64,000 bases of DNA, from assembly GCA_043806035.1 (NCBI GenBank), contig JAZDHK010000016.1, forward strand, positions 2,963-66,962. Direction: 5' to 3'. Below, piece by piece: positions 1-64,000 of the stretch. Every line of letters begins with the position of its first letter. The stretch's first letter is position 1. The translations under genes were made by a program, and so were the position numbers. The notes below the pieces were generated by a model. It ran no database searches. It saw only the letters and a list, made by a program, of their open reading frames with translations, and was not told where the DNA came from. This DNA is from an archaeon. Lineage in GTDB: Archaea > Nanobdellota > Nanobdellia > Woesearchaeales > UBA9642.

Positions 1-171
1 AATCAGGATGCTGACTTCATCATCGGCGGCTTGCACGGAGTCATGTGTGGAGTTACTGGCAGCTATTTTGCGGCAAAGGAAATGAAGGCGATGATGGAGA
101 GCAAGTATTTCAACATGCCCCAATACAAATTAGCTGACCTTGGCGATCATTGCGGAGACTTAGGCGTATGA
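1..171 (+). CDS. 3' end of an upstream gene (partial, hypothetical); frame 1 open from window start to TGA at 169-171
   Basis: Open frame ...DADFIIGGLHGVMCGVTGSYFAAKEMKAMMESKYFNMPQYKLADLGDHCGDLGV*; no recognisable family. Confidence 0.3.
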   Translation, partial: NQDADFIIGGLHGVMCGVTGSYFAAKEMKAMMESKYFNMPQYKLADLGDHCGDLGV

Positions 172-770
172 AAAAAACAACCCTGCTTATCATTGCGTTA
201 TTGTGCTTGCAGGTAGCGTATGCCACGTGTGACCGGGAAGACTGGTTCTGCGATGCGAGCGAATACGGCTTACGATGGAGCAATAGTGCGGGAACGTGGG
301 ATTTCTTCCTCTGGGATCCTAAAGGGAGCTCTGCCGGCGACCCCACCAAGTATGACATGAACTGGTATCCGTTGGAGCAGTGGGAGTATGATGCGTGCAC
401 GGTCGATTTTAGCAGTGACATCCATTCGAGCATGGCAAGCAGTGACGTGAGCGGGGAGAGCAAAGTCTATGACATCACCATACAAGCAACTGCACTGAGG
501 AAGAACATCACACAGCTTTCTGAGAATCTCACGTTCGAGACCATGACTAGCTATGAGTTCGAATGGTACGTGCAGCCGCCGTACGGCGACCAAGCGTATC
601 AGGTTGTCCTCAAGTCAGGCAGCACAGAAACAGTCCTGAAAGAGGACACAGCAAACTACATTACCGGCAGCGCGGGCTACCATCAAGAATACACGATAAA
701 TCAGTATGACCGACTGCTCATAAAATACAATGATCAAGAGTTCAACATTCCTGTGAGGTGGACGCAATGA
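150..770 (+). CDS. secreted hypothetical protein (N-terminal signal peptide, several Cys)
   Basis: MRRLRRMKKTTLLIIALLCLQVAYATC... hydrophobic h-region after a basic n-region; first gene of a + strand operon with overlapping junctions. Confidence 0.5.
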   Translation: MRRLRRMKKTTLLIIALLCLQVAYATCDREDWFCDASEYGLRWSNSAGTWDFFLWDPKGSSAGDPTKYDMNWYPLEQWEYDACTVDFSSDIHSSMASSDVSGESKVYDITIQATALRKNITQLSENLTFETMTSYEFEWYVQPPYGDQAYQVVLKSGSTETVLKEDTANYITGSAGYHQEYTINQYDRLLIKYNDQEFNIPVRWTQ

Positions 771-1546
771 AGTTCTCCTTTGAGCGGCTGCCGCATGTGT
801 TTCTTGTTGACGTACTTTCCTTCTTCGTTGTCCTTCTAACAGTCATTCTTTTCAGCACGGGCCTGGCCAGCACCATTTTGAAGATCAGTCCTGCCGCAGA
901 GACCATACTCTCCTATCAAGCAGGAGGGATGAGCGAGGAAGCATTCACGACCGTGCTAGCATCGTATGAAAGCTCTATCAGGGCAGTTTTTGCCAGCATC
1001 ACCTTGCTGCTCGTCCTGTTCTTCCTGGTCTTGTGCCTCTTACTGGCCTTATTCAGGGGCATGTCTTGGTCGCTGCTCAAAAAACAAGAACTCACACTCA
1101 AGGGGCTGCTGCGAATAACCTTGGCTACGCTGTATTTCGGCATTGCGTCCTTGCTGCTCGCGGTCATCGTGCTCTTGCTTGTCATCAAGACCAGCACCGT
1201 CATCGGGGCAATACTCATTTTCATCTACGTGTTGCTCTTCCTGCACTTCAGCCCGTTCGTCTTCAGCGCCTTTAACCCGAAAATTGGCCCGTTCAAGAAC
1301 TTCTTGAGTGTATTCACGAAAGGCATACTCGTGCACAAGTACTGGCTGTTCTATCTGCTCTGCATTGCAGGGCTTGTCGCCTGCGCCATACTGACGTACC
1401 TTGCCCGGTTCATCCATGATGTTGCGAGCGTCATCGTCCTGCTCATCAGCGCCTACACGTACTGGTTCCTTGCACGACAATACCACGTACACATCACTGT
1501 CGGACGTGACAAGAAAAGAAAAATTATGCACAAGAGGAGAGCATGA
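767..1546 (+). CDS. polytopic integral membrane protein (hypothetical)
   Basis: ATGA overlap with the upstream stop; more than 6 predicted hydrophobic helices; basic C-terminal tail. Confidence 0.5.
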   Translation: MKFSFERLPHVFLVDVLSFFVVLLTVILFSTGLASTILKISPAAETILSYQAGGMSEEAFTTVLASYESSIRAVFASITLLLVLFFLVLCLLLALFRGMSWSLLKKQELTLKGLLRITLATLYFGIASLLLAVIVLLLVIKTSTVIGAILIFIYVLLFLHFSPFVFSAFNPKIGPFKNFLSVFTKGILVHKYWLFYLLCIAGLVACAILTYLARFIHDVASVIVLLISAYTYWFLARQYHVHITVGRDKKRKIMHKRRA

Positions 1547-3687
1547 AAGGGCAAGTGACGATTTTTGTGGTTATTGGCATCGTCTTGCTGCTTGCCGTGG
1601 GCATCTTCATCTTCGTCATCAGCAAGAGTAAGACTGCACCTCCTACCTTGCCTGAGGTGCCTAATGAATTCCAAGCAGTGAGCCAGGTCATGGAGCAGTG
1701 CACGAACCAGTTGGCGGAGCAGGCAGTTCGCAGCATTGGCGAGCATGGTGGCTATCTTGACCCGTTCGACAGGGCATATGCGAGAAGGGATTTCTTGTAT
1801 GACCCTGCAGACCCCACAGCATCAGAGCTCTTGCCGCTAAGCCAGGACTATGCCATTCCGTACTGGTTCCATCTCGAGCCTCCCAATGTGTGCAGGTACT
1901 GTGTCGTAACGTCTGACGCCCCGACGCTCGAGGAAATGGAACGCCAGATACGCTTGTATGTTGAGGAGAACATGGCGGACTGCCTCGACTTCAGCCAATT
2001 GCAGGACTTCACAATAGAAGAGGGCAACGACAGCATTGCCACGGCAAGCATCACTGAATCTGATGTGACTGTGCTCTACAACCACACTCTTTTCATTAAA
2101 AAGAGCGATGGCAAGCAGTACACGCTCAATGCAGTCTTCACAACAGTTAACATTCCGCTAAAAGAGACGTACGCCATCGCAGCGGGATTGACGCAAGGAG
2201 AGATAGAAGGGCAGTTCATCGAGAACCTCATCCTGTACGAGCTCAACACGTACGGCGGTCTGCAATCAAACCAGCTTCCTCCCATGACTGCGCAAATGAC
2301 GCAAGGATACTATTTTGTGCTGTGGAGCCAAACGCGATCAAAACTAAGAATGAAAGAATTGCTCTCCCGAGACATCCCTGCATTGCAAGTGCGAAGCTCT
2401 GCCAACAGCAAGCCAGTCTTAGCACTGAGTTCTGCAGAGCAAGGCTTCTACACGGCTGCGGCGCTTGACTTCTTCCCGAATATCAGCATTGAGAGAACGA
2501 GCATCGACTTCATCTACATGAACTGGAATCCGTACATGGTCATCCAACCCAATAGGGGAGACATCATTTACCCCAGCCAGTATGAGGACAACCCTCCACT
2601 GTACTTGCCTCCCAGCAGGTTCAGTACCTACCAGTACTTCTACGACATATCCGTGCCTGTAGCGGTAGAAATAACCAGAGCCATTCCAGGCAAGGAGCCG
2701 TTCACGTTCGTCTTTGCCCTCGAAGGCAATATCCGGGAGAACAAGCGCATCATGGAGTGGCTGCTCGGCTATGGCACCATCCCTTGGGAGAATGACTTCG
2801 TCAGCATAGGTCAGAACGTCACTGACCCTGGCACGAACAGGACGTATGCCACGCTGCCCTCTCCAAGACTGCTCTGTGAAAACAGGCTATCTTCCCTGAC
2901 GACAGTGCGAACGTATGATGCCAGAACAAGAACTCCCCTTGATAACGTGAGTGTCACGTTCGGCTGCGGCGACTTTGGCAGTTGCCCCATCGGAAGAACG
3001 ACACTGCGGGATGGAAGAGCATTGCTTGCAGCAAAGCTTCCTTTGTGCATGAACGGCTACGTACTGCTCAGCAAGGACGGCTACAGGCCGACCGTACTGC
3101 CATTAACTACACGGGAGACTGAGGAAGTGAGCACGTCAGGATTCCTTGAACGCATCATACAAAAGAATGTGAGCATAAGAGTCATCCCTCTAAACTGGAC
3201 AGGAAGCAGCTTTAGTGCAAGTCCCCAAAGGTCATTGCTGCAAGGAGAGACAGTGATTCTGAACATCATCAAGAACGTGTCAGGATTAGAGGAGGAACAG
3301 GCCAACTCGCTCATCTTTGAAGGGGACGAGGAAAAGACTGCAGACTTCATCACAGGCAAATACACGGTAGAAGGCTTGCTCTTTTCGACAAAAGAAGTCA
3401 TCATTCCAAAGAATTGCGCGCAGCAGTGCATACGCGAATACCCTGTAGTTGGCGGATGCGCAGAACACGCATTCTACCCTCCTGACGATCTCAACCTCAC
3501 CGGCATGCCAGTTGGAGGGATTAGCTACACGTGGAGAATCTACAATGACGACCTTGATGGGCAGAACAAACTCATCGTGTATATTCTTGCCTTGCCCGAC
3601 CCTCCGTGCGTGGCTCAGCTGGAGTGGCAGAACAACTTAGGACAGTATGCTCGGGACTTCATGGCCTTGCCCCGCTTCAGCCAATAA
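1543..3687 (+). CDS. large cell-surface protein with class III (prepilin-like) signal peptide MKGQ
   Basis: N-terminus MKGQVTIFVVIGIVLLLAVGIFIFVISK matches the archaeal type IV pilin signal (K-G|Q, Gln at +1) followed by one TM helix; 714 aa extracellular region with many N-glycosylation sequons and Cys pairs; ATGA overlap with the upstream gene. Confidence 0.6.
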   Translation: MKGQVTIFVVIGIVLLLAVGIFIFVISKSKTAPPTLPEVPNEFQAVSQVMEQCTNQLAEQAVRSIGEHGGYLDPFDRAYARRDFLYDPADPTASELLPLSQDYAIPYWFHLEPPNVCRYCVVTSDAPTLEEMERQIRLYVEENMADCLDFSQLQDFTIEEGNDSIATASITESDVTVLYNHTLFIKKSDGKQYTLNAVFTTVNIPLKETYAIAAGLTQGEIEGQFIENLILYELNTYGGLQSNQLPPMTAQMTQGYYFVLWSQTRSKLRMKELLSRDIPALQVRSSANSKPVLALSSAEQGFYTAAALDFFPNISIERTSIDFIYMNWNPYMVIQPNRGDIIYPSQYEDNPPLYLPPSRFSTYQYFYDISVPVAVEITRAIPGKEPFTFVFALEGNIRENKRIMEWLLGYGTIPWENDFVSIGQNVTDPGTNRTYATLPSPRLLCENRLSSLTTVRTYDARTRTPLDNVSVTFGCGDFGSCPIGRTTLRDGRALLAAKLPLCMNGYVLLSKDGYRPTVLPLTTRETEEVSTSGFLERIIQKNVSIRVIPLNWTGSSFSASPQRSLLQGETVILNIIKNVSGLEEEQANSLIFEGDEEKTADFITGKYTVEGLLFSTKEVIIPKNCAQQCIREYPVVGGCAEHAFYPPDDLNLTGMPVGGISYTWRIYNDDLDGQNKLIVYILALPDPPCVAQLEWQNNLGQYARDFMALPRFSQ

Positions 3688-4831
3688 CATCATCTAAAGT
3701 GTAGTCTGTCTCGTTTGCCGTTGCATTCACCGTAACATAAGTTACGTTCGTCAAGAGGAGAATCTCTTGCGTTTGATTGTTTTGGGCATAGTCAGAAAGT
3801 GTCTTGAAGTAGTAGAGCTTGCTGCACAATTCTGCAGTCGTTGCGTTCGTGAACAAGTTACAGACGGCATAGTTACCTTGGTTCATGAACTGCAACAGGC
3901 AGGAGTCCCTGTCCTCAGCATCAGTTATTGCAGAGCACACATACGGATTGTTGGTCATTCTTGCCTCATTGATGATGCAGCTGGACGTTGTACACGCTGC
4001 AGGGATGACGGGATTTTCATCAATGATGATATCATAATACTCATCAGGAAGACTACTGGGTAAGGGTGTGCTTGAGCCGTTACTTGCGTTCGTTGCGTTT
4101 TGCACGACAGGAGAAGGACGAGAGGGTGTGTTGCTGATGATAGTGATGGAAAAGCTTGCCGTTGCCGTCTTGTCCTCATATGCTGCTTCGGAAAGCACAG
4201 TATACTTGCCTGCCGGCACCCATTTAGGCAAGGTGAGCTCTACGCTACGCCTTACAGAGGTATCGACTGCTATGGTCTCTTTTGCCTCATCCAATACCAC
4301 AGCAGTGCTGTCTACTAGTTTGTGCGTCAAGGTAACGTCAAACCTGCCCTTTCCCAAATTCACCAGGTCTGCGGAAAAACGCACAGTATCTCCTGGAAGG
4401 AGTGTACTTTGCTTGTTGCTTAAGGAATAATCCAGAAGCCCTTGTTTTGTAAAGAGGTGTTGCACGGCAAAAAATCCCCCGCCGATGAACAGGCCGATGA
4501 TGAACAGCGCAAAAATGACTTTGACTATGCTGCCCGTCGCAATATGATGAACGTGCACACTTGTTCCAAAAGCAGCGTCAACGTCTGCAGAAGTATAGCC
4601 TTGCTGGAGCAGCCACTGCCTCACCTGCAAGGGCGCGTAGCCTCTTCTGAGCATGTCCTGGACGTATGAGACAAGTGGTGAAACTGCAGGACTGCTGATC
4701 TGCTGAGAACTTTGCTGAAAGGCAGAAGCTATATCTCTTTCCGCATATCCTGCCCGCTTCAAAGCGAGAATGATTTGTTCTTTAGCATATCCTGCATTGA
4801 GCTGCTGCCGAACGTAATCCTGTAAGCCCAC
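3677..4831 (-). CDS. single-pass membrane protein with N-terminal tandem GY-x3-QI helical repeats and extracellular Ig-like/Thr-Ser-rich region
   Basis: N-terminus contains two ~34-aa repeats (YVRQQLNAGYAKEQIILALKRAGYAERDIASAF / YVQDMLRRGYAPLQVRQWLLQQGYTSADVDAAF), then TM helix VIFALFIIGLFIGGGFFAV, then an S/T/N-rich extracellular tail. Confidence 0.55.
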   Translation of the reverse strand: MGLQDYVRQQLNAGYAKEQIILALKRAGYAERDIASAFQQSSQQISSPAVSPLVSYVQDMLRRGYAPLQVRQWLLQQGYTSADVDAAFGTSVHVHHIATGSIVKVIFALFIIGLFIGGGFFAVQHLFTKQGLLDYSLSNKQSTLLPGDTVRFSADLVNLGKGRFDVTLTHKLVDSTAVVLDEAKETIAVDTSVRRSVELTLPKWVPAGKYTVLSEAAYEDKTATASFSITIISNTPSRPSPVVQNATNASNGSSTPLPSSLPDEYYDIIIDENPVIPAACTTSSCIINEARMTNNPYVCSAITDAEDRDSCLLQFMNQGNYAVCNLFTNATTAELCSKLYYFKTLSDYAQNNQTQEILLLTNVTYVTVNATANETDYTLDDVIG

Positions 4832-4893
4832 GCCACACCCCTTTTTGTCTTCATCGCATTCTTTGTTTTAATGTTTTTCCATAAAGTTTATTA

Positions 4894-7800
4894 ATGTTGC
4901 ATTTGCCAAACGAAATCATGGCAGATGCGAAGAAAGTCACGGCTGAGGACCTTGCCAAGAAGCAGCGGGACATCAGTATCGCAGAGTTCTTCGAGAAGAA
5001 CAGGCACTTGCTCGGCTTTGACAATCTGAGAAAGGCATTGCTCACCACTATCAAAGAAGCGGTGGATAATTCCCTTGATGCCTGTGAGGAAGCAAGGATT
5101 CTCCCAGAAATCAACGTTGAAGTCACGGACATGGGCAATAATCGCTTCAAGGTCACTGTGGAGGATAATGGACCGGGAATCGTCAAAGAACAAATCCCGA
5201 AGATATTCGCCAAGCTCTTGTATGGCAGCAAATTCCATAGCCTGAAACAATCACTTACTGGTGATCAGCCCGTTCTTATAAAAGAAAAGGGCAGGATTCG
5301 AATCGTAAAGATAGGAGAGCTTATTGACAAATACATTCAAGGAGAGGGCGTGTACGATTGCTTTGAAAAAGACATATTCTCCTTATCATTCGATGATGCG
5401 TACAAGTATTCTTTTAGAAAAGTGAGCCATCTGATAAAGCACGGGCGCGAGAACGAGATAGTACACATTAAAACAAGCTACGGCAAGAGCATAAAGGTGA
5501 CTGGCTGCCACAGTATTTTTGGCATCGATCGGAAAACATTGACGGTGAAGGAAATCAGGGCACGCGATCTGAAAAAAGGAGATTTAATACTGGCTCCGAA
5601 GAGAGTAAGTTTTGAAGAAAACGAATGCCAAAGCGAAATCAATGTACTTGATTACATCGACGTTTATGAGGCTAAAAAGCAAGGTTGGTACCTCTATACT
5701 GACAAGGACGAAATAAAAAAAATATTTGCAACTGCAAAAATCGTCCATCAAAAAAAAGACAATGACAAATCAAGAAAACACTACCTTCTCACTAAAAATG
5801 GGAACACAGTTGAAGTGCTTGATGACTCCTATAAACAATATGTGACAAAGGGATTCCTGCCTGTGTGGCTGGCAAAATTTCTCAGAATGAATGAAGGAGC
5901 AATAAGAACATATTTTCACGGAAAAGAATATGCTATTCCAGTAAAATTGCAGGTAACGAATGGGCTTGCAAAGCTCCTTGGCTTATTTGTCGCAGAAGGG
6001 CACGTTGACAGCAGGCAGATTGGCTTCACTTTTTCAAGAACAGAGCGAGACCTGGTACGACTCGTTTGCGAACAGGCGTTCCTGCTCGGCTCAAGCCACA
6101 CTGTAGAAGAGCGACCTGAAAAGAATTGCGTTCGGGTCAAACTGTTCGGAGGCTTGCTGAGCCATCTTTTCCGGACGTGGTGCGGTAAGGGGGCTCACAA
6201 CAAGAAGGTCCCCGAGTTTATATTCACAAGTCCCACAACAATACGTCAAGACTTCATCGATTATCTTTATATTGGAGACGGTCATAACACAAAAAATAGA
6301 AACCAACTCATGCTGACGACAGTTTCAGAAGAGCTTGCAAACCAAGTTGTCTATCTGTGGCTCTTACAGGGTGTTGTTTCGAGCATAACCCGCAGGATAA
6401 GCAAAGGACTAGGAAAGACGCCAAGCAAAATGTGTGTGGTGAGCGTGTATGGGCTGGACATAAACGTTTCAAACTACTTTTCAACAAATAATACGAATCT
6501 AAGGAGAAAAAGAAGACTAACCATGAGTGCAACTAGTCTTGCTAATAAGCTAGGCGCACACATAACTCTTGAAGAAGCGGGCTATCTTGAAAAATTACAG
6601 CTGCTGGACTGGAATAAAGACTATTCTTATGCGGAAATGACTGAGTTTTTTGGCACAGATAAGCCAGGTTATAAACTCAGATACTTGCTCGATAGCAATC
6701 ATCTTACACAAAACTCCTCAAACGGCTATTGTGTGACCTTGCAGCTAGTACAAAGATGTAAAGCATTCGAGCAAATAAAAAAACTTGCCATGTCAGATTT
6801 CTTGTTTTTGGATGTAAAGGAAATTGAAGTAATGCACGATGGATACGAGCACGTTTATGATTTGTCTGTCCCTGCGTGCGAGAATTTCGTAGCAGGTTTT
6901 GGAGGCATAGCTGCCCACAATTCCCGTGGTCAGCAGGGCATTGGAATCTCTGCTGCTGTGATGTATGCACAGTTGACAACAGGCAGACCAGCAAAGATTA
7001 CGAGCAGGACCTCACCTAGCAAGCCTGCCCATTATTACGAATTGCACATCAACAAGCAGACGAACAGTCCTGACATTTTGAAAGATGAGGAACGGGAGTG
7101 GAAGAAAGAGCACGGTACAAAAGTAGAGCTTGATTTGGAAGCGAATTACTTGAAAGGATCACAGAGCGTCGATGAGTATCTCAAGCAGACGGCCATCATC
7201 AACAGCCACATCACCCTCATCTACCTGAATCCAAAAGGAGAGCAGAAGGTCTATGCTCGAGCAACAACCCAGCTTCCTCCTGAACCTAAAGAAGTGAAGC
7301 CTCACCCGCACGGCCTAGAATTTGGTATGCTGCAGAACTTGCTTAAGGGCACGGAATCACGGACGTTGCAGAGCTTCCTCACAAACGACCTCTCAAGAGT
7401 GGGAAGCCAGACGGCAAAGGACATCTGCGATAACGCCCTACTCGACCCGAAGATGAAGCCAGGAAAGCTCATGCATGCCGATGTTGAAAAACTCATCACT
7501 GCCATCAAAAATGCAAAAATAATGGCCCCTTCCGCAGACAGCATCTCACCCATAGGGACGGAGAGCATAGAAAAAGGCATCAGGAAGGAAATCAATGCTG
7601 AATTTTATTGCAGCGTCAGCAGGCCTCCCTCAGTGTATAGGGGAAATCCATTCCAGATAGAAGTTGCAATAGCGTATGGCGGCGAGCAGCCAGGCGACCA
7701 GACAGCGAACGTCATTCGATTCGCCAACCGCGTCCCACTACTCTATCAGCAAGGCGCATGTGCGATAAGCAAGAGCATCATGACCACGAACTGGAAAGCA

Positions 7801-8259
7801 TATGGCCTGAACCAGAGCAACAACCAACTGCCCGTGGGTCCCCTGACCATTCTCGTCCATATCGCAAGCGTCTGGGTTCCCTTCACGTCAGAGAGCAAGG
7901 AAGCCATAGCACACTACCCTGAAATCATAAAAGAAATTAAGCTTGCCCTACAAGAGGCGGGTAGAAAATTGCAGACGTACGTTCATAAGAAGAAAAGAGT
8001 TGGTGTTGAGCTGCAGAAAAGAAGCTACATAGAGAAGTACATTCCCGCGGTTGCCGAAAGCATCATCACCTTGGCTGAACTCAAGAAGGAAGAGAAAGGA
8101 AAGATTGAAGAACATCTCAAGGACATCCTGGAACGGCACAGAGGGGAGCTTGAGGACATGAGCTTTGATGAGGACAAGAATGCAGAGTACAAAGAGGAAT
8201 TGGCAGCAAGGCGTACAGCTGATCTGGACACGGATGATGAGCAGAAGGAGGATGACTGA
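4894..8259 (+). CDS. top6B: DNA topoisomerase VI subunit B, interrupted in-frame by a 557-aa intein (extein 564 aa)
   Basis: N-extein has DNGPGI (GHKL G1 box) and FAKLLYGSKFH. After the insertion the sequence resumes SRGQQGIGISAAV (ATP-lid G2 box). The remainder matches the Top6B transducer domain and ends in an acidic C-terminal tail. Confidence 0.9.
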   Translation: MLHLPNEIMADAKKVTAEDLAKKQRDISIAEFFEKNRHLLGFDNLRKALLTTIKEAVDNSLDACEEARILPEINVEVTDMGNNRFKVTVEDNGPGIVKEQIPKIFAKLLYGSKFHSLKQSLTGDQPVLIKEKGRIRIVKIGELIDKYIQGEGVYDCFEKDIFSLSFDDAYKYSFRKVSHLIKHGRENEIVHIKTSYGKSIKVTGCHSIFGIDRKTLTVKEIRARDLKKGDLILAPKRVSFEENECQSEINVLDYIDVYEAKKQGWYLYTDKDEIKKIFATAKIVHQKKDNDKSRKHYLLTKNGNTVEVLDDSYKQYVTKGFLPVWLAKFLRMNEGAIRTYFHGKEYAIPVKLQVTNGLAKLLGLFVAEGHVDSRQIGFTFSRTERDLVRLVCEQAFLLGSSHTVEERPEKNCVRVKLFGGLLSHLFRTWCGKGAHNKKVPEFIFTSPTTIRQDFIDYLYIGDGHNTKNRNQLMLTTVSEELANQVVYLWLLQGVVSSITRRISKGLGKTPSKMCVVSVYGLDINVSNYFSTNNTNLRRKRRLTMSATSLANKLGAHITLEEAGYLEKLQLLDWNKDYSYAEMTEFFGTDKPGYKLRYLLDSNHLTQNSSNGYCVTLQLVQRCKAFEQIKKLAMSDFLFLDVKEIEVMHDGYEHVYDLSVPACENFVAGFGGIAAHNSRGQQGIGISAAVMYAQLTTGRPAKITSRTSPSKPAHYYELHINKQTNSPDILKDEEREWKKEHGTKVELDLEANYLKGSQSVDEYLKQTAIINSHITLIYLNPKGEQKVYARATTQLPPEPKEVKPHPHGLEFGMLQNLLKGTESRTLQSFLTNDLSRVGSQTAKDICDNALLDPKMKPGKLMHADVEKLITAIKNAKIMAPSADSISPIGTESIEKGIRKEINAEFYCSVSRPPSVYRGNPFQIEVAIAYGGEQPGDQTANVIRFANRVPLLYQQGACAISKSIMTTNWKAYGLNQSNNQLPVGPLTILVHIASVWVPFTSESKEAIAHYPEIIKEIKLALQEAGRKLQTYVHKKKRVGVELQKRSYIEKYIPAVAESIITLAELKKEEKGKIEEHLKDILERHRGELEDMSFDEDKNAEYKEELAARRTADLDTDDEQKEDD
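5251..6921 (+). mobile_element. intein with LAGLIDADG homing-endonuclease domain inside top6B
   Basis: Junctions KQ|SLTGDQPVLI ... FVAGFGGIAAHN|SRGQQ. Splicing blocks: A (SLTGDQPV), B (VTGCHSIFGI), F/G (VYDLSVPACENFVAGFGGIAAHN followed by +1 Ser). Two LAGLIDADG motifs (LAKLLGLFVAEGHVD, FIDYLYIGDGHNT). The central part is conspicuously A-rich compared with the host gene. Confidence 0.85.
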
Positions 8260-9341
8260 TGAATCCTGTCGTTGAGAAGATGATGAAGCTGGCAAAGGAC
8301 ATGCATCAGGACATTCTCAAGGATAACCAGCCGAAGATAACCTCTCCACTGCGAAGCTTGAACAATGTGACGTATGATGACAAGAAAGGTTATTTTGAGT
8401 TGCTCGGCAAGGTCAAGACAAGAACGCTCACGGCAAGCAGTATGAAGACGTTTGCGCAGACGCTCAAGATGATGGAGCTCAGCAAGCAGCTCATCAACAC
8501 AAAAGACATTGCAGCAAAGAGGGACGTGTACTATCAGAGCAAGAATTGGGGCGATGCCAAATTTACTGAGCAGCCTGAGTCTGACGCGATTATGGATGAT
8601 GTCGAAGCCATGCTTACTGTGAACAGGGAACAGCTTGGCTTTGTCCCCGATGAGGACGGTTCGTCCGTTGCTGGAGAACTCATTATTGTCGACAAAGATC
8701 CGGAAACGGGCAACCCAGTCGAGATAGACTGCACAAAGCTAGGCACGGGTGGCTATAACATCCCGAATAGTGTCGAGCATTTCAAGTTCAAAACGAAGGC
8801 AAAGTTTGTATTGGCTATAGAGACGTCGGGTATGTTTCAGCGCTTGAACTACCACAAGTATTGGAGGAAGCAGAACTGCATCCTTGTTTCACTTAAAGGC
8901 GTGCCGAGCAGGGCTACACGGCGGTTCTTGAGGAAGCTCAGTGATGAGAATGCCCTGCCCATCTACGTGTTCACGGACGGCGATCCATACGGATACTTGA
9001 ACATCTACAGAACGCTGAAAGTTGGTTCGGGTAATGCCGCACACATTAACAAGTTCTTCTGCGTGCCCAACGCAAAATATTTAGGAGTCACTCCTCAGGA
9101 CATCATCGATTACAAGTTGCCGACACACGCGCTCAAGGATATTGACATCAAACGAGTGAAGGATGGCATGAAGAACGATCCATTCGTCATGCACTATAAA
9201 GAATGGCAGAAAGCGCTCAAGCAGCTCGTGGACATGAAGAAGAGAGCTGAGCAGCAGGCTCTTGCAGCATGGGGCCTCAATTTCGTGATGTCAGACTACC
9301 TGCCACAAAAGCTCAAAAACCCGAAGAGCTGGCTGCCGTGA
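8259..9341 (+). CDS. top6A: DNA topoisomerase VI subunit A (Spo11 family)
   Basis: 360 aa; start codon overlaps the top6B stop (ATGA); Toprim/winged-helix regions typical of Top6A (e.g. YVFTDGDPYGY). Confidence 0.9.
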   Translation: MNPVVEKMMKLAKDMHQDILKDNQPKITSPLRSLNNVTYDDKKGYFELLGKVKTRTLTASSMKTFAQTLKMMELSKQLINTKDIAAKRDVYYQSKNWGDAKFTEQPESDAIMDDVEAMLTVNREQLGFVPDEDGSSVAGELIIVDKDPETGNPVEIDCTKLGTGGYNIPNSVEHFKFKTKAKFVLAIETSGMFQRLNYHKYWRKQNCILVSLKGVPSRATRRFLRKLSDENALPIYVFTDGDPYGYLNIYRTLKVGSGNAAHINKFFCVPNAKYLGVTPQDIIDYKLPTHALKDIDIKRVKDGMKNDPFVMHYKEWQKALKQLVDMKKRAEQQALAAWGLNFVMSDYLPQKLKNPKSWLP

Positions 9342-9404
9342 ACACGTAGTTCTTGCATAGCTTATTTCACAGCATATTTAAACCATCAACCACTCACTTT
9401 TTCC

Positions 9405-10133
9405 GTGTTAAAAGCAGACTTCCACTTGCACGCGAAAGAGGACACGCAGGATTGGATTGCATATACTGCCAAAGAACTGGTAGACCTGGCTGTCAACAAG
9501 GGCTTCTCGGTTTTGAGCTTTACCTTTCACGATGTCTGTTTCTACCCAAAAGAACTGGTCACGTATGCGAGAAAGAAAGGCATACTGCTTCTGCCCGGCA
9601 TTGAAAAAACCATCGAACACAAACACGTGTTGCTTATCAACTATCCCTTGCGGGACAAGAAAAAGATCGAGCAAATAGATAATTTCTCCACCTTACGAAA
9701 ATACCTGAATTCACTGAAATTGGTTGAAAGAGAGTCTCTGTTGACTGTTTTTGCCCATCCTCGATTTTGGTTCATAGGCATGAGCAAAAGCGTGTTCAGG
9801 AAGAACATAGACCTTGCAGACGCTTTAGAATACCAAAGTTTCAGACATGTCCTGTACGATTTCAACGAAGATATACTTCGACTTGCAAGCAAATACCACA
9901 AGAGAACGATAGGCAATACGGATGCACACCTGCTCAATCAATTTGGCCATACGTACACGAATATAGTTGCAAAAAAAGAAGCAAAAAGCATAATACAAGC
10001 GATAAAAAGGGGAAAATCCAACATAACGAGCAGGTCCTTGTCTACAATGATAGTGCTCGCACGCATATACCTCGACGTGAAGACCATTCTGCGGCAGACC
10101 TGCTTTCTGCTTGGCCTCAGAAAGACACTTTAA
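9405..10133 (+). CDS. PHP-superfamily metal-dependent phosphoesterase; possibly RNase P protein subunit Rpp30-like
   Basis: GTG start; N-terminal DFHLHAKED... and SFTFHD motifs typical of the PHP / RNase_P_p30 clan; 242 aa. Confidence 0.45.
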   Translation: MLKADFHLHAKEDTQDWIAYTAKELVDLAVNKGFSVLSFTFHDVCFYPKELVTYARKKGILLLPGIEKTIEHKHVLLINYPLRDKKKIEQIDNFSTLRKYLNSLKLVERESLLTVFAHPRFWFIGMSKSVFRKNIDLADALEYQSFRHVLYDFNEDILRLASKYHKRTIGNTDAHLLNQFGHTYTNIVAKKEAKSIIQAIKRGKSNITSRSLSTMIVLARIYLDVKTILRQTCFLLGLRKTL

Positions 10134-10176
10134 CTGCAGCACAATATTTAAAAAGCCTGCAAAGAGAAAGTGAGTT

Positions 10177-10749
10177 ATGATCAGGAAAGGCGATGAACGG
10201 GATATTCTTGTAACAAAATTCGAGATAGATGTCGATGACGTTTTCCACCTAAAGAACCTCTATAAAACTATCTACGAATGGACAAAAATAGAGGGATGGA
10301 AGGCAGCGGATGGCAACGGAGAACCAGAAATGCTCTATTGGGAACGCAGAACACAAGTGACTGAGCACCAGATTTGGTGGAGATTCATGATGAAGCCAGA
10401 CAATAATACCTACTTCACGTATTTTCTCAAGATAGACTACCAGACGCTGGCCATGGGAGGAACAGAAGTCCCTTACGATGGGAAGAAGATAAAGAGCAAT
10501 AAGGGAGAGGTTATATTGCGTGTACAGGCGTGGCTCCTTGTCGATCCCGATAACAAATGGGACGATGCCACATTTCTTAAACAGATTGAGCGCATATTCA
10601 GAAAGCGCATTTACAAACAACAGATTGAAGATTACAAGAAAAGATTGGAAATAATTACTGAACGGCTGCGAAACACGATAAAGACATACCTGCAACTGCA
10701 GATGCCATACACGCCACTCAAACCGTTCATGCCTGAACGCGGCGTATAA
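10177..10749 (+). CDS. hypothetical protein
   Basis: 190-aa ORF with coding-like composition, Trp-rich, no recognisable motif. Confidence 0.45.
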   Translation: MIRKGDERDILVTKFEIDVDDVFHLKNLYKTIYEWTKIEGWKAADGNGEPEMLYWERRTQVTEHQIWWRFMMKPDNNTYFTYFLKIDYQTLAMGGTEVPYDGKKIKSNKGEVILRVQAWLLVDPDNKWDDATFLKQIERIFRKRIYKQQIEDYKKRLEIITERLRNTIKTYLQLQMPYTPLKPFMPERGV

Positions 10750-10778
10750 TTTTTATACTGTTACTGATTCTTCAAGAT

Positions 10779-11600
10779 ATGGACGTCGTGCGTGAAGTGC
10801 TTGCCATACTGGGTGAACAGGCAGCAGATAAGCTTACGCCAGCACCAGAGATAGCATCACTCCCTGCTGCACGGCCACATCTTTCTTTTTTCATCGATGG
10901 CAGTCATGCAGAGATGGGAAAACTCACATTCGTACGGACGATAGCGTTTGCCTACAAGGGAAACATTCAAAAAAAGTTTAAGAGAGAATTTTATGTTATA
11001 GGACAGCAAAGCATTCCTGCACAAGATAGCTCTGGCAGAGAAGACGCTGGACTCATGCGCCGCCTTGCCGAGCTTCGACTTGCAGAAGACATAGCAAAAC
11101 AGCATGAAAACGCACTTATCGTTCTTGATGGAAGCCTCGACAGCCCTACTGTTGAAGAGCAAAACTCACTTTTGCGCCTTGAAAAGACATGCATATCTAG
11201 GAACAATACGCTCGCAGGCATATCAAAAACGTGTTCCTACACGTTACAAGGTAAGCTCGTCACGAATGTTGTTGAGCATTGCTGCAAAACAGGATATATT
11301 CCCTTTGGAGAGAGTTTCATCGTGAAACTGCACGAGAAGGCAACATACGCGTTCCGTCTGGATGTGAAGGGAGATTTCATGCAAGCACTACAGGCACTTC
11401 GCTACTATGCGAATGACCCGTCTTTTTTCGGCTATCCGTATCCGCTCATTCGCGCAGACGCACAAGCAAAAATTACGCAGAAAGAGATACAAGCAAAGAA
11501 GAGTCTCCTAGCAAGCAGGGCAGGAAAAGACTGGTCACGGATAAAAGGGCTGTTACAGGATGCGCACGTAATTATAGACAAAATAAACAAAAATGGTTAA
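10779..11600 (+). CDS. putative NurA-like nuclease domain protein
   Basis: Two DGS motifs (FFIDGSH, IVLDGSL) spaced as in the NurA 5'-3' nuclease / RNase H-like fold; 273 aa; no adjacent HerA. Confidence 0.35.
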   Translation: MDVVREVLAILGEQAADKLTPAPEIASLPAARPHLSFFIDGSHAEMGKLTFVRTIAFAYKGNIQKKFKREFYVIGQQSIPAQDSSGREDAGLMRRLAELRLAEDIAKQHENALIVLDGSLDSPTVEEQNSLLRLEKTCISRNNTLAGISKTCSYTLQGKLVTNVVEHCCKTGYIPFGESFIVKLHEKATYAFRLDVKGDFMQALQALRYYANDPSFFGYPYPLIRADAQAKITQKEIQAKKSLLASRAGKDWSRIKGLLQDAHVIIDKINKNG

Positions 11601-11805
11601 AAGAGACGTTCTATCAACCAATTTCTCAATATTTTATCAAAAAAGACTTTCTTTCAAAAAGAATGCGTTTTCTTCCCTGTTTATATCAAACATGCAACAA
11701 AAAACATAAGCAAATTCATCAGAAAACAAGGTTTCAGACGTTCTACTAACCATTTTCACTAGTTTAGAAAAAAAGATGAACTAGATTGACTGAAACACAT
11801 ATCCT

Positions 11806-12819
11806 TTGCCACCCACAACATTTTTAAATAATTCGAACTCTGAACTAAATATGCAGTATGATGTCATTTCCATTGGTAGTGCAACTGTCGATGTGTTCAT
11901 CAAAACCGCCATCTCGGACATCATAGATCCATCCGAAAAGAGGGGTGACGAATTGCTCTGCTATCCGTTGGGAGAAAAAATTCTCATAAATCATCTTGAA
12001 TTCCAGACGGGAGGGGGAGGAACCAATACATCAGTTGCTTTTGCTCGTCTAGGACTTAAAACTGCTTATCTTGGCCAGCTAGGTGAAGATGATAATGCAG
12101 ACCGTGTTTTGGCTGTGCTAAAGAGAGAAAAAGTGACCTTTCTAGGCAGCAAAAAGGGAAAGACGGGCTATTCTGTGATACTGGACAGCAAAGCAAAGGA
12201 CAGGACAATTCTCACTTATAAGGGGGCAAATGATGCATTCCGTTTCAAACCGCCAAAAGAAAAAACAACGTGGGCATACTGTGCGAGCATGACAGGAAAT
12301 AGCTTCAAGGAACTCGTCAAGGCAGCGACGTATTTCAAAAAAAAAGGGGCAAAAATTGCGTTCAATCCAAGTATGTACATTGCAAAAATGGGCAAAACTA
12401 TTTTGTCAAAATTGCTCAAGCAATGTGATGTTCTTATCCTCAATAGAGAAGAAGCAATGGCGCTGCTTGGGCAAGAAATGGACATTCCACGGGCAGTATG
12501 TGCTCTCAGAGCGCTTGGTCCAGGGATTGTGGGCATTACCGATGGCAATAGGGGTGCGTGGGCGGCAGATGCAAATAATGCATTTCATGTCAATCCATTG
12601 CCAGTAAACGTGTGTGAGACAACGGGTGCTGGAGATGCATTTGCAAGCAGTTTTGTTGCGGGTCTTTTCTATGGATTGTCTCTTCAAGATTGCATGCGGC
12701 TGGGCATGACTAATGCGGAAAGCGTCATAACTCACTATGGCGCAAAAAATAATCTGCTTACGAAGAAACTCGCTTTCGCTCAGCTAAAACGGGATGCACA
12801 CTCCTTTTCTAAAGTCTGA
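11806..12819 (+). CDS. PfkB-family carbohydrate/nucleoside kinase (ribokinase-like); true start probably the internal Met at about 11851 (MQYDVISIGS)
   Basis: N-terminal GG-type motif (YDVISIGSATVDVF); C-terminal anion hole/ATP motif ETTGAGDAFASSFVAGL diagnostic for the PfkB family. Confidence 0.8.
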   Translation: MPPTTFLNNSNSELNMQYDVISIGSATVDVFIKTAISDIIDPSEKRGDELLCYPLGEKILINHLEFQTGGGGTNTSVAFARLGLKTAYLGQLGEDDNADRVLAVLKREKVTFLGSKKGKTGYSVILDSKAKDRTILTYKGANDAFRFKPPKEKTTWAYCASMTGNSFKELVKAATYFKKKGAKIAFNPSMYIAKMGKTILSKLLKQCDVLILNREEAMALLGQEMDIPRAVCALRALGPGIVGITDGNRGAWAADANNAFHVNPLPVNVCETTGAGDAFASSFVAGLFYGLSLQDCMRLGMTNAESVITHYGAKNNLLTKKLAFAQLKRDAHSFSKV

Positions 12820-12975
12820 CTTAAAAAGATGTGTTGTGAAGATACAGGCAATAATAAAGAAAACAAACAACATAAACGGTTTGAAGAGGCTCTCTTTTAA
12901 CCAAATCTGTTATCTTTCACAAAACACATCAAATAAGGACAACCCACGTGAATAACAAGAAAAGGTAATCCCGTA

Positions 12976-12990
12976 CAAAGATTTAAAAAG
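12976..12990 (+). promoter_or_regulatory. TATA-like box (gatttaaaaag) about 25 nt upstream of the RNase P RNA 5' end
   Basis: AT-rich TATA-like element at the canonical archaeal distance from the predicted P1 helix start; coordinates approximate. Confidence 0.3.
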
Positions 12991-13010
12991 ATGCAATGAT
13001 TCTTCGAAAG

Positions 13011-13313
13011 AGATAGGCGGGGGGCTGATCATCGGGCAACTGAGGAAAGTCCACCCACGCGCCCGCAAGGGAGGTCACTCTTTGAGCTCCAGAAATGGAG
13101 GGCAACCGCGCAAGAAACGACACGGCCTTTGAAAGGGAATGACATGGCGAAGATCCCTGTAAGGGGATTGAGTTAACCCGTAGACGTCTTCAAGGGATGC
13201 GGTGAAACGGCGAGTCCTGACCTGTGCAACCATAATGGGCTAAGTTGAATATCAGCACAATCCCTTCACAAAAGTGAGGATTGACAGAAGGTGGCTTATA
13301 CCTCGCCTATCTT
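13011..13313 (+). ncRNA. rnpB: RNase P RNA (archaeal type)
   Basis: ORF-free region carrying a CR-I-like GAGGAAAGUCCACCCAC and a CR-V-like ACAGAAGGUGGCUUA whose variable positions co-vary to keep the P4 pairing (GUCCACC with GGUGGCU). A P1 helix joins the termini (GAUAGGCG ... CGCCUAUC) and is followed by a T-rich tract. Coordinates approximate (+/-3). Confidence 0.75.
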
Positions 13314-13405
13314 CTTTTTCAAAAAAAAGTTAAGCAGCCAAGAATATCTTAAAGAAACATTTTACTTTCACAACCTTTTTATACTTCCCCTCTTTCCGTA
13401 TAGTC

Positions 13406-13585
13406 ATGTCTAGAGATGATAAGATTAACATGCCCAGTTCTACTGCTGGCCTAACGCGGTTCTTTGACGATTATCGGAGCAAAATAAGCATCAAACCCGC
13501 TCACGTTATCATTCTTATCATCATCGTCATTGCCATTGAAATATTCCTACACATGCAAGGAAATGCCCTTCTCGGTCTAGGATAA
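13406..13585 (+). CDS. secG: Sec61-beta / SecG-type preprotein translocase subunit (59 aa, below ORF-track cutoff)
   Basis: MSRDDKINMPSSTAGLTRFFDDYRSKISIKPAHVIILIIIVIAIEIFLHMQGNALLGLG: conserved SxAGLxRFF(D/E)E motif plus a single C-terminal TM anchor, immediately upstream of nac. Confidence 0.7.
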   Translation: MSRDDKINMPSSTAGLTRFFDDYRSKISIKPAHVIILIIIVIAIEIFLHMQGNALLGLG

Positions 13586-13586
13586 G

Positions 13587-13922
13587 ATGATTCCCAACAT
13601 TAACAGCAGACAAATGCAGCAGGCCATGAAACGCATGGGGATCAAGCAAGATGATATTCCCGCGAAAAAGGTCATCATTCTTTTGGAGGACTCTCAAATC
13701 ATCATCAATCATCCAAACGTCGTCAAAGTGAATATGGCGGGGCAGGAGAGCTACCAAATAACAGGTAACGAGACTCTGCTTCCCTTAGACACCACTCCCG
13801 ACATCAATGAGGAGGATCTCAAAACAGTAATGGATGCAACGAACTGTTCACGCGAACAAGCCATGACTGCAATCCTCACTACGAAGGGAGACCTCGCACA
13901 GGCAATCCTCAACCTTAAGTGA
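13587..13922 (+). CDS. nac: nascent polypeptide-associated complex alpha subunit
   Basis: N-terminal NAC domain (MIPNINSRQMQQAMKRMGI...) and C-terminal UBA-like domain (EEDLKTVMDATNCSREQAMTAILTTKGDLAQAIL). Confidence 0.9.
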   Translation: MIPNINSRQMQQAMKRMGIKQDDIPAKKVIILLEDSQIIINHPNVVKVNMAGQESYQITGNETLLPLDTTPDINEEDLKTVMDATNCSREQAMTAILTTKGDLAQAILNLK

Positions 13923-13926
13923 TATC

Positions 13927-14406
13927 ATGGAGAAATTCCAGGAAGCCCTTTCCTTAGCAGCTAAAAAAGTACAAGTTGCAGACCATTTACTCAACCAGAC
14001 CTATCCCTTAATTAACGACCCAAAGCTCCTTTTGGGAATCATGGAAACGATGAATGATGCCGTGCAGTTGGCAATAACCGGAATTCTTGAACATGATCTG
14101 TTGTGGAAGAGGATAACACCGTACAATGCATCATCAAAAGCAATTACCTTCTGCCAAAAAATAATTCCCAAGTATGACTTGCCGAAACAGTATGCTGATC
14201 TCGTCCTTGACCTGCAAGAAACCATCAACGAGCACAAGAAGGCGAGTGTGGAATTCATACGCAGGAGTCAATTTGTCATTAGTGATGACACGTATACCCT
14301 CAGAACCTTGAGCGTTGACAAGACGAAAGCCTACTTGACGCAAGTCAAGCAGTTCGTAAGAGATATACAGACATTGGTAGAGAAGAATGATAGAATCACT
14401 CGATGA
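13927..14406 (+). CDS. hypothetical alpha-helical protein (paralog 1 of a tandem pair)
   Basis: 159 aa, all-helical composition; shares an N-terminal pattern with the downstream 161-aa gene. Confidence 0.45.
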   Translation: MEKFQEALSLAAKKVQVADHLLNQTYPLINDPKLLLGIMETMNDAVQLAITGILEHDLLWKRITPYNASSKAITFCQKIIPKYDLPKQYADLVLDLQETINEHKKASVEFIRRSQFVISDDTYTLRTLSVDKTKAYLTQVKQFVRDIQTLVEKNDRITR

Positions 14407-14872
14407 ATCTAAAGAAGAAATGAAACGCGTAGAACATTTAATCTATGTCAGTCTCAAGTACACGCGAACAGTCGACGTACTCGTCAACATCATCAACCGG
14501 ATGATGGATGCATATGATTTCCTCATTCAAGCACTGCTCAAGTATGCACTGAGCAGGAAGATGATTACCTCTTTGCCAGAAACTCCCATCGAACGCGAAC
14601 AGCTTGCAAAAGACATGTTCACCGATGATATAGTGCTGAAGAATATAGATCTTATCAACATGTACAGGAAGATACTCAAAAGCCCGCTACAGCGCATCAA
14701 CGAATATAGAAGACATGTGACGCTAATCGCAAAAATGGATGGAAAAGAAGAACGCATTGACATAGACAACATTTCTGCATATCACGAACTGCAAAAGGAA
14801 TTTGTAGAATATGTTGAACGACTCATCAGAGGCCCAAAAGACGAGTTCATGCTAAGAAAACTGCATAGGTAA
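14387..14872 (+). CDS. hypothetical alpha-helical protein (paralog 2 of a tandem pair)
   Basis: Overlaps the upstream gene by 20 nt; similar size and helix pattern (EHLIYVSLKYTRTVDVLVNIINRMMDAYDFLIQALL resembles ADHLLNQTYPLINDPKLLLGIMETMNDAVQLAITGIL). Confidence 0.45.
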   Translation: MIESLDESKEEMKRVEHLIYVSLKYTRTVDVLVNIINRMMDAYDFLIQALLKYALSRKMITSLPETPIEREQLAKDMFTDDIVLKNIDLINMYRKILKSPLQRINEYRRHVTLIAKMDGKEERIDIDNISAYHELQKEFVEYVERLIRGPKDEFMLRKLHR

Positions 14873-14874
14873 CC

Positions 14875-15897
14875 ATGGAAGCTGTTCTCATCACACATCC
14901 TGGTCTCGAGGAAGAGGCGGTACACGAGCTCAAAAACAAGTCCATACTCGCCACACCTCTTTCTGGAGGTAGAGTCGAGTTCTCTGGCAACTGCGAAGAA
15001 ATCATTGCTGCATGCCATGCGCGACTTGCACGAACGGTTCTTTTGTACTTGCACAAAGCAACAATAACAACGACAACAGAAGAGGCCATACAAGAATTCT
15101 GCAATGCTATGCCCACTATCAACGTTGAACAACCATTCAAGGTAGCATGTGAGCGTCATGGCAATCATCTCTTCACGAGCGCTGAAGTAGAAAAAGTGGT
15201 GGGAAATGGCATTGTAGGCAAGGTGGACCTCACTGAACCTACAACGATAGTGTGTGTGTATATTTGGCAGGATGAGTGGTTGTTAGGCATCGATTTGTGT
15301 GGCAAAGACCTTTCCAAACGCACGTACAAGATCATGCATAACCAACAAAGCATTAAAGGTAGCATCGCCTACGGGTTGTTGAGCCTTGCAGGATACCTGC
15401 CCGGAATGACTGTGCTTGAACTGCTTACAAATGATGGCTGTATCGCCATCGAGGCTGCCCTCCCTACACGTAATGAACGTCTTGCATATGCTCGGCTTAC
15501 ACCGTTCAAAGATGTCATTTTCCATGAAACGCGTCCCATGCTCGGAAAGATTTATTGTTTGGGCACTGATTTTCGTTGGGTTTCTCGTGCAAAAAAACAT
15601 GCAAAAATTGCAGGTGTGGAAAAAGATATTCAGTTCTCACGTATGCCGTTGCTGGATACCGATCTTAAAATAGAAAAGAACAGCGTGCAGCTCATTGCAT
15701 GCGGAATCATCACACGCGACCAAGAAGACGAACTGTTTCATCAGGCAGACCTTGCTCTGACAAAGAAAGGGAAACTCGTCTTCCTCGCACGTCATGCGCC
15801 AAAGACAAACTTTTTGAAGCAGGAGTGTACAAGAGTCATTCAGACAGAAAAATCAAGCATAACAGCATACGTGTGGGGGAGAGAACATGACGTGTGA
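14875..15897 (+). CDS. THUMP-domain protein, putative RNA methyltransferase with a degenerate SAM motif
   Basis: N-terminus MEAVLITHPGLEEEAVHEL typical of THUMP-containing Trm14/TrmN-like enzymes; the expected motif I (DPxCGSGT) appears as ELLTNDGCIAIEAAL. Confidence 0.5.
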   Translation: MEAVLITHPGLEEEAVHELKNKSILATPLSGGRVEFSGNCEEIIAACHARLARTVLLYLHKATITTTTEEAIQEFCNAMPTINVEQPFKVACERHGNHLFTSAEVEKVVGNGIVGKVDLTEPTTIVCVYIWQDEWLLGIDLCGKDLSKRTYKIMHNQQSIKGSIAYGLLSLAGYLPGMTVLELLTNDGCIAIEAALPTRNERLAYARLTPFKDVIFHETRPMLGKIYCLGTDFRWVSRAKKHAKIAGVEKDIQFSRMPLLDTDLKIEKNSVQLIACGIITRDQEDELFHQADLALTKKGKLVFLARHAPKTNFLKQECTRVIQTEKSSITAYVWGREHDV

Positions 15898-16336
15898 AAT
15901 GTGCGGCAACAAACCTGCCTCGTATCAGGTTGAAGTCGAAGGCACAAGTATGCTTCTTTGTGAGCAATGTGCTACATTCGGAAAAGTAGTAGGCAAGTTG
16001 GTAAAATACAGTCCTGAGAAAAAACAGAAAAGGACAGTACCTACAGAAACTGCTCGTGAGGAAAGAGTACAAGTAATCATTGCACGTGCGGGAAGAGCCA
16101 TTAAAGAGAAACGTGAGCAGCTCGGATTGAAGCAGGAAGAGCTTGCAAAACGGTTAAACGAAAAGGAATCTCTCCTTCATCAGATCGAGTCCAGCAAATT
16201 CATACCGAGCATAGCGCTTGCGAGAAAGTTTGAAAAGGCGTTAGGACTTGTTCTCGTCGAAGAGCACACAGAGAAACACGATCAGGTTATACGTGCAAAG
16301 GATGAGACGCTAACTATTGGCGATTTGATGAAATAA
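15887..16336 (+). CDS. mbf1: multiprotein bridging factor 1 (Zn-ribbon plus HTH XRE)
   Basis: N-terminal CxxC...CxxC (MTCEMCGNK...CEQCATFG) followed by a Cro/C1-type HTH (IKEKREQLGLKQEELAKRLNEKESLLHQIESSKFIPSIALARKFEKALGL). Confidence 0.85.
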   Translation: MTCEMCGNKPASYQVEVEGTSMLLCEQCATFGKVVGKLVKYSPEKKQKRTVPTETAREERVQVIIARAGRAIKEKREQLGLKQEELAKRLNEKESLLHQIESSKFIPSIALARKFEKALGLVLVEEHTEKHDQVIRAKDETLTIGDLMK

Positions 16337-17606
16337 ATGTATTTGCTGCTGCAGCATCAAATTTCCAAACAGTTATCCCTTGTACATCGTAAATGTTCGT
16401 GTAGATGCCTCCGTATTGGAGAATGAAAAAAATGCCTGTTTTTTGGGCTATATTGAGTTTTTGATTCATTTCCGGGTCGAAAAGCAGGTGCGTTGCACCG
16501 AGCGCAGTCATGTATTCTATGGTCTCAGCTATGCTTCGTGAGGAATACAATTCAGTAGTTATCTGCAATGTGCGTGTGTCCTCTAAAAACACCTGAGGCG
16601 AGGGCGTGGCTTGCCGCTGAGCAAAATAGAGGACATAATCGTAATATGCCGGTGCTGAAAGGATGATGCTGTCGTTGGGTGTTTGCCGCAAATACATGAG
16701 ACCTTGCACTAATGCGGGAGTTGGTTGCTGTTTGACAAGGATGTTCGTATATGCTGCAAGGGAAAAAAACATGCTACAAAAGACGAGGAGTATAGTCACA
16801 TCTTTCAATAATTTCAAGGACCATTTACGATTGTACAAAAACCACGCGCCTTTTCCAGCGAGCAGACCGACTGCTAAAGCAACGACGGGCAGAAGCGGTG
16901 GGCAAAAATAGGAAAGAACAAACAAGACGAGCAATGTCGTGCTGCGTACAATATGGGCTACCGTGTTCTTCCAGAGCACATAAAATCCAATACAGGCAAG
17001 CAACAATAGCGGAAGAGAATATCCTGCACTTCCAAACTCCGACATGAATGAGCTGAGTGCAGACTCGGGAAGCATAAAAGAAAATGCGTGTTTGCCAAAA
17101 AGAACCAATGCAGCGCCACTACCCGCTGCCGCTCCCACAAGAGGCAAGTACCCATTTTTTGGCACATACACGAGGAAAAGCACGGCTGCGGCCACTGCCG
17201 TATACGGATGGAGTGCTGCTGCAATACAGAAGAATCCTGCTTGAACATAGATGTTTTTGATGAGCAGCGCTAACAAAATAATATCTAGCGCTAACAGAGC
17301 AACGCTGAATGATGTGAACGTGCCGAAGAAGAATGGGCTTAAAATGATGATGAGCGTAGTGATGAACCATTGTGATATTTGCAAATGTTGTTCCAGTAGC
17401 TTTATCAGCAGCAGTACGGCAACGATGCCGAGGACTATGGCGAGCCCATACATAACGAAGGGAGGCGTGTGAAAAAAGACAGCAGAAGCGTAGTTGGAAC
17501 TGCCATAGATGTATGGATTATTCCAAGAAAAACGCAAAAGTTGTGGGAGAAGCAAGGCACAGAGAGCAAGCAAGATGAGCAGTAGTTTTTTCATGATACA
17601 CCACAC
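16314..17606 (-). CDS. polytopic membrane protein, GT-C-like glycosyltransferase candidate
   Basis: At least 10 TM helices with a large C-terminal extracytoplasmic domain; overlaps the upstream paralogous-architecture gene (operon). Confidence 0.4.
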   Translation of the reverse strand: MWCIMKKLLLILLALCALLLPQLLRFSWNNPYIYGSSNYASAVFFHTPPFVMYGLAIVLGIVAVLLLIKLLEQHLQISQWFITTLIIILSPFFFGTFTSFSVALLALDIILLALLIKNIYVQAGFFCIAAALHPYTAVAAAVLFLVYVPKNGYLPLVGAAAGSGAALVLFGKHAFSFMLPESALSSFMSEFGSAGYSLPLLLLACIGFYVLWKNTVAHIVRSTTLLVLFVLSYFCPPLLPVVALAVGLLAGKGAWFLYNRKWSLKLLKDVTILLVFCSMFFSLAAYTNILVKQQPTPALVQGLMYLRQTPNDSIILSAPAYYDYVLYFAQRQATPSPQVFLEDTRTLQITTELYSSRSIAETIEYMTALGATHLLFDPEMNQKLNIAQKTGIFFILQYGGIYTNIYDVQGITVWKFDAAAANTFISSNRQ

Positions 17607-19087
17607 GTGAACGCATAAATCATGACCGTTTTATTATAGACCAGAGATAGACACGTCGTGTCTTTTGCATACGGGAGGTTTTGCAGACCATACAACTCCT
17701 TGTATTTTTTTGAAAGATAGATGTACTCTATGTGATTTTCCTTGAGTGCATTTACCGCATTTGCGGCAAGCGGGGTACTGAATATGGTATTTGCAGCAGC
17801 GTATCGCTGATTGACGTCAGTGCTCAGTAAGAAATTGATGTCCATGAAATTTTTTCGTTCTGCAACGAAGGCAATGATGCTCCCTTCCTGCACCGTTCCG
17901 AGAACAACACTCTCTTTCGGGGTGTTGTCACGAATCCACAGCAGCGCCTCTTTTTCTTGCGGAGAGGGTGTTGCCGTGGTCGAGGTGAATGCCGTAACCA
18001 GTGCAGGGATTGCCGAAGAGACAAGAAAGAGTATGATGACGACAATGAATACGTGCGGGCGATATCGCTCGAAGCGTGTCTTACTAAGATACAAAAAGAG
18101 TGCCCTGAATGCGTGAGCGCTAGCAATGACGAGCAGTAAGCCGAGAAGGAGCAATCCCTCGCTTAAGGGAACGAGTCTAAACCAGAGCAGTATGAATGAG
18201 CACATGATGCCTGCAACGAGCAGCAGAAGTTTTTTTGATGGTTTCTTGGAAAAGGCCTTGTATATGACGTAAATACCGAAGAGCAAAGGTATGACTCCAA
18301 CGGTGTAGATGCTGTCGAGAAAACTGATTTTTGAAAAGAAATTTTGCAGCATGCCTGCAGGGAGGTTTTGCCAGATGATTGCCGGGCCGTGCGCAAGCAG
18401 TGCTTTTTTGAAGACCACCAAATTGACCCAAAGTACCAAAAAGAAGGTGAAGAGCACTATCTCTCGTTCTTGTCCAGGAGAGGGTATCGCTTCTGTCTTG
18501 AGCAGAATTAAGTATAATAAATAGACCAGCAACAGTATCAGGGCGAGCGGTGTTGTGAATGCGAGAATGAAGGTGAAGATGAGCACAAGGGAGGGATGGT
18601 TTTTTTGTTCAATGCTCATGAAATAATAGAGTGCACCGAGCAACGCGGGTATTCCCAAGGAGAGCGGTGTTGCGCTATTGAGGAAGAATGACGAATTATT
18701 AAACGTGAGCGTTATGGGAAGGAAGCTTGCAAATGACGTGATAAGCAAGGCAGTAGGTTCGTTATTGGTGAGTTTTACGGCGAGTGCAAAGACAAAATAC
18801 AACGTTACGCCAAAAAAGAGTATCGGCAGCATTTTTATGACAAATAGTGCTGGAAGGATGAACGCGAAGCCCGCAAGCACATAATAAAAGAAAGGAAGGA
18901 AAAGATTGATTTTCCCCCCATAACTGTATGGATCAGTATAGAGCGGCAGTCCCGTGTGGGTTATGCTGTCTACTTGTCTGAGAGCGAAGTAGCTATCATA
19001 ATTAATATCTGGTGTCGAAAGTGAAATGAGCAATCTCAGTCCCACGGTGAGCAGGACCAAGATGAGCAAGATAGTTTTTATCTTCAC
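17591..19087 (-). CDS. polytopic membrane protein, GT-C (PMT/ArnT-like) glycosyltransferase candidate
   Basis: N-terminal loop DSYFALRQVDSITHTGLPLYTDPYSYGG after TM1 resembles the GT-C family first loop with an acidic residue; 12+ TM helices; C-terminal soluble domain. Confidence 0.4.
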   Translation of the reverse strand: MKIKTILLILVLLTVGLRLLISLSTPDINYDSYFALRQVDSITHTGLPLYTDPYSYGGKINLFLPFFYYVLAGFAFILPALFVIKMLPILFFGVTLYFVFALAVKLTNNEPTALLITSFASFLPITLTFNNSSFFLNSATPLSLGIPALLGALYYFMSIEQKNHPSLVLIFTFILAFTTPLALILLLVYLLYLILLKTEAIPSPGQEREIVLFTFFLVLWVNLVVFKKALLAHGPAIIWQNLPAGMLQNFFSKISFLDSIYTVGVIPLLFGIYVIYKAFSKKPSKKLLLLVAGIMCSFILLWFRLVPLSEGLLLLGLLLVIASAHAFRALFLYLSKTRFERYRPHVFIVVIILFLVSSAIPALVTAFTSTTATPSPQEKEALLWIRDNTPKESVVLGTVQEGSIIAFVAERKNFMDINFLLSTDVNQRYAAANTIFSTPLAANAVNALKENHIEYIYLSKKYKELYGLQNLPYAKDTTCLSLVYNKTVMIYAFTCGVS

Positions 19088-19122
19088 AACAGGTCAGAAT
19101 GCAAAGAGAGTTTATAAATGTT

Positions 19123-19713
19123 TTAGAAACGGGACAAAAATCTTTTCTTCGCCTCTACGGGAAGCACGTCTGCCATGATGTACTGGTAAAGTTTGTTTTC
19201 CTTTACTGCAGTAGTTCTCGATTGCACATAATGCTCATGCATAATGAGATCGTGGGAGTTCAACCACTTTTTTCCATCAACGCTCACAAAGTAATCCCTG
19301 CCATACTGGGCAACGAGTGCCTTGAGCTCAGAAAATCCTCTGACACGAGTTCCTTTTAGCTGTGGCAAACTGTCTTTGGGCACATACGTATAGGTGGTTA
19401 TATTATCTTTTTCATCATCCAGCAGGTTGTGTGAGGCATCATGGTCACGATAGATTTTGACGATGCGTTCATCACTGTCAGCGAGGATGAGTTCTATTTT
19501 GTCGACTCTTGCCCGTTTTTTTCCTTTTACCGTGACTTCTTGTACTGTTGGCGTGTAGGTGATGATGTAGTCCTTATCGAGCAGCGGATAGTCGTGTTTG
19601 GTGACGTGGCGGGTTAATTGTGCATGTTGAGCTATGTATTCTGGAAGTGGCCCGGGACTTTTGCAGCCGAGTATGATGCCCATCGAAAGGAAGAGGAGCG
19701 TGCGTGCATTCAT
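19123..19713 (-). CDS. lipoprotein (lipobox LGC), hypothetical
   Basis: MNARTLLFLSMGIILGC|KSPG signal peptide with lipobox Cys. Confidence 0.5.
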   Translation of the reverse strand: MNARTLLFLSMGIILGCKSPGPLPEYIAQHAQLTRHVTKHDYPLLDKDYIITYTPTVQEVTVKGKKRARVDKIELILADSDERIVKIYRDHDASHNLLDDEKDNITTYTYVPKDSLPQLKGTRVRGFSELKALVAQYGRDYFVSVDGKKWLNSHDLIMHEHYVQSRTTAVKENKLYQYIMADVLPVEAKKRFLSRF

Positions 19714-19788
19714 ACGTGAGGGGAATGCGTTTGGATTAAAAAAGGTATTGGCACAATCCTTTTAAACGAGTCTCAATTACCTGTTGTC

Positions 19789-20481
19789 ATGGATCGTATT
19801 TCAACGGGCAGTTCTGCGTTTGACTGGCTTCTTGATGGGGGATATGAACGGGATGCCATAACGACCATTTATGGTCCTGCTGGCAGTGGAAAAACGAATC
19901 TGTGCATTCTTGCCATGGTGCAGATGGCGAGGAATTTTCCTGAGAAGAAGGTCATCTACATTGATACTGAAGGAAGTTTTAGTGTTGAGCGGCTAAAGCA
20001 GATAGCCCCTGATGTTGAAGCAGTGTTGAAGTGTGTGGCATTTCTTAATCCGACAACATTTGAAGAACAAAAAAAAGTGTTCTTGCGCCTTAATGAACTC
20101 GTCACGGACAAAGTGTCACTCATTATTTTTGATAGTGTTGCCCTGTTGTATCGTCTGGAGATTGGGCGCGCGAGCGATGTGTATAATGTGAACAGGGAGC
20201 TGGGCATTCAGATAGGCATTCTCAGCCAGATTGCACGCAAAGTGAACATCCCTGTGCTTATCACTAACCAGATCTATGCTGATTTCGAGGACAAGAACAG
20301 AACGAACATGGTGGGAGGGGATTTGCTCAAATACCAAAGTAAATGCCTCATCGAATTGCAAAAATTCAAGGACAGAGTTGTACGGAAGGCCATCCTGCGC
20401 AAACACAGATCTCTTCCCGAAAATAGAGAGATACAGTTCTATATCGTCAACGAAGGCATTTGTGACGTCAAGAGCGAATAA
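19789..20481 (+). CDS. radB: RadB recombinase paralog (RecA-family ATPase)
   Basis: 230 aa with no N-terminal HhH domain; Walker A GPAGSGKT; RadB-like overall pattern (FDWLLDGGYERDAITTIYG). Confidence 0.85.
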   Translation: MDRISTGSSAFDWLLDGGYERDAITTIYGPAGSGKTNLCILAMVQMARNFPEKKVIYIDTEGSFSVERLKQIAPDVEAVLKCVAFLNPTTFEEQKKVFLRLNELVTDKVSLIIFDSVALLYRLEIGRASDVYNVNRELGIQIGILSQIARKVNIPVLITNQIYADFEDKNRTNMVGGDLLKYQSKCLIELQKFKDRVVRKAILRKHRSLPENREIQFYIVNEGICDVKSE

Positions 20482-20513
20482 ACAGGCAAAAGTGGATGCA
20501 ACAAAATCCATAA

Positions 20514-22148
20514 TCAGATGAGATAATCCTGAATTCTTCTCGAAAATTCACTACGTTCGTTCGCGAACTTGGGCAAGTAGAGTGCTGCCATGCGCTTGTC
20601 CTGGACTATCCGTTTATTGTCAAAGACTGCTTTGATAAACCGTATGAATCCATTATAGCCTCGAACGACGTGTCTGTCTGCCTGCCAAGGATCTGCGTCG
20701 ATGACGAGCAAGGTATTCTCGCCCATGCGTGTGACTATGGTTTTGAGGGTGTTATAGCTGAAGTTCTGGGCTTCATCAACGAGGAAGGCAACGTCGTCAT
20801 AGGTCGTTCCGCGAAGATAGTTTGCAGGGATGAGTGAGAGCTTTGCATTGCCTGTTTTGTGTGCGATGCCGTCCTTGTTCTTGATTCCTAGAAGATCATC
20901 GAGGCCTGTTTTGTTCGGGATGAGTTTACTAAGATTGGCAAGTATCGCTTGTTGGTAGGGTCCTGTTTTCTCGTCCACCCCTCCCGGCAAGTAGCCTATA
21001 TCTTCCTCAACTGCAGAGAGTGGATAAAGTACGATGCCCTCTTGCTTGAGCATGCTTCTCTTGATTTGTTTGTTCAGATGCGGCTTGATGGGACGCTCGA
21101 TGGCGTCAAGCATATATGCCAGGGGAAGGAAGCTTTTCCCCGTTCCCGCGGGGCCAAAGCCAACAACCATGTCCAGATCGTTCAACAGTAGCTCAACATA
21201 CATGACCTGGAAGACATTCCTTGGCTTTGCTCCACGAAGGTTTTCTGTTTCCTTAATGAACGTTTGTCGTAGGTATTGCTTCCAGACGGGTGTTCGCATG
21301 AAGCAGTTCCCCTTCCTGTCTATGCCGTGATAGAGGACGATCATTTCATCCTTATTCGGGATGAGGATGAAGCTATTGACGCGTAGCTGTCGTTCAAGAA
21401 GGTCTTGAACAAGTTCCGGGTTTACGTTGTTTATTTCCTTTGTAGGGTCAATGGATGCGATGAGCTGGTCTAATTTTTTCACATAACTTGGTGAGGTGAT
21501 GACATCGGTGTTTTTGTCGAGCGTCCTCTGGTCGCTTTCGTCGATGACGAGTTTTGTAGTGTTGTGGTCAAGCCGCCAATTGAGGAAGTCGTCCTCTTTT
21601 TTGAGTATGGTCCATCCAGCAGGAAGATTGTCATAGGAGTTGACGCTGACTTCCTGCCACGTGTCTGCAGCCATGCCTTCTCTTTTGATCTGGAGCAGTT
21701 CACTTTTGTCGAGGCTGATGACCTCAACATCTGCGCCCCGTAACGTCTTTTGTACTGCAGCACACATTTGCTTTATTGCAGTTACTCGCTCTTCTGCAGT
21801 CTTGCAGTCAGGGATGCTCAGGAATTTTATGTATTTCTTCTTCGCTGGTTCGTTAATGATGGTGTGCAGTCCGTTCTCTGTCAAGTTCTGAATGGAGAAC
21901 AGCGTATCATAAAACATATCGGCTGCTTCCTGGAGATGCGGATTTTTTTCTGACCGATATGCTGCGCTCAGGATAGGATCGATAACGCCATCGCCGTACA
22001 AGAGCAGTGTCGAGCTGTCTTTTTTGGTGAAGCTGTACTGTCCAAGTGCTGCCTTCGCGTCAGCTAAGAGTACGGATGGTGTGAGGATGATTACTTTTTT
22101 CACTTCTGGCAAATGCTGTAGTTGTTCTTCAAGTGTCATGGTCATCAC
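20514..22148 (-). CDS. PIN-domain plus PhoH-like ATPase (PhoH2-type)
   Basis: N-terminal PIN-like region; C-terminal PhoH Walker A GFGPAGTGKSFL and Walker B DEAQN. Confidence 0.7.
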   Translation of the reverse strand: MMTMTLEEQLQHLPEVKKVIILTPSVLLADAKAALGQYSFTKKDSSTLLLYGDGVIDPILSAAYRSEKNPHLQEAADMFYDTLFSIQNLTENGLHTIINEPAKKKYIKFLSIPDCKTAEERVTAIKQMCAAVQKTLRGADVEVISLDKSELLQIKREGMAADTWQEVSVNSYDNLPAGWTILKKEDDFLNWRLDHNTTKLVIDESDQRTLDKNTDVITSPSYVKKLDQLIASIDPTKEINNVNPELVQDLLERQLRVNSFILIPNKDEMIVLYHGIDRKGNCFMRTPVWKQYLRQTFIKETENLRGAKPRNVFQVMYVELLLNDLDMVVGFGPAGTGKSFLPLAYMLDAIERPIKPHLNKQIKRSMLKQEGIVLYPLSAVEEDIGYLPGGVDEKTGPYQQAILANLSKLIPNKTGLDDLLGIKNKDGIAHKTGNAKLSLIPANYLRGTTYDDVAFLVDEAQNFSYNTLKTIVTRMGENTLLVIDADPWQADRHVVRGYNGFIRFIKAVFDNKRIVQDKRMAALYLPKFANERSEFSRRIQDYLI

Positions 22149-22774
22149 CGGTAAAGTTCTTGTACTACTATTGTATATTCTTGCGCGAGATGCTTACTTC
22201 TGCCCGTGTTCGTCCCTAGAGCTTGTTTGTGCTTGTCCGCTCCGTTGAGAATGTCTTTGCCTATGTCCGCATAGGTTTTGCTTTGCAGTGCCGTAGCGAG
22301 GGCATCCTCGAGTGAGCCGTGTATGTGACGTTTTTTTCTGATTGCCTGCGCAGCACGGTCTGCTTGTTCTGCAATGGTGCGGATGTCTATTGCTCGTGCG
22401 CTGTTCCCGAGATAGGAGAGAAGTCCTTGTCTGAGGTATTCTATTGCACGCGCCTGTCGTTTGTGGACTGCTCTGTCGTTCTTTTTCTTCAGGTTGCTGA
22501 CCGTTTGTCCTGTGGAGAATGAGCTGACGAGGATGAGTGTTGCTTCAGCGACGTGTTCAAGGGTGGCGGGACCACGTTCAGGGATAAATCCCTCATAGGA
22601 TTGGAGCAATTCTCGAATTTGGTCAGCGAGTTCAAGATAACGTACCACTCCCTTCTTCCCCCTCAACAAGAAAGAGGGAAGGCACCACCATAATAAAAAG
22701 GTTACGTTTTGAGTACACTCAAAAATGGTAACAAAAAAGGGTAACGGAAATGATGAAAAAAGAAAAAAAATCAT
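22145..22774 (-). CDS. hypothetical protein; annotated ATG start overlaps the rps2 stop (ATGA), but the N-terminal 42 codons are low-complexity/promoter-like and a GTG start near 22648 is plausible
   Basis: Helical protein ...YLELADQIRELLQSYEGF...RKKRHIHGSLEDALA; lies between rps2 and the PhoH-like gene on the same strand. Confidence 0.4.
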   Translation of the reverse strand: MIFFLFSSFPLPFFVTIFECTQNVTFLLWWCLPSFLLRGKKGVVRYLELADQIRELLQSYEGFIPERGPATLEHVAEATLILVSSFSTGQTVSNLKKKNDRAVHKRQARAIEYLRQGLLSYLGNSARAIDIRTIAEQADRAAQAIRKKRHIHGSLEDALATALQSKTYADIGKDILNGADKHKQALGTNTGRSKHLAQEYTIVVQELYR

Positions 22775-23385
22775 ACTTCCGTGAATTCATCGATAGTTGT
22801 GGTAAACTCATCTTCCTTGATCAAGCCTTTCAACATGAGAAATTGTTTTGTGAGCAGATAGAAAAACAGGCCTAATGACTTTTTTCCTTTGTTGTTGCAA
22901 GGAACGACAAGGTCGATGAAATTGGTCTGGTTGTTCGTGTCACAGAGTGCAATGACGGGTATGCCGACACGTTGCGCGTCCTCGACGGCATTCTTGTCTG
23001 GCCACGGGTCAACAACGAGCATGATTTTTCCTTCTCTGAAGATGTCTAGCGCAGGATTGGTGAGCACGCCAGGAGGGTAGCGTCCTGCAAAGGTCGTTGC
23101 TCCAGTGAGTTTGCCGAACAGTTTAACGGGTTTCCATCCGTTCTCTCTTCGTGAAACGACAATGATGTCCTCAGGAGAATAATGACTGAGCAGATTGGCT
23201 GCCGTGCGTATTCGGTCATCGATTTGCTGGATGTTCAGCACCGACAGCCCGTCTGGTCGTGTCTTGTAGATGAAATGGTTCATGTATGCCGTTCTGAACT
23301 TTGTCCCTATGTGGATGCCTGACTTGAGGTATTCATCGTTGGGTACAAGGAGTGGTTTTTCCGTCATGATTTCACCTTCTACCAA
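22771..23385 (-). CDS. rps2: 30S ribosomal protein S2 (uS2)
   Basis: Archaeal uS2 motifs: LKSGIHIGTKFRTAYMNHFIYKTRPDGLSVLNIQQ, VDPWPDKNAVEDAQRVGIPVIALCDTNN. Confidence 0.9.
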   Translation of the reverse strand: MVEGEIMTEKPLLVPNDEYLKSGIHIGTKFRTAYMNHFIYKTRPDGLSVLNIQQIDDRIRTAANLLSHYSPEDIIVVSRRENGWKPVKLFGKLTGATTFAGRYPPGVLTNPALDIFREGKIMLVVDPWPDKNAVEDAQRVGIPVIALCDTNNQTNFIDLVVPCNNKGKKSLGLFFYLLTKQFLMLKGLIKEDEFTTTIDEFTEV

Positions 23386-23525
23386 AGCTAACTGAGAATC
23401 GTCGTTATTTTCACCTCAGACGCGTTGGTAATAACAGTGGTGAACCTGCAATCATTTAAAAAGATGATGAAAATGACCTCAACACAGGTCATTCCGGGAG
23501 GCCGTTCCCCCCTCTATACCAAAAT

Positions 23526-23831
23526 TTATTTCTCTTCCTCTTCGCCGAAGTCCTCAGAGTCAAGGGAAGGATCGTATTCTATCTCTTCCTGTTTTGGCTC
23601 TTCTTTCTTCTCCTTCTTAGAAACGACTTCAGCAAATCCTGATTTTTGCAAGACTTTAGTAACGCGAATGTGCACTTCATCGCCAACTTTGACGTTGGGA
23701 ACGAACAGGACAAAGCCCTTGTGTCGGGCCATGCCGTCTCCCTTGCTGCCTACAGCTTCTATTCTGACATCTAACGTTTCTCCTTCTTTAACGGGAGCGG
23801 TGCTTTCTGTTCTCATATCATATTCCTCCAA
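23526..23831 (-). CDS. TRAM-domain protein with acidic tail
   Basis: GETLDVRIEAVGSKGDGMARHKGFVLFVPNVKVGDEVHIRVTKV matches the stand-alone archaeal TRAM fold. Confidence 0.8.
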   Translation of the reverse strand: MEEYDMRTESTAPVKEGETLDVRIEAVGSKGDGMARHKGFVLFVPNVKVGDEVHIRVTKVLQKSGFAEVVSKKEKKEEPKQEEIEYDPSLDSEDFGEEEEK

Positions 23832-23936
23832 CTAAGGTAGATACTTCCACACGCGCAGAAGTTGCATCCATAGTACTCTTCCTCTGTAGAAGTTTGTTTT
23901 TAAATTTTGTGCTTGAAAAGGTAAAAAAACAAAAAA

Positions 23937-24926
23937 TTACTCGTCCCTGATGCCTTTTTCATCGACGAAGAAGACACACTCGCTGTCCTCGAGGCTTGGG
24001 CTGTCCACAAGTTTCGCCACTCTGCTGCCCTTCTTGCCCCTTCGCAAGTACAGCCTGAAAGTCGAATTGTGGGCAACGATGTGGCCGCCGATTGCTTCCG
24101 TTGGGTCTCCAAAAAATTGGTCTGGTTTGGCCATGACTTGGTTGGTCACATAAACGATAATATTGTGGCTCTCTGCAAGACGCATCAGCGTGTGCATGTG
24201 CTTATTCAGCTTTTGCTGTCTATCCGCCAATGTCCCTCTGCCAACGAATTCTGCCCTGAAGTGCGCGGTAAGACTGTCAACGATGATGAGCCCGACTTTT
24301 GTGCCATTCCTAATGAGATCCTCAACTTTTTCTGCAAGAAGCATCTGGTGGTCTGAATTGTACGCTCTTGCAGCTTTTATCCGCTTCAGCACTGCAGTGG
24401 GGTCGAGTCCTCTTCCCTCTGCGATTTGAATGATTCGTTCAGGCCTGAATGTGCTTTCCGTGTCAATAAATACCACAACGGAATCATCGTCCCTGGCTAT
24501 CCTGCCAACGGCGAGTGTGTGAGCAAGTTGTGTCTTTCCAGAACCATATTGGCCAAAGACTTCATTGATGGCTTTGCTTTCAAATCCTCCACCCATGAGC
24601 TTGTCAAGCGCCTTGCTTCCCGTTGTGAGCTTGATGATGCTCTTTCTTTGCTCAAGGACTTCGTTGCCATCCTTGAAACCCATATCAAGGCTGTCTCGTG
24701 CTGCTGTAATCATTTTCCTTGCGACGAGTTCAGATACACCTGCCGCATCGACAAGCTCTCCTGGAGTGGCTACAGCAACGGAAAGCAAATCAGCATAGCC
24801 TGCGCCATAGAGCTTTTCGGCAGTTGCCGCTCCCACTCCGGGCAGATTGGTAAGCGAATCTGCCTTGTCTGATCGTTCAGCAATAACGTCTTGGTCTTCG
24901 CTTTCTTCCATTCTTTTTCGTGCCAT
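23937..24926 (-). CDS. radA: DNA repair and recombination protein RadA
   Basis: N-terminal HhH ([20 protein letters not shown]), Walker [10 protein letters not shown], Walker [16 protein letters not shown]. Confidence 0.95.
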
Positions 24927-24936
24927 GTTTTAACCT

Positions 24937-25233
24937 CTAATCATCATCCGTTGCATCGTTGAGAGCAAGGTGTTCATACGCCTTGCTCAGCACAAGAATT
25001 GCCTTTGGCACATCACCCAACCTGAGCGTACTCGTAGTCTGCCAGGTGTCGTTCTTGTCCTTGTAGTTTCTTTCCAAAGAAATGGTGTTGTACGTTGCTA
25101 CTTTACCATCTCGAGTTGTGGTGTTTGCCCAAATCGTTGCAGAAACCGCTCCCGCCCTGAATTTCTTTTCTGGCAGGTTCTTTCCCATAACTTCCTGTAC
25201 GGTAGGTATTTTTGTTGGTGTCTTTTCCTTCAT
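24937..25233 (-). CDS. small putative ssDNA-binding protein (PC4/YdbC-like or OB-like)
   Basis: 98 aa; pattern ...TYNTISLERNYKDKNDTWQTTSTLRLGDVPKAILVL resembles PC4-like ssDNA binders; sits between radA and rpa. Confidence 0.35.
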   Translation of the reverse strand: MKEKTPTKIPTVQEVMGKNLPEKKFRAGAVSATIWANTTTRDGKVATYNTISLERNYKDKNDTWQTTSTLRLGDVPKAILVLSKAYEHLALNDATDDD

Positions 25234-25436
25234 GTTCTTCTCTCCGTTCCTTTCGGTTCTTATTTCATCATCCTCCTTGCGGAGAATGGGAGGCTGCGTT
25301 GTGTACGCAACAAACGGTGTAGAGTTGACTTTGTTTATATAGTTTGGGAGGACTTGACCAGTGGTTTTTTCGAAACAATGGGAAGAAAAATGGTGCGTTG
25401 TTAGTGAGAATTACTCGGGAGGGACTTTTTTCTGCT

Positions 25437-26519
25437 TTAGATAACTTCTTCTTCGTATGTTTCCGGCTCATCAGCTGCAATGGCCTGTTTTTTGCTTTCC
25501 ACCTTCGTTTCAGGCGTTTTCTCTTCTGGAATGCTTTGTAACGGTTCGATTGTTGTGAGCTTGGAAAGTTCTTGCTTTGGATCGGGAGAGGGATTTGCTG
25601 AGAAAGCAACGATCTCTAGTCTGTCGAACATGGCGTTCTTATTCACTTTGCCTCTGATTTGTACTATGCTGCCGAGCAAGTTTTTTTTGATGATGTCCTG
25701 GGCTTCAGGAGCTAAACGCATGGCTTTCAGGGGTTCGTCCTGCATGGCAAGGAGCTGCCGTACTTGTTCGTTGAAGAACACGACACGGATGTTGCCGCTG
25801 CCATCGTCAAGGAAACAATTAAGGACGTAACCCGTGTTTGGCGTTATGCTGCCGTGCGTTTCGCACTGTGCTTGCTGGACTTTCTTGTTACATCTTGGGC
25901 AGGTGTCATAGAAGCGCATGTCAAAAACCTGTACGATGGTTGCGAGTATTTCGACTGAGAAGTCTTGTTCGGTGAGTTGTACTACGAGTTTTCTCTTGCT
26001 CGTTGCTGGAGCTTGCTGGGCAATCTCTGTTATATGTACGCCTGAAGGGTTTATAGAGATTTTGCTCGTGTCGTTCAGGTGCAGTTCTGGTCTGTCCTGG
26101 TTTGCTCTGACGAAGCCACCGATGACCTTGACAATATCTCCTTCATTGAAGAGGGAAAAGTTTTCTACTTGCTTGTTCCAGAGGACTACACGGATGCTTC
26201 CTGTTTCATCCCCTATGAGGAAGTTGGCGACTTTGCCTTCTCTGCCTGCGGTGTTGAACGTTCTTTCTTCGTATTTCTTGATGACTCTGCCCGCAAGGTC
26301 TATGCTGCGCATGCCTATGATGACGTCCTTCACTTTTAGGTTAGTAGGGTCGAATAGTTTCACGCCAAGCTCGTTGGCGATGATGTGTGCTGCACCTTCT
26401 TCGCTGATGAGCCCTGCGAGGGTTGTCAGCTTTTCTTGCATGCGCTTGTTCAGCTCTTCATCAGAAAGCCCCGTCTTTGCCTTTATTTTCGCTTTGATGT
26501 CTCCAACGCTCATTTGCAT
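25437..26519 (-). CDS. rpa: replication protein A (two OB folds plus C4 zinc ribbon)
   Basis: Tandem OB-fold regions and Zn finger CPRCNKK...CETHG typical of euryarchaeal RPA. Confidence 0.85.
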   Translation of the reverse strand: MQMSVGDIKAKIKAKTGLSDEELNKRMQEKLTTLAGLISEEGAAHIIANELGVKLFDPTNLKVKDVIIGMRSIDLAGRVIKKYEERTFNTAGREGKVANFLIGDETGSIRVVLWNKQVENFSLFNEGDIVKVIGGFVRANQDRPELHLNDTSKISINPSGVHITEIAQQAPATSKRKLVVQLTEQDFSVEILATIVQVFDMRFYDTCPRCNKKVQQAQCETHGSITPNTGYVLNCFLDDGSGNIRVVFFNEQVRQLLAMQDEPLKAMRLAPEAQDIIKKNLLGSIVQIRGKVNKNAMFDRLEIVAFSANPSPDPKQELSKLTTIEPLQSIPEEKTPETKVESKKQAIAADEPETYEEEVI

Positions 26520-26578
26520 GCAAATCGGAAGAGGTTGTTAGTTTATATGTTTTTTCACGAAGGGCAGAATTGTTGAAT

Positions 26579-28453
26579 TCAGACGATCGATACAGGCACG
26601 GTCTCACTTTCGGGCGTGTTGTAGTATGCATCATCAGGAATGACCAGAATTTCATACGTGCCTAAGGGAACATCTGATATGATGAAGAATTCTTTGTCTG
26701 GCGTTTTGTATAGGTTTCCAGGTGTGACGATGTCTATTCCTGCAAAGCAGACTTGCTGGCAAACCACTTGGGAAGAGGCTGCAGGAAGCGCCTCGTTTTC
26801 CTGCAGTATTGACTGCACGAATTCTTGGCCTGCAAGGAACAACGTGATATTGTAGCTGTACACGTGTTCTTCTGCGGAGGGTGTGGGCCAGGTGACAATG
26901 ACATTTCCACTTTCCGGCGTTAGTGGCTGGTATGTTACGCTGACGTCAAGGGCTGCGGGAGGCACAGTATCAGTCAGCGTTATCCCTATTCGTATGGGGA
27001 CTGCTTCTCTGCTCCTTGTCGTTCTGCCGTTGCTTGTTCTGAGCACTTCTGTCTGGCTTCCGTTCGTGAAGCTCAAGCAGAGCGGGTAGTGTTGTTTTTG
27101 TGGCCTGCACAGTCGTTGATTGGTGTACTGAGAGAAGGTAATCCCTTGTTCGCTCCTCACCAAGACGGCATTGTCTAGTGTAGAATCCGGGTCTTCTGCA
27201 CTATAGGAAAGCGTATTCCCAAAGGAGAGATGCTGTACGCTTGGCATGCCTGCTTGCCCCTCGACTTTTGTGTGGAAGGGGATATTGAATGCATACTCTC
27301 CTCCTTGTGCAGTCATGGTTGCACTGCCTTCAAGGGTTATTTCTCCTTGTCCTGAAAGTGGGCAGTAGCAGTTGGTGTCATTGATGTAGTTGCAGTCGTA
27401 GAGTTGTTCGATGAATGTGAAGAAAGGGTCATCGCTGCAGTGCTTGGAAAGCTCGTACGTTGCATTGTCTGTCGTGACATGTTCTGTAAAGCACTGCTCG
27501 AGGTTGTCGTTACAGTCGTGGACGATCTCTGTTGAGAATTCTTTGAGATGATTGTATGCTGCAAAGTCGTACTGTACTGTCCTGTCAATAAATGGCAAGT
27601 AGGAGTAACTGCCGAGGTATTCACCTGCAACTTTTTGCGTTTTTCCTGGTTTCTCTCCAAGAAGAGGTGTGCCTCCAGGAATGGCTGGAGGGAATGGGTC
27701 ATTTTTGGGAAACACCCACACTTTGGGGTTTTTGCCAGACACCCAATCCATGCCACTTTGGAATGCAGGATTTGATTCTTTGCCAATACCAACATAGACG
27801 TCGATGTGAGACGTGCAGTACAGCGCTCCTCCTGTGTCTTCGGCAACATACCATCCCGTCCAAGGATTGTCAGGCTCGTCAAATTCCAAATACACTTTCG
27901 AACCATAAGGAATGTTGCAGTTCAGGCAACGATACGGGCTATCAGCGTTATAATTTTTTGCTGTACAGGTTTCTGGGCCGAACGGATTTACGGCGATTGT
28001 TCTTCCTACGATGGGTGGTTCCGAGGAATGATATGCCTTTCCGAGAGTGGGTGCTGCTGTGGAGTCTGCTTTTGATGGCTTTATCCTGATGGGAGATTTT
28101 CCATCACCCGTGTATGCCTCGCCGTTTGTCCCTATTCCTCCCCCTTGGCAGAGCACTTCCTCATAAAAGCCGACAAGTTGGGGATTGTGTCTGTTCCTGT
28201 CAGCGAAGACACAGGCGGCTTGGCTGCTGGTTATGTCGCAGCCAACACACCAAGCATCATATTCGTCCTCCAATGGAGTGTTGTAGATGGTGGTGTATGC
28301 CTGTCCTGATCCTGGATAGTTAGGGGGTCCAGTTGGGTGTGGGTCTCTGATGATTTCGCCTGTTATTTGCTGTGTTGCTTGTTGGTGGGGCCAGAGCAAG
28401 ACAACTGCTATTGCAAAAAGAGCAAGTACTGCTACAATGATTGTTGTTTTCAT
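26579..28453 (-). CDS. large secreted Cys-containing protein (hypothetical), last gene of the surface operon; start taken at MKTTIIVAVLALFAIAVVLLW
   Basis: Signal/anchor helix followed by about 600 aa with many Cys/Asn/Thr; ATGA-type overlap with the upstream M15 peptidase gene. Confidence 0.5.
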   Translation of the reverse strand: MKTTIIVAVLALFAIAVVLLWPHQQATQQITGEIIRDPHPTGPPNYPGSGQAYTTIYNTPLEDEYDAWCVGCDITSSQAACVFADRNRHNPQLVGFYEEVLCQGGGIGTNGEAYTGDGKSPIRIKPSKADSTAAPTLGKAYHSSEPPIVGRTIAVNPFGPETCTAKNYNADSPYRCLNCNIPYGSKVYLEFDEPDNPWTGWYVAEDTGGALYCTSHIDVYVGIGKESNPAFQSGMDWVSGKNPKVWVFPKNDPFPPAIPGGTPLLGEKPGKTQKVAGEYLGSYSYLPFIDRTVQYDFAAYNHLKEFSTEIVHDCNDNLEQCFTEHVTTDNATYELSKHCSDDPFFTFIEQLYDCNYINDTNCYCPLSGQGEITLEGSATMTAQGGEYAFNIPFHTKVEGQAGMPSVQHLSFGNTLSYSAEDPDSTLDNAVLVRSEQGITFSQYTNQRLCRPQKQHYPLCLSFTNGSQTEVLRTSNGRTTRSREAVPIRIGITLTDTVPPAALDVSVTYQPLTPESGNVIVTWPTPSAEEHVYSYNITLFLAGQEFVQSILQENEALPAASSQVVCQQVCFAGIDIVTPGNLYKTPDKEFFIISDVPLGTYEILVIPDDAYYNTPESETVPVSIV

Positions 28454-29601
28454 CCTGCACCGCACCTTCCTATTCTTCCTTGCTCGCACAGGTTTTGTTT
28501 TCTGGCAGAGTCCCACATTCTCGTTCCGTACTCGAAATGCCACCATTCCTCACCGTATCTCACCCAGCCAATGTCACACATGAAATCCTCGAGTTGGTTC
28601 TGGAGCGCGCACTGCTCATCAGTAAAGGAATACTTTGCGTACGTGTAGCTTGCCCCTCTAGGTCCTAGATTCACTTCGTGATCAGATGCATCATACAAGG
28701 CAATGTCTATCGCACCCCCAGTCATGTGCGGGGCTGTAATGGGCCTGTCAGGTGTGCCGCAGCGTGGCTGGGCAACCCCACTGCATCTGCCAGTGAATGG
28801 CTCGTTGGGACAGTAGCTTCTCCAGATGCTTTTCTGCTTTTCAAGGCTCCTAAAGCCGCTTACGATAACTAACTCGTATGTCTGCCCATTAGGAAGCCCT
28901 TGTTCTTTGAGCAGTTGGGCAGTTTCCTGGATTTTTTTCTCAACTTCAGGGAGGACTCTGCAGCCGTCTGCTCCCGCAGTGCAGCGCACGTTCTCTATGG
29001 GGACGAGTTCGTTGTCAGTAGGACAGTAGATGGCTATTGCTTCCGTTAGTGAGGATGAAATGTATCGGAGGCTTTGTTCGAGTTTTCCTGCGCCGAGAGG
29101 GATAATGAGTGGTTGTATTGCTGTTGCAAAGATACGATATTGTGCTGGCAGTTCTGAGATCTTCTGCAAAGTAAAAGTAATGAAGGGATCGCTGAGTGAA
29201 ATGAGTCTTTTGTGATTGGAAAGGAACGGATCTAGTGCGTTGTTGAAGAACTCTGCCAGGCTTGTGGGTATATCTGGTGTGCAGTCGTTCCCTTGCCCGT
29301 TCCAGAGGTTGTACATGTACTCGCCACAGGGGCTGCCACCACCATCCTCGCCAGGCATGATGCCTCCATTGTCTGCCATTTCCGAAATTGCATAGTCGAG
29401 CGCATGTGGTGTTGCAATATCCAGATACGTTTGCGCTTCGCTGCCTTGCAGGTATGCGTTGATGAGTGCTGCTTGCTTTGTACCTATTGCTTTGGCTGCA
29501 TTTTGCGGGCTGTCGTACTTGCTGCTGAGCAAGGCCCAGGCAGTGAAGAGTGCTATGATTACCATGATGACGACGGCAGGGAGGAAAAAGTGGGCTTTCA
29601 T
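28450..29601 (-). CDS. M15-family (VanY-like) zinc D-Ala-D-Ala carboxypeptidase, membrane-anchored; start taken at MKAHFFLPAVVIMVIIALF
   Basis: C-terminal motifs SGFRS, HMTGGAIDIAL (H-x6-D zinc ligands) and EWWHFEY characteristic of Peptidase_M15 / VanY. Confidence 0.6.
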   Translation of the reverse strand: MKAHFFLPAVVIMVIIALFTAWALLSSKYDSPQNAAKAIGTKQAALINAYLQGSEAQTYLDIATPHALDYAISEMADNGGIMPGEDGGGSPCGEYMYNLWNGQGNDCTPDIPTSLAEFFNNALDPFLSNHKRLISLSDPFITFTLQKISELPAQYRIFATAIQPLIIPLGAGKLEQSLRYISSSLTEAIAIYCPTDNELVPIENVRCTAGADGCRVLPEVEKKIQETAQLLKEQGLPNGQTYELVIVSGFRSLEKQKSIWRSYCPNEPFTGRCSGVAQPRCGTPDRPITAPHMTGGAIDIALYDASDHEVNLGPRGASYTYAKYSFTDEQCALQNQLEDFMCDIGWVRYGEEWWHFEYGTRMWDSARKQNLCEQGRIGRCGAG

Positions 29602-29602
29602 G

Positions 29603-30121
29603 TCATACCTTGCTGGGCAGTTGTTGTATGTTCTTGTACCCTTCAGCAGCAACGTTACCTGGCTGTATGATTCGTAATCTTAACGTTATTGCATTCCCAT
29701 CAGCTAAAGGGAGTTGCACGTGGACGCTCTCTTCGTCTGAAAGCGAGATAGTGCAGCAGTACTTGTCGTTGTTCACGCCAGGCCACTGTTCGATGGACAG
29801 CCGCCATTCTGTTGATGGATAATGACTGGAGAGTCTTCCTGTGATTATACCTTTGAGGTCGTTTGCACTCTGCTGATCTTGCGTGAGCACTGCTCTGCCG
29901 ATGAGTTCGCCGAGAGTAGTGAGTCCTTCCCGCACAAGCACTTGTTCCTTGAGAAGGCTTATGAGATAGAATTGCGCTTCATTACTTGTGGTTATCTGCG
30001 CTATTGCACGATGCTGTGCTGCCGCGCCCGCAAGCTTGAAAATGACGTAGAATGCGATGACAACTATGACGAAGATGAAAATGGCCAGGAGATCTGCGAT
30101 AAAGCTTAGTCCGCGTTTCAT
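29603..30121 (-). CDS. pilin-like protein with class III signal peptide (MKRG|LS...)
   Basis: MKRGLSFIADLLAIFIFVIVVIAFYVIF: short basic n-region, Gly, then a hydrophobic helix; 172 aa. Confidence 0.55.
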   Translation of the reverse strand: MKRGLSFIADLLAIFIFVIVVIAFYVIFKLAGAAAQHRAIAQITTSNEAQFYLISLLKEQVLVREGLTTLGELIGRAVLTQDQQSANDLKGIITGRLSSHYPSTEWRLSIEQWPGVNNDKYCCTISLSDEESVHVQLPLADGNAITLRLRIIQPGNVAAEGYKNIQQLPSKV

Positions 30122-30125
30122 GTTT

Positions 30126-30671
30126 TCAGCTGTTCGGGGTGATGATGTGGACGAGCAGGGTGCCTCGTTCCTCGCCCATTATCGTTGAAAAAGTAACGGG
30201 GACGTCTCTGATGAGGATGCTTGCAGAGCCTTTGCCCGTGATGCCTGTCTCTACATAAGGACAGAGTTTCGTGTAGAGTGCTTTGTTGAGGTATGTGGTC
30301 TTGGCAAATGTGCCATTACGTTCTGTACAGGGAGCTCTGTCGTGGTCGTCAGAACTGGCGAAGTCATTGCGTATGAAGGTTATTTTTGCTGCGATGTGTT
30401 CTTGTGCCGTGTAGTGTATGCCAGAAAGCGTGCTGCTCGAGATGTCATCCCAGGAGATGAGGCCTATGTTTGGCCGGTTCAGTCCTTCGTGAGATTCCCA
30501 CAAATCAGGTGAGTAGTATATTCTGTAGAACAGGACGTCTCGGGAGACTTCTTGCACGTCAAGTCTGGTGAGGATGTAGAGTTCGATGAGCAGGATGACT
30601 GCAGTGAATGCGAAGATGAGGACCAATACTCGTATAACGTGCTCAAAATAGTATTTGACCTGACCTTTCAT
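30126..30671 (-). CDS. pilin-like protein with class III signal peptide (MKG|Q...)
   Basis: MKGQVKYYFEHVIRVLVLIFAFTAVILLIELYIL: KGQ motif with Gln+1 as in Methanococcus EppA-dependent pilins. Confidence 0.6.
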   Translation of the reverse strand: MKGQVKYYFEHVIRVLVLIFAFTAVILLIELYILTRLDVQEVSRDVLFYRIYYSPDLWESHEGLNRPNIGLISWDDISSSTLSGIHYTAQEHIAAKITFIRNDFASSDDHDRAPCTERNGTFAKTTYLNKALYTKLCPYVETGITGKGSASILIRDVPVTFSTIMGEERGTLLVHIITPNS

Positions 30672-31519
30672 GTGTAGTACTCCATGAGCGTTTCCTTGAT
30701 TGCCGTGGTGAGTTGTTCCTGTCCTGTATTGTCAAGCGGTGGCGTGAGGATGACGATGGCTATTTCTGCATTGATGTCTTGCACTCCTCTGACGGGGAGT
30801 TCTTGCATGCTGAGTATGCTCGTCACATCAAGATCGTATCTTTTTTTGAGGATGCAGGTGAATTTTTGCATGCCGAACACATTTGGCCCATCGAGATAAT
30901 AGAGTTTAGTGGCGGTGTAGGAGCTGTTCTGGAAGAGTGCTATCCTGACATCTGCCGTATCCCAGGCAACACCAAGATGCTCAAGAGGGAGGTCGAAGCG
31001 GAATTGGGCAAGCAGGTGGCTTTGCATGCTTTCGTCAGCATCGAACGCTATTCTTTTTTCGCTAATGTTTGCGCTTGTGGAGAAATCAATACATCCGGAG
31101 AGGGAAAGTTGCTGGCTGACTTCTATGCGGTTGCCATTCTTGTTCAAGTAGATGATGTACGGCACGAATGTCTCAGGGAGCAAATAGGTGAGTCTGTTGT
31201 CCGTGGCGTATGGGAAGTTTGCGGGTGAGTTCTTTTTCTTGTCTGACTGCTCGTACACGCTCACCCGGTCCGTGCCGAATTCTATGAAGATGCCTTGCTT
31301 GAGATCCACTTGCGGAATCTGCTGGTAGGTGAACGCGACATCACCATCTGCCACAGGCAGGAGGTCCATGATGAGCGCTGTATCTCGCGCAAAATAATTC
31401 CTCCAATAGGTTGTGTCATTGACCTCGCCCCTGACATAAATCATAAGAGCAACGGCGACAACGCCGAGCATGACGAGCTCGAAGATGAAATACCACGGCA
31501 GACTCATCTGACCTTTCAC
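30668..31519 (-). CDS. pilin-like protein with class III signal peptide (MKG|Q...)
   Basis: MKGQMSLPWYFIFELVMLGVVAVALMIYV; 283 aa; overlaps the downstream pilin-like gene by 4 nt. Confidence 0.6.
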   Translation of the reverse strand: MKGQMSLPWYFIFELVMLGVVAVALMIYVRGEVNDTTYWRNYFARDTALIMDLLPVADGDVAFTYQQIPQVDLKQGIFIEFGTDRVSVYEQSDKKKNSPANFPYATDNRLTYLLPETFVPYIIYLNKNGNRIEVSQQLSLSGCIDFSTSANISEKRIAFDADESMQSHLLAQFRFDLPLEHLGVAWDTADVRIALFQNSSYTATKLYYLDGPNVFGMQKFTCILKKRYDLDVTSILSMQELPVRGVQDINAEIAIVILTPPLDNTGQEQLTTAIKETLMEYYT

Positions 31520-31592
31520 AACCCACCTCTCAGTCCTCTTCCGAGAGGAGCATTAAAATGTTTTTCGTTTAAGGGCGCGTGCGGTAACCTGT

Positions 31593-31931
31593 TCATCGCA
31601 GAATGATTGATGTGAAGTACTTTTCTTGGAATTCAGTCATTGCACGTATTTGATCGTCCGTGTATGTTTTTCCTTCGGGAACGATGACGAGTTTGTCCTC
31701 GACATCATCGAGTCTGTGGATGACCGCTATGCACTCGCCAGTAAATTCTTGGACGGGTTCGAAGACACCGAGAACGTAGGCATCGAGATCTTCTCCGTCA
31801 GGCGCGGGAACACCCGGCAGATATCCGTAATTGTAAACGTAATAGATGTCATGAATCCTCGGGTGCCTGCTTCCCATTGGCCGGTCAATTTTCACATGTA
31901 CGACTTTTCCGAGAAATTCTTTTGATTCCAT
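31593..31931 (-). CDS. miniature inorganic-pyrophosphatase-like protein (112 aa)
   Basis: Matches the family I PPase core: YVYNYGYLPGVPAPDGEDLDAYVLG (cf. E. coli [23 protein letters not shown]), KLVIVPEG (cf. KLVAVP), EFQEKYF (cf. HFFEHYK); lacks about 60 aa of the canonical enzyme. Confidence 0.55.
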   Translation of the reverse strand: MESKEFLGKVVHVKIDRPMGSRHPRIHDIYYVYNYGYLPGVPAPDGEDLDAYVLGVFEPVQEFTGECIAVIHRLDDVEDKLVIVPEGKTYTDDQIRAMTEFQEKYFTSIILR

Positions 31932-31932
31932 G

Positions 31933-32940
31933 TTACATCAGAAACATCACGGCATACCCCACAAGGCAGCCTATGGTGAGAAAGGGCATGGCGGGATAGA
32001 ACTTGTCTTTCTTTGCAAAATAGAAAAGCAGACCGAGTGCAAGTGCTGCTCCTAACACAACGGGGGTGGTGTGCAGGAATGCGGCTGATTTTGTCATGCC
32101 TGTGCTGAAGAGTTGGGTGAGTGCAGTTCCTGCGAACAAAAGAGGGAATGCAATGTCCCCGCCGCCGAGAATGGCGTGCTTGTGCTTTCCTGGCAAGAGG
32201 GGTGTTGCATGGTGCGTGCTTGCATGTACTGCGTGCTTGCTTGCGTGTTCTTTTTGCTTGTAGGGAAAGTAGAGTCCTGCAAAAAGGTTGCTTTTCGTCT
32301 GGAATTGGGCCATTTTGACCATGTGTTTGCTCTTCCACACTGCATATGCGTCATACAGTGATACGGCGAGCAGAAGTAGGAGCGCCCATAGCACGTTGAA
32401 AAGGGGAACAAAGAGCAACGCTATGCCTCCGTACATGAATATTTCTGTGAGGTTGTGGATGATGAGATTGGGTTTCCAGAGCTTCCATGCTGCAAGAGCT
32501 GCTGCAATGAGCAATGCAATGAAAGCGGGGAAGAAAACGCCCAGCGTTACGGTTATTGCAAACCACACGGCGAGGAAGAACCAGAACTTCCATATGCCTA
32601 TCTTGTTGAATTTCATGAGTAAGAGCAGTAGAATTGTCCCTATGCCAACGCCGATGACGACGAGCAGGAAGCTCTGGCTACCCTCCGTCTTTGGTCGTTC
32701 TCCCAATGCTGTGTCTCCGTATTGGACTGTTATAGTGCCGTTCACCGTCTGTACGTTCGCCTCTTTCGTTATGAGAAATAAGCCAAAAAACTGTGCGGCG
32801 AGAAATGTTGCCAATAAAGCGAAAGTAACGAGCCAAGAGTGCTTCATACAGAGATAGTGTTCGTTTGATTTATAAGCATTTGTATCTGCAGCATGCTGCG
32901 CAAGACATTCGTTCGCGTCATCGTTGCAATGACACTTCAA
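31933..32940 (-). CDS. presenilin / signal-peptide-peptidase-like intramembrane aspartyl protease (A22-type, GxGD)
   Basis: Nine predicted TM helices; YD in TM6 (LAVSLYDAYAV), hydrophilic loop, GxGD in TM7 (ILGGGDIAFP), PAL-like PAM in TM9. Confidence 0.6.
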   Translation of the reverse strand: MKCHCNDDANECLAQHAADTNAYKSNEHYLCMKHSWLVTFALLATFLAAQFFGLFLITKEANVQTVNGTITVQYGDTALGERPKTEGSQSFLLVVIGVGIGTILLLLLMKFNKIGIWKFWFFLAVWFAITVTLGVFFPAFIALLIAAALAAWKLWKPNLIIHNLTEIFMYGGIALLFVPLFNVLWALLLLLAVSLYDAYAVWKSKHMVKMAQFQTKSNLFAGLYFPYKQKEHASKHAVHASTHHATPLLPGKHKHAILGGGDIAFPLLFAGTALTQLFSTGMTKSAAFLHTTPVVLGAALALGLLFYFAKKDKFYPAMPFLTIGCLVGYAVMFLM

Positions 32941-35032
32941 TTATTCCCAAAGTGTCTTCTTTGTAATCTATTTGGTATTTGTCTGTCCCTGACAGTCCGT
33001 ACGTTCGTTTATAGATGGGCGTGTCTGTTATGTGAAGAAGTGGCAGGACGTTCTTGAGTGAGGCGGAAATGCCGAGTTCTCCGAAAGAGAATGGTTTTGT
33101 GTAGCCTATTCCCGCTCCCAGCTCGAAGCTGGGAGGCAACCGTTTTCCGTTTCTCATTTCATTTTCGAGAAAGCTCACCTCACCTATGCCGGGAATGGTT
33201 ACCCGTCCTACCCGTTTATCCGTGTAGGGAAATCCATCCCTAAAACTGAAGTTGGTGAAGACGCGCCAGGGCTTGACGTGATAATCTAGGCTCAGTCCGC
33301 ATTCAAAACGGCGATCTTTGTCAATGAAAGAGGGGATTGTTCCTTTTTCTCCTAGTCTCGTCGTTCCCAAGAGGGCATAGCTGCCTATCGTCCACTTTTT
33401 CATAGTTAGGTCGTATTGGAGCAACGACCATGTGCTGTAGCCGTACAACGATGTGCCTTTGCTCTCGACCGCATCCATGCGCGCACCAGCGCATTCCACA
33501 CGAAGAGAACCAGTGTACACGCGTCTAGAATATGCTGTGCTCGCTCCCGTTGTTGTCGTGAAGACTGCCGTTTTGTTCAGGTCAGCATCCTCTCCAGCAA
33601 AGGTTGATCCGCCTATCGAGTAGACGTTGTGGCGGAGCATGCGCAGTTCAAGAATGTATGTTGGTGTCATTCTTGTCCATGTCGCTTCAAGTGCAGGTTT
33701 AATGTCCCTGCTTTTTTTGTGCACGAGTGTTTGGTCTATCCTGCCCCCTAGCGTCAGTGTTCCTGGGCCAAGAGAAACTGCCGTCTCCCCTCCCGCTGCA
33801 AGAGTAGTTATGGACATGGTGTCTCTGGTTTGATTTGCGTCAGCTGCCGTCAGATCTTTTCGTACGGCATTTCCTTCTTGGACAGAACCATCAATGACGA
33901 GGAGTGTTTGTTTGCTATGCCTCCAGATGAACTTTCCGAACTGTTGCTTGAGTTTTGCCGTGCTTTCTCTCCGAAAACTGACTTGTGATGTGCCTACTGA
34001 TTCTTCGCCGTCCGTTGTGTAGTTAAGGTAACTGTCGAGCGAGGAAAAGGACATAGACAGTGTGTCGTTGGAAAAGAAGGTTGTTGCTGTTGCGTGCAGG
34101 TTTGTTTTTCCTTCTTTAGCGTCTAGGACAGCGTCTAGGTATTTGTCCCTGCTGCCATAGACGTGCGTTCTGCTTTTGTCTTGCTCAAAACCAAGTTCGA
34201 ACTTTCCTCGTCTTGACTCGCCGAAGAGGTAGTGGAGCAGATTTTCTGATGCGGGGAGCACCGTGTTGCGCGGCAGGGAATACATCGTGCCTGCAATCCA
34301 TTGGTACGTTGTCTGTCCGTAGTCTGTCTCTGCTGCAATGCTGCCCCTCTTTCCTGATACAAGAGGGTATGCTACGCGTATGCTCGATGCAGGAATGCCC
34401 GTCTTTACCGAGTATGCTATGCGTTCTGGTTGGTCGAGCGCCGTGAAAACACAATAATCAACGCCATATGCGGGATAGGCAATGGATCCGTGCCGCACTG
34501 TTTTTTGTGCAGAAAGCGGTTGTATCCCTGTCCAGCGCCCTGCGAGAGGATGCTGTTGGTGCACGCCTATCCCTCCGGGCGTGTATTCAAGAACATCTAT
34601 GCCTCTGATGGTGACGTCAGCGTCGAGCGTTGGCTTATTGTCTATGACTCTATTCTCTAGTCTGAGCTGGCCTTGTTCGTTGAAGCTTCCCGAAAGAGAC
34701 AGGGGTATGTGGGGCTGCTCGGCAACGATGAAGACTTCTTGAGCGAACAGCGGAATGTCAAGAAGCACAATGCTATCCAAGCTGGCTATTGGGACGTTTT
34801 GGAGTTGCTTGCCGATGCATCTGATCGTGACGCTGTCGATGGGCTGTGCAGTGTTAAGCACGAACACGCCTTGCTCGTTTGTGCTCACGAACCCAGAATG
34901 TGATGGGTCGAGGACGGTTGCTCCAACAACAGGGCGTCCTTCCTTGTCGACGACCTTTCCCGTATACACGTCCGCTATTGTCGTCGAGACGAGTAGCGAG
35001 GACGCGAGCAGCAATGATAATAATTTCCCCAT
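32918..35032 (-). CDS. large secreted beta-rich protein with N-terminal carboxypeptidase-regulatory-like (CarboxypepD_reg) domain; first gene of the surface operon
   Basis: Signal peptide MGKLLSLLLASSLLVSTTIA; VYTGKVVDKEGRPVVGATVLDPSHSGFVSTNEQGVFVLN matches the CarboxypepD_reg fold; remainder has alternating beta-strand-like pattern; start codon shares CATG with divergent nucS. Confidence 0.55.
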   Translation of the reverse strand: MGKLLSLLLASSLLVSTTIADVYTGKVVDKEGRPVVGATVLDPSHSGFVSTNEQGVFVLNTAQPIDSVTIRCIGKQLQNVPIASLDSIVLLDIPLFAQEVFIVAEQPHIPLSLSGSFNEQGQLRLENRVIDNKPTLDADVTIRGIDVLEYTPGGIGVHQQHPLAGRWTGIQPLSAQKTVRHGSIAYPAYGVDYCVFTALDQPERIAYSVKTGIPASSIRVAYPLVSGKRGSIAAETDYGQTTYQWIAGTMYSLPRNTVLPASENLLHYLFGESRRGKFELGFEQDKSRTHVYGSRDKYLDAVLDAKEGKTNLHATATTFFSNDTLSMSFSSLDSYLNYTTDGEESVGTSQVSFRRESTAKLKQQFGKFIWRHSKQTLLVIDGSVQEGNAVRKDLTAADANQTRDTMSITTLAAGGETAVSLGPGTLTLGGRIDQTLVHKKSRDIKPALEATWTRMTPTYILELRMLRHNVYSIGGSTFAGEDADLNKTAVFTTTTGASTAYSRRVYTGSLRVECAGARMDAVESKGTSLYGYSTWSLLQYDLTMKKWTIGSYALLGTTRLGEKGTIPSFIDKDRRFECGLSLDYHVKPWRVFTNFSFRDGFPYTDKRVGRVTIPGIGEVSFLENEMRNGKRLPPSFELGAGIGYTKPFSFGELGISASLKNVLPLLHITDTPIYKRTYGLSGTDKYQIDYKEDTLGIIEVSLQR

Positions 35033-35846
35033 GCTGTTGTCTTTACGGGAGAGGTATAAAAACATTTCCAAAAACATTAAATACGTCATCATCGTCTTTT
35101 GCTTCGTGCAAAAGCATACAACCTTCCTCGAAGAGTGCAAGTTGGCTCTGCAAAACGATGCCACCCTCGTTCTGTGGGTGCGCTGTGAAATAATGTATAG
35201 TGGCCGTGCCGAAAGCCATTTGGCATCCGGAGATAGGCTCATCATCATCAAGAGCGACAAGACCATTCTCGTCCATCAACCGAAAGGGAGCTCGCCCATC
35301 AATTACATGAAGGCAGGATGCGAACACACACTTGAACCCGTCGAGGGGACGGATGCATTCATCCTGCACAGTAGACAGGGGAAGGAATACTTGGATGTGT
35401 TCATCGAGCAGGTGTATGACCTTTCCACGAAAAAGCTTGAAGATCATGCGACACTACAGTTGGTGGGGAGTGAACGGGACATGAGTGACATGCTGTATCA
35501 CAATCCTGAGCTTATCGAGAAAGGATTCACGCCATTGAGTAGAGAAGAGCACACCAAGTATGGATTCATTGACGTCTTTGGCTATGACAAAAAAGGCATT
35601 CTCGTCGTGGTCGAATGCAAAAGGTATATGGGGGATTTGGCAGCAGTCACCCAATTACGCAGATATGTTGAGAAGATAAAAGCATCGAAAGGGCTTGCTA
35701 CTGTACGCGGCATCCTTGCCTGTCCCGCAATAACACCGAATGCAAAAAAGATGCTCGAGGATTGGAAGTTCAGCTACGTGCACGTTCACCCCCCTAAATA
35801 TTTGGAGAAGCACCGCAAGAGTCAGATGAAACTCGGGGAATACTGA
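35031..35846 (+). CDS. nucS: endonuclease NucS / EndoMS
   Basis: N-terminal domain ATLVLWVRCEIMYSGRAESHLASGDRLIIIKSDKTILVHQP; C-terminal RecB-like nuclease motif GFIDVFGYDKKGILVVVECKR. Confidence 0.85.
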   Translation: MLLSLRERYKNISKNIKYVIIVFCFVQKHTTFLEECKLALQNDATLVLWVRCEIMYSGRAESHLASGDRLIIIKSDKTILVHQPKGSSPINYMKAGCEHTLEPVEGTDAFILHSRQGKEYLDVFIEQVYDLSTKKLEDHATLQLVGSERDMSDMLYHNPELIEKGFTPLSREEHTKYGFIDVFGYDKKGILVVVECKRYMGDLAAVTQLRRYVEKIKASKGLATVRGILACPAITPNAKKMLEDWKFSYVHVHPPKYLEKHRKSQMKLGEY

Positions 35847-35954
35847 TTTCTCTTATTGTTCGATAACGCAGAGGTATTGAACGAAATATTTTCGGAAAAA
35901 CAGTAGCAAAGCATATCTTTCCTTTCTTCATTCACCGTCCGAAGAGGTGAGTGC

Positions 35955-37370
35955 ATGATGCGTACATGTGCTAGCGTGCTGTTTAGCATATTTTTCATCA
36001 GTAGTGTAGTGTGTCTGTTGACGATTGACGTGCAGGCGAGGCCATCAAACAACAGTCCATATTTATTCGTACCCATTCATCCAGGGTGGCCGCAAACAAT
36101 AATAGGACAAGAGGATGTTTGGTTGGGGCTGGTTGCTCCTGTTTCTCAAGATTTTGATGGAGATGGGCGACAGGAGGTGTTCGTTGCCCTGCCCGGCATT
36201 CCTTCATCACAATTGTTCCTGTTCAGAGAGGATGGTTCTGTAGTGTGGCAGAGGAATGTGTCGTGCGTTATCGAACCGAGCAGCACACCTTCTGTGGGTG
36301 ATGTTGCATCGTTTGCTGGAGAGGAGATTATCTTTCCCTGCAGGAATTGGACGTCCGCTGTGCTCATCATCGGGAATGCCGGAGATGTAGTCGTGCAAGG
36401 AGTTCCGTTGAAACTGTCTGACACATCGTTTGGCGCGATTGTACTCAACGACATTGATCGCGATAGCAGGCTTGATCTCGTGTACGGAGGGGATAATGCT
36501 TCTGGCAGTTATCTCGTTGCAATGCGTGCAGATGGAAGTCTCTTATTAGGATTCCCTCTGTTTGTCGAGGGACCTTATTCAGAAGTGAACACGCCCGCAA
36601 TAGGCGATCTTCTTCAAGAAACCATAGTCGTCGTGTCCCGCCCCAACAACGCAGAGCCTGGCTCTCGGATACGTGCAGTTTCAACGAACGGCAGGATACT
36701 GTGGACGATCGACTATGCAGGATATCTTTTCGGTGATCCTGTCATTGCAGACGTCACCGGAGATGGGCTGAATGATGTTGTCGTCGCTTCGGAACAGAGT
36801 GTGCTTGTGCTGAACGGCACGGGCGATGTTGTTCGTGAAATTACATTAGGAGATTTTGCAATAAGTACACCGTTAGCAATTGCCGATCTGGATGCAGCAC
36901 CAGGTAAAGAAATCATTGTGGGACGCAATACTCAGCTATTCATCATTGCAAACCTTTCCGTGCAGCGTACGCTAGAACTGCAATCGTCCATCACGAGCGT
37001 TCCTGTCATCGGAGAAACAGATAATACTGGTCGAGAAGACATATTCGTAGTAGCGGGTAATGCAGTGTACGCAGTCACGTCTGAAGGCATGCTGCTTCGC
37101 GGATTTCCCTTGCCTCTTCCTTTCTTTTCTACAAGCGTTCCGAGCATCGCAGACCTGGATGGGAATGGTGCGCTTGAGCTTTTGCTGTCTTCTACCCGGA
37201 ATGGAGAGGAGCCATCTGCACGTATTTTCGTGTGGGACCTTCGTGGTGAACAGGCATCCTGGCCACACTATCAACAAAACATACGGCGGGCGGGGAGTAT
37301 CGATGATGCGGGAGGCAGTTCTCTGCCAAAACAAAAAATGTGCACTGCGCACGTGACTGCCGTTGACTGA
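35955..37370 (+). CDS. secreted FG-GAP / beta-propeller repeat protein
   Basis: Signal peptide; repeated Ca-binding-like D-x-D/N-x-D-G motifs (DFDGDGRQEVF, DIDRDSRLDLVYGG, DVTGDGLNDVVVAS, DLDGNGALELL) with FG-GAP spacing. Confidence 0.6.
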   Translation: MMRTCASVLFSIFFISSVVCLLTIDVQARPSNNSPYLFVPIHPGWPQTIIGQEDVWLGLVAPVSQDFDGDGRQEVFVALPGIPSSQLFLFREDGSVVWQRNVSCVIEPSSTPSVGDVASFAGEEIIFPCRNWTSAVLIIGNAGDVVVQGVPLKLSDTSFGAIVLNDIDRDSRLDLVYGGDNASGSYLVAMRADGSLLLGFPLFVEGPYSEVNTPAIGDLLQETIVVVSRPNNAEPGSRIRAVSTNGRILWTIDYAGYLFGDPVIADVTGDGLNDVVVASEQSVLVLNGTGDVVREITLGDFAISTPLAIADLDAAPGKEIIVGRNTQLFIIANLSVQRTLELQSSITSVPVIGETDNTGREDIFVVAGNAVYAVTSEGMLLRGFPLPLPFFSTSVPSIADLDGNGALELLLSSTRNGEEPSARIFVWDLRGEQASWPHYQQNIRRAGSIDDAGGSSLPKQKMCTAHVTAVD

Positions 37371-37399
37371 ATGACGAAAGAAATCTTTATAAACTGACG

Positions 37400-37669
37400 A
37401 TGCTTGTACGCAGAAGAGGTGAGCTCGTGTTCAAGGTCGCTCCGTTAAGTAGCAGTTTTATGATGGTGAGTCTCATAGGCTTTGTCATCAGTGCATTCAT
37501 GCTGGATACCTTTCCCACGTGGGCATTCACGCTCATGTTCTTCTTCGTACTCATGTTCATTTCCAGCATCGTCAGTATGAACCATGCGAAGATTGGCGTG
37601 CACGACCATCTTGAGGAGCTTGCCGTACATGACAAGCCGCACGGGTTAGGATATCATAAGAAGAAATGA
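37400..37669 (+). CDS. small membrane protein (hypothetical)
   Basis: Two hydrophobic helices, His-rich basic C-terminus; short and uncertain. Confidence 0.35.
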   Translation: MLVRRRGELVFKVAPLSSSFMMVSLIGFVISAFMLDTFPTWAFTLMFFFVLMFISSIVSMNHAKIGVHDHLEELAVHDKPHGLGYHKKK

Positions 37670-38974
37670 TTAGAAGTTTGTTTCTTTGATTGCCGTGGGT
37701 GCTGAGCCGCCATGCCACGTGAACCTTGGGCGTATGGCGATGGGGAAGAGTTTCTCATTGTTGTCGTCGAAGATGAGCGCTGCTCCGCTTATTCTGGGTA
37801 GGTCGTCGAGCTGCTGGACGAGGCCTTCGCGCATGTAGCTCTGCATCAACGCACCCAATGACTCCGTGTCTATCTTTGCCGTGATCCTGTGCGCAATAAC
37901 CGTGTCCGCTTGCGTCATGACGTCCGTGTGGATTTTTCCCGGCTGCTGCGTTGCCAGAATTAATGAAATGCCCGGCTGCCTGCCTTCTCGGAGGATGGTG
38001 ATGAGCGGCTCTGTGGCGAGCGTCTTGCCCTGGTTGGGTAGGAATTCGTGTGCCTCGTCGATGATCAACCACACCATGGGGAAGCTTTCCTGCTTCTCCT
38101 CCTCGCCAAAATAATTCACGGTTTTGTGTATTGCCTCGTATTCTTCGTCTTTCCTTGCGAGCATGCGCTGCACGAACAGTTTTTCTGCAACGAGTCCGAC
38201 GATAAGGTTTTTGATGTTCCACGAATTTTCAACGGTCGCATAGCAGGATAGATCGAGGACGGTTATTTGGCCTCCGCGGACGAGATCAGTCAGCGGTGTT
38301 CCTTTGTTGCTGAAGATGCCCCAGCGTGCTGCGGCCTGGAAGAGGTTGAGTGCTGACTGCTTGACGTGCTGTTCTTCTTTGTCATCAGCGGAGATGTTCT
38401 TGATGATGTCCTGCATCGTATAGGGATTGCCTGCGTCTTGCATGTCCTGAATGATTCGTTCGACAAAAACACCCACTGGTTCTGTTGTGCTCAGGCTGAA
38501 TGTACTGCACCAATCACTGCCCTCCAGCTCTGACGGTTGCAGGCTGAACGGGTAATCAGTGGGAATTCCTTTTTTCATGTACTCATCGTAATAGCCGCCT
38601 GGTGTGTAAATCTTGATGTCCAATCCTTTCGCATCGAGCCCCCATTCCTTGAGGAGTTGCTTGTCCTTCTGGTTGGGATATTTCATGGTCCAGTACACTC
38701 CCATGGTGTCGAGCAGGATGACAGATATGTTTTTCTTAATCTCAATAGGGACGTCAGCAACGCCTTCTGCAATGACGCCCATGGTGTAGCTCTTTCCAGA
38801 ACCTCGCTTGCCTACGACGAAGACGACATGGCTTCGTACCATGTCTAGGTAGACGTTGCTCGACAAAGAGGTAGTCATGCCCATCTTGACATAATGCCTG
38901 CCTAAGAACACAGCTCCTTTGAGACCGTATGCCTTCTTGTCTGCTTCTGTTCGGCCGATGACGATGTCGTACAT
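37670..38974 (-). CDS. HerA/FtsK-like P-loop ATPase (DUF87 family); start taken at MYDIVIGRT
   Basis: Walker A VVGKRGSGKSYT; Walker B WLIIDEAHEF; overall DUF87/HerA-like order of motifs. Confidence 0.55.
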   Translation of the reverse strand: MYDIVIGRTEADKKAYGLKGAVFLGRHYVKMGMTTSLSSNVYLDMVRSHVVFVVGKRGSGKSYTMGVIAEGVADVPIEIKKNISVILLDTMGVYWTMKYPNQKDKQLLKEWGLDAKGLDIKIYTPGGYYDEYMKKGIPTDYPFSLQPSELEGSDWCSTFSLSTTEPVGVFVERIIQDMQDAGNPYTMQDIIKNISADDKEEQHVKQSALNLFQAAARWGIFSNKGTPLTDLVRGGQITVLDLSCYATVENSWNIKNLIVGLVAEKLFVQRMLARKDEEYEAIHKTVNYFGEEEKQESFPMVWLIIDEAHEFLPNQGKTLATEPLITILREGRQPGISLILATQQPGKIHTDVMTQADTVIAHRITAKIDTESLGALMQSYMREGLVQQLDDLPRISGAALIFDDNNEKLFPIAIRPRFTWHGGSAPTAIKETNF

Positions 38975-39090
38975 GCTGTGCTTATGACGGGAGAGCTTTA
39001 AAAACTTATTGCTCCTTGTTGGGGAGTGACAAATCACAAACTTTAAATAACCTCAGCGAATACGAAACCGAGAGGTGAGGAGGGGGAGGC

Positions 39091-40446
39091 ATGGATTCTA
39101 CGTCCAAGAAAGATATAGACCACATCAACAAGCTTGCAAAGGCACAGAAAAGACCAAGTAAGGCTGTTCACAAAACACATCGGCGAAAAGTCGAGAAGAA
39201 AGAGCCAAAAAAGAAATCGCTCACGTGGCTGTGGATTGTACTTGGGGTTGTTGTCGTTGCCGTGGTCATCGCATTTATCTATTCGCAAGTACAGCAGCCT
39301 CCTGCTCCTTCGCAGAACACTGCTAAAATCGCTGCTATCGTGAATGGTGAGAAGATCATGCTAGATGATCTCCAAGACCAGTACGACCGACTGCCCGCTC
39401 AAATCAAGAGTCTGTACACGCTGTCAAGTTTCCTCAACCAGACCATAGAAGAAAAACTCCTCCTCCAGGAAGCAGCACGGCAGGACATCATAACGACTGA
39501 CGATCAGGTGCGGGAAGCACTTGATTCGTTCATCACGGAACGAGGGCTCACGCAAGCTGACCTTGAGGGATTGCTCGCACAACAAGGAGTAACGATGCAG
39601 TACTTCACGGATCTCATCAAGAAGCAACTCACTCTCACGGCGTTGTTCAACAAGACCATCTTCAACGAAATAACGGTGTCTGATGAAGATGTGCAAGCGT
39701 ATTATGATCGCAACAGCGCAGCGTTCGAAGCGCCGGAGCAAGTGACGGTGAAGCACATTCTTGTCAGCAATGCAACACAGGAAGAACCAGCTGCGCTTGT
39801 TGAGGAGCTCAAGGCAAACATCAGTGATGGCGCTGATTTCTGCACGCTTGTCACAGAATATACGGAAGATCCTGGAAGCAAGGACAAGTGTGGAGAGTAC
39901 ACCTTCCCTCGTGGCGTGATGGTTCCCGAATTCGAGGATGCAGCATTCTCGCTCGATGATGGCGACATGGCTATTGTGCAGACCCAGTTCGGCTACCATC
40001 TCATCTTGAAAGTGGAGACTATTGCAGCAAACCCTCGCCCCTTCTCTGAGGTCTCCGATGAAATAAAGAACCAGCTTACTCAAGAAAAAAGCCAACAGGC
40101 GTACATAGCGTACCTGGATGAGCTCAAAGCAAAGGCGAACATCCTCATCCTGCTGGATGAGGAGATAGTCAGCCCTGCAAAGCTTGCTGCGTGCCTTACT
40201 GCGCAAGGTGCAAAAATGTACGGTGCATACTGGTGCGGCCATTGTGCAAACCAGAAGGAACTCTTCGGAGATGCTGCACAAGATATGCCTTATGTGGAAT
40301 GCGCAATTGCAGAAAATCCCCAAGAACAGACGGATGCGTGCAAGGAAGCGGGCATCAGCGGCTATCCGACATGGATAATCAATGGGCAGAAGTATGAGGG
40401 CGAGCAATCGCTTGAGAGCCTCAAGAGCATCTCTGGTTGTGCGTAG
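39091..40446 (+). CDS. membrane-anchored SurA-like chaperone / parvulin PPIase fused to a C-terminal thioredoxin-like CxxC domain
   Basis: Basic N-terminus plus TM; PpiC domain (VKHILVSN...FGYHLILKV); C-terminal AKMYGAYWCGHCANQKELFG...GISGYPTWIINGQ resembles the Trx-like partner domain of VKOR proteins. Confidence 0.65.
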   Translation: MDSTSKKDIDHINKLAKAQKRPSKAVHKTHRRKVEKKEPKKKSLTWLWIVLGVVVVAVVIAFIYSQVQQPPAPSQNTAKIAAIVNGEKIMLDDLQDQYDRLPAQIKSLYTLSSFLNQTIEEKLLLQEAARQDIITTDDQVREALDSFITERGLTQADLEGLLAQQGVTMQYFTDLIKKQLTLTALFNKTIFNEITVSDEDVQAYYDRNSAAFEAPEQVTVKHILVSNATQEEPAALVEELKANISDGADFCTLVTEYTEDPGSKDKCGEYTFPRGVMVPEFEDAAFSLDDGDMAIVQTQFGYHLILKVETIAANPRPFSEVSDEIKNQLTQEKSQQAYIAYLDELKAKANILILLDEEIVSPAKLAACLTAQGAKMYGAYWCGHCANQKELFGDAAQDMPYVECAIAENPQEQTDACKEAGISGYPTWIINGQKYEGEQSLESLKSISGCA

Positions 40447-40475
40447 CACGCAAGATTTAAATACTTCAAACGGCG

Positions 40476-41129
40476 TTGGAAGAGAAAAGAGGGGAGAACT
40501 ACATGGGAATATTTGATAAAAGGAAGACGCCAGCACCACCTTCTGAATTACCTTTTACCCAAGTCAGAGCGATGAAAGCGCAAGGCTACACAAATAATCA
40601 GATCATTCAGTCACTGCAGCGAGATGGCTTCACTTCGAGCCAGATATTTGATGCACTCAATGGCGTCGAACAAGGTGCAGGACCTGTGGAGGAGCAACAA
40701 CCCATGGAACAACCTATGCCCGAATACCAACAATATGCTGAACCGCAACAACCCATGCCCCCTCCTCCCTTACAACAGCAGTATGCAGCCGCTGCACCCG
40801 CATCTGAGGATGTTGAGGAACTTGTAGAAACCATCATTGATGAGAAATGGAACGAGCTGGTAAAAGACATCAGCAAAATCATTGATTGGAAGAACAAGAC
40901 AGAGAACAGGATGACGCAGCTTGAGCAGCAATTCACTGACCTGAAGGCAGACTTTGATAAAGTGCATGCTGCAATTCTCGGCAAAATCGGCGAATATGAC
41001 AAGAACATACTCGAGGTGGGCGCTGAAATCAAGGCCATGGAGAAAGTGTTCTCAAAAGTGTTGCCGCAGTTCACAGATAATGTGAACGAGCTCTCAAGGA
41101 TTACGGAAAGTTTTAAGAAGAAACCTTAG
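40476..41129 (+). CDS. protein with one GY-x3-QI helical motif, Pro/Gln-rich linker and C-terminal coiled coil
   Basis: FTQVRAMKAQGYTNNQIIQSLQRDGFTSSQIFDAL matches the repeat unit of the 3677..4831 protein; PQQP-rich linker; heptad-like C-terminus. Confidence 0.5.
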   Translation: MEEKRGENYMGIFDKRKTPAPPSELPFTQVRAMKAQGYTNNQIIQSLQRDGFTSSQIFDALNGVEQGAGPVEEQQPMEQPMPEYQQYAEPQQPMPPPPLQQQYAAAAPASEDVEELVETIIDEKWNELVKDISKIIDWKNKTENRMTQLEQQFTDLKADFDKVHAAILGKIGEYDKNILEVGAEIKAMEKVFSKVLPQFTDNVNELSRITESFKKKP

Positions 41130-41737
41130 CCCATCTGCGATTTTGTCATGAAGACTATCGTGAATACTCCGACGAGCATGAGAAAGACGAACCCGAGAAC
41201 TTTCGGATGGAAGATTGCATCATAGACGTTTTCTCTATAGGTGTTGCCCGCAGAAACACTTTCGTTAGTGATAGAACCATCCCCTGCTGAAGCACTATCG
41301 CTTCCCGTAGTAGTGCTTGTTGTTGAACTTCCTCCTTTAGAAAGGAACTGCTGGCCAAAGACCGTTCCTAAGGCAATGACAACGAAGACGATGGCAAAGA
41401 CGATGATGAAGGTGTAAATGGTGGTGTCATGTTTTACTGCACTCAAGAAGTCTTTTTCCTTGAGCCCAAAAATGCCAAGGGTGAAAAGAATGAAAAAAAT
41501 GACAATGGCCATGATGAGAAACCAAGGTGCCAAAAAGCTGATGATGCCCACTGCGGGTTTGTAAACCACCGTAAGAATGGAAATGCAGAGAGCAATCATG
41601 GCATGCCAACCCTTGTTGGCCTTGTCGCTGAATGGCTTGACGTATTCTAGGAGAGCATAGACGAGAACGAAGGCGAAGAGGAACGTAAACATGACACTGA
41701 AGTAACCCGTCAGGCTGACGTCAATCGTTCCCGCCAT
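41126..41737 (-). CDS. membrane protein, paralog A of a tandem triplicated family
   Basis: About 200 aa, 4-5 TM helices, S/T-rich extracytoplasmic loop; N-terminus similar to the two upstream genes. Confidence 0.5.
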   Translation of the reverse strand: MAGTIDVSLTGYFSVMFTFLFAFVLVYALLEYVKPFSDKANKGWHAMIALCISILTVVYKPAVGIISFLAPWFLIMAIVIFFILFTLGIFGLKEKDFLSAVKHDTTIYTFIIVFAIVFVVIALGTVFGQQFLSKGGSSTTSTTTGSDSASAGDGSITNESVSAGNTYRENVYDAIFHPKVLGFVFLMLVGVFTIVFMTKSQMG

Positions 41738-41749
41738 TGCTCCACCTCT

Positions 41750-42358
41750 TTAGTCGTTTTTCTTGCCCATGACCTCGCCGAACGTATCCAAGAATGTTTT
41801 CTTCTTGTCCGTTTCCTTCTTCGGCTCTTTTGTCACGAACCAGATGACGATGGCAAATACCAAAATCACAACAACCAATGCTTGCGTGTCCGGATCTTCA
41901 AGGAAGTAAAGCCAATCTGGCATCCTCCCAAACCATCCCGCTGCACCACCAAACGTCACGAGTACGGTGATGATGGCGAAAAGCACTGCCCAGCCAGCAA
42001 GTCCTGTGCCTGCAAACTTGATCTCCCCACCAAAGACGCCGATGACGAGCAACAGCATGACGATGGCAACGACAACGATGCTGATGTTTGGCAGCGCCTG
42101 ATTGATGATGTTCACAACGTCTTGCTCAGGGGCATAATAGCCCATGACGTGTGGCACGACCACCGCAAGACCCATGATCAGGGCGATGATAACGTTGAAG
42201 TTTTTCTTGGGGGCCTTGTCCTTGTCCACACCAAGAATCTTTGTCTTCTGGAGCACTGCAAAGACGATGGTGAAAATAAGAACGAACGGCACCAAAACGT
42301 CCATGACTCCGAGGTTTCCTATTGTGTATAACGCGTCTACTAAGTACGCCATGTTCAC
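41750..42358 (-). CDS. membrane protein, paralog B of a tandem triplicated family
   Basis: N-terminus LGVMDVLVPFVLIFTIVFAVLQKTKILG and C-terminal KEPKKETDKKK tail shared with paralog C. Confidence 0.5.
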   Translation of the reverse strand: MNMAYLVDALYTIGNLGVMDVLVPFVLIFTIVFAVLQKTKILGVDKDKAPKKNFNVIIALIMGLAVVVPHVMGYYAPEQDVVNIINQALPNISIVVVAIVMLLLVIGVFGGEIKFAGTGLAGWAVLFAIITVLVTFGGAAGWFGRMPDWLYFLEDPDTQALVVVILVFAIVIWFVTKEPKKETDKKKTFLDTFGEVMGKKND

Positions 42359-42927
42359 TCACCTTCCTTCTTTTCCTCTTTCGCAGGTTCTTTTACAACA
42401 TAAAACATGACACCGACCATGACGATGACGAGCACGATGCTTGCAACTGCCGTGCTGCTCCAGTTGCTGATCAGATAATTGTACATGAGCTCAAGCCAGC
42501 CGAGGGCATTGAGGAATATCAGGATTATGCCTACAAACATGATGCCCATGAAGAGCTTGTAGTAGACACTATTTTTTTCGAGAAAGAATCCTTCTTTCGT
42601 CTGCTTGTGGAAACTTCCGGCGAGGAGCATGAATGCAAAGATGAGGATGAGCAGGAGCACGCCGTGCGCGAGTGCTTTGTTGATGACTGCCACGAGCTGA
42701 CTGCTCGCAACGACCAGGAATGCAAGGACGAATGCCGTCATGGCATTGAGGTTTTTTCTGGAATATTCCTTGTCGCCTATCTGCTCCGTTCCATAGACTC
42801 TGCTTTTCTCGAGAAAGGCAAAGACCAGAGTAAAAACAAGCAGGAAAGGTAACACTACATCGTATATTCCTAATTGTACAAAAAAGTCCAGGGCATTCCT
42901 GAACACGCTACCTTCCATATACGCCAT
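42355..42927 (-). CDS. membrane protein, paralog C of a tandem triplicated family; start taken at MAYMEGSVF
   Basis: N-terminus LGIYDVVLPFLLVFTLVFAFLEKSRVYG and C-terminal KEPAKEEKKEGE tail; TATA-like box upstream of the chosen start. Confidence 0.5.
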   Translation of the reverse strand: MAYMEGSVFRNALDFFVQLGIYDVVLPFLLVFTLVFAFLEKSRVYGTEQIGDKEYSRKNLNAMTAFVLAFLVVASSQLVAVINKALAHGVLLLILIFAFMLLAGSFHKQTKEGFFLEKNSVYYKLFMGIMFVGIILIFLNALGWLELMYNYLISNWSSTAVASIVLVIVMVGVMFYVVKEPAKEEKKEGE

Positions 42928-43049
42928 TCTTGCCCACCCGAGTATATAAAGCTTTTCTTTTTGTTGTCGAGGAGAATTTAATAAAAAAAGGAAAGGCAAC
43001 GCAAGTTTTATAAACGAAAAACATTCAGGACACAACAAGAAGGGGTGAG

Positions 43050-43772
43050 TTGTTGAGAATCCATCTTGCAAAACTTTTGAGAAATGGCAGAGCATTCTGG
43101 CTCGCCGCCGATGCTGGTAGTAGAGATGTAAGCCAAACATTCGACCTCAAAACGATCGAACCAAAATTCTTGCTTGACCTTGCACTGGAAGGGAGCTATA
43201 CGGGCATCGTGCTCAATCCGGGCATTGCAGAAAAGTATCATCATACCTACTTCAAGGATGTGTCGCTCATTGTTGCACTGAACCAAGGGGAATGGCATCT
43301 TGCAAGTGTTGAGCGTGCACTTAAGCTTGGCGCGCACGGCGTGCTGTACGATTTCGGCATGATTCCTGCACAGTGTCAGTTCTTAGCTTCAGTTGTTGAG
43401 AAAGCACATGATTATGGCCTTCCCGTAATAGCAAAGATGCAGCCTTCTCTCTCAACAGACGGCATGGCAAAGTCTGCACGGTTTGCGTTAGAGCTCGGCG
43501 TTGATGTTGTCGTACTCCCCCACCATTACGATTCGAAAGGGTTCGAATGGGTGGCAAAAAGTGCGGGAGTAGTCAAGATTGTTGTAGAGGCTCAAGGTGC
43601 TCCTCGGGATCTAGCAAGAGCTGCACATGAGGCAATGGCTGCAGGAGCTGCTGGCATCGTTGTTGGTAAGCAGGCCTGGCAGCACGAACAGCCATTCGTG
43701 TTCAGCAAGGCATTGCGTCGCATCGTTCTAGAACGCATTGACGTCGATGAAGCGTTGAAGGGCAACATTTAA
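43050..43772 (+). CDS. class I aldolase-like TIM-barrel protein (DeoC/FbaB/LacD family)
   Basis: 240 aa with alternating beta-alpha pattern, candidate Schiff-base Lys in PVIAKMQ, Gly-rich phosphate-binding C-terminus (AAGAAGIVVGK). Confidence 0.45.
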   Translation: MLRIHLAKLLRNGRAFWLAADAGSRDVSQTFDLKTIEPKFLLDLALEGSYTGIVLNPGIAEKYHHTYFKDVSLIVALNQGEWHLASVERALKLGAHGVLYDFGMIPAQCQFLASVVEKAHDYGLPVIAKMQPSLSTDGMAKSARFALELGVDVVVLPHHYDSKGFEWVAKSAGVVKIVVEAQGAPRDLARAAHEAMAAGAAGIVVGKQAWQHEQPFVFSKALRRIVLERIDVDEALKGNI

Positions 43773-43788
43773 AAACCATGCTTGTCCT

Positions 43789-44202
43789 GTGGCTAGCATG
43801 GAAGGTCACAGCGTTGAGGCAATCGTTGAGTTGATTCGCACGTTGCGCAAGGAGGTAGACGCATTCATTACCTGCATTGAACAGAACGATATTGCGGACA
43901 AGGAAGAAAAAGCAAACAACGTGTACGACACGCTCGTGCACCTGAAGACGGAAGCGGAACTGCAGATTAAGGCGCTCGATGATAAGCCGCAACTTTCTCC
44001 TGATGAAGGCAACATGAAAAAAGTATTGATTAGTATCAATGGCCACATAGGGACGCTGATTGATATTCTCGACGAAAATCCCAATCTCACCGATTACAAA
44101 GAGGGACTGCTGAAAACGGTCATCGACGACATCAATGAAGTGATCAGATCCATGAATGCTCTCGTGCTAGAGCACGAACAGCTCAAAAAGTATTTTTCGT
44201 GA
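43789..44202 (+). CDS. hypothetical coiled-coil protein
   Basis: 137 aa, helical, heptad-like. Confidence 0.4.
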   Translation: MASMEGHSVEAIVELIRTLRKEVDAFITCIEQNDIADKEEKANNVYDTLVHLKTEAELQIKALDDKPQLSPDEGNMKKVLISINGHIGTLIDILDENPNLTDYKEGLLKTVIDDINEVIRSMNALVLEHEQLKKYFS

Positions 44203-44659
44203 ACCTTGCCAGCACAGGAGAAACGGCACGGACATAGTCTCGCGGGTGGAGTCGTATGCTGTCATGATGCGTGCCCGCACTGAATACCACATAGTCTTTC
44301 GTGAGTAAGTCCTCATCCATGATGACCTGCATGCCAAAGAGCTGGCCAAAGGGAGGAACGCTACCTATGGTGCAGCCCGTTAATGCAAGTACCTCTTCCG
44401 GGCTGGCGAGTGCGACGTTCTTGACATCAAGAATTGTTTTCACCCGTTTCAGATCTGCGCGTTGCGCTCCGGAAAGAACTATTTGGACGAATGTGTTCTG
44501 GTCTGTTTTGAGCACGAGGGCCTTGGCAGCATTCTCTATGCTCGTCCCTCTTGTTCTGGCGGCGTCTTCAGATGTACGGACGTAGCCGTGCTGCAAGTGC
44601 TCATATGCGATATTGTGTTCGTTGAGCTTGTTTTTGATGTCGTCGAAGACTGCCATCAC
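44183..44659 (-). CDS. ybaK: YbaK/ProX-family aminoacyl-tRNA deacylase
   Basis: NAAKALVLKTD...GCTIGSVPPFG...VFSAGTHH matches the YbaK/EbsC editing-domain signature. Confidence 0.8.
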   Translation of the reverse strand: MMAVFDDIKNKLNEHNIAYEHLQHGYVRTSEDAARTRGTSIENAAKALVLKTDQNTFVQIVLSGAQRADLKRVKTILDVKNVALASPEEVLALTGCTIGSVPPFGQLFGMQVIMDEDLLTKDYVVFSAGTHHDSIRLHPRDYVRAVSPVLARFTKNTF

Positions 44660-44708
44660 TGACCACGAGACCGCTACCTTTTTATGCCTGTTGTTTTTTC
44701 ATGCAATC

Positions 44709-44867
44709 ATGCCTTTCCTCGTCAGATGTCCTGCCTGCAAAAACACGATGCTCGTCCAGCCGAGACTGCAGCCAGGTGAGGAACTTGCGCCAAAACGGAA
44801 GGTGTGCGTCTACTGCGGAAAGAGCTTTTCTGTGAGAAAACAAGCGCTAAAATACCTCATTCGTTGA
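44709..44867 (+). CDS. small C4 zinc-ribbon protein (52 aa)
   Basis: [14 protein letters not shown]...CVYCGKSF; start chosen at the Met directly before the first CxxC. Confidence 0.4.
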
Positions 44868-44947
44868 GAGGAACAGCGTCAGAAAAAAAGCAAAACACTT
44901 ATAAACCGGGTTGGTTTTTCAGCGTCGATAAAAACAGGAAGACCCCC

Positions 44948-47392
44948 ATGACGAACACGCCATCACAAGAACCATCTGTCCCGCACGAATCACGCATTCT
45001 CAAAGAGATTGTTGAGCAGAAAATGAAGTCTGCATACATAGATTATGCCATGTCCGTCATTGTCAACCGTGCCTTGCCCGATGTGCGTGACGGCCTAAAA
45101 CCAGTCCATCGCAGAGTATTGTATGCCATGAATGATCTAGACTTGGCACACAACAAAGCACACAAGAAGTGTGCAAGGATTGTCGGAGAAGTCTTGGGAA
45201 AGTACCACCCCCACGGTGATAGTGCCGTGTATGAGACATTGGTGCGCATGGCACAGGACTTCTCGCTGCGCTACCCTCTCGTCGATGGACAGGGAAATTT
45301 TGGTAGCATCGATGGGGATAATGCTGCTGCGATGAGATATACGGAAGCACGACTCAGCAAGATTGCAGGAGAAATGCTGCTGGACATTGACAAAGAAACC
45401 GTTGATTTCAAGGACAATTTCGATGCCACCCTGCAAGAGCCCGACGTGCTACCCTCACGCATTCCCAATCTCATCATGAACGGCAGTAATGGCATAGCAG
45501 TGGGCATGGCGACGAACATTCCTCCACACAATCTTCAGGAGATAGGGAAGGCAATCATTGCACTCATTGACAACCCTGAACTGAGCGTTGCCGAGATTAT
45601 CACACACGTGCAAGGTCCTGACTTTCCTACGGGGGGCATCGTCGCTGGCAGGAGCGGCATCGTGTCCGCCTATACGACAGGAAGAGGCATCATCCAGCTG
45701 AAAGGCGTCATGCAAGTACATGAGGTTAAGGAGAAAAAGCGCATCATCATTTCTGAAATTCCCTACCAGGTAAACAAGGCGCAACTCATTGAGGAAATTG
45801 CAGGATTAGTACGTGACAAAAAAATCACGGACATCAGTGACATGCGTGACGAAAGCAATCAAGAGGGCATACGTATCGTGCTTGAGCTGAAGCGGGATGC
45901 ACATCCCGACATCGTCATGAATGTCTTATACAAATTCTCGAGAATGCAAGTGAGTTACAGCATCAACATGCTTGCTCTTGTCGACAATGAGCCGAAGCTG
46001 CTTTCACTGAAGCACGCACTCGTACACTATATCGATCATCGAAAAATTATTGTTGTCAGGAAAGCTCAGTTTGAGCTCAAAAAGGCACAGGAACGGGCAC
46101 ATATCCTTGAAGGTTTGCAGAAGGCCTTGCAGCACATTGATGCCGTCGTTGCGCTCATCAAGAAAGCCGCAAAGGTTGAAGATGCAAAGCAGAAGCTGAT
46201 TGCAGAGTACGGATTGAGTGATGTACAGGCACAAGCCATTCTCGAAATGCGCCTGCAAAGAATCGCCCAGTTGGAACAGGAAAAAATCGTGCAGGAACAT
46301 CAGGGACTCGTGAAAACCATCAGGCAACTCCAGCACCTGCTCTCACACGATGAAGCCATACGTGATGTCATGAAACAGGACCTGGTTGAGGTGATGAAGC
46401 TGTATGGAGATGATCGGAAGACAGTTATCAGCGATGAGGATGAGTCCCTTGAGCTAGAGGAACTCATACCTGACACGATGCAGGTCATCACCCTGACGAG
46501 ATCTGGGTATATCAAAAGAACAGCGCTTGACATTTTCAAGGTGCAGCGACGAGGAGGCAAAGGAGTCATTGGTACGGACAAGAAGGATGAGGATGTTGTC
46601 GAGCACATTTTCGTGGCAAGCACCCGTGCGTCATTGCTCATCTTCACTGACAAAGGGCTGGTGCATTGGCTCAAGATCTGGAAAATCCCTGAAGGCAACA
46701 GATATGGTAAGGGCAAAGCTCTCATCAATCTCGTTGAGCTTGACAAAGAGCAGGTCACGGCAGTCATTCCCGTCAAGGAATTCACGGACAAGGAATGCTT
46801 GATCATGGCGACAAAGCGTGGTGTCGTCAAAAAAACGAACCTGAACGAATATGCAAATCCTCGACGAGGGGGTATCAAGGCCATCGCTTTCGACGAGGGT
46901 GATGTCCTCGTTAATGTCATAAAAACAAAAGGCAATGCAACACTCATCCTTGCAACAAAAAAAGGCATGGCGAGCAAGTTCAGTGAGCATGATGTACGTA
47001 GCGTTGGGAGGACTGCGCGAGGTGTGCGAGGTATACGCTTGCGTCAAGGTGATGCTGTGGTGGGTATGGTTATTGGGGAAGACACCAAAAAGTTGCTGAC
47101 CGTTACCGAGCATGGGTTCGGTAAAAAAACGCTTATCAGCGAATACCGCTGCATCAACAGAGGGGGCAGTGGCGTCATTAACATCCGTTGTGGGGAGCGA
47201 AATGGACCTGTTGCGTGCGTTCGCAGCATTACGGATACGGACGAATTGTTGTTTGTTTCTAAGAATGGCATCATGATCAGGACTTCTGCAGCAGACATTC
47301 CCACAGTAGGAAGAAATACACAGGGTGTGCGTATCATGAAACTCGATCAAGGAGACATCGTGGTAAGCGCTGCAAAAATTTATGGTGAGTAA
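44948..47392 (+). CDS. gyrA: DNA gyrase subunit A (no intein); start at [10 protein letters not shown]
   Basis: [24 protein letters not shown]; catalytic region [10 protein letters not shown]; C-terminal beta-pinwheel repeats. Confidence 0.95.
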
Positions 47393-47601
47393 GAAAATGA
47401 CTCTGGAGCGTCTCTGAACTCCAGAGCCGATGCGGTGATGTATGATTCCGTCGTTTTCTTGACAAGTACGTTTACAAACACCAAAAGTGAAGTTAATGTG
47501 TATCTTAGTATACACATTAAGGTACGAGTATGGTGTGTTGAGTTGTTCTTGTATATAAAACTTTCGAAAAAACATATAAATCAGAACCCCAGAGGAGAAA
47601 C

Positions 47602-48114
47602 ATGCATGTAGACTATGCCCTCCTCAAAGAAAAGGGATGGACTCCTGAAGAAATAGAAAAAACAGGACGCATCATCGAAAGCATAGAGCGGGCGCACCAT
47701 GCAACGAACAAAAGACATCATAACCTGCTCTATGTGCTGGTTGTGTTCTGCGTGCTTGTCGGGAATTTGTTCTTTGCCATATTTCTCATACCGCTCTTCA
47801 GCACGCTGGACATCATCAGTCTGCTCATCATCATCGGCATTCTCGGCATCATCTATGGCTTGATCTTTGCGTTGCTCATCAACGATCTTGAGAAGCTCGA
47901 ACCTATCCACCAGTACAGTGCAACGCTCATCGTTGCAGCAACTGCATTCATCAATTTTTATATCGTCGTGCGATTCTCCCAGGAATTGTTCGTCCTGCCT
48001 GGCTTCCACAACAGCAACAGCCCCCTCATCGTGGGAATCATCTATACACTGGCATTCATCATGCCGTACGCGAACCAGCTCGTAAAACAAAGGTCAGCAC
48101 ATGCAACTCATTGA
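47602..48114 (+). CDS. membrane protein (hypothetical, 4 TM)
   Basis: Hydrophobic helices; no recognisable motif. Confidence 0.4.
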   Translation: MHVDYALLKEKGWTPEEIEKTGRIIESIERAHHATNKRHHNLLYVLVVFCVLVGNLFFAIFLIPLFSTLDIISLLIIIGILGIIYGLIFALLINDLEKLEPIHQYSATLIVAATAFINFYIVVRFSQELFVLPGFHNSNSPLIVGIIYTLAFIMPYANQLVKQRSAHATH

Positions 48115-48538
48115 ATGGACAACGAGATTCATTAAATTCAAGGATGCCATGGAGCGAAAGCTCCAGAGTATGAAAGAAGAGAACAACAAGATTATTTGCC
48201 AGTTCAAGGACAAGACGCTGACGTACGTGTGTGGCCAGCTTGCAGACTTTGTTCCCGAAGATGCTATTTTTGTGTGTGAGAACACCCCAGAAAACCTTGA
48301 CGTGCTGATAAAGAAGTGGGATGCGTACACGCAATGTAGGAAGCTCATGATCATCTTCGTGAATCTTGCACGGAATGAGAAGTGGAGCATCATCCCCTAC
48401 ACGCACAGTCTTATAGCAGAACGAGAAAGCCTCGAGCAAGGACTACGAACACTGTTTGACAACTGCAATGGCGCAGTCGAGAAGATTCCTAAGGCGAAAA
48501 AGAAGATGTTTGAGGAGCCAGAAGATACTGAGAATTAG
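48101..48538 (+). CDS. hypothetical protein
   Basis: 145-aa ORF overlapping the upstream gene by 14 nt. Confidence 0.4.
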   Translation: MQLIEWTTRFIKFKDAMERKLQSMKEENNKIICQFKDKTLTYVCGQLADFVPEDAIFVCENTPENLDVLIKKWDAYTQCRKLMIIFVNLARNEKWSIIPYTHSLIAERESLEQGLRTLFDNCNGAVEKIPKAKKKMFEEPEDTEN

Positions 48539-48891
48539 CGGAAGAAATTGAAATAGACGTCCTTATTGGGCAGTTTGAGTTTCCAAGAATATCCCCCGCG
48601 TTCAAGCAATAGGTGGTGCACATCTACCTTGAAAATAAGTGTCTTAAAATCTTGAGCTGCTACTTTGATAGTGAATTTTCCGCCTGTAATGAGAATGTGT
48701 AGTTTAGGGTTATTTTTGATGTAGTCAAAAGAAAGCCCCGCTACAGTATCACCCTCAACAAAAGTGATGTGCACATAGCTTATATTGTACATTTCTTCGA
48801 TGCCATACTCTACGTTAGCTTTTGCTTGGGCATACTGGTGTGAGAATTGCTTCACGAAATTGTCATTAGACAACGTCAATTCAGTACTCAT
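48535..48891 (-). CDS. hypothetical protein
   Basis: 118 aa; ATGA overlap with the upstream PRC-barrel gene. Confidence 0.4.
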   Translation of the reverse strand: MSTELTLSNDNFVKQFSHQYAQAKANVEYGIEEMYNISYVHITFVEGDTVAGLSFDYIKNNPKLHILITGGKFTIKVAAQDFKTLIFKVDVHHLLLERGGYSWKLKLPNKDVYFNFFR

Positions 48892-49223
48892 GCTTCGTCG
48901 TCAGCAGGCATGCCTCCTTCGCCAGAAGGAACTGCGGTCTTGCTGATGATCATAATGTCTCCTATGCTCTTGACGAGCTGGTGCGGCACGATAACACCCT
49001 TTGCCGAGCCGAGCACTTTGTTCAGGAAGCTGTTCTTTGTCGAGCGGACTCGCCAGCCAAAGACCTTGGTCTGCACCAGGATGGCCTCCTCGATATCGCC
49101 AAAATACTCGCCAGAATCAGTGAATACTCGCATGTCGTACGTCTCGGAAATTCGTTTCATCTTCAGCATACTACCACCTTTACTGCGCAATAGATACACT
49201 TCTTTAAATACGTTTCGCTTCAC
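48888..49223 (-). CDS. PRC-barrel domain protein
   Basis: MKMKRISETYDMRVFTDSGEYFGDIEEAIL...KVFGWRV pattern of stand-alone archaeal PRC barrels. Confidence 0.5.
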   Translation of the reverse strand: MKRNVFKEVYLLRSKGGSMLKMKRISETYDMRVFTDSGEYFGDIEEAILVQTKVFGWRVRSTKNSFLNKVLGSAKGVIVPHQLVKSIGDIMIISKTAVPSGEGGMPADDEA

Positions 49224-49297
49224 GAGAATGCATAGAAAACTTTAAATAGAGGCAGCATCTCTAAGCTACTGCTTTAACTTAAGAGAAGTTACAAAGG

Positions 49298-49576
49298 GTG
49301 AATGTCATGGCCGAATCATTGGATGAAAAAAAATTCTCAAAGCAACTCTTGGGCAAGACGATTGTCTCTAAGACGGGAAAAAGGTTCGGTGACGTTGGTG
49401 ACATTGTCTTCGAGACAAGGTCTGGAGAATTAATCCATCTCGTGCTGGCCAACCCGACAAGCTACACGGAGAAGCTTGAGCTGGAAAGGACGAAGGAAGG
49501 CAATCTCCTCATCCCCTTTAGCGCCGTGATTGCCGTTGGCGATTTCATCGTCGTTGCTGAAGAAGATATTATCTAA
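49298..49576 (+). CDS. PRC-barrel domain protein (divergent from the other PRC-barrel gene)
   Basis: LLGKTIVSKTGKRFGDVGDIVFETRSGELIHLVL matches the PRC-barrel pattern. Confidence 0.5.
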   Translation: MNVMAESLDEKKFSKQLLGKTIVSKTGKRFGDVGDIVFETRSGELIHLVLANPTSYTEKLELERTKEGNLLIPFSAVIAVGDFIVVAEEDII

Positions 49577-49950
49577 GAGCAAGGCACTTCTTGCAGAGGC
49601 TCTATAGTGTGGTTATGCACGTAGCAGGCGCTACGCACGCCAATGCATTCACTATACCCCCATGAGTCTTCAATAACGCCGATACAGGTACAACTTTGCT
49701 CCCAGAACCCCTTTGGATTAATATCACACGTTGGAAACGGAATGAAGGTAAAAAATATGATGAAGACAAAGAGTCCCACCATCCAGAATGCATACTTTCT
49801 CTCGAACCGACGAACAAAAAGCACAGTAAGTAACGCATACGGAAGAAACACAATCAACGTCAGTAGAGAGAAGCTTGCCGTCAAAAAGAACACAACGACA
49901 GGGAATGTGCCAAGCAATACTATTGCGAGTAGAATTTTAGGAATATCCAC
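49573..49950 (-). CDS. small Cys-containing membrane protein (hypothetical)
   Basis: Three hydrophobic helices; C-terminal CxC...C cluster. Confidence 0.35.
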   Translation of the reverse strand: MDIPKILLAIVLLGTFPVVVFFLTASFSLLTLIVFLPYALLTVLFVRRFERKYAFWMVGLFVFIIFFTFIPFPTCDINPKGFWEQSCTCIGVIEDSWGYSECIGVRSACYVHNHTIEPLQEVPCS

Positions 49951-50023
49951 ACTACATAACGTGCTTCCCTTTATTAAAATTTTTTCATAACCTATTTAAA
50001 CAATCCCCTGTTTTCTAATCTTC

Positions 50024-50974
50024 ATGCACGACATCTGGACGGAAAAGTACAGGCCGAAGACGTTTGCTGAGGTGAAGGGCCAGCAGGAAGTCATCAAGAG
50101 AGTAGAGGCGTTGGTCAAGCAAAAAAACTTACCTCATCTCATGTTTGCAGGCCCTGCTGGCGTTGGCAAGACAACTCTCGCACTCGTCGTGGCACATCAG
50201 CTGTACGGCAAAGACTGGAAAGAGCACGTTCTTGAACTCAACGCCTCTGACGAGCGAGGCATCGACGTCATCCGTGTTAAAGTGAAAGAGTTCGCAAGGA
50301 CAAAAGCTATAGAGGCAGTCCCCTTCAAGATCATTTATCTCGACGAATGCGATGCACTGACGAAAGAGGCCCAGCAAGCGCTGAGAAGGACCATGGAGAA
50401 CTACACGCAGACGTGCAGGTTCATCCTCTCCTGCAATTACTCAAGCAAGATTATCGATCCGATCCAAAGCAGGTGCATGCTCTTCAAGTTCAAGCCATTG
50501 AGTCAAGAGGACATTGAAAACGTTATAGACAACATCGCCAAGCAGGAGAAGCTGCATATGAGCAAGGAAACAAAAGCTGCCTTGTACGAAGTGACCCGAG
50601 GTGATTGCAGGCGTGCAGAGAACGTCCTGCAAGGGGCAGCAGCCCTCTCGACGACCATAACGGAAAAGGAAATATACGAAGTGGCTAGTGTCGCAAAGCC
50701 CAAGGAGATCATTGATGTGCTGGAGCTTGCAGCAAAAGGCAGATTCTTGGATGCGAAGCAGCGGCTGCTCGATACCATGCTCAAACACGGCCTTGGCGGG
50801 CTTGATGTCATCAAGCAAATGCAGCAGAGCGCCTGGCAGCTCTCCTTGTCAGATCATGCGAAGCTCGAGCTGGTCATGCTCTGTGGAGAGATAGAATTCA
50901 GGATGGTTGAGGGCAGCGATGACTTCATCCAGCTAGAAACACTGCTTGCAAAAACGGCACTTCTCAAAAAATAA
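50024..50974 (+). CDS. rfcS: replication factor C small subunit (no intein)
   Basis: WTEKYRP box, Walker A GPAGVGKTT, DEAD-like YLDECDAL, SRC motif (QSRC). Confidence 0.95.
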   Translation: MHDIWTEKYRPKTFAEVKGQQEVIKRVEALVKQKNLPHLMFAGPAGVGKTTLALVVAHQLYGKDWKEHVLELNASDERGIDVIRVKVKEFARTKAIEAVPFKIIYLDECDALTKEAQQALRRTMENYTQTCRFILSCNYSSKIIDPIQSRCMLFKFKPLSQEDIENVIDNIAKQEKLHMSKETKAALYEVTRGDCRRAENVLQGAAALSTTITEKEIYEVASVAKPKEIIDVLELAAKGRFLDAKQRLLDTMLKHGLGGLDVIKQMQQSAWQLSLSDHAKLELVMLCGEIEFRMVEGSDDFIQLETLLAKTALLKK

Positions 50975-51000
50975 AAAAAGAAAAAAATATCACGTAACTA
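50975..51000 (-). terminator. T-rich tract on the minus strand immediately downstream of the lipoprotein cluster
   Basis: Minus strand reads TTTTTTTCTTTTTTTATTTTTT directly after the stop of 51001..51963. Confidence 0.3.
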
Positions 51001-51963
51001 TCACTCATTCTCTCCGCTTGACTTCACAAGGATTTTCGTGATGATCGATTCCTGGAAGTCATAGTCAATCCAGATATTGACGAGTTTCGTCTTATCCTGA
51101 CGCTCTGATTCGGGGATTTGCTGCACGCAGCTCACTGTCCTTGAGCCACTGACCAGTTTCACGACACCAGAAGCCACACCATCAGAGTCTGTGGTGAATC
51201 CTTGGCAGGAGAAGTCTCCTTCGATGCCCGTCTTGACACGCACCATAACTTTATCCTCTGCGGCTCTCGCCTGCGCGTTCGTGAAGCCGTATGCGCATTC
51301 GGTGCCGTTCTCGAAGACCTTGCCTGCTCCTCTGCTGACTTCGAACGTGAACCTAATCTTATCAGATCCTTGCGTGTATTCTTGGAAGTTAGCTATAGCG
51401 ACCGGTGCTCCGGAATATTCGAACTTTTTCGGACCCGAGACGATGCAGACCTTGGTGTTCTTGCTGTCGAGGAGGTTTTTCTTGATGCACAATTCTCCGA
51501 TTGCTCTTGTCTGGTAGACGTAACACGCATCTATGACGATGGGAAATTCGTGATTACCAGGAAGATCCTCGACGTGGTTAAGCGCGAAGTATTCTGAAAC
51601 GGGGGCGAAGCTCTCTATCTTTCCCGTGTCAGGATTCAGACGGACAGCGAGAAGATCATCATCTGCTGTGCTTCTGAAGTCATCGCTGTTGTTGACACCG
51701 AATTCTCTGGCATCAAGTCCTTTAAGTTCGATATGCATGTCATCCATGTCAACAGTAGTCTCTCCTTTGTTTTCCATGCGGATGCCGACTTCGAACGGGA
51801 AGTCCCCGCCAGCCGTGACATAATCGGGAGGTGCGTCTGGCTCGAAGCTGATGACTACTCCGGCATTTCCACCCGCATAGAATCGGGTGTTTGATGGTTG
51901 CTGCGAACCACAGGCAGTGACGAGGAATGCAAGCACAAGCAAGGGTATAAAGAGTTTATTCAT
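51001..51963 (-). CDS. lipobox lipoprotein, paralog 1 (signal MNKLFIPLLVLAFLVTAC)
   Basis: Lipobox LVTAC|GS; body shares the ...F(E/K)PDAPPD..FPFEVGIRMENKGET pattern with the two upstream lipoproteins. Confidence 0.5.
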   Translation of the reverse strand: MNKLFIPLLVLAFLVTACGSQQPSNTRFYAGGNAGVVISFEPDAPPDYVTAGGDFPFEVGIRMENKGETTVDMDDMHIELKGLDAREFGVNNSDDFRSTADDDLLAVRLNPDTGKIESFAPVSEYFALNHVEDLPGNHEFPIVIDACYVYQTRAIGELCIKKNLLDSKNTKVCIVSGPKKFEYSGAPVAIANFQEYTQGSDKIRFTFEVSRGAGKVFENGTECAYGFTNAQARAAEDKVMVRVKTGIEGDFSCQGFTTDSDGVASGVVKLVSGSRTVSCVQQIPESERQDKTKLVNIWIDYDFQESIITKILVKSSGENE

Positions 51964-52021
51964 GAATTCTACCTCCTTCTGTGTCTTTCTGTGACGAATG
52001 GTTTTTTATAGTTTGTCCTTT

Positions 52022-53317
52022 TTAGCCTGCCCGCTTCACGTACACGTGCCTTTCTATCGTTTCCGAATAGCCATACCAGAGCTCGATGATGAGCGGTGTG
52101 GTGTAGGCACTGCGCATGGTCGCGTATTGTAGGTCGTATGTGCAGACGATGGTGCCTGTCTTTGTTTTTGGATCGAGCCTGATGAAGTCTTCATTGCAGG
52201 TGAGCCTGCTGCCTCGAGATGGCGCATTGTCCCTGCTGCCCGCTATGCGTATATCTCCCAGATAGATGACGTTCAGATGCTTGCTGCGTAAGTCTCCTGG
52301 ATAGTAGGGAGAGCACCTTTCCAGATAACCTGGGTCTATAACATCTCCTCTGCCTATGTTCTTGACGGTTATGGTGAAGACGACACTCTGTGGGGTGGGT
52401 TCTGCATCGATGTGCGTTATTGCCACGGGTGCTCCTTGGCTGCCTTTGAGATTCACTTGGTTTGCCCTGCATACCTTCCTGTCCTCGGAGAAGGGTGCTG
52501 GGTCTATGCATATGTCTGGGCTGGCGTACGTTGCGTACGCGTAGCAGTTCGTCACGAGGAATGTTTGTTGGGTGTGGTCGAGATTGGATGGCCAGTTGTA
52601 AATGCGCCCGTTGAACGTGATGTAGTCCTGCTGACCTCCAGGATAGTATTGCGTGTTCCCCGCAAGTAAGTATTCTTGGCCGTTGTACCTGCTGAGGTTC
52701 ATGCCTGCGAGCGCGAAAAGCAGACCTCTACCGTAGTTGAGTATGTCGACGTTGATGCCTGCCCAGTTCAGATGCACCGCTCCGTTGTTACCATTTTGGT
52801 CATACTCTATCTGAAAGTCGTTAAGCCAGGTCCAATCATCGTTGCTTCTCGTTATCTTGTTGAGAAAATCACCAATTCTGTTGAGTTGTATGCCCCAGTG
52901 CGTGTTGTCCTGATATTCGGCATGAACGCCGTTGCAGACGAAGGATATGAAGAAGCTCGTCCAGTCGCTCATTTGGTTGAAGTCAAAACCACAGTCCGAC
53001 ATGCCCGTGGGATCGACGCTGAATTCCTGGAAGCGCATCATGCCCGGGTCAAAACCGCTCACGAAGACTGCCCCTCTCGTATAGCTTGCTCCTTTATCGT
53101 GTAGAATCATGCTCACGGTGAAATCGTTGGGAGCATCCCGTGCCTGTGTCGGCGTAAAATAGTACAGCCTAACGGGGGGACTGCCCGAGTCGGCAAATTC
53201 CATTCTTACTCCTTCTGTTCCTGTAAAGTATTGCTTGTCAGGATTTTGCTTGTTGCTGTAGCTGCCACATCCTGTTAGAAAGAGCAAAAACACCAATGCC
53301 AGAATAACTCGCCTCAT
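52022..53317 (-). CDS. lipobox lipoprotein, paralog 2 (signal MRRVILALVFLLFLTGC)
   Basis: Lipobox LTGC|GS; beta-rich with W/Y/N-rich repeats. Confidence 0.5.
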   Translation of the reverse strand: MRRVILALVFLLFLTGCGSYSNKQNPDKQYFTGTEGVRMEFADSGSPPVRLYYFTPTQARDAPNDFTVSMILHDKGASYTRGAVFVSGFDPGMMRFQEFSVDPTGMSDCGFDFNQMSDWTSFFISFVCNGVHAEYQDNTHWGIQLNRIGDFLNKITRSNDDWTWLNDFQIEYDQNGNNGAVHLNWAGINVDILNYGRGLLFALAGMNLSRYNGQEYLLAGNTQYYPGGQQDYITFNGRIYNWPSNLDHTQQTFLVTNCYAYATYASPDICIDPAPFSEDRKVCRANQVNLKGSQGAPVAITHIDAEPTPQSVVFTITVKNIGRGDVIDPGYLERCSPYYPGDLRSKHLNVIYLGDIRIAGSRDNAPSRGSRLTCNEDFIRLDPKTKTGTIVCTYDLQYATMRSAYTTPLIIELWYGYSETIERHVYVKRAG

Positions 53318-53349
53318 ACCTCTTTCTCCATCTTCAGGGTTTATAAATT

Positions 53350-54921
53350 TTATCCGACGTTCAGGCGTATCTCCTTCGAGAGGAGTGCTTCATTGCCGTT
53401 TTGGACATACGCATTGAAGTGCAGTCTGTACTGCATGTTGTGTTCTGTCTGCAACGTTAGTTTGTGCTGGAGCGCTTGCTGCTCCCCTCCCTGCTCTGAA
53501 TTGCAAGGATAGTTGTCTTGACTCAATTGTGTACCGTTACGCGTGGTTAAATCTATAGCACAGGTAGTGATGCCCGGCCCCCCCGCGTATCCCCAAAATT
53601 CGTATTCGGTATTTGCTGCAAGAGTCATGGGACTCCTGACGTCCTGCTGCTGCACACCGCCTATTTGTTTCATTTTCAGGACGAGGAATCCTCTATCTGA
53701 CGATTCGCAGCAATATTTGTTGCCTGGGCAGTAATAGCCCGTAACACACTTGCCTTGGCTCCTGAGTGCATTGCATTCCTGCTCGGTGCAGGAGCAGGAA
53801 AAGGTTGGTGTTAACCATGCATTCTGGCAGAGTGCAGCATCAGGATTATCGACGCAATAGTAGCATTTGCTGATGCACTCGTTTGCCCTGCAGACCATGA
53901 TGCTGTTGAAGCACAATTCTCCATCAGGCCTGTTCAGGCATTCGTTCGGAGGATTGATGATCGTGTCTCCCTCTATTGTGCTTCGTTCGATGCGCACTTT
54001 CGCCTGTGCACCTGACTGATAGACGTACGTGAGCGTAATGAAGAGGTTGCTTTCGTAATTGTCGCTCACACCGAGAACGACGTCGTCGTCTCTTGCCGTG
54101 CATCGTGTGAATCCCTTGTCATCGATGAGTTTAATGTTTTGTGGGCTGCACTGTAATTCTCTGCTGCCCAATGCTGCACTGACGCGAACCACGTCTATTT
54201 CGGATCTGTTGAGTCCTTGGAGGAAGCATGCGCTATCGAAATCTTCAGGATCTCCCGGATTGAGCACGGTGCCGCCTCCGACGTTAGAAACATCTATCTT
54301 GAATTGTGGTTTGTAATAGTCGCCTCCTTGTACGGGATAAATTTCTGGGCTGATCATGGTTACGGCGATGGGTGCTCCTTGTGATGAGAGCGAGAGCTGT
54401 TTTGCCGTGCATACTTGCTTCCGATAATTCTCGGAATACTTGCTCGTGTCTACGCACACGGTCTGGGAAACGCTTGTTTGGTAGGGAAAGCAGAGTACGG
54501 CAGAGATCGTTGTTTCCGGATGCTCACGCTGGCCTTTGATGCTCTTGAAGTGCAAGATGCCTTGCATGATTGTGCTGTCACCATTGGGATAGTAGAGCGA
54601 CTTGCCATACAACAATCCTATCCCTCGGGGAAAGGGAGGTATGCCGTTGTCCTCGCTTACTTCGAGATAATAGGGATCGTAGCTCAGGCTGAGCTTTGCA
54701 CGTGTATCATTGGCCATGTTGAACGTGCCTTTGTTCTCAACGAGCAGTGCGAAAGGGACGTAGCTGCTTTCCAGCACATCTTGGGGAGGCTGCTCTTTCA
54801 AGAAGGAAACGACCAATCCGTCCTTGCCTGTGATGATGTTTCTATCCACATCGGTAAGTCTGCAGGCGCTGAGCATGAGTAACAGACAGGATAAAACGGC
54901 AAGGAGGGGAAGTGCACGCAT
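53350..54921 (-). CDS. lipobox lipoprotein, paralog 3, with a Cys-rich module (start at MRALPLLAVLSCLLLMLSAC)
   Basis: Lipobox LSAC|RL; N-terminal domain related to paralogs 1-2; central region with more than 20 Cys in CxxC/CxC spacing. Confidence 0.5.
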   Translation of the reverse strand: MRALPLLAVLSCLLLMLSACRLTDVDRNIITGKDGLVVSFLKEQPPQDVLESSYVPFALLVENKGTFNMANDTRAKLSLSYDPYYLEVSEDNGIPPFPRGIGLLYGKSLYYPNGDSTIMQGILHFKSIKGQREHPETTISAVLCFPYQTSVSQTVCVDTSKYSENYRKQVCTAKQLSLSSQGAPIAVTMISPEIYPVQGGDYYKPQFKIDVSNVGGGTVLNPGDPEDFDSACFLQGLNRSEIDVVRVSAALGSRELQCSPQNIKLIDDKGFTRCTARDDDVVLGVSDNYESNLFITLTYVYQSGAQAKVRIERSTIEGDTIINPPNECLNRPDGELCFNSIMVCRANECISKCYYCVDNPDAALCQNAWLTPTFSCSCTEQECNALRSQGKCVTGYYCPGNKYCCESSDRGFLVLKMKQIGGVQQQDVRSPMTLAANTEYEFWGYAGGPGITTCAIDLTTRNGTQLSQDNYPCNSEQGGEQQALQHKLTLQTEHNMQYRLHFNAYVQNGNEALLSKEIRLNVG

Positions 54922-54981
54922 GTCGTTCTTGTGTTGCAGAGGGGTTATAAATGTTTTGGCTGCAATCATGCTTCACTGTGC

Positions 54982-57102
54982 TCAGTATACTCTGACGCTG
55001 ATGTACTTGCTCATCGTGTACACGTATGATGATTCTACGAGGATGGTGTTGATGGCAAAGGGTGTATTTTGTGGCAGCAAGGGATAGTCAAGCGCGTTCT
55101 CCTGCTGGAGCCTACACGTGACGCTTCTGAATTCTTGCATGCCTAGTCCTTCCATTCCTCTCGTGAATTGGTAGCTGTTGAATTCTACAAAGTCGGGATT
55201 GCCATCCTGGTAGCTTTGTGGAGTTGCAGGTCCGAGGTCGCAGCTGCGGAGGATGAGCGGGCGTGGCATGCGGATGATGAATTGCTCTACCCTGCTAAGA
55301 TTTCCTTGCTGCCAATTGTTATCAAGAGTGACACCGAAGATGCCAAGGTTGCCATCATCACCAACTCCGATGGGAAGTTCTCTGCTGATGATGCCAATTT
55401 TTACAGGGCCGTTCGTGAATATGGCCTGGCTTTGTTTGGGAATCTGATATTTTTTATTAACGTCCATGCCTTGGCTCTGGAGGCTGCGCAGGGCCGTTTT
55501 GTCCATAAAATACAATTCGGTATCCGCCCACGTCTCAAACGCGAAGGTTGCTGCGAAGGTGATGGTGTAGCTGCCCGCTTCGAGATGGTCGAACGAACAC
55601 ATGACCGTTTCCTCACCAAACTTTTCGAGCGAAATATCGTCAGGAGGGTCAAGGCGTCCTTCAATTTCTATCTTGCCTTTGCGAGCATAACAGAGTGGAC
55701 GCACGGTGATGTCTTTGTTGAAGCTTTTTCCTTTGATGGTCGCCCAAACGATGACGGGGCTGTCCGCATAGAATTTCGTCGCCGCAGGCCTAAGATTGTC
55801 AATGTACACGCCAAGCTGCTCATTCTCGTTGTCTTCTACTTTGCCGCCATACAATTCCTGGATCATCCGCGACTTGGTCTTGTTATACTCTTGCTTGAGC
55901 GTCTCGGGACTGTGCAAGACGGCAGTCCACACTTTCGTCCATGCCTCTTTTACCATATCTAAGAATACGTTGAGGTCTTGTATGGGGTTGAAGCTCGTGC
56001 TGCCCTGCCCTAAGTTGACATTGAAGCTGAGGTTTGCGATGATGAGCAGGATGACGGCAAGAATGAGCAGGTTGAAGTAGCGTCTCGTCCATTTTTCGAT
56101 GGATGCATTCACTGAGTTCATGCCCAGATAGAATACCCAGATGGGAACGAGGAAGAGCACAACACCAATGAACCAGGGATCGATGAGACCCATGCTGATG
56201 ACGAATGATCTGATGAAGTCAGCGATTGTCGGCAGAAATGCTGCCGCAAGACTTATCCCCAAAAACACCCCTGTCTGCCGGACATCTCGCAGTCCCGTCT
56301 TGAATACCATGAAGCTTGCAATGAACCAGATAACAAGATATATGGCGAGTCGAGTCTTCCACGCTGCGGGGCTGAAGCCATAAATGTAGCCATCGATGAG
56401 GAAGTGGTAAATTGCCACGATAAGCAAAAACCATACTGGTGATTTGCTTCTGATTGCTTCTGCCGTGTTACCGATGCCTCGCTTGATGCCCCCTGCCGTG
56501 GCAAGTGCCCCTGCGCCAACGACAGCTCCTGCCATGAGTGCACCTCGACCCACTTTCCCTGCAACTTTTCCCGTCGCTTCCCTTGCCCCCTGTGTCTTGT
56601 CCCACGCCTTGCCCGCAACATCCTTCGTCTTGTCCCACGCATCGCCCGCCTTTTCTTTCGCATTGCTGGCTTTTTCTTTTGTTTTCTGCCAGGCATTTTT
56701 GAGCTTTTCTGACTTTTTCTCTGCTGCTTGTTGAATTGACTGTTGTTGGTGTTGCTGTTGCGCTACCGATTGCTGCTGAACCAAAGAACCAAGAACCATG
56801 CCTTCAGGTCCCGCCATGCTCAGTGCAGCACCTGCCATTTTTCTTTTTTGTCCTTGCGCTGCGCTTTTTCTCAGTTTCGTTTCTGTCTCTTTGCGCAATT
56901 CAGCAAGTTTTCTTTGTTCATCTGCTTCTTCTTCGCGCCAGCTCTGTGCTTCCTGCAATTCAGCAGTTCTCTCCTTGTGCTCTTCGAGAAAGGCTTCGCG
57001 TGCACTAGAATCATCAAAGTGAGTTGCTGCGGCTTGTTCTATATTTCTTGCACGTTCCATGGCAAGTTCTGCAGAAGTCTTAAGCTGGACATTTGACGGC
57101 AT
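54982..57102 (-). CDS. polytopic membrane protein with N-terminal cytoplasmic coiled coil, K-x-AG-x-AWDKT repeats and a large extracytoplasmic C-terminal domain
   Basis: Acidic/basic heptad N-terminus; repeats KAGDAWDKTKDVAGKAWDKTQGA; Gly/Ala-rich helix; at least 6 TM helices; about 350-aa C-terminal domain. Confidence 0.5.
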   Translation of the reverse strand: MPSNVQLKTSAELAMERARNIEQAAATHFDDSSAREAFLEEHKERTAELQEAQSWREEEADEQRKLAELRKETETKLRKSAAQGQKRKMAGAALSMAGPEGMVLGSLVQQQSVAQQQHQQQSIQQAAEKKSEKLKNAWQKTKEKASNAKEKAGDAWDKTKDVAGKAWDKTQGAREATGKVAGKVGRGALMAGAVVGAGALATAGGIKRGIGNTAEAIRSKSPVWFLLIVAIYHFLIDGYIYGFSPAAWKTRLAIYLVIWFIASFMVFKTGLRDVRQTGVFLGISLAAAFLPTIADFIRSFVISMGLIDPWFIGVVLFLVPIWVFYLGMNSVNASIEKWTRRYFNLLILAVILLIIANLSFNVNLGQGSTSFNPIQDLNVFLDMVKEAWTKVWTAVLHSPETLKQEYNKTKSRMIQELYGGKVEDNENEQLGVYIDNLRPAATKFYADSPVIVWATIKGKSFNKDITVRPLCYARKGKIEIEGRLDPPDDISLEKFGEETVMCSFDHLEAGSYTITFAATFAFETWADTELYFMDKTALRSLQSQGMDVNKKYQIPKQSQAIFTNGPVKIGIISRELPIGVGDDGNLGIFGVTLDNNWQQGNLSRVEQFIIRMPRPLILRSCDLGPATPQSYQDGNPDFVEFNSYQFTRGMEGLGMQEFRSVTCRLQQENALDYPLLPQNTPFAINTILVESSYVYTMSKYISVRVY

Positions 57103-57147
57103 GCTTACCTCTTTTTAGCAATTCTCGAGAAAGGACTATTTAAATGT

Positions 57148-58818
57148 TTAGGCTTTTTTCTTTAACTTAATAGTGATGCTGGCAATCTCGACGGTAGACC
57201 GAGGGATGAGCTCGATGCTGTTGCTGCCGCTGCGCACGTCAGCATCAATGAGCCTTGAGAAGGTTAGCCTGTTCGTGTCAATGCTGAAGCGGTTGCCGTT
57301 GACACTGACATCGAGTTTCTTATCATCGCTTGTCGCAAACTGCACAGTAAAGTTGACATCGTACTTGCTGCCCAAGTATTCTTCCGTGTCGTCCTGCTGT
57401 GCGGGGCAGTTCGGCCTGCCTCCGCCCTCTCGCCTGTATCCTGAAGGGCAGTCGAAGCAGCTCTGACCACTCACGCTTGCTCTGCACGTGTTAGACTGTC
57501 CGGTGAAGGGCACTTCTTTGCACCAGTAATTGTCCTCATTATCTTCGTAACAGCAGTCCTTGTCATAATAGATGGAGCAGCCGCTCGGGCAGGAATCATC
57601 CGTGTCGTCACCACAACGGTCCTCGCACGCATTGGGTGGATTTCCTGATTTTTTTTGGTAACCTGCATCGCATCTGTCACAGTCTTCCTCATAGACGTAG
57701 TCGACGCAACGATCACGTACGTTCTGTGTTGGTGTAGGGCACCAGTACGTGCTTTCTGCATAGCAGCAGTCCGGATCCCGATCTGCTTCGCAGTTTGCTG
57801 GGCAAATGCTGTCTGCCTCACCGCATTGTCCTTGGGCAGAACGGGCACCGAACAAATCTTCGTCCAATGTGAAGTAGTAGACGGGATACGTGAGGTTTTT
57901 GAGGACGGTTTTGATTTGTATTCTGTCAACGAGGAATCTGCCTTCAGTAGCAGTGAATTTTATGGTGTTGTCTCCTTGCTGCAATAATTCCTGGTCGAGT
58001 TCGATGTGGTTGAGTAAGCCGCAATCTGGAACGCCCGAATATATTTGCTTGTCGTTGATGCGTATTTGCAATTGTCCGAGTGTTGTTTGATCGCAGTCAG
58101 GGTAGAAGTACAGCAGTGCCCTGTCGAACTGTTCCTGCTCGAGTTCCGTGAGGGAAAAGTGCTGCTCTGCCTTGCTCCTGCTTCTATCCGTGATGTCAGC
58201 AACGATTTGCACGTTTTCGAGGATGAACTGGTGGCTTCTCCAGAATGCCCATCCAGTGCTGCTTGCTTCGAACGTCAACAAGTTATTGTCCCCGAGAAAT
58301 TCATCAGGAATTGCCAGAGGGGCAGGGTTGCCTTGCACGACTTCGCTGTTGTAGATGTCGTGGTTGTTGATGCGGATAATCAGCCTACCATCAGGGCTTT
58401 TTACGCCAAAAACCAACCGGACATTTGCCGTGTTCGTTAAGTCCGTGCTAAAGGTGATATTGGCCGTCGTCTTACCCAGCCAGGAGTTCTTCACGAAGAG
58501 TGCTGCAATGTTCTTTATGAGTTGCGGTTCTGTTGTGCTCGTGATAGTGAATGAGGGAATGTCGTGCTCTTGCTCAGAAAATCGCAGGTAGTTGAGCTTG
58601 CCAACCTGCTCGTCAAGCAGTGTTGTCGTTGTTGTTTTTCCGGAATCTGGCTCGAGACCAATGCCTGTTCCCGAATTGTCTTTGAGCAGATCGTTGCGTA
58701 CTTCTGGAGGGAGGAACAGCAAGTAGAGAATAACCAATGCCGTGATGATGATGACAACCACGGCAGCACTGCCTCCCGATGTTGGCGCCGCAGCCCCTCT
58801 TTTTCCTGTTCGTGTCAT
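57148..58818 (-). CDS. Cys-rich surface protein with N-terminal signal-anchor (start at MTRTGKRGAAAP...)
   Basis: TM anchor VVVIIITALVILYLLF; C-terminal half with about 30 Cys in repeated CxxxC/DxDxDC modules. Confidence 0.45.
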   Translation of the reverse strand: MTRTGKRGAAAPTSGGSAAVVVIIITALVILYLLFLPPEVRNDLLKDNSGTGIGLEPDSGKTTTTTLLDEQVGKLNYLRFSEQEHDIPSFTITSTTEPQLIKNIAALFVKNSWLGKTTANITFSTDLTNTANVRLVFGVKSPDGRLIIRINNHDIYNSEVVQGNPAPLAIPDEFLGDNNLLTFEASSTGWAFWRSHQFILENVQIVADITDRSRSKAEQHFSLTELEQEQFDRALLYFYPDCDQTTLGQLQIRINDKQIYSGVPDCGLLNHIELDQELLQQGDNTIKFTATEGRFLVDRIQIKTVLKNLTYPVYYFTLDEDLFGARSAQGQCGEADSICPANCEADRDPDCCYAESTYWCPTPTQNVRDRCVDYVYEEDCDRCDAGYQKKSGNPPNACEDRCGDDTDDSCPSGCSIYYDKDCCYEDNEDNYWCKEVPFTGQSNTCRASVSGQSCFDCPSGYRREGGGRPNCPAQQDDTEEYLGSKYDVNFTVQFATSDDKKLDVSVNGNRFSIDTNRLTFSRLIDADVRSGSNSIELIPRSTVEIASITIKLKKKA

Positions 58819-58876
58819 GCTCTTTTTATCGAGCCAACCAATAACCTTTATATATATAAATGTTGTCATTGCTTTT
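58819..58876. promoter_or_regulatory. compact divergent promoter region with alternating TA tract (TTTATATATATAAATG)
   Basis: 58-nt gap between the divergently transcribed surface-protein gene and pelota, containing a TATA-like palindrome. Confidence 0.35.
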
Positions 58877-59911
58877 ATGAGGTTATTGTCGAGAAAAGAG
58901 GGTTCTGTGCGTCTTTTTGTTGAAGACAAAGATGATGTCTGGCAATTGTCGCAGCTCATCGAGCAAGGAGATCACATTCGGGGAAAAGTAGAGCGGAAGG
59001 TAAGCCTGAGTGATAGGACGAGCGAGAAGGCTCGCGTGGAACGGAAGATCTATACGCTCTCTCTGCAAGTAGAAAAAGTGGAATGGACTGATGCCTGCGC
59101 ACGTGTCATCGGCGTTGTTCTTGATGGGAATGATGAGGTTGCTCGCGGCAGCCACCAAGGCATGCAGGTTGAGGAAGGGTCCACGCTGGACTTGGCTAAA
59201 GAGTCGTGGGCCGCATATCAGGAGGAGCGCTTGCGGGAAAGCCTTGCCGAAAAGAAAAACATGCTGCTCGTCATTTTTGACAGAGAAGACGCATTATTTG
59301 TCCTGCTCAAAAAGCAAGGTCATATCGTCCTGAGCAAACTGAAAGGCAGCGTTGCAAAAAAAGCCATGCCCACTGCTGCAAAGAATTTCTATCACGACAT
59401 CAAAGAATTGCTGGAAACCTATGATGCACGATACACGCCAACGAACATCATCTGTGCCAGTCCCGCGTTCTGGAATGAGTACTTGCTGAAGGAATTGCCT
59501 GATGCATTGCGAAAAAAGGCTGTCGGCGTAAACTGCAGCGGGGTTGATGAGCAGAGCATTCCCGAAATCCTGAAAAGCGCTGCGCTGCAACGTGTGCTCG
59601 AGCATGACACCTTGACAAAGGAGCTCAAGCTGCTTGCCGAACTCATGGCAGGCATAGCGCATGATGTGGCAGCATATGGCTTACAAGCTACCGACGAAGC
59701 CATAACCTCTGGCAATGCACGATGCGTTCTCGTGAGCGAGGACTTGCTGAAAAAATACAAGTTGGCAGGCAAGCACAAAGATCTGGAACGATTGCTGCGA
59801 CGCGCAGAGCAGATGAAAGGTCAAGTGCACATCATCACGAACAAGGATGCGTTGCAGCAGCTCAACAAGCTCGGGGGTGTTGCATGTCTCTTGCGCTGGC
59901 AGCACTCATAA
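58877..59911 (+). CDS. pelA: Pelota (Dom34) ribosome-rescue factor; start at MRLLSRKEG
   Basis: N-terminus SVRLFVEDKDDVWQLSQLIEQGDHIRG typical of Pelota; central and eRF1-like C-terminal domains. Confidence 0.9.
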   Translation: MRLLSRKEGSVRLFVEDKDDVWQLSQLIEQGDHIRGKVERKVSLSDRTSEKARVERKIYTLSLQVEKVEWTDACARVIGVVLDGNDEVARGSHQGMQVEEGSTLDLAKESWAAYQEERLRESLAEKKNMLLVIFDREDALFVLLKKQGHIVLSKLKGSVAKKAMPTAAKNFYHDIKELLETYDARYTPTNIICASPAFWNEYLLKELPDALRKKAVGVNCSGVDEQSIPEILKSAALQRVLEHDTLTKELKLLAELMAGIAHDVAAYGLQATDEAITSGNARCVLVSEDLLKKYKLAGKHKDLERLLRRAEQMKGQVHIITNKDALQQLNKLGGVACLLRWQHS

Positions 59912-59919
59912 CGTCAATA

Positions 59920-60705
59920 ATGGAAAAGCGCGAGCTTGCGTCGCTGGATTCATCGTTCATCGCACGCCTGCTGGATGAGCATCTTACGCCGCAAGTACAA
60001 GCTGTTCTCGACAGTGATCTTACGCAAAAGCAAGTGCTGAGGAATGCACAGGTCATCGCTCTTATCAAAGAAGTAAGAAGTATCCTGCATGAGACGTATG
60101 GCATGTTCGTGCTCGAGAAGACAGGGCAGAAAGAGAAATTGCTGGACAAGTATGTCAGACATGAGTTGTCGTTGGATGCACTGGACGCGGCACTGTTGTC
60201 GTTGCATCGTTCCTCGAAGGAGCGACTGCCGTTCTATCCCCGCTTGTATGCCGAGCTCTTCGCCATAATCGGCATGCCAAACTCTGTCGTTGATCTCGCG
60301 GCAGGGATGAATCCGTGCAGTTACGGTTTTCTCGGCTGCTCACCACACTATATTGCCGTCGAGCTTTCCAAAACGCATTGCACATTTCTGAATACGTATT
60401 TTGCACGAACGAAAAGGAATGGTGAGGCACGCGCGCAGGACCTCACGAGAGGCAAAGAACGTATTGTCGGAGATCTTTGTCTGCTCTTCAAGACCGTTGA
60501 CACGTTGGAGAGTCTCGAGCGTGGATCATCCATTCGTGTATTGCAGCGCATTCACGCCAAGCATGTCGTCCTGAGCTTTCCCACGAGGAGTCTGGGAGGG
60601 AAGCGGCTTGCCATCCGTGAGCCGTGGATCCTTAAGCACATCCCGTACAGCGTCGTGGGAATGGTGGAATTGCCGAACGAACGATGTTACGTGCTTACTC
60701 GGTAG
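59920..60705 (+). CDS. hypothetical protein, possible Rossmann-fold methyltransferase-like; start at MEKRELASL just after the pelota stop
   Basis: 261 aa; VVDLAAGMNP resembles SAM motif I; function not assignable. Confidence 0.4.
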   Translation: MEKRELASLDSSFIARLLDEHLTPQVQAVLDSDLTQKQVLRNAQVIALIKEVRSILHETYGMFVLEKTGQKEKLLDKYVRHELSLDALDAALLSLHRSSKERLPFYPRLYAELFAIIGMPNSVVDLAAGMNPCSYGFLGCSPHYIAVELSKTHCTFLNTYFARTKRNGEARAQDLTRGKERIVGDLCLLFKTVDTLESLERGSSIRVLQRIHAKHVVLSFPTRSLGGKRLAIREPWILKHIPYSVVGMVELPNERCYVLTR

Positions 60706-60839
60706 TGCGCAGTGCATTCTTCTCATATGTTGGTAGTAAAAGAAATTGTATCATTAACCAGTAAAAAATCACAAGCTATATAAAGTAGTGAATGCGTAGT
60801 GATGAAAAAGGGGTGATTCCTTACATCGGAGGTAAGACG

Positions 60840-61664
60840 ATGATTATAAAGGAAGAGTTCTTGAGTAAACTAAGGCGCCATTTCGGCCTCAATCTTTACG
60901 AGGTCAAGATATGGACTGCGCTGTTGAGCAGAGGCGTCAGCACCGCAGGAGAATTGAGCGACATCGCCAACGTGCCTCGCAGCAGAAGCTACGACATCCT
61001 CGAGAGTTTGGAGAAAAAAGGCTTCATTGTCATGAAGCTCGGCAAACCAATAAAGTACATTGCCGTTTCTCCCAAGGAAGTCGTCGAGCGCGTGAAGAAG
61101 AATGTGAAGTCTTCAGCGGAAGACAACATCAAGCAGCTCGAGGAGCTGAAGAGCACGGATGTCATCGGGGAATTGAACAACTTGCACACGCAAGGCGTTG
61201 AGCTCGTCGAGCCGACGGACTTGAGTGGTAGCTTGCGCGGCAGGCATAACTTGTACAACCACATCGACCTCACCATCAGAAATGCGGAGTCGACCGTAAT
61301 TATTATGACGACGTCGCAGGGCTTGATGCGTAAAGTTGAGGGGTTAAAGCCTGTTTTTGAGCAGTTGAAGAAGCGCGGTGTGAAGATACGCATTGCCGCA
61401 CCCATAACGAAGGAAACACTGAACGCGGTCAAGGACATTTCGGGAGTTGCCGAAGTAAGGCACACGGTCAGTAAGGCCAGGTTCATTGTTGTGGATGGCA
61501 AGGAGCTTATCTTCATGGTGATGGATGATACAGAAGTGCATCCTACATACGACATCGGCATCTGGGTTAATACGCCCTTCTTCGCCGGCGCACTTGAGGA
61601 GTTGTTTGAGCTCGCATGGAAGGAAATGAAGCCTGCAAAGGCAATGATTCCTGTCAAAAAGTGA
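60840..61664 (+). CDS. TrmB-family transcriptional regulator
   Basis: GGAGGT 8 nt upstream of ATG; N-terminal wHTH LNLYEVKIWTALLSRGVSTAGELSDIANVPRSRSYDILESLEKKGFI; C-terminal TrmB sensor-like domain; TATA box (CTATATAAAG) about 60 nt upstream. Confidence 0.8.
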   Translation: MIIKEEFLSKLRRHFGLNLYEVKIWTALLSRGVSTAGELSDIANVPRSRSYDILESLEKKGFIVMKLGKPIKYIAVSPKEVVERVKKNVKSSAEDNIKQLEELKSTDVIGELNNLHTQGVELVEPTDLSGSLRGRHNLYNHIDLTIRNAESTVIIMTTSQGLMRKVEGLKPVFEQLKKRGVKIRIAAPITKETLNAVKDISGVAEVRHTVSKARFIVVDGKELIFMVMDDTEVHPTYDIGIWVNTPFFAGALEELFELAWKEMKPAKAMIPVKK

Positions 61665-61777
61665 AAAATTAACCACTTTTGAATGAATTTTTTTTCTTTT
61701 TTTCCCTTCAACAACACCAGTTTATTTATAAATACCACCAATAAGTATATATAGGTGTTCCTTGAATACTGGCAGGC

Positions 61778-63301
61778 ATGGGGGGTGTTATTGACCAATT
61801 GCACCAGCTAGAGAGAAAAATTCTGCCGCTCCTGGCTAAGCAGCATTCTTTCACGGATATCGTCAAGGAAAGCGGCCTGAAAGAGGTAGAGGCCAGCAGA
61901 GCAGTACAGTGGCTTCAGAACAAGGAATTGGTAAAGGTGCAGGAAGCGGGCAAGGAGTTCATCATCCTTGACAAGAACGGTGTCATTTACCTCAGGGATG
62001 GCCTTCCTGAAAGGAAAGTGCTCAATGCATTAAAGCAGGCAAAAGGCATTTCCTTGCATGAATTGGCGGGCAAGGCGAAGATTGACAAGAGCGAAATTGC
62101 CATTAGCTTGGGCGTGCTCAAAAAACGGGCTGCCATTGATGTGACGAAAGGCACGGTTAGCCTTACCGTTCCGGGAAGGCAGCTTGCGGATAAGGACTTG
62201 CTGGAAGAGAAATTTCTGAGGAGAAAATTTCCCTGCACACAAAATGACCTCTCTCCAGAGGATAAGTTTGCGTACAATGAACTCATCAAGCGAAAGCAGA
62301 TCATCAAGAAGGACGTGCTGAAGAACAAGACCATAACGCTGACAGAAGCTGGAGAAGAATTGCTCAAGCACAACCTCGATGCGAGCGGCATGCTGGAAGC
62401 CGTCACGATTGACATTATCAAGAACAGGGCATGGAAGGACCAGCAGTTCAGAGCGTACGATGTCAAGACGAACGTGCCCAAGATCACGTATGGCAAGGTG
62501 CATTTCGAGCAGCAGGCCGTCGAGAGCGTCAAGAAGGTTTTTTTGGAGATGGGCTTCACGGAAATGAGAGGGAATATCGTGCAGACTGCATTCTGGAACA
62601 TGGATGCACTGTTTGTCCCCCAAGACCATCCTGCAAGAGAAATGCAGGACACATTCTACCTGAAGAACCCAGAACGGGGGAAGCTGCCCAAGGATGTCGT
62701 GAAGAAAGTGAAGGATGCCCACGAGCGCGGAGGGGATACGGGCAGCACGGGCTGGGGTGGCGAGTGGAAGGAAGAGATAGCCGAGCAGCTCCTGCTCAGG
62801 ACGCACGATACGGTTCTTTCCGCGCATAAGCTGGTGGAGCTCAAAGGCAAGCCTCTGCCCATCAAAGTGTTCAACATCAGCAAGGTGTTCAGGAATGAGA
62901 ATCCTGATTGGAAGCATCTGTTCGAACTCTACCAAGTGGGGGGATTTGTTGTTGATGAGCGAGCAAATTTTTGTCAGCTCATTTTTTATCTGAAGCAATT
63001 CTTCAAGAAGATGGGTTATGATGATATCAAGATAAAGCCGAGCTTCTTCCCGTTTACTGAGCCGAGCATCGAAGTGCTGGGATTCAATAAGGAAAAAAAG
63101 CAATGGGTTGAGTTGGCGGGCGCTGGCATCTTCCGCCCAGAGCTCGTCAAGCCACTGCTGGGAAAAGATGTGCCCGTCCTTGCGTGGGGTTTGGGGCTTG
63201 CGCGCATCATCGCGCCATACTATGGTATTACGGACATTCGTGACCTGTACCGGAACGACATCAAACAACTCAGAGAAATAAAGGCGTGGTTGCAATGCTA
63301 G
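61778..63301 (+). CDS. pheS: phenylalanine--tRNA ligase alpha subunit (archaeal type with N-terminal wHTH repeats)
   Basis: Class II aaRS motifs (FRNE, GAGIFRPE, AWGLGLARI) and an archaeal-type N-terminal extension. Confidence 0.9.
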   Translation: MGGVIDQLHQLERKILPLLAKQHSFTDIVKESGLKEVEASRAVQWLQNKELVKVQEAGKEFIILDKNGVIYLRDGLPERKVLNALKQAKGISLHELAGKAKIDKSEIAISLGVLKKRAAIDVTKGTVSLTVPGRQLADKDLLEEKFLRRKFPCTQNDLSPEDKFAYNELIKRKQIIKKDVLKNKTITLTEAGEELLKHNLDASGMLEAVTIDIIKNRAWKDQQFRAYDVKTNVPKITYGKVHFEQQAVESVKKVFLEMGFTEMRGNIVQTAFWNMDALFVPQDHPAREMQDTFYLKNPERGKLPKDVVKKVKDAHERGGDTGSTGWGGEWKEEIAEQLLLRTHDTVLSAHKLVELKGKPLPIKVFNISKVFRNENPDWKHLFELYQVGGFVVDERANFCQLIFYLKQFFKKMGYDDIKIKPSFFPFTEPSIEVLGFNKEKKQWVELAGAGIFRPELVKPLLGKDVPVLAWGLGLARIIAPYYGITDIRDLYRNDIKQLREIKAWLQC

Positions 63302-63531
63302 AACTGCTCAGACTAAAATATGAGACGCTGGAAAAGATTATGCTGTTCGAGCTTGCGCTCGCATTTGCAGGCGTGCTGCACTTTGCCATAACCTACACTT
63401 TTTTTTCGGAACATCTCATGCGGGCGTTCATCATGGCTATGCTCATGATCCTTGCAGCAGTCATTACATTCATAATAACCTACACGCTGGCCATGCGTGT
63501 GCTGGAGAAGGAAAAACATGCCAACAGTTAA
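63286..63531 (+). CDS. small two-helix membrane protein inserted between pheS and pheT (hypothetical)
   Basis: Overlaps the pheS stop and the pheT start; two hydrophobic helices. Confidence 0.35.
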   Translation: MVAMLELLRLKYETLEKIMLFELALAFAGVLHFAITYTFFSEHLMRAFIMAMLMILAAVITFIITYTLAMRVLEKEKHANS

Positions 63532-64000
63532 GCTTGACAGGAACACCATCTACAAGAAGATAGGGAAGAAACTGAACGATGATCAGCTCTTCGACCGCAT
63601 CAGCTATTTGGGCCAGAGCCTCGAGGATATTCAAAAGGATGAAATCACTGTCGAAATAAACCCGAACAGGCCTGACTTGTTGAGCGAGCAAGGGTTTGCG
63701 AGAGCGCTGGGAAGTTTCATAGGGACAAAAAAAGGACTCAAGAAGTACACGGTCAAAAAGAGCTCAGTCAAGGTCATCATCCACCCTTCAGTCAAGAAAG
63801 TGAGACCGTGTACGGCGTGTGCCATCGTCAAAGGATTGAAACTGAATGATGAGCTCATCAAGGAAATCATTTACTTGCAGGAGAAGCTGCACATCACGTA
63901 TGGCAGGAACAGGAAGAAGACAGCCATAGGCATCTATCCGTTGGAGCACATCTCACCACCCATAACATTCATTGCGAAGAAGCCTCAGGAGATCAAATTC
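63518..64000 (+). CDS. pheT: phenylalanine--tRNA ligase beta subunit, 5' part (continues beyond window)
   Basis: MPTVKLDRNTIYKKIGKKLNDDQLFDRISYLGQSLEDI... matches the archaeal PheT B1 domain. Confidence 0.85.
   Translation, partial: MPTVKLDRNTIYKKIGKKLNDDQLFDRISYLGQSLEDIQKDEITVEINPNRPDLLSEQGFARALGSFIGTKKGLKKYTVKKSSVKVIIHPSVKKVRPCTACAIVKGLKLNDELIKEIIYLQEKLHITYGRNRKKTAIGIYPLEHISPPITFIAKKPQEIKF

Follow-up and report, generated by a model that had tools for sequence, protein, structure and literature searches.

The window analysed here, the whole 64-kb stretch of DNA, is archaeal and DPANN-like in its gene content, which includes topoisomerase VI A and B, RadA, RadB, RPA, NucS, NurA, RFC, NAC and PheRS. 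Its minus strand carries an open reading frame at 31933..32940, for which the gene-calling program placed the start at a TTG codon at position 32940. A reading of the sequence alone had taken this frame as it stood; the gene is real, but its start has to be moved. Since 30 out of 30 aligned homologues begin with MKH or VKH, and since the identical protein in NCBI counts 304 aa, translation almost certainly begins at the ATG at 32847, giving the N-terminus MKHSWLV, and the TTG at 32940 was rejected on the same grounds. The coding sequence thus delimited (31933..32847, minus strand; 304 aa plus stop) is that of a presenilin-family (A22, PSH-like) intramembrane aspartyl protease, as identified by Pfam, NCBIfam, the NCBI record, the alignment of homologues, an AlphaFold2 (AF2) model and Foldseek. 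The upstream extension of the called frame (32848..32940, minus strand) is most likely untranslated, judging from the homologues and the NCBI record, which start at MKH. The upstream ORF runs into it, ending at a stop at 32918, and a promoter-like element lies within it, the TATA-box-like TTATAAA (32869..32875, minus strand), read in the sequence 22–28 nt upstream of the ATG. This spacing is the one expected for an archaeal TATA box, and suggests that the protease gene may possess its own promoter and be expressed from a leaderless or short-leader mRNA.

Downstream, the protease gene is tightly coupled only to a short inorganic-pyrophosphatase-like (PPase-like) gene (31593..31931, minus strand; 112 aa; Pfam PF00719, 27.7 bits), which is separated from the protease stop by 1 nt. 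Between the PPase-like gene and the next three genes, which are tightly packed (29603..31519, minus strand), lies a 73-nt spacer with a TATA-like TTTTAAT and, as Shine-Dalgarno sequence, GAGGTGG. The ORFs of these three genes encode proteins of 283 aa (MKGQM..), 181 aa (MKGQV..) and 172 aa (MKRGLSF..) with N-termini resembling class III signals. A fourth gene with an MKGQ start, encoding a 714-aa protein, lies at 1543-3687. The four N-termini, written with the putative cleavage point as MKG/QMSLPWYFIFELVMLGVVAVAL, MKG/QVKYYFEHVIRVLVLIFAF, MKRG/LSFIADLLAIFIFVIVVIAF and MKG/QVTIFVVIGIVLLLAVGIF, share, at the level of pattern only, a short basic [KR]-G leader followed by a hydrophobic helix of ~20 residues. 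The three pilin-like proteins next to the protease are mutually dissimilar. The 283-aa protein has no homologue besides itself and is an orphan, and for the 181-aa protein a single-sequence AF2 prediction gives a confident structure solely in an N-terminal helix (residues 2-42).

The protease gene itself is already known: an identical 304-aa protein is recorded in NCBI under the name "presenilin family intramembrane aspartyl protease", the family is described in both Pfam and NCBIfam, and the structure of a homologue has been solved. More than 1800 homologues were found, and relatives were confirmed at at least 566 places in species-representative archaeal genomes; the nearest, with 48–55% identity, come from Candidatus Woesearchaeota MAGs. 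The gene is common, and near-universal in this archaeal lineage.

We established the family to which the protein belongs by comparison with profiles and with proteins of known structure. Firstly, with Pfam PF06550 (SPP, presenilin aspartyl protease), whose curated cutoff is 23.9 bits, it reaches 53.9 bits (E = 2.4e-14) over profile positions 48-279 of 283. Secondly, the NCBIfam model of archaeal PSH, NF041679 (IMP_arch_presen), matches it with E = 3.6e-19 and 69.4 bits. Because this score stays below the equivalog cutoff of 125, the protein is, as far as its sequence allows it to be placed, a member of a divergent Woesearchaeota subfamily and does not count as strictly equivalent to the euryarchaeal PSH, the assignment being made at the level of the family only. 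Residues 1-58, which comprise TM1 and the TM1-TM2 loop, are left uncovered by these models. Thirdly, the sole sequence match in the PDB is the PSH of Methanoculleus marisnigri (4hyc/4hyg, E = 1.1e-5), with which the YDA..KHM and G.GD segments align. No match was detected at E ≤ 0.01 either with Pfam PF01478 (A24) or with PF04258 (eukaryotic SPP), although precomputed matches to PF04258 exist for a few homologues of the protease. Searches of Pfam, NCBIfam and the PDB likewise returned no transporter family that scored better than the presenilin family. The ORF is confirmed as a presenilin/SPP-type GxGD intramembrane protease (A22), and is not an A24 prepilin peptidase.

The motifs that define such proteases were located by translation, by alignment and in the structural model, with a translation check confirming where they fall in the window. 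The YD motif (32350..32355, minus strand) consists of Y165 and the catalytic aspartate D166 and lies within TM6 (helix 152-171). The GGGD motif (residues 228-231; 32155..32166, minus strand), which ends with the catalytic aspartate D231, caps the N-terminal end of TM7 (helix 229-248). The PAMP motif (residues 285-288; 31984..31995, minus strand), equivalent to PAL, caps in the same way the last TM helix, TM9 (helix 286-303), its third residue being M and not L. All three motifs are invariant across the 30 aligned homologues, in which the last one reads YPAMP, and the same alignment reveals a conserved block, AVWKSKHMVKMA.FQTKS..FAG, in the TM6-TM7 loop.

The AlphaFold2 model, built on the 30-sequence alignment, has a pLDDT of 89.6 and a pTM of 0.88. 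It contains nine long helices (5-29, 57-79, 83-102, 108-124, 128-149, 152-171, 229-248, 253-277 and 286-303), with both catalytic aspartates in the adjacent TM helices 6 and 7. The TM1-TM2 loop is modelled as an outside beta hairpin that is specific to the lineage and includes the invariant residues G49, R51 and P52. The TM6-TM7 loop (residues 172-228; 32164..32334, minus strand), predicted to be cytoplasmic from the model and its charge count, is basic, with 9 K/R and 8 H, and is modelled as an amphipathic helix (175-186), a beta hairpin (191-196/223-228) and a disordered stretch (203-219). A Foldseek search of the PDB with this model ranked PSH first, followed by presenilin-1 in gamma-secretase and SPPL2a; the top matches were 4y6k, 4hyg, 9k95_B, 7c9i_B and 9k92, all with a probability of 1.00 and with TM-scores of 0.56–0.73. 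At E ≤ 0.001 the search returned PSH, presenilin or SPPL2a only, while other membrane proteins appeared at E > 0.2 with TM-scores below 0.25. The layout proposed by the sequence-only reading, that is, nine TM helices with YD in TM6, a hydrophilic TM6-TM7 loop, GGGD in TM7 and PAM in TM9, is thus borne out by PF06550, the alignment, the AF2 model and Foldseek, and the motifs were found within helices or capping them. The reading in which the protein is a transporter or another polytopic membrane protein that displays the motifs by chance has the general hydrophobicity of the chain on its side and nothing further; the significant Pfam, NCBIfam and PDB matches are all to presenilin-family proteases, the Foldseek matches at E ≤ 0.001 behave likewise, and the three motifs do not vary among the homologues, so that we give it hardly any credence.

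Among known systems, the best match in both sequence and structure is the archaeal PSH of Methanoculleus marisnigri, MCMJR1 (PDB 4HYG, 4HYC, 4Y6K; MEROPS A22). The two proteins share the nine-TM fold, the YD of TM6, the GxGD of TM7, a P-A-x motif before TM9 and the KHM block after YD, and both stand alone, with about 300 aa. They differ in that the Woesearchaeota protein has its own outside hairpin (the TM1-TM2 loop) and reads PAMP where the PSH type reads PAL, and the identity over the structural alignment with the solved PSH is only 16–18%. MCMJR1/PSH, a distant relative of the protease, cuts TM segments, including that of APP C99, and needs no cofactors to do so (PMC2947513). Human presenilin-1 in gamma-secretase (PDB 6LQG, 7C9I, 6IYC chain B) exhibits the same fold, the same arrangement of motifs and the same predicted orientation (Foldseek probability 1.00, TM-score about 0.6). 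In comparison with presenilin-1, the loop of the archaeal protease is much shorter, the identity is 16–20% and there is no evidence of endoproteolysis; moreover, the presenilin-1 partners nicastrin, APH-1 and PEN-2 are absent in archaea.

The orientation of the protein in the membrane was predicted from the distribution of charges on the loops of the model. The side that bears the N-terminus and the TM6-TM7 loop carries 15 K/R, as against 2 on the outside. Because of this distribution, the positive-inside rule predicts a presenilin-type orientation, in which the N-terminus and the TM6-TM7 loop would be cytoplasmic. Eukaryotic SPP and SPPL2a (A22B, PF04258; PDB 9K92) have in common with the protease the GxGD di-aspartyl fold and the ability to work as a single chain. 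SPP, however, sits in the membrane the other way round and has N-in (type II) segments as its substrates, whereas the protease is presenilin-like by the positive-inside rule, its predicted orientation not being the inverted one of SPP, and lacks a match to PF04258.

These observations bear on a suggestion that accompanied the first description of the locus, namely that the enzyme might clear the signal-peptide remnants of the neighbouring K-G-Q proteins. Taken more broadly, the protease would act as a signal-peptide peptidase on the remnants of these proteins or of Sec substrates in general. The Pfam family bears the name SPP, some of the homologues match the eukaryotic SPP model PF04258, and MCMJR1 resembles SPP in needing neither ectodomain shedding nor a cofactor (PMC2947513). 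However, maturation at class III signal peptides cuts off no more than the short charged N-terminus, and the mature protein retains its hydrophobic segment (PMC4858521). The leader of a K-G-Q protein would amount to three residues (MKG), the hydrophobic helix being kept, and removal of that leader would leave no membrane remnant to clear; for these proteins the suggestion finds no support. As for Sec signal peptides, they lie N-in/C-out, which is the orientation of SPP substrates and the opposite of what is predicted to suit this protease, and the protein itself has no PF04258 match at E ≤ 0.01. Remnant clearance, for either class of substrate, is hence very unlikely.

The other suggestion was that the A22 enzyme processes the three K-G-Q proteins itself, in place of an A24 prepilin peptidase, by removing their M-K-G leaders. 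Several features of the locus agree with this possibility. In three to four proteins of the window, an MKGQ or MKRG start leads into a hydrophobic helix, and K-G/Q corresponds to the class III cleavage motif of the EppA type, whose glutamine at +1 is essential (PMC4390842). The protease and the pilin-like genes lie on the same strand, at most 0.5 kb apart. Within the 64-kb window, the earlier statement that no A24 peptidase is present in the locus is correct: none turned up when the multi-TM ORFs and the majority of the remaining large ORFs were scanned with Pfam, and phmmer with FlaK against all window ORFs of at least 100 aa gave a best E of about 1. Pfam scans detected no T4P ATPase or platform protein in the window either. 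A search for the motif G.GD[VIALM][KR] in the window and in 1.24 Mb of related loci was negative, this sample being too small to judge the lineage. Makarova et al. list a few archaea, two nanoarchaea included, in which a secretion ATPase occurs without any A24 peptidase (PMC4858521); in the literature we found no usable statement on the prepilin peptidases of Woesearchaeota.

The A24 enzymes FlaK, PibD and EppA (PF01478; PDB 3S0X) are, as the sequence-only reading stated, GxGD proteases too, of the di-aspartyl membrane type. Its description of them as shorter is inexact, EppA being the 9-TM form of archaeal prepilin peptidase (PMC4858521) and thus similar to the protease in its number of helices. 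Their aspartates are situated in cytoplasmic regions several TM helices apart, and their cut is made outside the bilayer, on its cytoplasmic side, whereas PSH cuts within the TM segment (PMC2947513); in the protease, the pair of aspartates is located in the adjacent helices TM6 and TM7. The FlaK sequence, verified against 3s0x, gave no phmmer match to the protease ORF, and FlaK is not among the listed Foldseek matches of the protease model. Besides this difference in the site of cleavage, the predicted presenilin-type orientation suits N-out substrates, whereas prepilins are N-in. Furthermore, no Pfam model for pilins or for Class_IIIsignal picks up the K-G-Q proteins, even at E ≤ 10, and the two groups of genes appear to be expressed separately, the protease from its own TATA-like box and the first MKGQ gene from behind the promoter-like, Shine-Dalgarno-bearing 73-nt spacer.

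Whether the proximity of protease and pilin-like genes is conserved was assessed in 80 related loci, with up to 10 kb of flanking DNA on each side (1.24 Mb in total). When the neighbours of the protease in the window were searched by tblastn in these loci, only two recurred, the DUF87 ATPase (18/80) and the SurA-like rotamase (7/80), which lie 5–7 kb from the protease in the window. The pilin-like, PPase-like, VanY-like and 3D-domain neighbours were found in 0 of the 80 loci, meaning that even the coupling with the PPase-like gene across a 1-nt gap is not conserved elsewhere and that the three pilin-like proteins are absent from the related loci. Class-III-like N-termini numbered 15 in the 1.24 Mb; they were evenly spread and showed no enrichment near the protease. 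Only three N-termini of the KGQ type occur in the related loci, at about 2.5, 3.6 and 9 kb from the protease, and in the locus of the closest homologue none of the downstream genes resembles a pilin gene. The ORF clusters found most often within 3 kb of the protease in the 80 loci are of the housekeeping kind and encode an RNA-binding protein (30), a metallo-beta-lactamase-fold protein (27), LeuRS (24) and Trp/TyrRS (15). From this comparison, the protease gene is a widespread housekeeping gene with varying neighbours, and its placement beside pilin-like genes is an accident of local gene order on this contig; given its own TATA-like box, it is probably transcribed independently.

This comparison weighs heavily against leader removal by the A22 enzyme, since the adjacency on which the proposal was built is confined to this contig, and the closest homologue gets by with no pilin-like genes in its locus. 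Prepilin peptidase genes often lie apart from pilin genes, and the lack of an A24 gene in 64 kb of genome says little about the rest of it. Taken together with the separate promoter-like elements and the mismatch in orientation, these data lead us to abandon the assignment of the K-G-Q proteins as substrates, a role that we consider highly improbable. Were the lineage to lack A24 enzymes altogether, a presenilin-type protease, or its outside hairpin or basic loop, might have been recruited for the removal of the M-K-G leader, an event to which we grant an equally slender chance. If true, the A22 family would count a class III signal peptidase among its members for the first time.

We propose instead, with a probability of roughly 0.9, that the gene is the Woesearchaeota-type orthologue of archaeal PSH and encodes a stand-alone, nine-helix, di-aspartyl protease of the A22 family, with a housekeeping function, an accidental adjacency to pilin-like genes and substrates that are most likely N-out helices. 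We infer that the protein is catalytically active. In the proposed mechanism, D166 in the YD of TM6 and D231 in the GGGD of TM7 would face each other within the membrane, and the PAMP at the start of TM9 would complete the active site. With its N-terminus and its basic TM6-TM7 loop predicted to lie in the cytoplasm, as in presenilin, the enzyme may cleave single TM helices inside the bilayer, by analogy with PSH and presenilin. Its likeliest substrates would be N-out helices, for instance the stubs left after shedding; the established substrates of gamma-secretase are N-out single-span proteins (PMC13507816). Such an enzyme could serve in the clearance of membrane proteins or in regulated intramembrane proteolysis. 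Any genomic linkage that proved conserved could help to identify the substrates of archaeal presenilins, but none to pilin-like genes was seen in the loci compared here; a natural substrate would interest the fields of intramembrane proteolysis and of Alzheimer disease, and this locus offers no handle on one. As it stands, the finding matters little: the gene belongs to a protease family that has been described well, and its annotation was already correct.

The 714-aa product of the distant fourth MKGQ gene has nine homologues, encoded in loci without T4P genes, A24 peptidase or PSH. A 6-TM protein encoded upstream of this gene (758-1546) was considered as a possible novel leader peptidase and rejected, as a three-way alignment contains no invariant Asp/Glu/His/Ser pair. 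The position of the gene for this 6-TM protein is conserved in two other genomes.

Among the 80 loci from related genomes that carry relatives of the presenilin-family protease (L005-L084), the protease lies within a loosely kept gene block. Its commonest neighbours within 3 kb are genes for an RNA-binding protein, a metallo-beta-lactamase-fold protein and LeuRS. At distances of up to 10 kb, a DUF87/HerA-like ATPase accompanies the protease in 18 of these loci and a SurA-like rotamase does so in 7; the window likewise encodes a DUF87/HerA-like ATPase and a SurA-like rotamase (37670-40446). Directly downstream of the protease, on the minus strand, we found a gene for an inorganic-pyrophosphatase-like protein (31593-31931; PF00719, 27.7 bits), which starts 1 nt past the protease stop codon; such a gene adjoins the protease in none of the 80 related loci. 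Family I pyrophosphatases are about 175 residues long and usually carry the signature DGDPLDV. The product of this gene, with 112 aa, is far below that length and carries DGEDLDA in place of the usual signature. On the upstream side of the protease, the mechanical ORFs 32918-35266 (minus strand) and 34755-35846 (plus strand) share about 500 nt. The NucS domains of the plus-strand ORF begin only at residue 138 and the minus-strand ORF has a signal-like sequence, MGKLLSLLLASSLL, at residue 79; both genes therefore probably begin at internal true starts and probably do not overlap.

The minus-strand region 26579-31519 begins with a densely arranged operon of three genes whose products (283, 181 and 172 aa) have class-III-signal-like N-termini, that is, a short basic leader followed by a hydrophobic helix. 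A homologue search of the database with the 283-aa protein returned none. Next come genes for two TM-anchored proteins, one resembling VanY/M15 D-Ala-D-Ala peptidases (28450-29652, minus strand) and the other with a 3D domain (26579-28546, minus strand). The domains of these two proteins are of the peptidoglycan-hydrolase type, and their occurrence in a DPANN-like archaeon suggests a surface module directed against bacterial cell walls.

Another gene module, at the start of the window (150-4831), is conserved in Woesearchaeota and recurs in two other genomes (L085, 5431-13655; L087, 5298-13158). Of the proteins it encodes, one has a Sec signal and about 160-200 aa, one has six TM helices and about 265-280 aa, and a third, of about 715-745 aa, has an N-terminus of the K(G/S)Q type; the other strand contributes a protein that combines a TM helix with repeated helix-turn-helix-like units. 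No member matches a Pfam family. In homologues of the K(G/S)Q protein, S and not G precedes the Q (NRKSQITVF, LNKKSQITAF). A paralogue, V1725_01560, is present within the same MAG as the window. In the other genomes, a partner of about 1080 aa is encoded upstream of the module; its counterpart here would be truncated by the start of the window.

The topoisomerase VI subunit B gene (4894-8259, plus strand) is split by an intein (Intein_splicing, residues 132-676) that contains a homing-endonuclease domain of the LAGLIDADG type. DNA gyrase subunit A of the bacterial type is encoded at full length at 44804-47392 (plus strand; PF00521, E=1.9e-163); this archaeal contig carries both the gyrase subunit and topoisomerase VI.

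We also detected an FmrO-family ribosomal RNA methyltransferase gene (59722-60705, plus strand; PF07091, E=1.4e-26), unexpected on a DPANN-like archaeal contig since this family takes in aminoglycoside-resistance 16S rRNA methylases. Consecutive minus-strand genes at 51001-58959 matched no Pfam family. Three of their products have N-termini that resemble a lipobox (..LVTACGS, ..LTGCGS and ..LSACRL). Another, of 706 aa, combines a charged, coiled N-terminal part with six TM helices, and a further one, which is Cys-rich and 603 aa long, has an internal start that reads MTRTGKRGAAAP and precedes a hydrophobic helix.

What the first reader, a model, noticed from the sequence alone, without database searches (positions are those of the whole stretch)
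51001..58818. Five-gene minus-strand cluster of surface proteins: three paralogous lipobox lipoproteins, a repeat-bearing coiled-coil membrane protein and a Cys-rich anchored protein
Three consecutive genes start with signal peptides ending in a lipobox Cys (VTAC, LTGC, LSAC) and share an N-terminal domain pattern, indicating local duplication. The next gene encodes a protein with a cytoplasmic coiled coil, KAGDAWDKT-type repeats, 6+ TM helices and a large outside domain. The last gene encodes a signal-anchored protein with about 30 Cys in repeated modules. The cluster is bounded by rfcS and pelota and ends in a T-rich terminator. Together these look like an S-layer-associated or adhesion module of unknown function.
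Basis: seen in the sequence. Interest (0 to 1): 0.6.

Follow-up and report, generated by a model that had tools for sequence, protein, structure and literature searches.

The report
Conserved Woesearchaeota surface-protein operon
This is a real five-gene operon for membrane-anchored surface proteins, kept in the same place and order in dozens of Woesearchaeota (tiny, uncultured symbiotic archaea); it belongs to no described protein family and may be how these cells hold on to, and sometimes cut, a partner's cell wall.

Summary
Five co-directional minus-strand genes lie between rfcS and pelota, with one TATA box upstream and a T-run downstream.

- **G1-G3:** lipobox lipoproteins and true paralogues (hhalign probability 99.9-100%). 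The triplication is ancient: in 36 genomes the best cross-genome hit sits in the same operon position in 95/95/80% of comparisons.
- **G4:** a charged cytoplasmic N-terminus, 5 strong TM helices, a stalk helix and two beta-sandwiches outside.
- **G5:** an N-terminal anchor helix, three homologous jelly-roll modules, and an optional insert with 20 Cys.

The block rfcS-[3-5 lipoproteins]-G4-G5-pelota recurs in at least 37 of 80 related Woesearchaeota loci. Most of the other loci are cut by contig ends.

None of the five proteins matches Pfam, NCBIfam, PHROGs or PDB sequences. The AF2 models match only generic tandem Ig-like adhesin folds.

The functional clue comes from fusions. Eight of 43 syntenic G4 orthologues carry a C-terminal peptidoglycan glycan hydrolase (5 SLT, 3 glucosaminidase). 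G5 modules give weak hits to carbohydrate-binding modules.

My best reading (about 0.4) is a core surface complex that binds a glycan cell wall, probably a bacterial partner's. A purely structural coat is the main rival. No experiment exists.

The parts
58847..58860 (.). Palindromic TATA box TTTATATATATAAA in the 58-nt divergent spacer between G5 (ATG at 58818, minus strand) and pelota (ATG at 58877, plus strand). It is the likely operon promoter.
   Evidence: Read directly from the sequence. The spacing to both ATGs fits short-leader archaeal transcripts; this is an inference.
57148..58818 (-). G5, 556 aa. It has an N-terminal basic stretch with K-R-G and an anchor helix (residues 17-36, 58711-58770). 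Three homologous beta jelly-roll modules follow, with a Cys-rich insert between modules 2 and 3.
   Evidence: ORF. The start was fixed by the alignment of 36 orthologues. Internal repeats: hhalign A-B 97.6%, B-C 90.9%. Six of 36 family members give sub-threshold Pfam hits, all to carbohydrate-binding jelly rolls. The family has 816 representatives at E<=1e-3 among 1.84 billion proteins.
57406..57825 (-). Cys-rich acidic insert of G5 (residues 332-471, 20 Cys, two units of about 70 aa). It is optional in the family.
   Evidence: Present in 7 of 36 aligned orthologues. Family lengths are bimodal, about 395 and about 560 aa. Coordinates and Cys count.
54982..57102 (-). G4, 706 aa. Charged helical cytoplasmic N-terminus with KAGDAWDKT-type repeats (residues 136-184, 56551-56697). 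Five strong TM helices (residues 223-360, 56023-56436). A long stalk helix and a two-beta-sandwich ectodomain follow (about residues 395-706, 54985-55920).
53350..54969 (-). G3, a lipoprotein (probable start M17 at 54921; lipobox LSAC at 54862-54873). The paralogue core (residues about 38-335) is followed by a Cys-rich linker (residues 344-424, 53698-53940, 14 Cys) and a C-terminal beta domain.
   Evidence: No Pfam domain was found in this protein or in 10 long orthologues.
52022..53317 (-). G2, a lipoprotein (lipobox LTGC at 53267-53278). It has two beta-sandwich domains with a low-confidence insertion at about residues 100-190, and 8 conserved Cys besides the lipobox Cys.
51001..51963 (-). 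G1, a lipoprotein (lipobox VTAC at 51910-51921). It is the shortest paralogue and the last gene of the operon.
   Evidence: Position-1 orthology holds in 95% of cross-genome comparisons.
50966..50988 (-). Oligo-T run (TATTTTTTTCTTTTTTTATTTTTT on the minus strand) 13-35 nt after the G1 stop. It is a likely archaeal terminator and overlaps the 3' end of the convergent rfcS gene.
   Evidence: Read directly from the sequence.

Best explanation
The five genes form one operon for a core cell-surface complex of Woesearchaeota.

**Proposed parts.**
- G4 is the membrane-embedded base. It has a TM bundle, a cytoplasmic charged tail, and an outward stalk bearing two Ig-like sandwiches.
- G1, G2 and G3 are three anciently diverged lipid-anchored proteins of the same tandem-sandwich type. 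Each keeps its own operon position, so they probably assemble with G4 as non-redundant subunits.
- G5 is held by an N-terminal helix and displays three carbohydrate-binding-like jelly rolls.

**Proposed job.** The complex binds a glycan cell wall outside the archaeon, most plausibly the peptidoglycan of a bacterial partner. In about one lineage in five it also cuts that wall with a hydrolase mounted at the tip of G4. In this genome G4 has no hydrolase, so any wall cutting would have to come from separate enzymes, such as the 3D-domain protein at 26579-28546.

**Shown:**
- gene structure, lipoboxes and paralogy
- positional orthology and lineage-wide synteny
- beta-sandwich folds
- hydrolase fusions in orthologues

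**Inferred:**
- physical assembly of the five proteins
- glycan binding by G5
- a partner's wall as the target
For: **Operon.** Gaps between genes are 12-58 nt, with one TATA box upstream and one T-run downstream.

**Synteny.** The order LLL-4-5 occurs in 30 of 80 rfcS-anchored Woesearchaeota loci, and 7 more have 2, 4 or 5 lipoproteins. Most of the remainder are cut by contig ends. Pelota is adjacent to G5 in 31 of 38 loci.

**Conservation.** G2 and G5 are 31-45% identical across these genomes, similar to pelota at 30-41%.

**Non-redundant paralogues.** The best cross-genome hit is in the same operon position in 95/95/80% of comparisons across 36 genomes.

**Surface location.** Lipoboxes are conserved. 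Eight conserved Cys in G2 suggest disulfides. G4 has an odd number of strong TM helices after a K/R-rich N-terminal side.

**Fold.** The G2 and G4 ectodomains are tandem beta-sandwiches. Their best matches are Ig-like modules of adhesins and scaffolds: integrin legs, CfaB, AspA, PrgB, cohesin dyads, RbmA and alpha-2-macroglobulin/C3 MG domains.

**Wall link.**
- Two unrelated peptidoglycan glycan hydrolase domains are found on G4 orthologues in the same operon slot: SLT in 5 and glucosaminidase in 3 of 43.
- In the five cases where the position was reported, the domain lies C-terminal to the ectodomain.
- SLT also occurs in 2 of 6 database homologues.
- The E-S/E-T catalytic motif is readable in the sequences.
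- Six of 36 G5 family members give sub-threshold Pfam hits, all to carbohydrate-binding jelly rolls: CBM_35, PL4 CBM-like, BetaGal_ABD2 and sialidase N-terminal domain.

**Literature.**
- Large extracellular SLT proteins of Woese- and Pacearchaeota were proposed to bind bacterial walls (PMC8204110).
- The lipoprotein lipidation enzyme AliA occurs in DPANN (PMC12462473).
Against: - There are no experimental data for any member of these families.
- This window's own G4 has no hydrolase domain, and neither do 35 of 43 orthologues.
- The G5 hits to carbohydrate-binding modules are all below Pfam thresholds, with E about 1e-3.
- Host-contact proteins usually vary fast in sequence and gene content. 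This cluster instead has fixed order and content and sits among housekeeping genes, which fits a structural role equally well.
- Assembly of the five proteins is inferred only from co-transcription and co-inheritance.
- The hosts of Woesearchaeota are unknown.
Confidence: 0.4

Rival explanations
1. The operon encodes a purely structural envelope layer: an S-layer-like coat or pseudo-periplasm scaffold. The three lipoproteins, G4 and G5 would build the archaeon's own outer protein layer and anchor it to the membrane. The hydrolase or fn3 add-ons in some lineages would be secondary decorations.
For: - The cluster is present across the lineage, inherited vertically, and has fixed order and content.
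- Its conservation is comparable to that of the housekeeping neighbour pelota.
- All five products are membrane-anchored, beta-sandwich-rich and carry conserved disulfide Cys.
- Archaeal S-layer proteins are commonly arrays of Ig-like domains (my own knowledge).
- No other S-layer candidate was seen in the window.
Against: - There is no similarity to any known S-layer family or structure.
- N-glycosylation sequons are not enriched: 0.23-0.62 per 100 residues against 0.58 in the window background.
- There is no PGF-CTERM or C-terminal anchor.
- Five distinct subunits would be unusual for an S-layer.
- This reading does not explain why two unrelated peptidoglycan hydrolases were recruited independently to G4 in an archaeon with no known murein.
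Confidence: 0.27
2. The operon encodes an uptake or conduit system. The G4 TM bundle would form a channel or transporter, and the lipoproteins and G5 would capture substrates such as host-derived glycans or muropeptides. This would be analogous to substrate-binding lipoproteins feeding a permease.
For: - G4 is the only polytopic protein. It has a conserved Pro-x-Trp motif in its fourth TM helix (P320 is nearly invariant in 43 orthologues).
- Lipoproteins of archaea and Gram-positive bacteria are often solute-binding proteins (PMC12462473).
- The hydrolase fusions could release the substrate.
Against: - G1-G3 are all-beta tandem sandwiches, not the alpha/beta fold of substrate-binding proteins.
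- The cluster has no ATPase or recognisable permease family.
- The TM region is the least conserved and most size-variable part of G4, and its AF2 confidence is below 50.
Confidence: 0.1
3. G5 is a class III (prepilin-type) signal-peptide protein, and the operon is an accessory module of a type IV filament or bindosome-like system encoded elsewhere.
For: - A [KR]-[GAS]-[Q/E/A..] motif lies within 18 residues before the anchor helix in 34 of 35 orthologues. In most of them it is K/R-G/A-Q.
- Pilin-like ORFs (MKGQV..., MKRGLSF...) occur elsewhere in the window.
Against: - Only 4 of 35 orthologues match the strict FlaFind pattern, and the window's own G5 (KRGAAAP) does not.
- The cluster contains no assembly ATPase, platform protein or prepilin peptidase in any of the loci.
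- A basic stretch before a TM helix is also simply the positive-inside rule.
Confidence: 0.07

Closest known systems
Archaeal lipobox lipoproteins (Haloferax volcanii model; AliA/AliB-dependent thioether-archaeol anchoring; PMC12462473)
   Same: G1-G3 have a basic n-region, a hydrophobic h-region and a canonical [LVI][ASTVI][GAS]C lipobox that is conserved in orthologues. AliA is reported in DPANN.
   Different: The mature domains belong to no described lipoprotein family. They are all-beta tandem sandwiches rather than solute-binding proteins. They occur as three fixed paralogues in one operon. Lipidation has not been tested.
Large extracellular SLT (murein lytic transglycosylase) proteins of Woesearchaeota and Pacearchaeota (fam00969, 'module 98'; Castelle et al. 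2021, PMC8204110)
   Same: They come from the same lineage. Some G4 orthologues carry an extracellular SLT domain. The proposed role, contact with bacterial walls, is the same.
   Different: The window's G4 has no SLT domain. I could not map G4 to fam00969. The paper, where I searched it, does not describe the five-gene operon, the lipoprotein paralogues or G5.
Tandem Ig-like surface adhesins and scaffolds (integrin alpha legs, CFA/I pilin CfaB, streptococcal AspA, enterococcal PrgB, cohesin dyads, V. cholerae RbmA)
   Same: They are the best structural matches to the G2 and G4 ectodomain models. Both are strings of beta-sandwiches displayed outside the cell.
Sulfolobales SlaA/SlaB S-layer (canopy plus membrane-anchored stalk); comparison from my own knowledge
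   Same: Both are co-transcribed surface proteins in which one partner anchors the assembly in the membrane.
   Different: There is no sequence or fold similarity. This cluster has five components. Anchoring is by lipid and N-terminal or polytopic TM segments, not a C-terminal TM. Sequons are not enriched.
Membrane-anchored wall hydrolases of Gram-positive conjugative type IV secretion systems (VirB1-like, e.g. PrgK/TraG); comparison from my own knowledge
   Same: Both place a TM-anchored protein outside the cell with an SLT-type or other peptidoglycan hydrolase to open a wall locally.
   Different: This cluster has no VirB4/VirD4 ATPases or other secretion genes. It is chromosomal core rather than mobile, and has no relatives in IMG/VR. 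The hydrolase is absent in most orthologues.

Membership tests
Lipobox (signal peptidase II-type) lipoproteins | N-terminal basic n-region, hydrophobic h-region and a [LVI][ASTVI][GAS]C lipobox within about 15-35 residues | tested here: met
   VTAC (15-18), LTGC (14-17) and LSAC (33-36, or 17-20 from M17). Pfam LPAM_1 hits G2 just below threshold at 19.1 versus 20 bits.
Lipobox (signal peptidase II-type) lipoproteins | The lipobox Cys is conserved in orthologues | tested here: met
   Conserved in 64/69, 52/55 and 43/49 orthologues from related loci and in 69/71 database homologues. C17 is invariant in A1.
Lipobox (signal peptidase II-type) lipoproteins | Lipidation machinery (archaeal AliA) in the genome, and an actual thioether-linked lipid | not testable with these tools
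   Only 64 kb of the genome is available and no AliA model was at hand. The literature reports AliA in DPANN (PMC12462473).
Archaeal S-layer proteins | Sequence or fold similarity to a known S-layer family | tested here: not met
Archaeal S-layer proteins | Typical anchoring or modification signals: PGF-CTERM or a C-terminal TM, and dense N-glycosylation sequons | tested here: not met
   The C-termini are soluble beta-strands. Sequon density is 0.23-0.62 per 100 residues against 0.58 background.
Archaeal S-layer proteins | Forms a 2D lattice and is among the most abundant proteins | not testable with these tools
   This needs cryo-ET or proteomics of an enrichment.
Class III signal-peptide (type IV pilin-like) proteins (G5) | A [KR][GA] cleavage motif directly before the hydrophobic helix (FlaFind pattern) | tested here: inconclusive
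   The relaxed motif is found in 34 of 35 orthologues and the strict FlaFind pattern in 4 of 35. The window's G5 fails the strict pattern.
Class III signal-peptide (type IV pilin-like) proteins (G5) | Genetic linkage to an assembly ATPase, platform protein or prepilin peptidase | tested here: not met
   None is present in the cluster, either in the window or in the related loci.
Extracellular SLT-domain proteins of Woese-/Pacearchaeota | An SLT (PF01464) domain | tested here: not met
   The window's G4 has no Pfam family. Among 43 orthologues, 5 have SLT and 3 have glucosaminidase.
Class II membrane fusogens (fusexin/HAP2) | A three-domain beta ectodomain with fusion loops, plus a C-terminal TM | tested here: not met
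Substrate-binding lipoproteins of ABC transporters | An alpha/beta binding fold with adjacent permease and ATPase genes | tested here: not met
   The G2 model is all-beta. There are no transporter genes in the operon.
Carbohydrate-binding jelly-roll modules (G5 repeats) | A match to a carbohydrate-binding-module family above the curated threshold | tested here: inconclusive
   Six of 36 members hit CBM_35, PL4 CBM-like, BetaGal_ABD2 or the sialidase N-terminal domain at E of 6e-4 to 3e-3. For the window's G5 the score (19.1 bits) is below the 27-bit Pfam cut-off. No structure model could be made for G5.

The most novel reading that the evidence does not exclude
The operon encodes the lineage-defining host-contact machine of Woesearchaeota. 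This would be a previously undescribed archaeal apparatus that docks onto a bacterial peptidoglycan wall and, through hydrolase-tipped G4 variants, breaches it. G4 would be the membrane base and possible conduit, G1-G3 a heteromeric Ig-like stalk, and G5 the glycan-recognising subunit. It would be the first molecular handle on cross-domain (archaeon-on-bacterium) episymbiosis.
Probability: 0.2. Interest if true: 0.85.

Novelty: new variant of a known kind. Interest (0 to 1): 0.55.

Why it matters
Woesearchaeota are abundant and uncultured, and they are presumed to be symbionts. Neither their hosts nor their means of attachment are known.

This operon is present across the lineage, encodes only surface proteins, and has no annotation. 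In a fifth of lineages it is physically fused to peptidoglycan-cutting enzymes.

That makes it a concrete, testable candidate for the envelope or host-contact structure. It could be targeted in metaproteomics, by labelling in cryo-ET, and in binding or lysis assays.

It also adds three ancient, fixed lipoprotein paralogues to the newly opened field of archaeal lipoprotein biology.

Tried and rejected
- **Full-length G4 word-indexed search:** no hits, probably because the low-complexity N-terminus swamped the word filter. The C-terminal 496 aa found 6 homologues.
- **Exact G4 look-up:** not on record.
- **Family libraries:** Pfam, NCBIfam and PHROGs gave no family for any of the five proteins.
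- **PDB profile searches of A1, A2 and A3:** nothing meaningful.
- **Foldseek afdb50:** not available.
- **G4 ectodomain versus lipoprotein profiles:** the alignment is collinear over about 235 columns with matching motifs (TNGPV.IG against S/QGAPVAV, and terminal Y.Y strands). It is not significant, with probability 2-15% and E of 0.002-0.03. Common origin stays open.
- **Domain fusions in long G3-type lipoproteins:** none found.
- **Viral or mobile origin:** no relatives of the lipoprotein family in IMG/VR.
- **Taxonomic range of G5 through cluster names:** only one name was returned, Woesearchaeota.
- **Literature:** searches found no description of this operon.
- **Ideas considered and dropped:** fusexin-like fusogen, ABC-type uptake system and type IV secretion. 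Their defining features are absent.

Full report
**1. What is in the sequence**

Five co-directional ORFs lie on the minus strand between 51001 and 58818:

| Gene | Coordinates | Length |
|---|---|---|
| G1 | 51001-51963 | 320 aa |
| G2 | 52022-53317 | 431 aa |
| G3 | 53350-54969 | 539 aa |
| G4 | 54982-57102 | 706 aa |
| G5 | 57148-58818 | 556 aa |

- The gaps between genes are 58, 32, 12 and 45 nt.
- The mechanical G5 ORF runs on to 58959. Its first 47 residues have no counterpart in 35 orthologues.
- A palindromic TATA box (TTTATATATATAAA, 58847-58860) lies between that upstream ATG and the ATG at 58818. It is about 30 nt from the G5 start and about 20 nt from the divergent pelota start at 58877.
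- A T-run follows the G1 stop by 13-35 nt.
- The flanking genes are RFC small subunit, 63-71% identical to Woesearchaeota homologues, and pelota, with eRF1 domains 1-3.
- The organism is a Woesearchaeota-type DPANN archaeon: all 80 related loci come from archaeal MAGs, most labelled Woesearchaeota, Nanoarchaeota/Nanoarchaeia or Nanobdellati (some carry other or generic labels).

**2. The three lipoproteins**

- G1, G2 and G3 carry canonical lipoboxes: VTAC, LTGC and LSAC.
- G3 most likely starts at M17 (54921). That gives a normal n-region.
- The lipobox is conserved in 64/69, 52/55 and 43/49 orthologues recovered from related loci, and in 69/71 database homologues of G2. The Cys is invariant in a 71-sequence alignment.
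- Paralogy is clear. BLASTP gives E=3e-16 for G2-G3 and about 1e-3 to 1e-4 for pairs involving G1. Profile-profile probabilities are 99.9-100%.
- The triplication is old. In 36 genomes with exactly three copies, the best hit in another genome sits at the same operon position in 95%, 95% and 80% of comparisons. These are three orthologue groups with fixed order, which argues for non-redundant roles.
- G2 has eight further invariant or near-invariant Cys. This fits an extracytoplasmic, disulfide-bonded protein.
- The AF2 model of G2 (pLDDT 84, pTM 0.76) shows two beta-sandwich domains and one poorly predicted insertion.

**3. G4**

- The N-terminal 220 residues or so are charged and helical. They contain the KAGDAWDKT-type repeats at residues 136-184.
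- Five strong hydrophobic helices follow at residues 223-360, plus one weak Gly/Ala segment.
- A basic N-terminal side and an odd number of helices put the C-terminal 340 residues outside the cell.
- The AF2 model, built on only 7 sequences, is unreliable in the membrane part. The ectodomain scores pLDDT 80-90: a long stalk helix and two beta-sandwiches.
- Profile comparison of the G4 ectodomain with the lipoproteins is collinear end to end but not significant, with probability at most 15%. I leave homology open.

**4. G5**

- After the start comes a basic stretch, then one hydrophobic helix (residues 17-36), then three mutually homologous modules (hhalign 97.6% and 90.9%).
- A 140-residue acidic insert with 20 Cys, in two units of about 70 aa, lies between modules 2 and 3. 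It occurs in only 7 of 36 aligned orthologues.
- Family lengths are bimodal, about 395 and about 560 aa.
- Six of 36 family members give sub-threshold Pfam hits. All are to carbohydrate-binding jelly rolls.
- A K/R-G/A-Q motif before the helix is strikingly conserved (34 of 35 with a relaxed pattern). It meets the strict class III signal-peptide pattern in only 4 of 35.

**5. Conservation**

- tblastn and family HMMs find the same cluster, in the same order and orientation, directly after rfcS in the related loci.
- The pattern LLL-4-5 occurs in 30 loci, and variants with 2, 4 or 5 lipoproteins in 7 more. Most of the rest are truncated by contig ends. Four full-length loci lack the cluster at this site.
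- Where BLAST missed G4, an HMM finds a divergent G4 in the same slot.
- Pelota is adjacent to G5 in 31 of 38 loci.
- G2 and G5 are about as conserved (31-45%) as pelota (30-41%).
- The G5 family has 816 representatives at E<=1e-3 among 1.84 billion cluster representatives. That marks a lineage-restricted family.
- All named homologues are 'hypothetical protein' from Woesearchaeota, Nanoarchaeota or Nanobdellota, or from MAGs labelled only 'archaeon'.
- There are no relatives in IMG/VR and no further copies in the window.

**6. The functional clue**

- None of the five proteins matches Pfam, NCBIfam, PHROGs or PDB sequences.
- Eight of 43 syntenic G4 orthologues carry a peptidoglycan glycan-strand hydrolase: SLT in five and glucosaminidase in three.
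- In the five cases where the position was reported, the domain lies C-terminal to the conserved ectodomain, so it is extracellular.
- Two of six database homologues also have SLT.
- The catalytic Glu-Ser/Thr motif is visible in the sequences.
- Two unrelated wall hydrolases recruited to the same slot point to function near a murein-type wall. Archaea of this group are not known to make such a wall.
- Castelle et al. 2021 already proposed that large SLT proteins of Woese- and Pacearchaeota bind bacterial walls (PMC8204110). The passages I retrieved from that paper do not mention this operon.
- The window also encodes a membrane-anchored protein with a 3D domain, which is an MltA-type fold, at 26579-28546.

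**7. Interpretation**

- The best-supported reading is a core surface complex. G4 would be the base, G1-G3 lipid-anchored partner subunits, and G5 a glycan-binding subunit. The complex would contact a glycan wall, probably that of a bacterial partner. I give it about 0.4.
- The main rival, at about 0.27, is a purely structural coat. The fixed content, vertical inheritance and housekeeping-like conservation favour it. The hydrolase fusions, the absence of S-layer hallmarks and the lack of sequon enrichment count against it.
- Uptake or conduit roles and type IV filament-accessory roles are less likely. The rivals section gives the reasons.
- A fusogen reading is not supported. Only a single Ig-like domain aligns.

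**8. Novelty and verdict**

- The parts are of known kinds: lipobox lipoproteins, Ig-like surface domains, jelly rolls and polytopic anchors.
- The families are undescribed. I did not find the operon architecture, its lineage-wide conservation or its link to wall hydrolases in the literature I could search.
- I rate it a new variant of a known kind, with moderate interest of 0.55.

Noticed in passing
window 26579-28546 (-): A 655-aa protein with an N-terminal TM anchor and a Pfam 3D domain (PF06725, E=3.9e-8). This is the MltA-type peptidoglycan lytic transglycosylase fold, so the same archaeal genome has a second candidate wall-cutting enzyme.
   Followed up: partly
window 29603-31507 (-), 31933-32847 (-) and 1543-3687 (+): Three small ORFs have pilin-like N-termini (MKRGLSF..., MKGQVKYY...). 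They sit next to a presenilin-type signal-peptide peptidase (PF06550). A 714-aa ORF starting MKGQVTIFVV matches the strict class III signal-peptide pattern. This may be a type IV filament-related cluster.
   Followed up: no
window 39091-40446 (+): A membrane-anchored fusion of a SurA-like N-domain, a parvulin PPIase and a thioredoxin or DsbA-like domain. It could be an extracytoplasmic folding and disulfide catalyst for the Cys-rich surface proteins.
   Followed up: no
window 37670-38974 (-): A HerA/DUF87-type ATPase with a Zot-like segment. Its function in this context is unknown.
   Followed up: no
window 35955-37370 (+) and 32918-35266 (-): Two further surface-type proteins: one with a hydrophobic N-terminus and FG-GAP repeats, and a 782-aa protein with a sub-threshold CarboxypepD_reg-like domain hit. 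The window is rich in envelope genes.
   Followed up: no
window 58847-58860: A perfectly palindromic TATA element is shared by the divergent G5 and pelota starts, which are only 58 nt apart.
   Followed up: partly
L025, L030, L059, L062, L069, L078, L079, L080 (G4 orthologues of 980-1224 aa): In some relatives G4 is greatly extended. The extensions include extra TM helices, Cys-rich linkers, fn3 or Ig-like repeats and wall hydrolase domains. G4 is therefore the variable, module-accreting member of an otherwise fixed operon.
   Followed up: partly
L028, L048, L052, L066: These four full-length (about 20.9 kb) rfcS loci have no cluster next to rfcS. I did not determine whether these genomes lack the operon or carry it elsewhere.
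   Followed up: no
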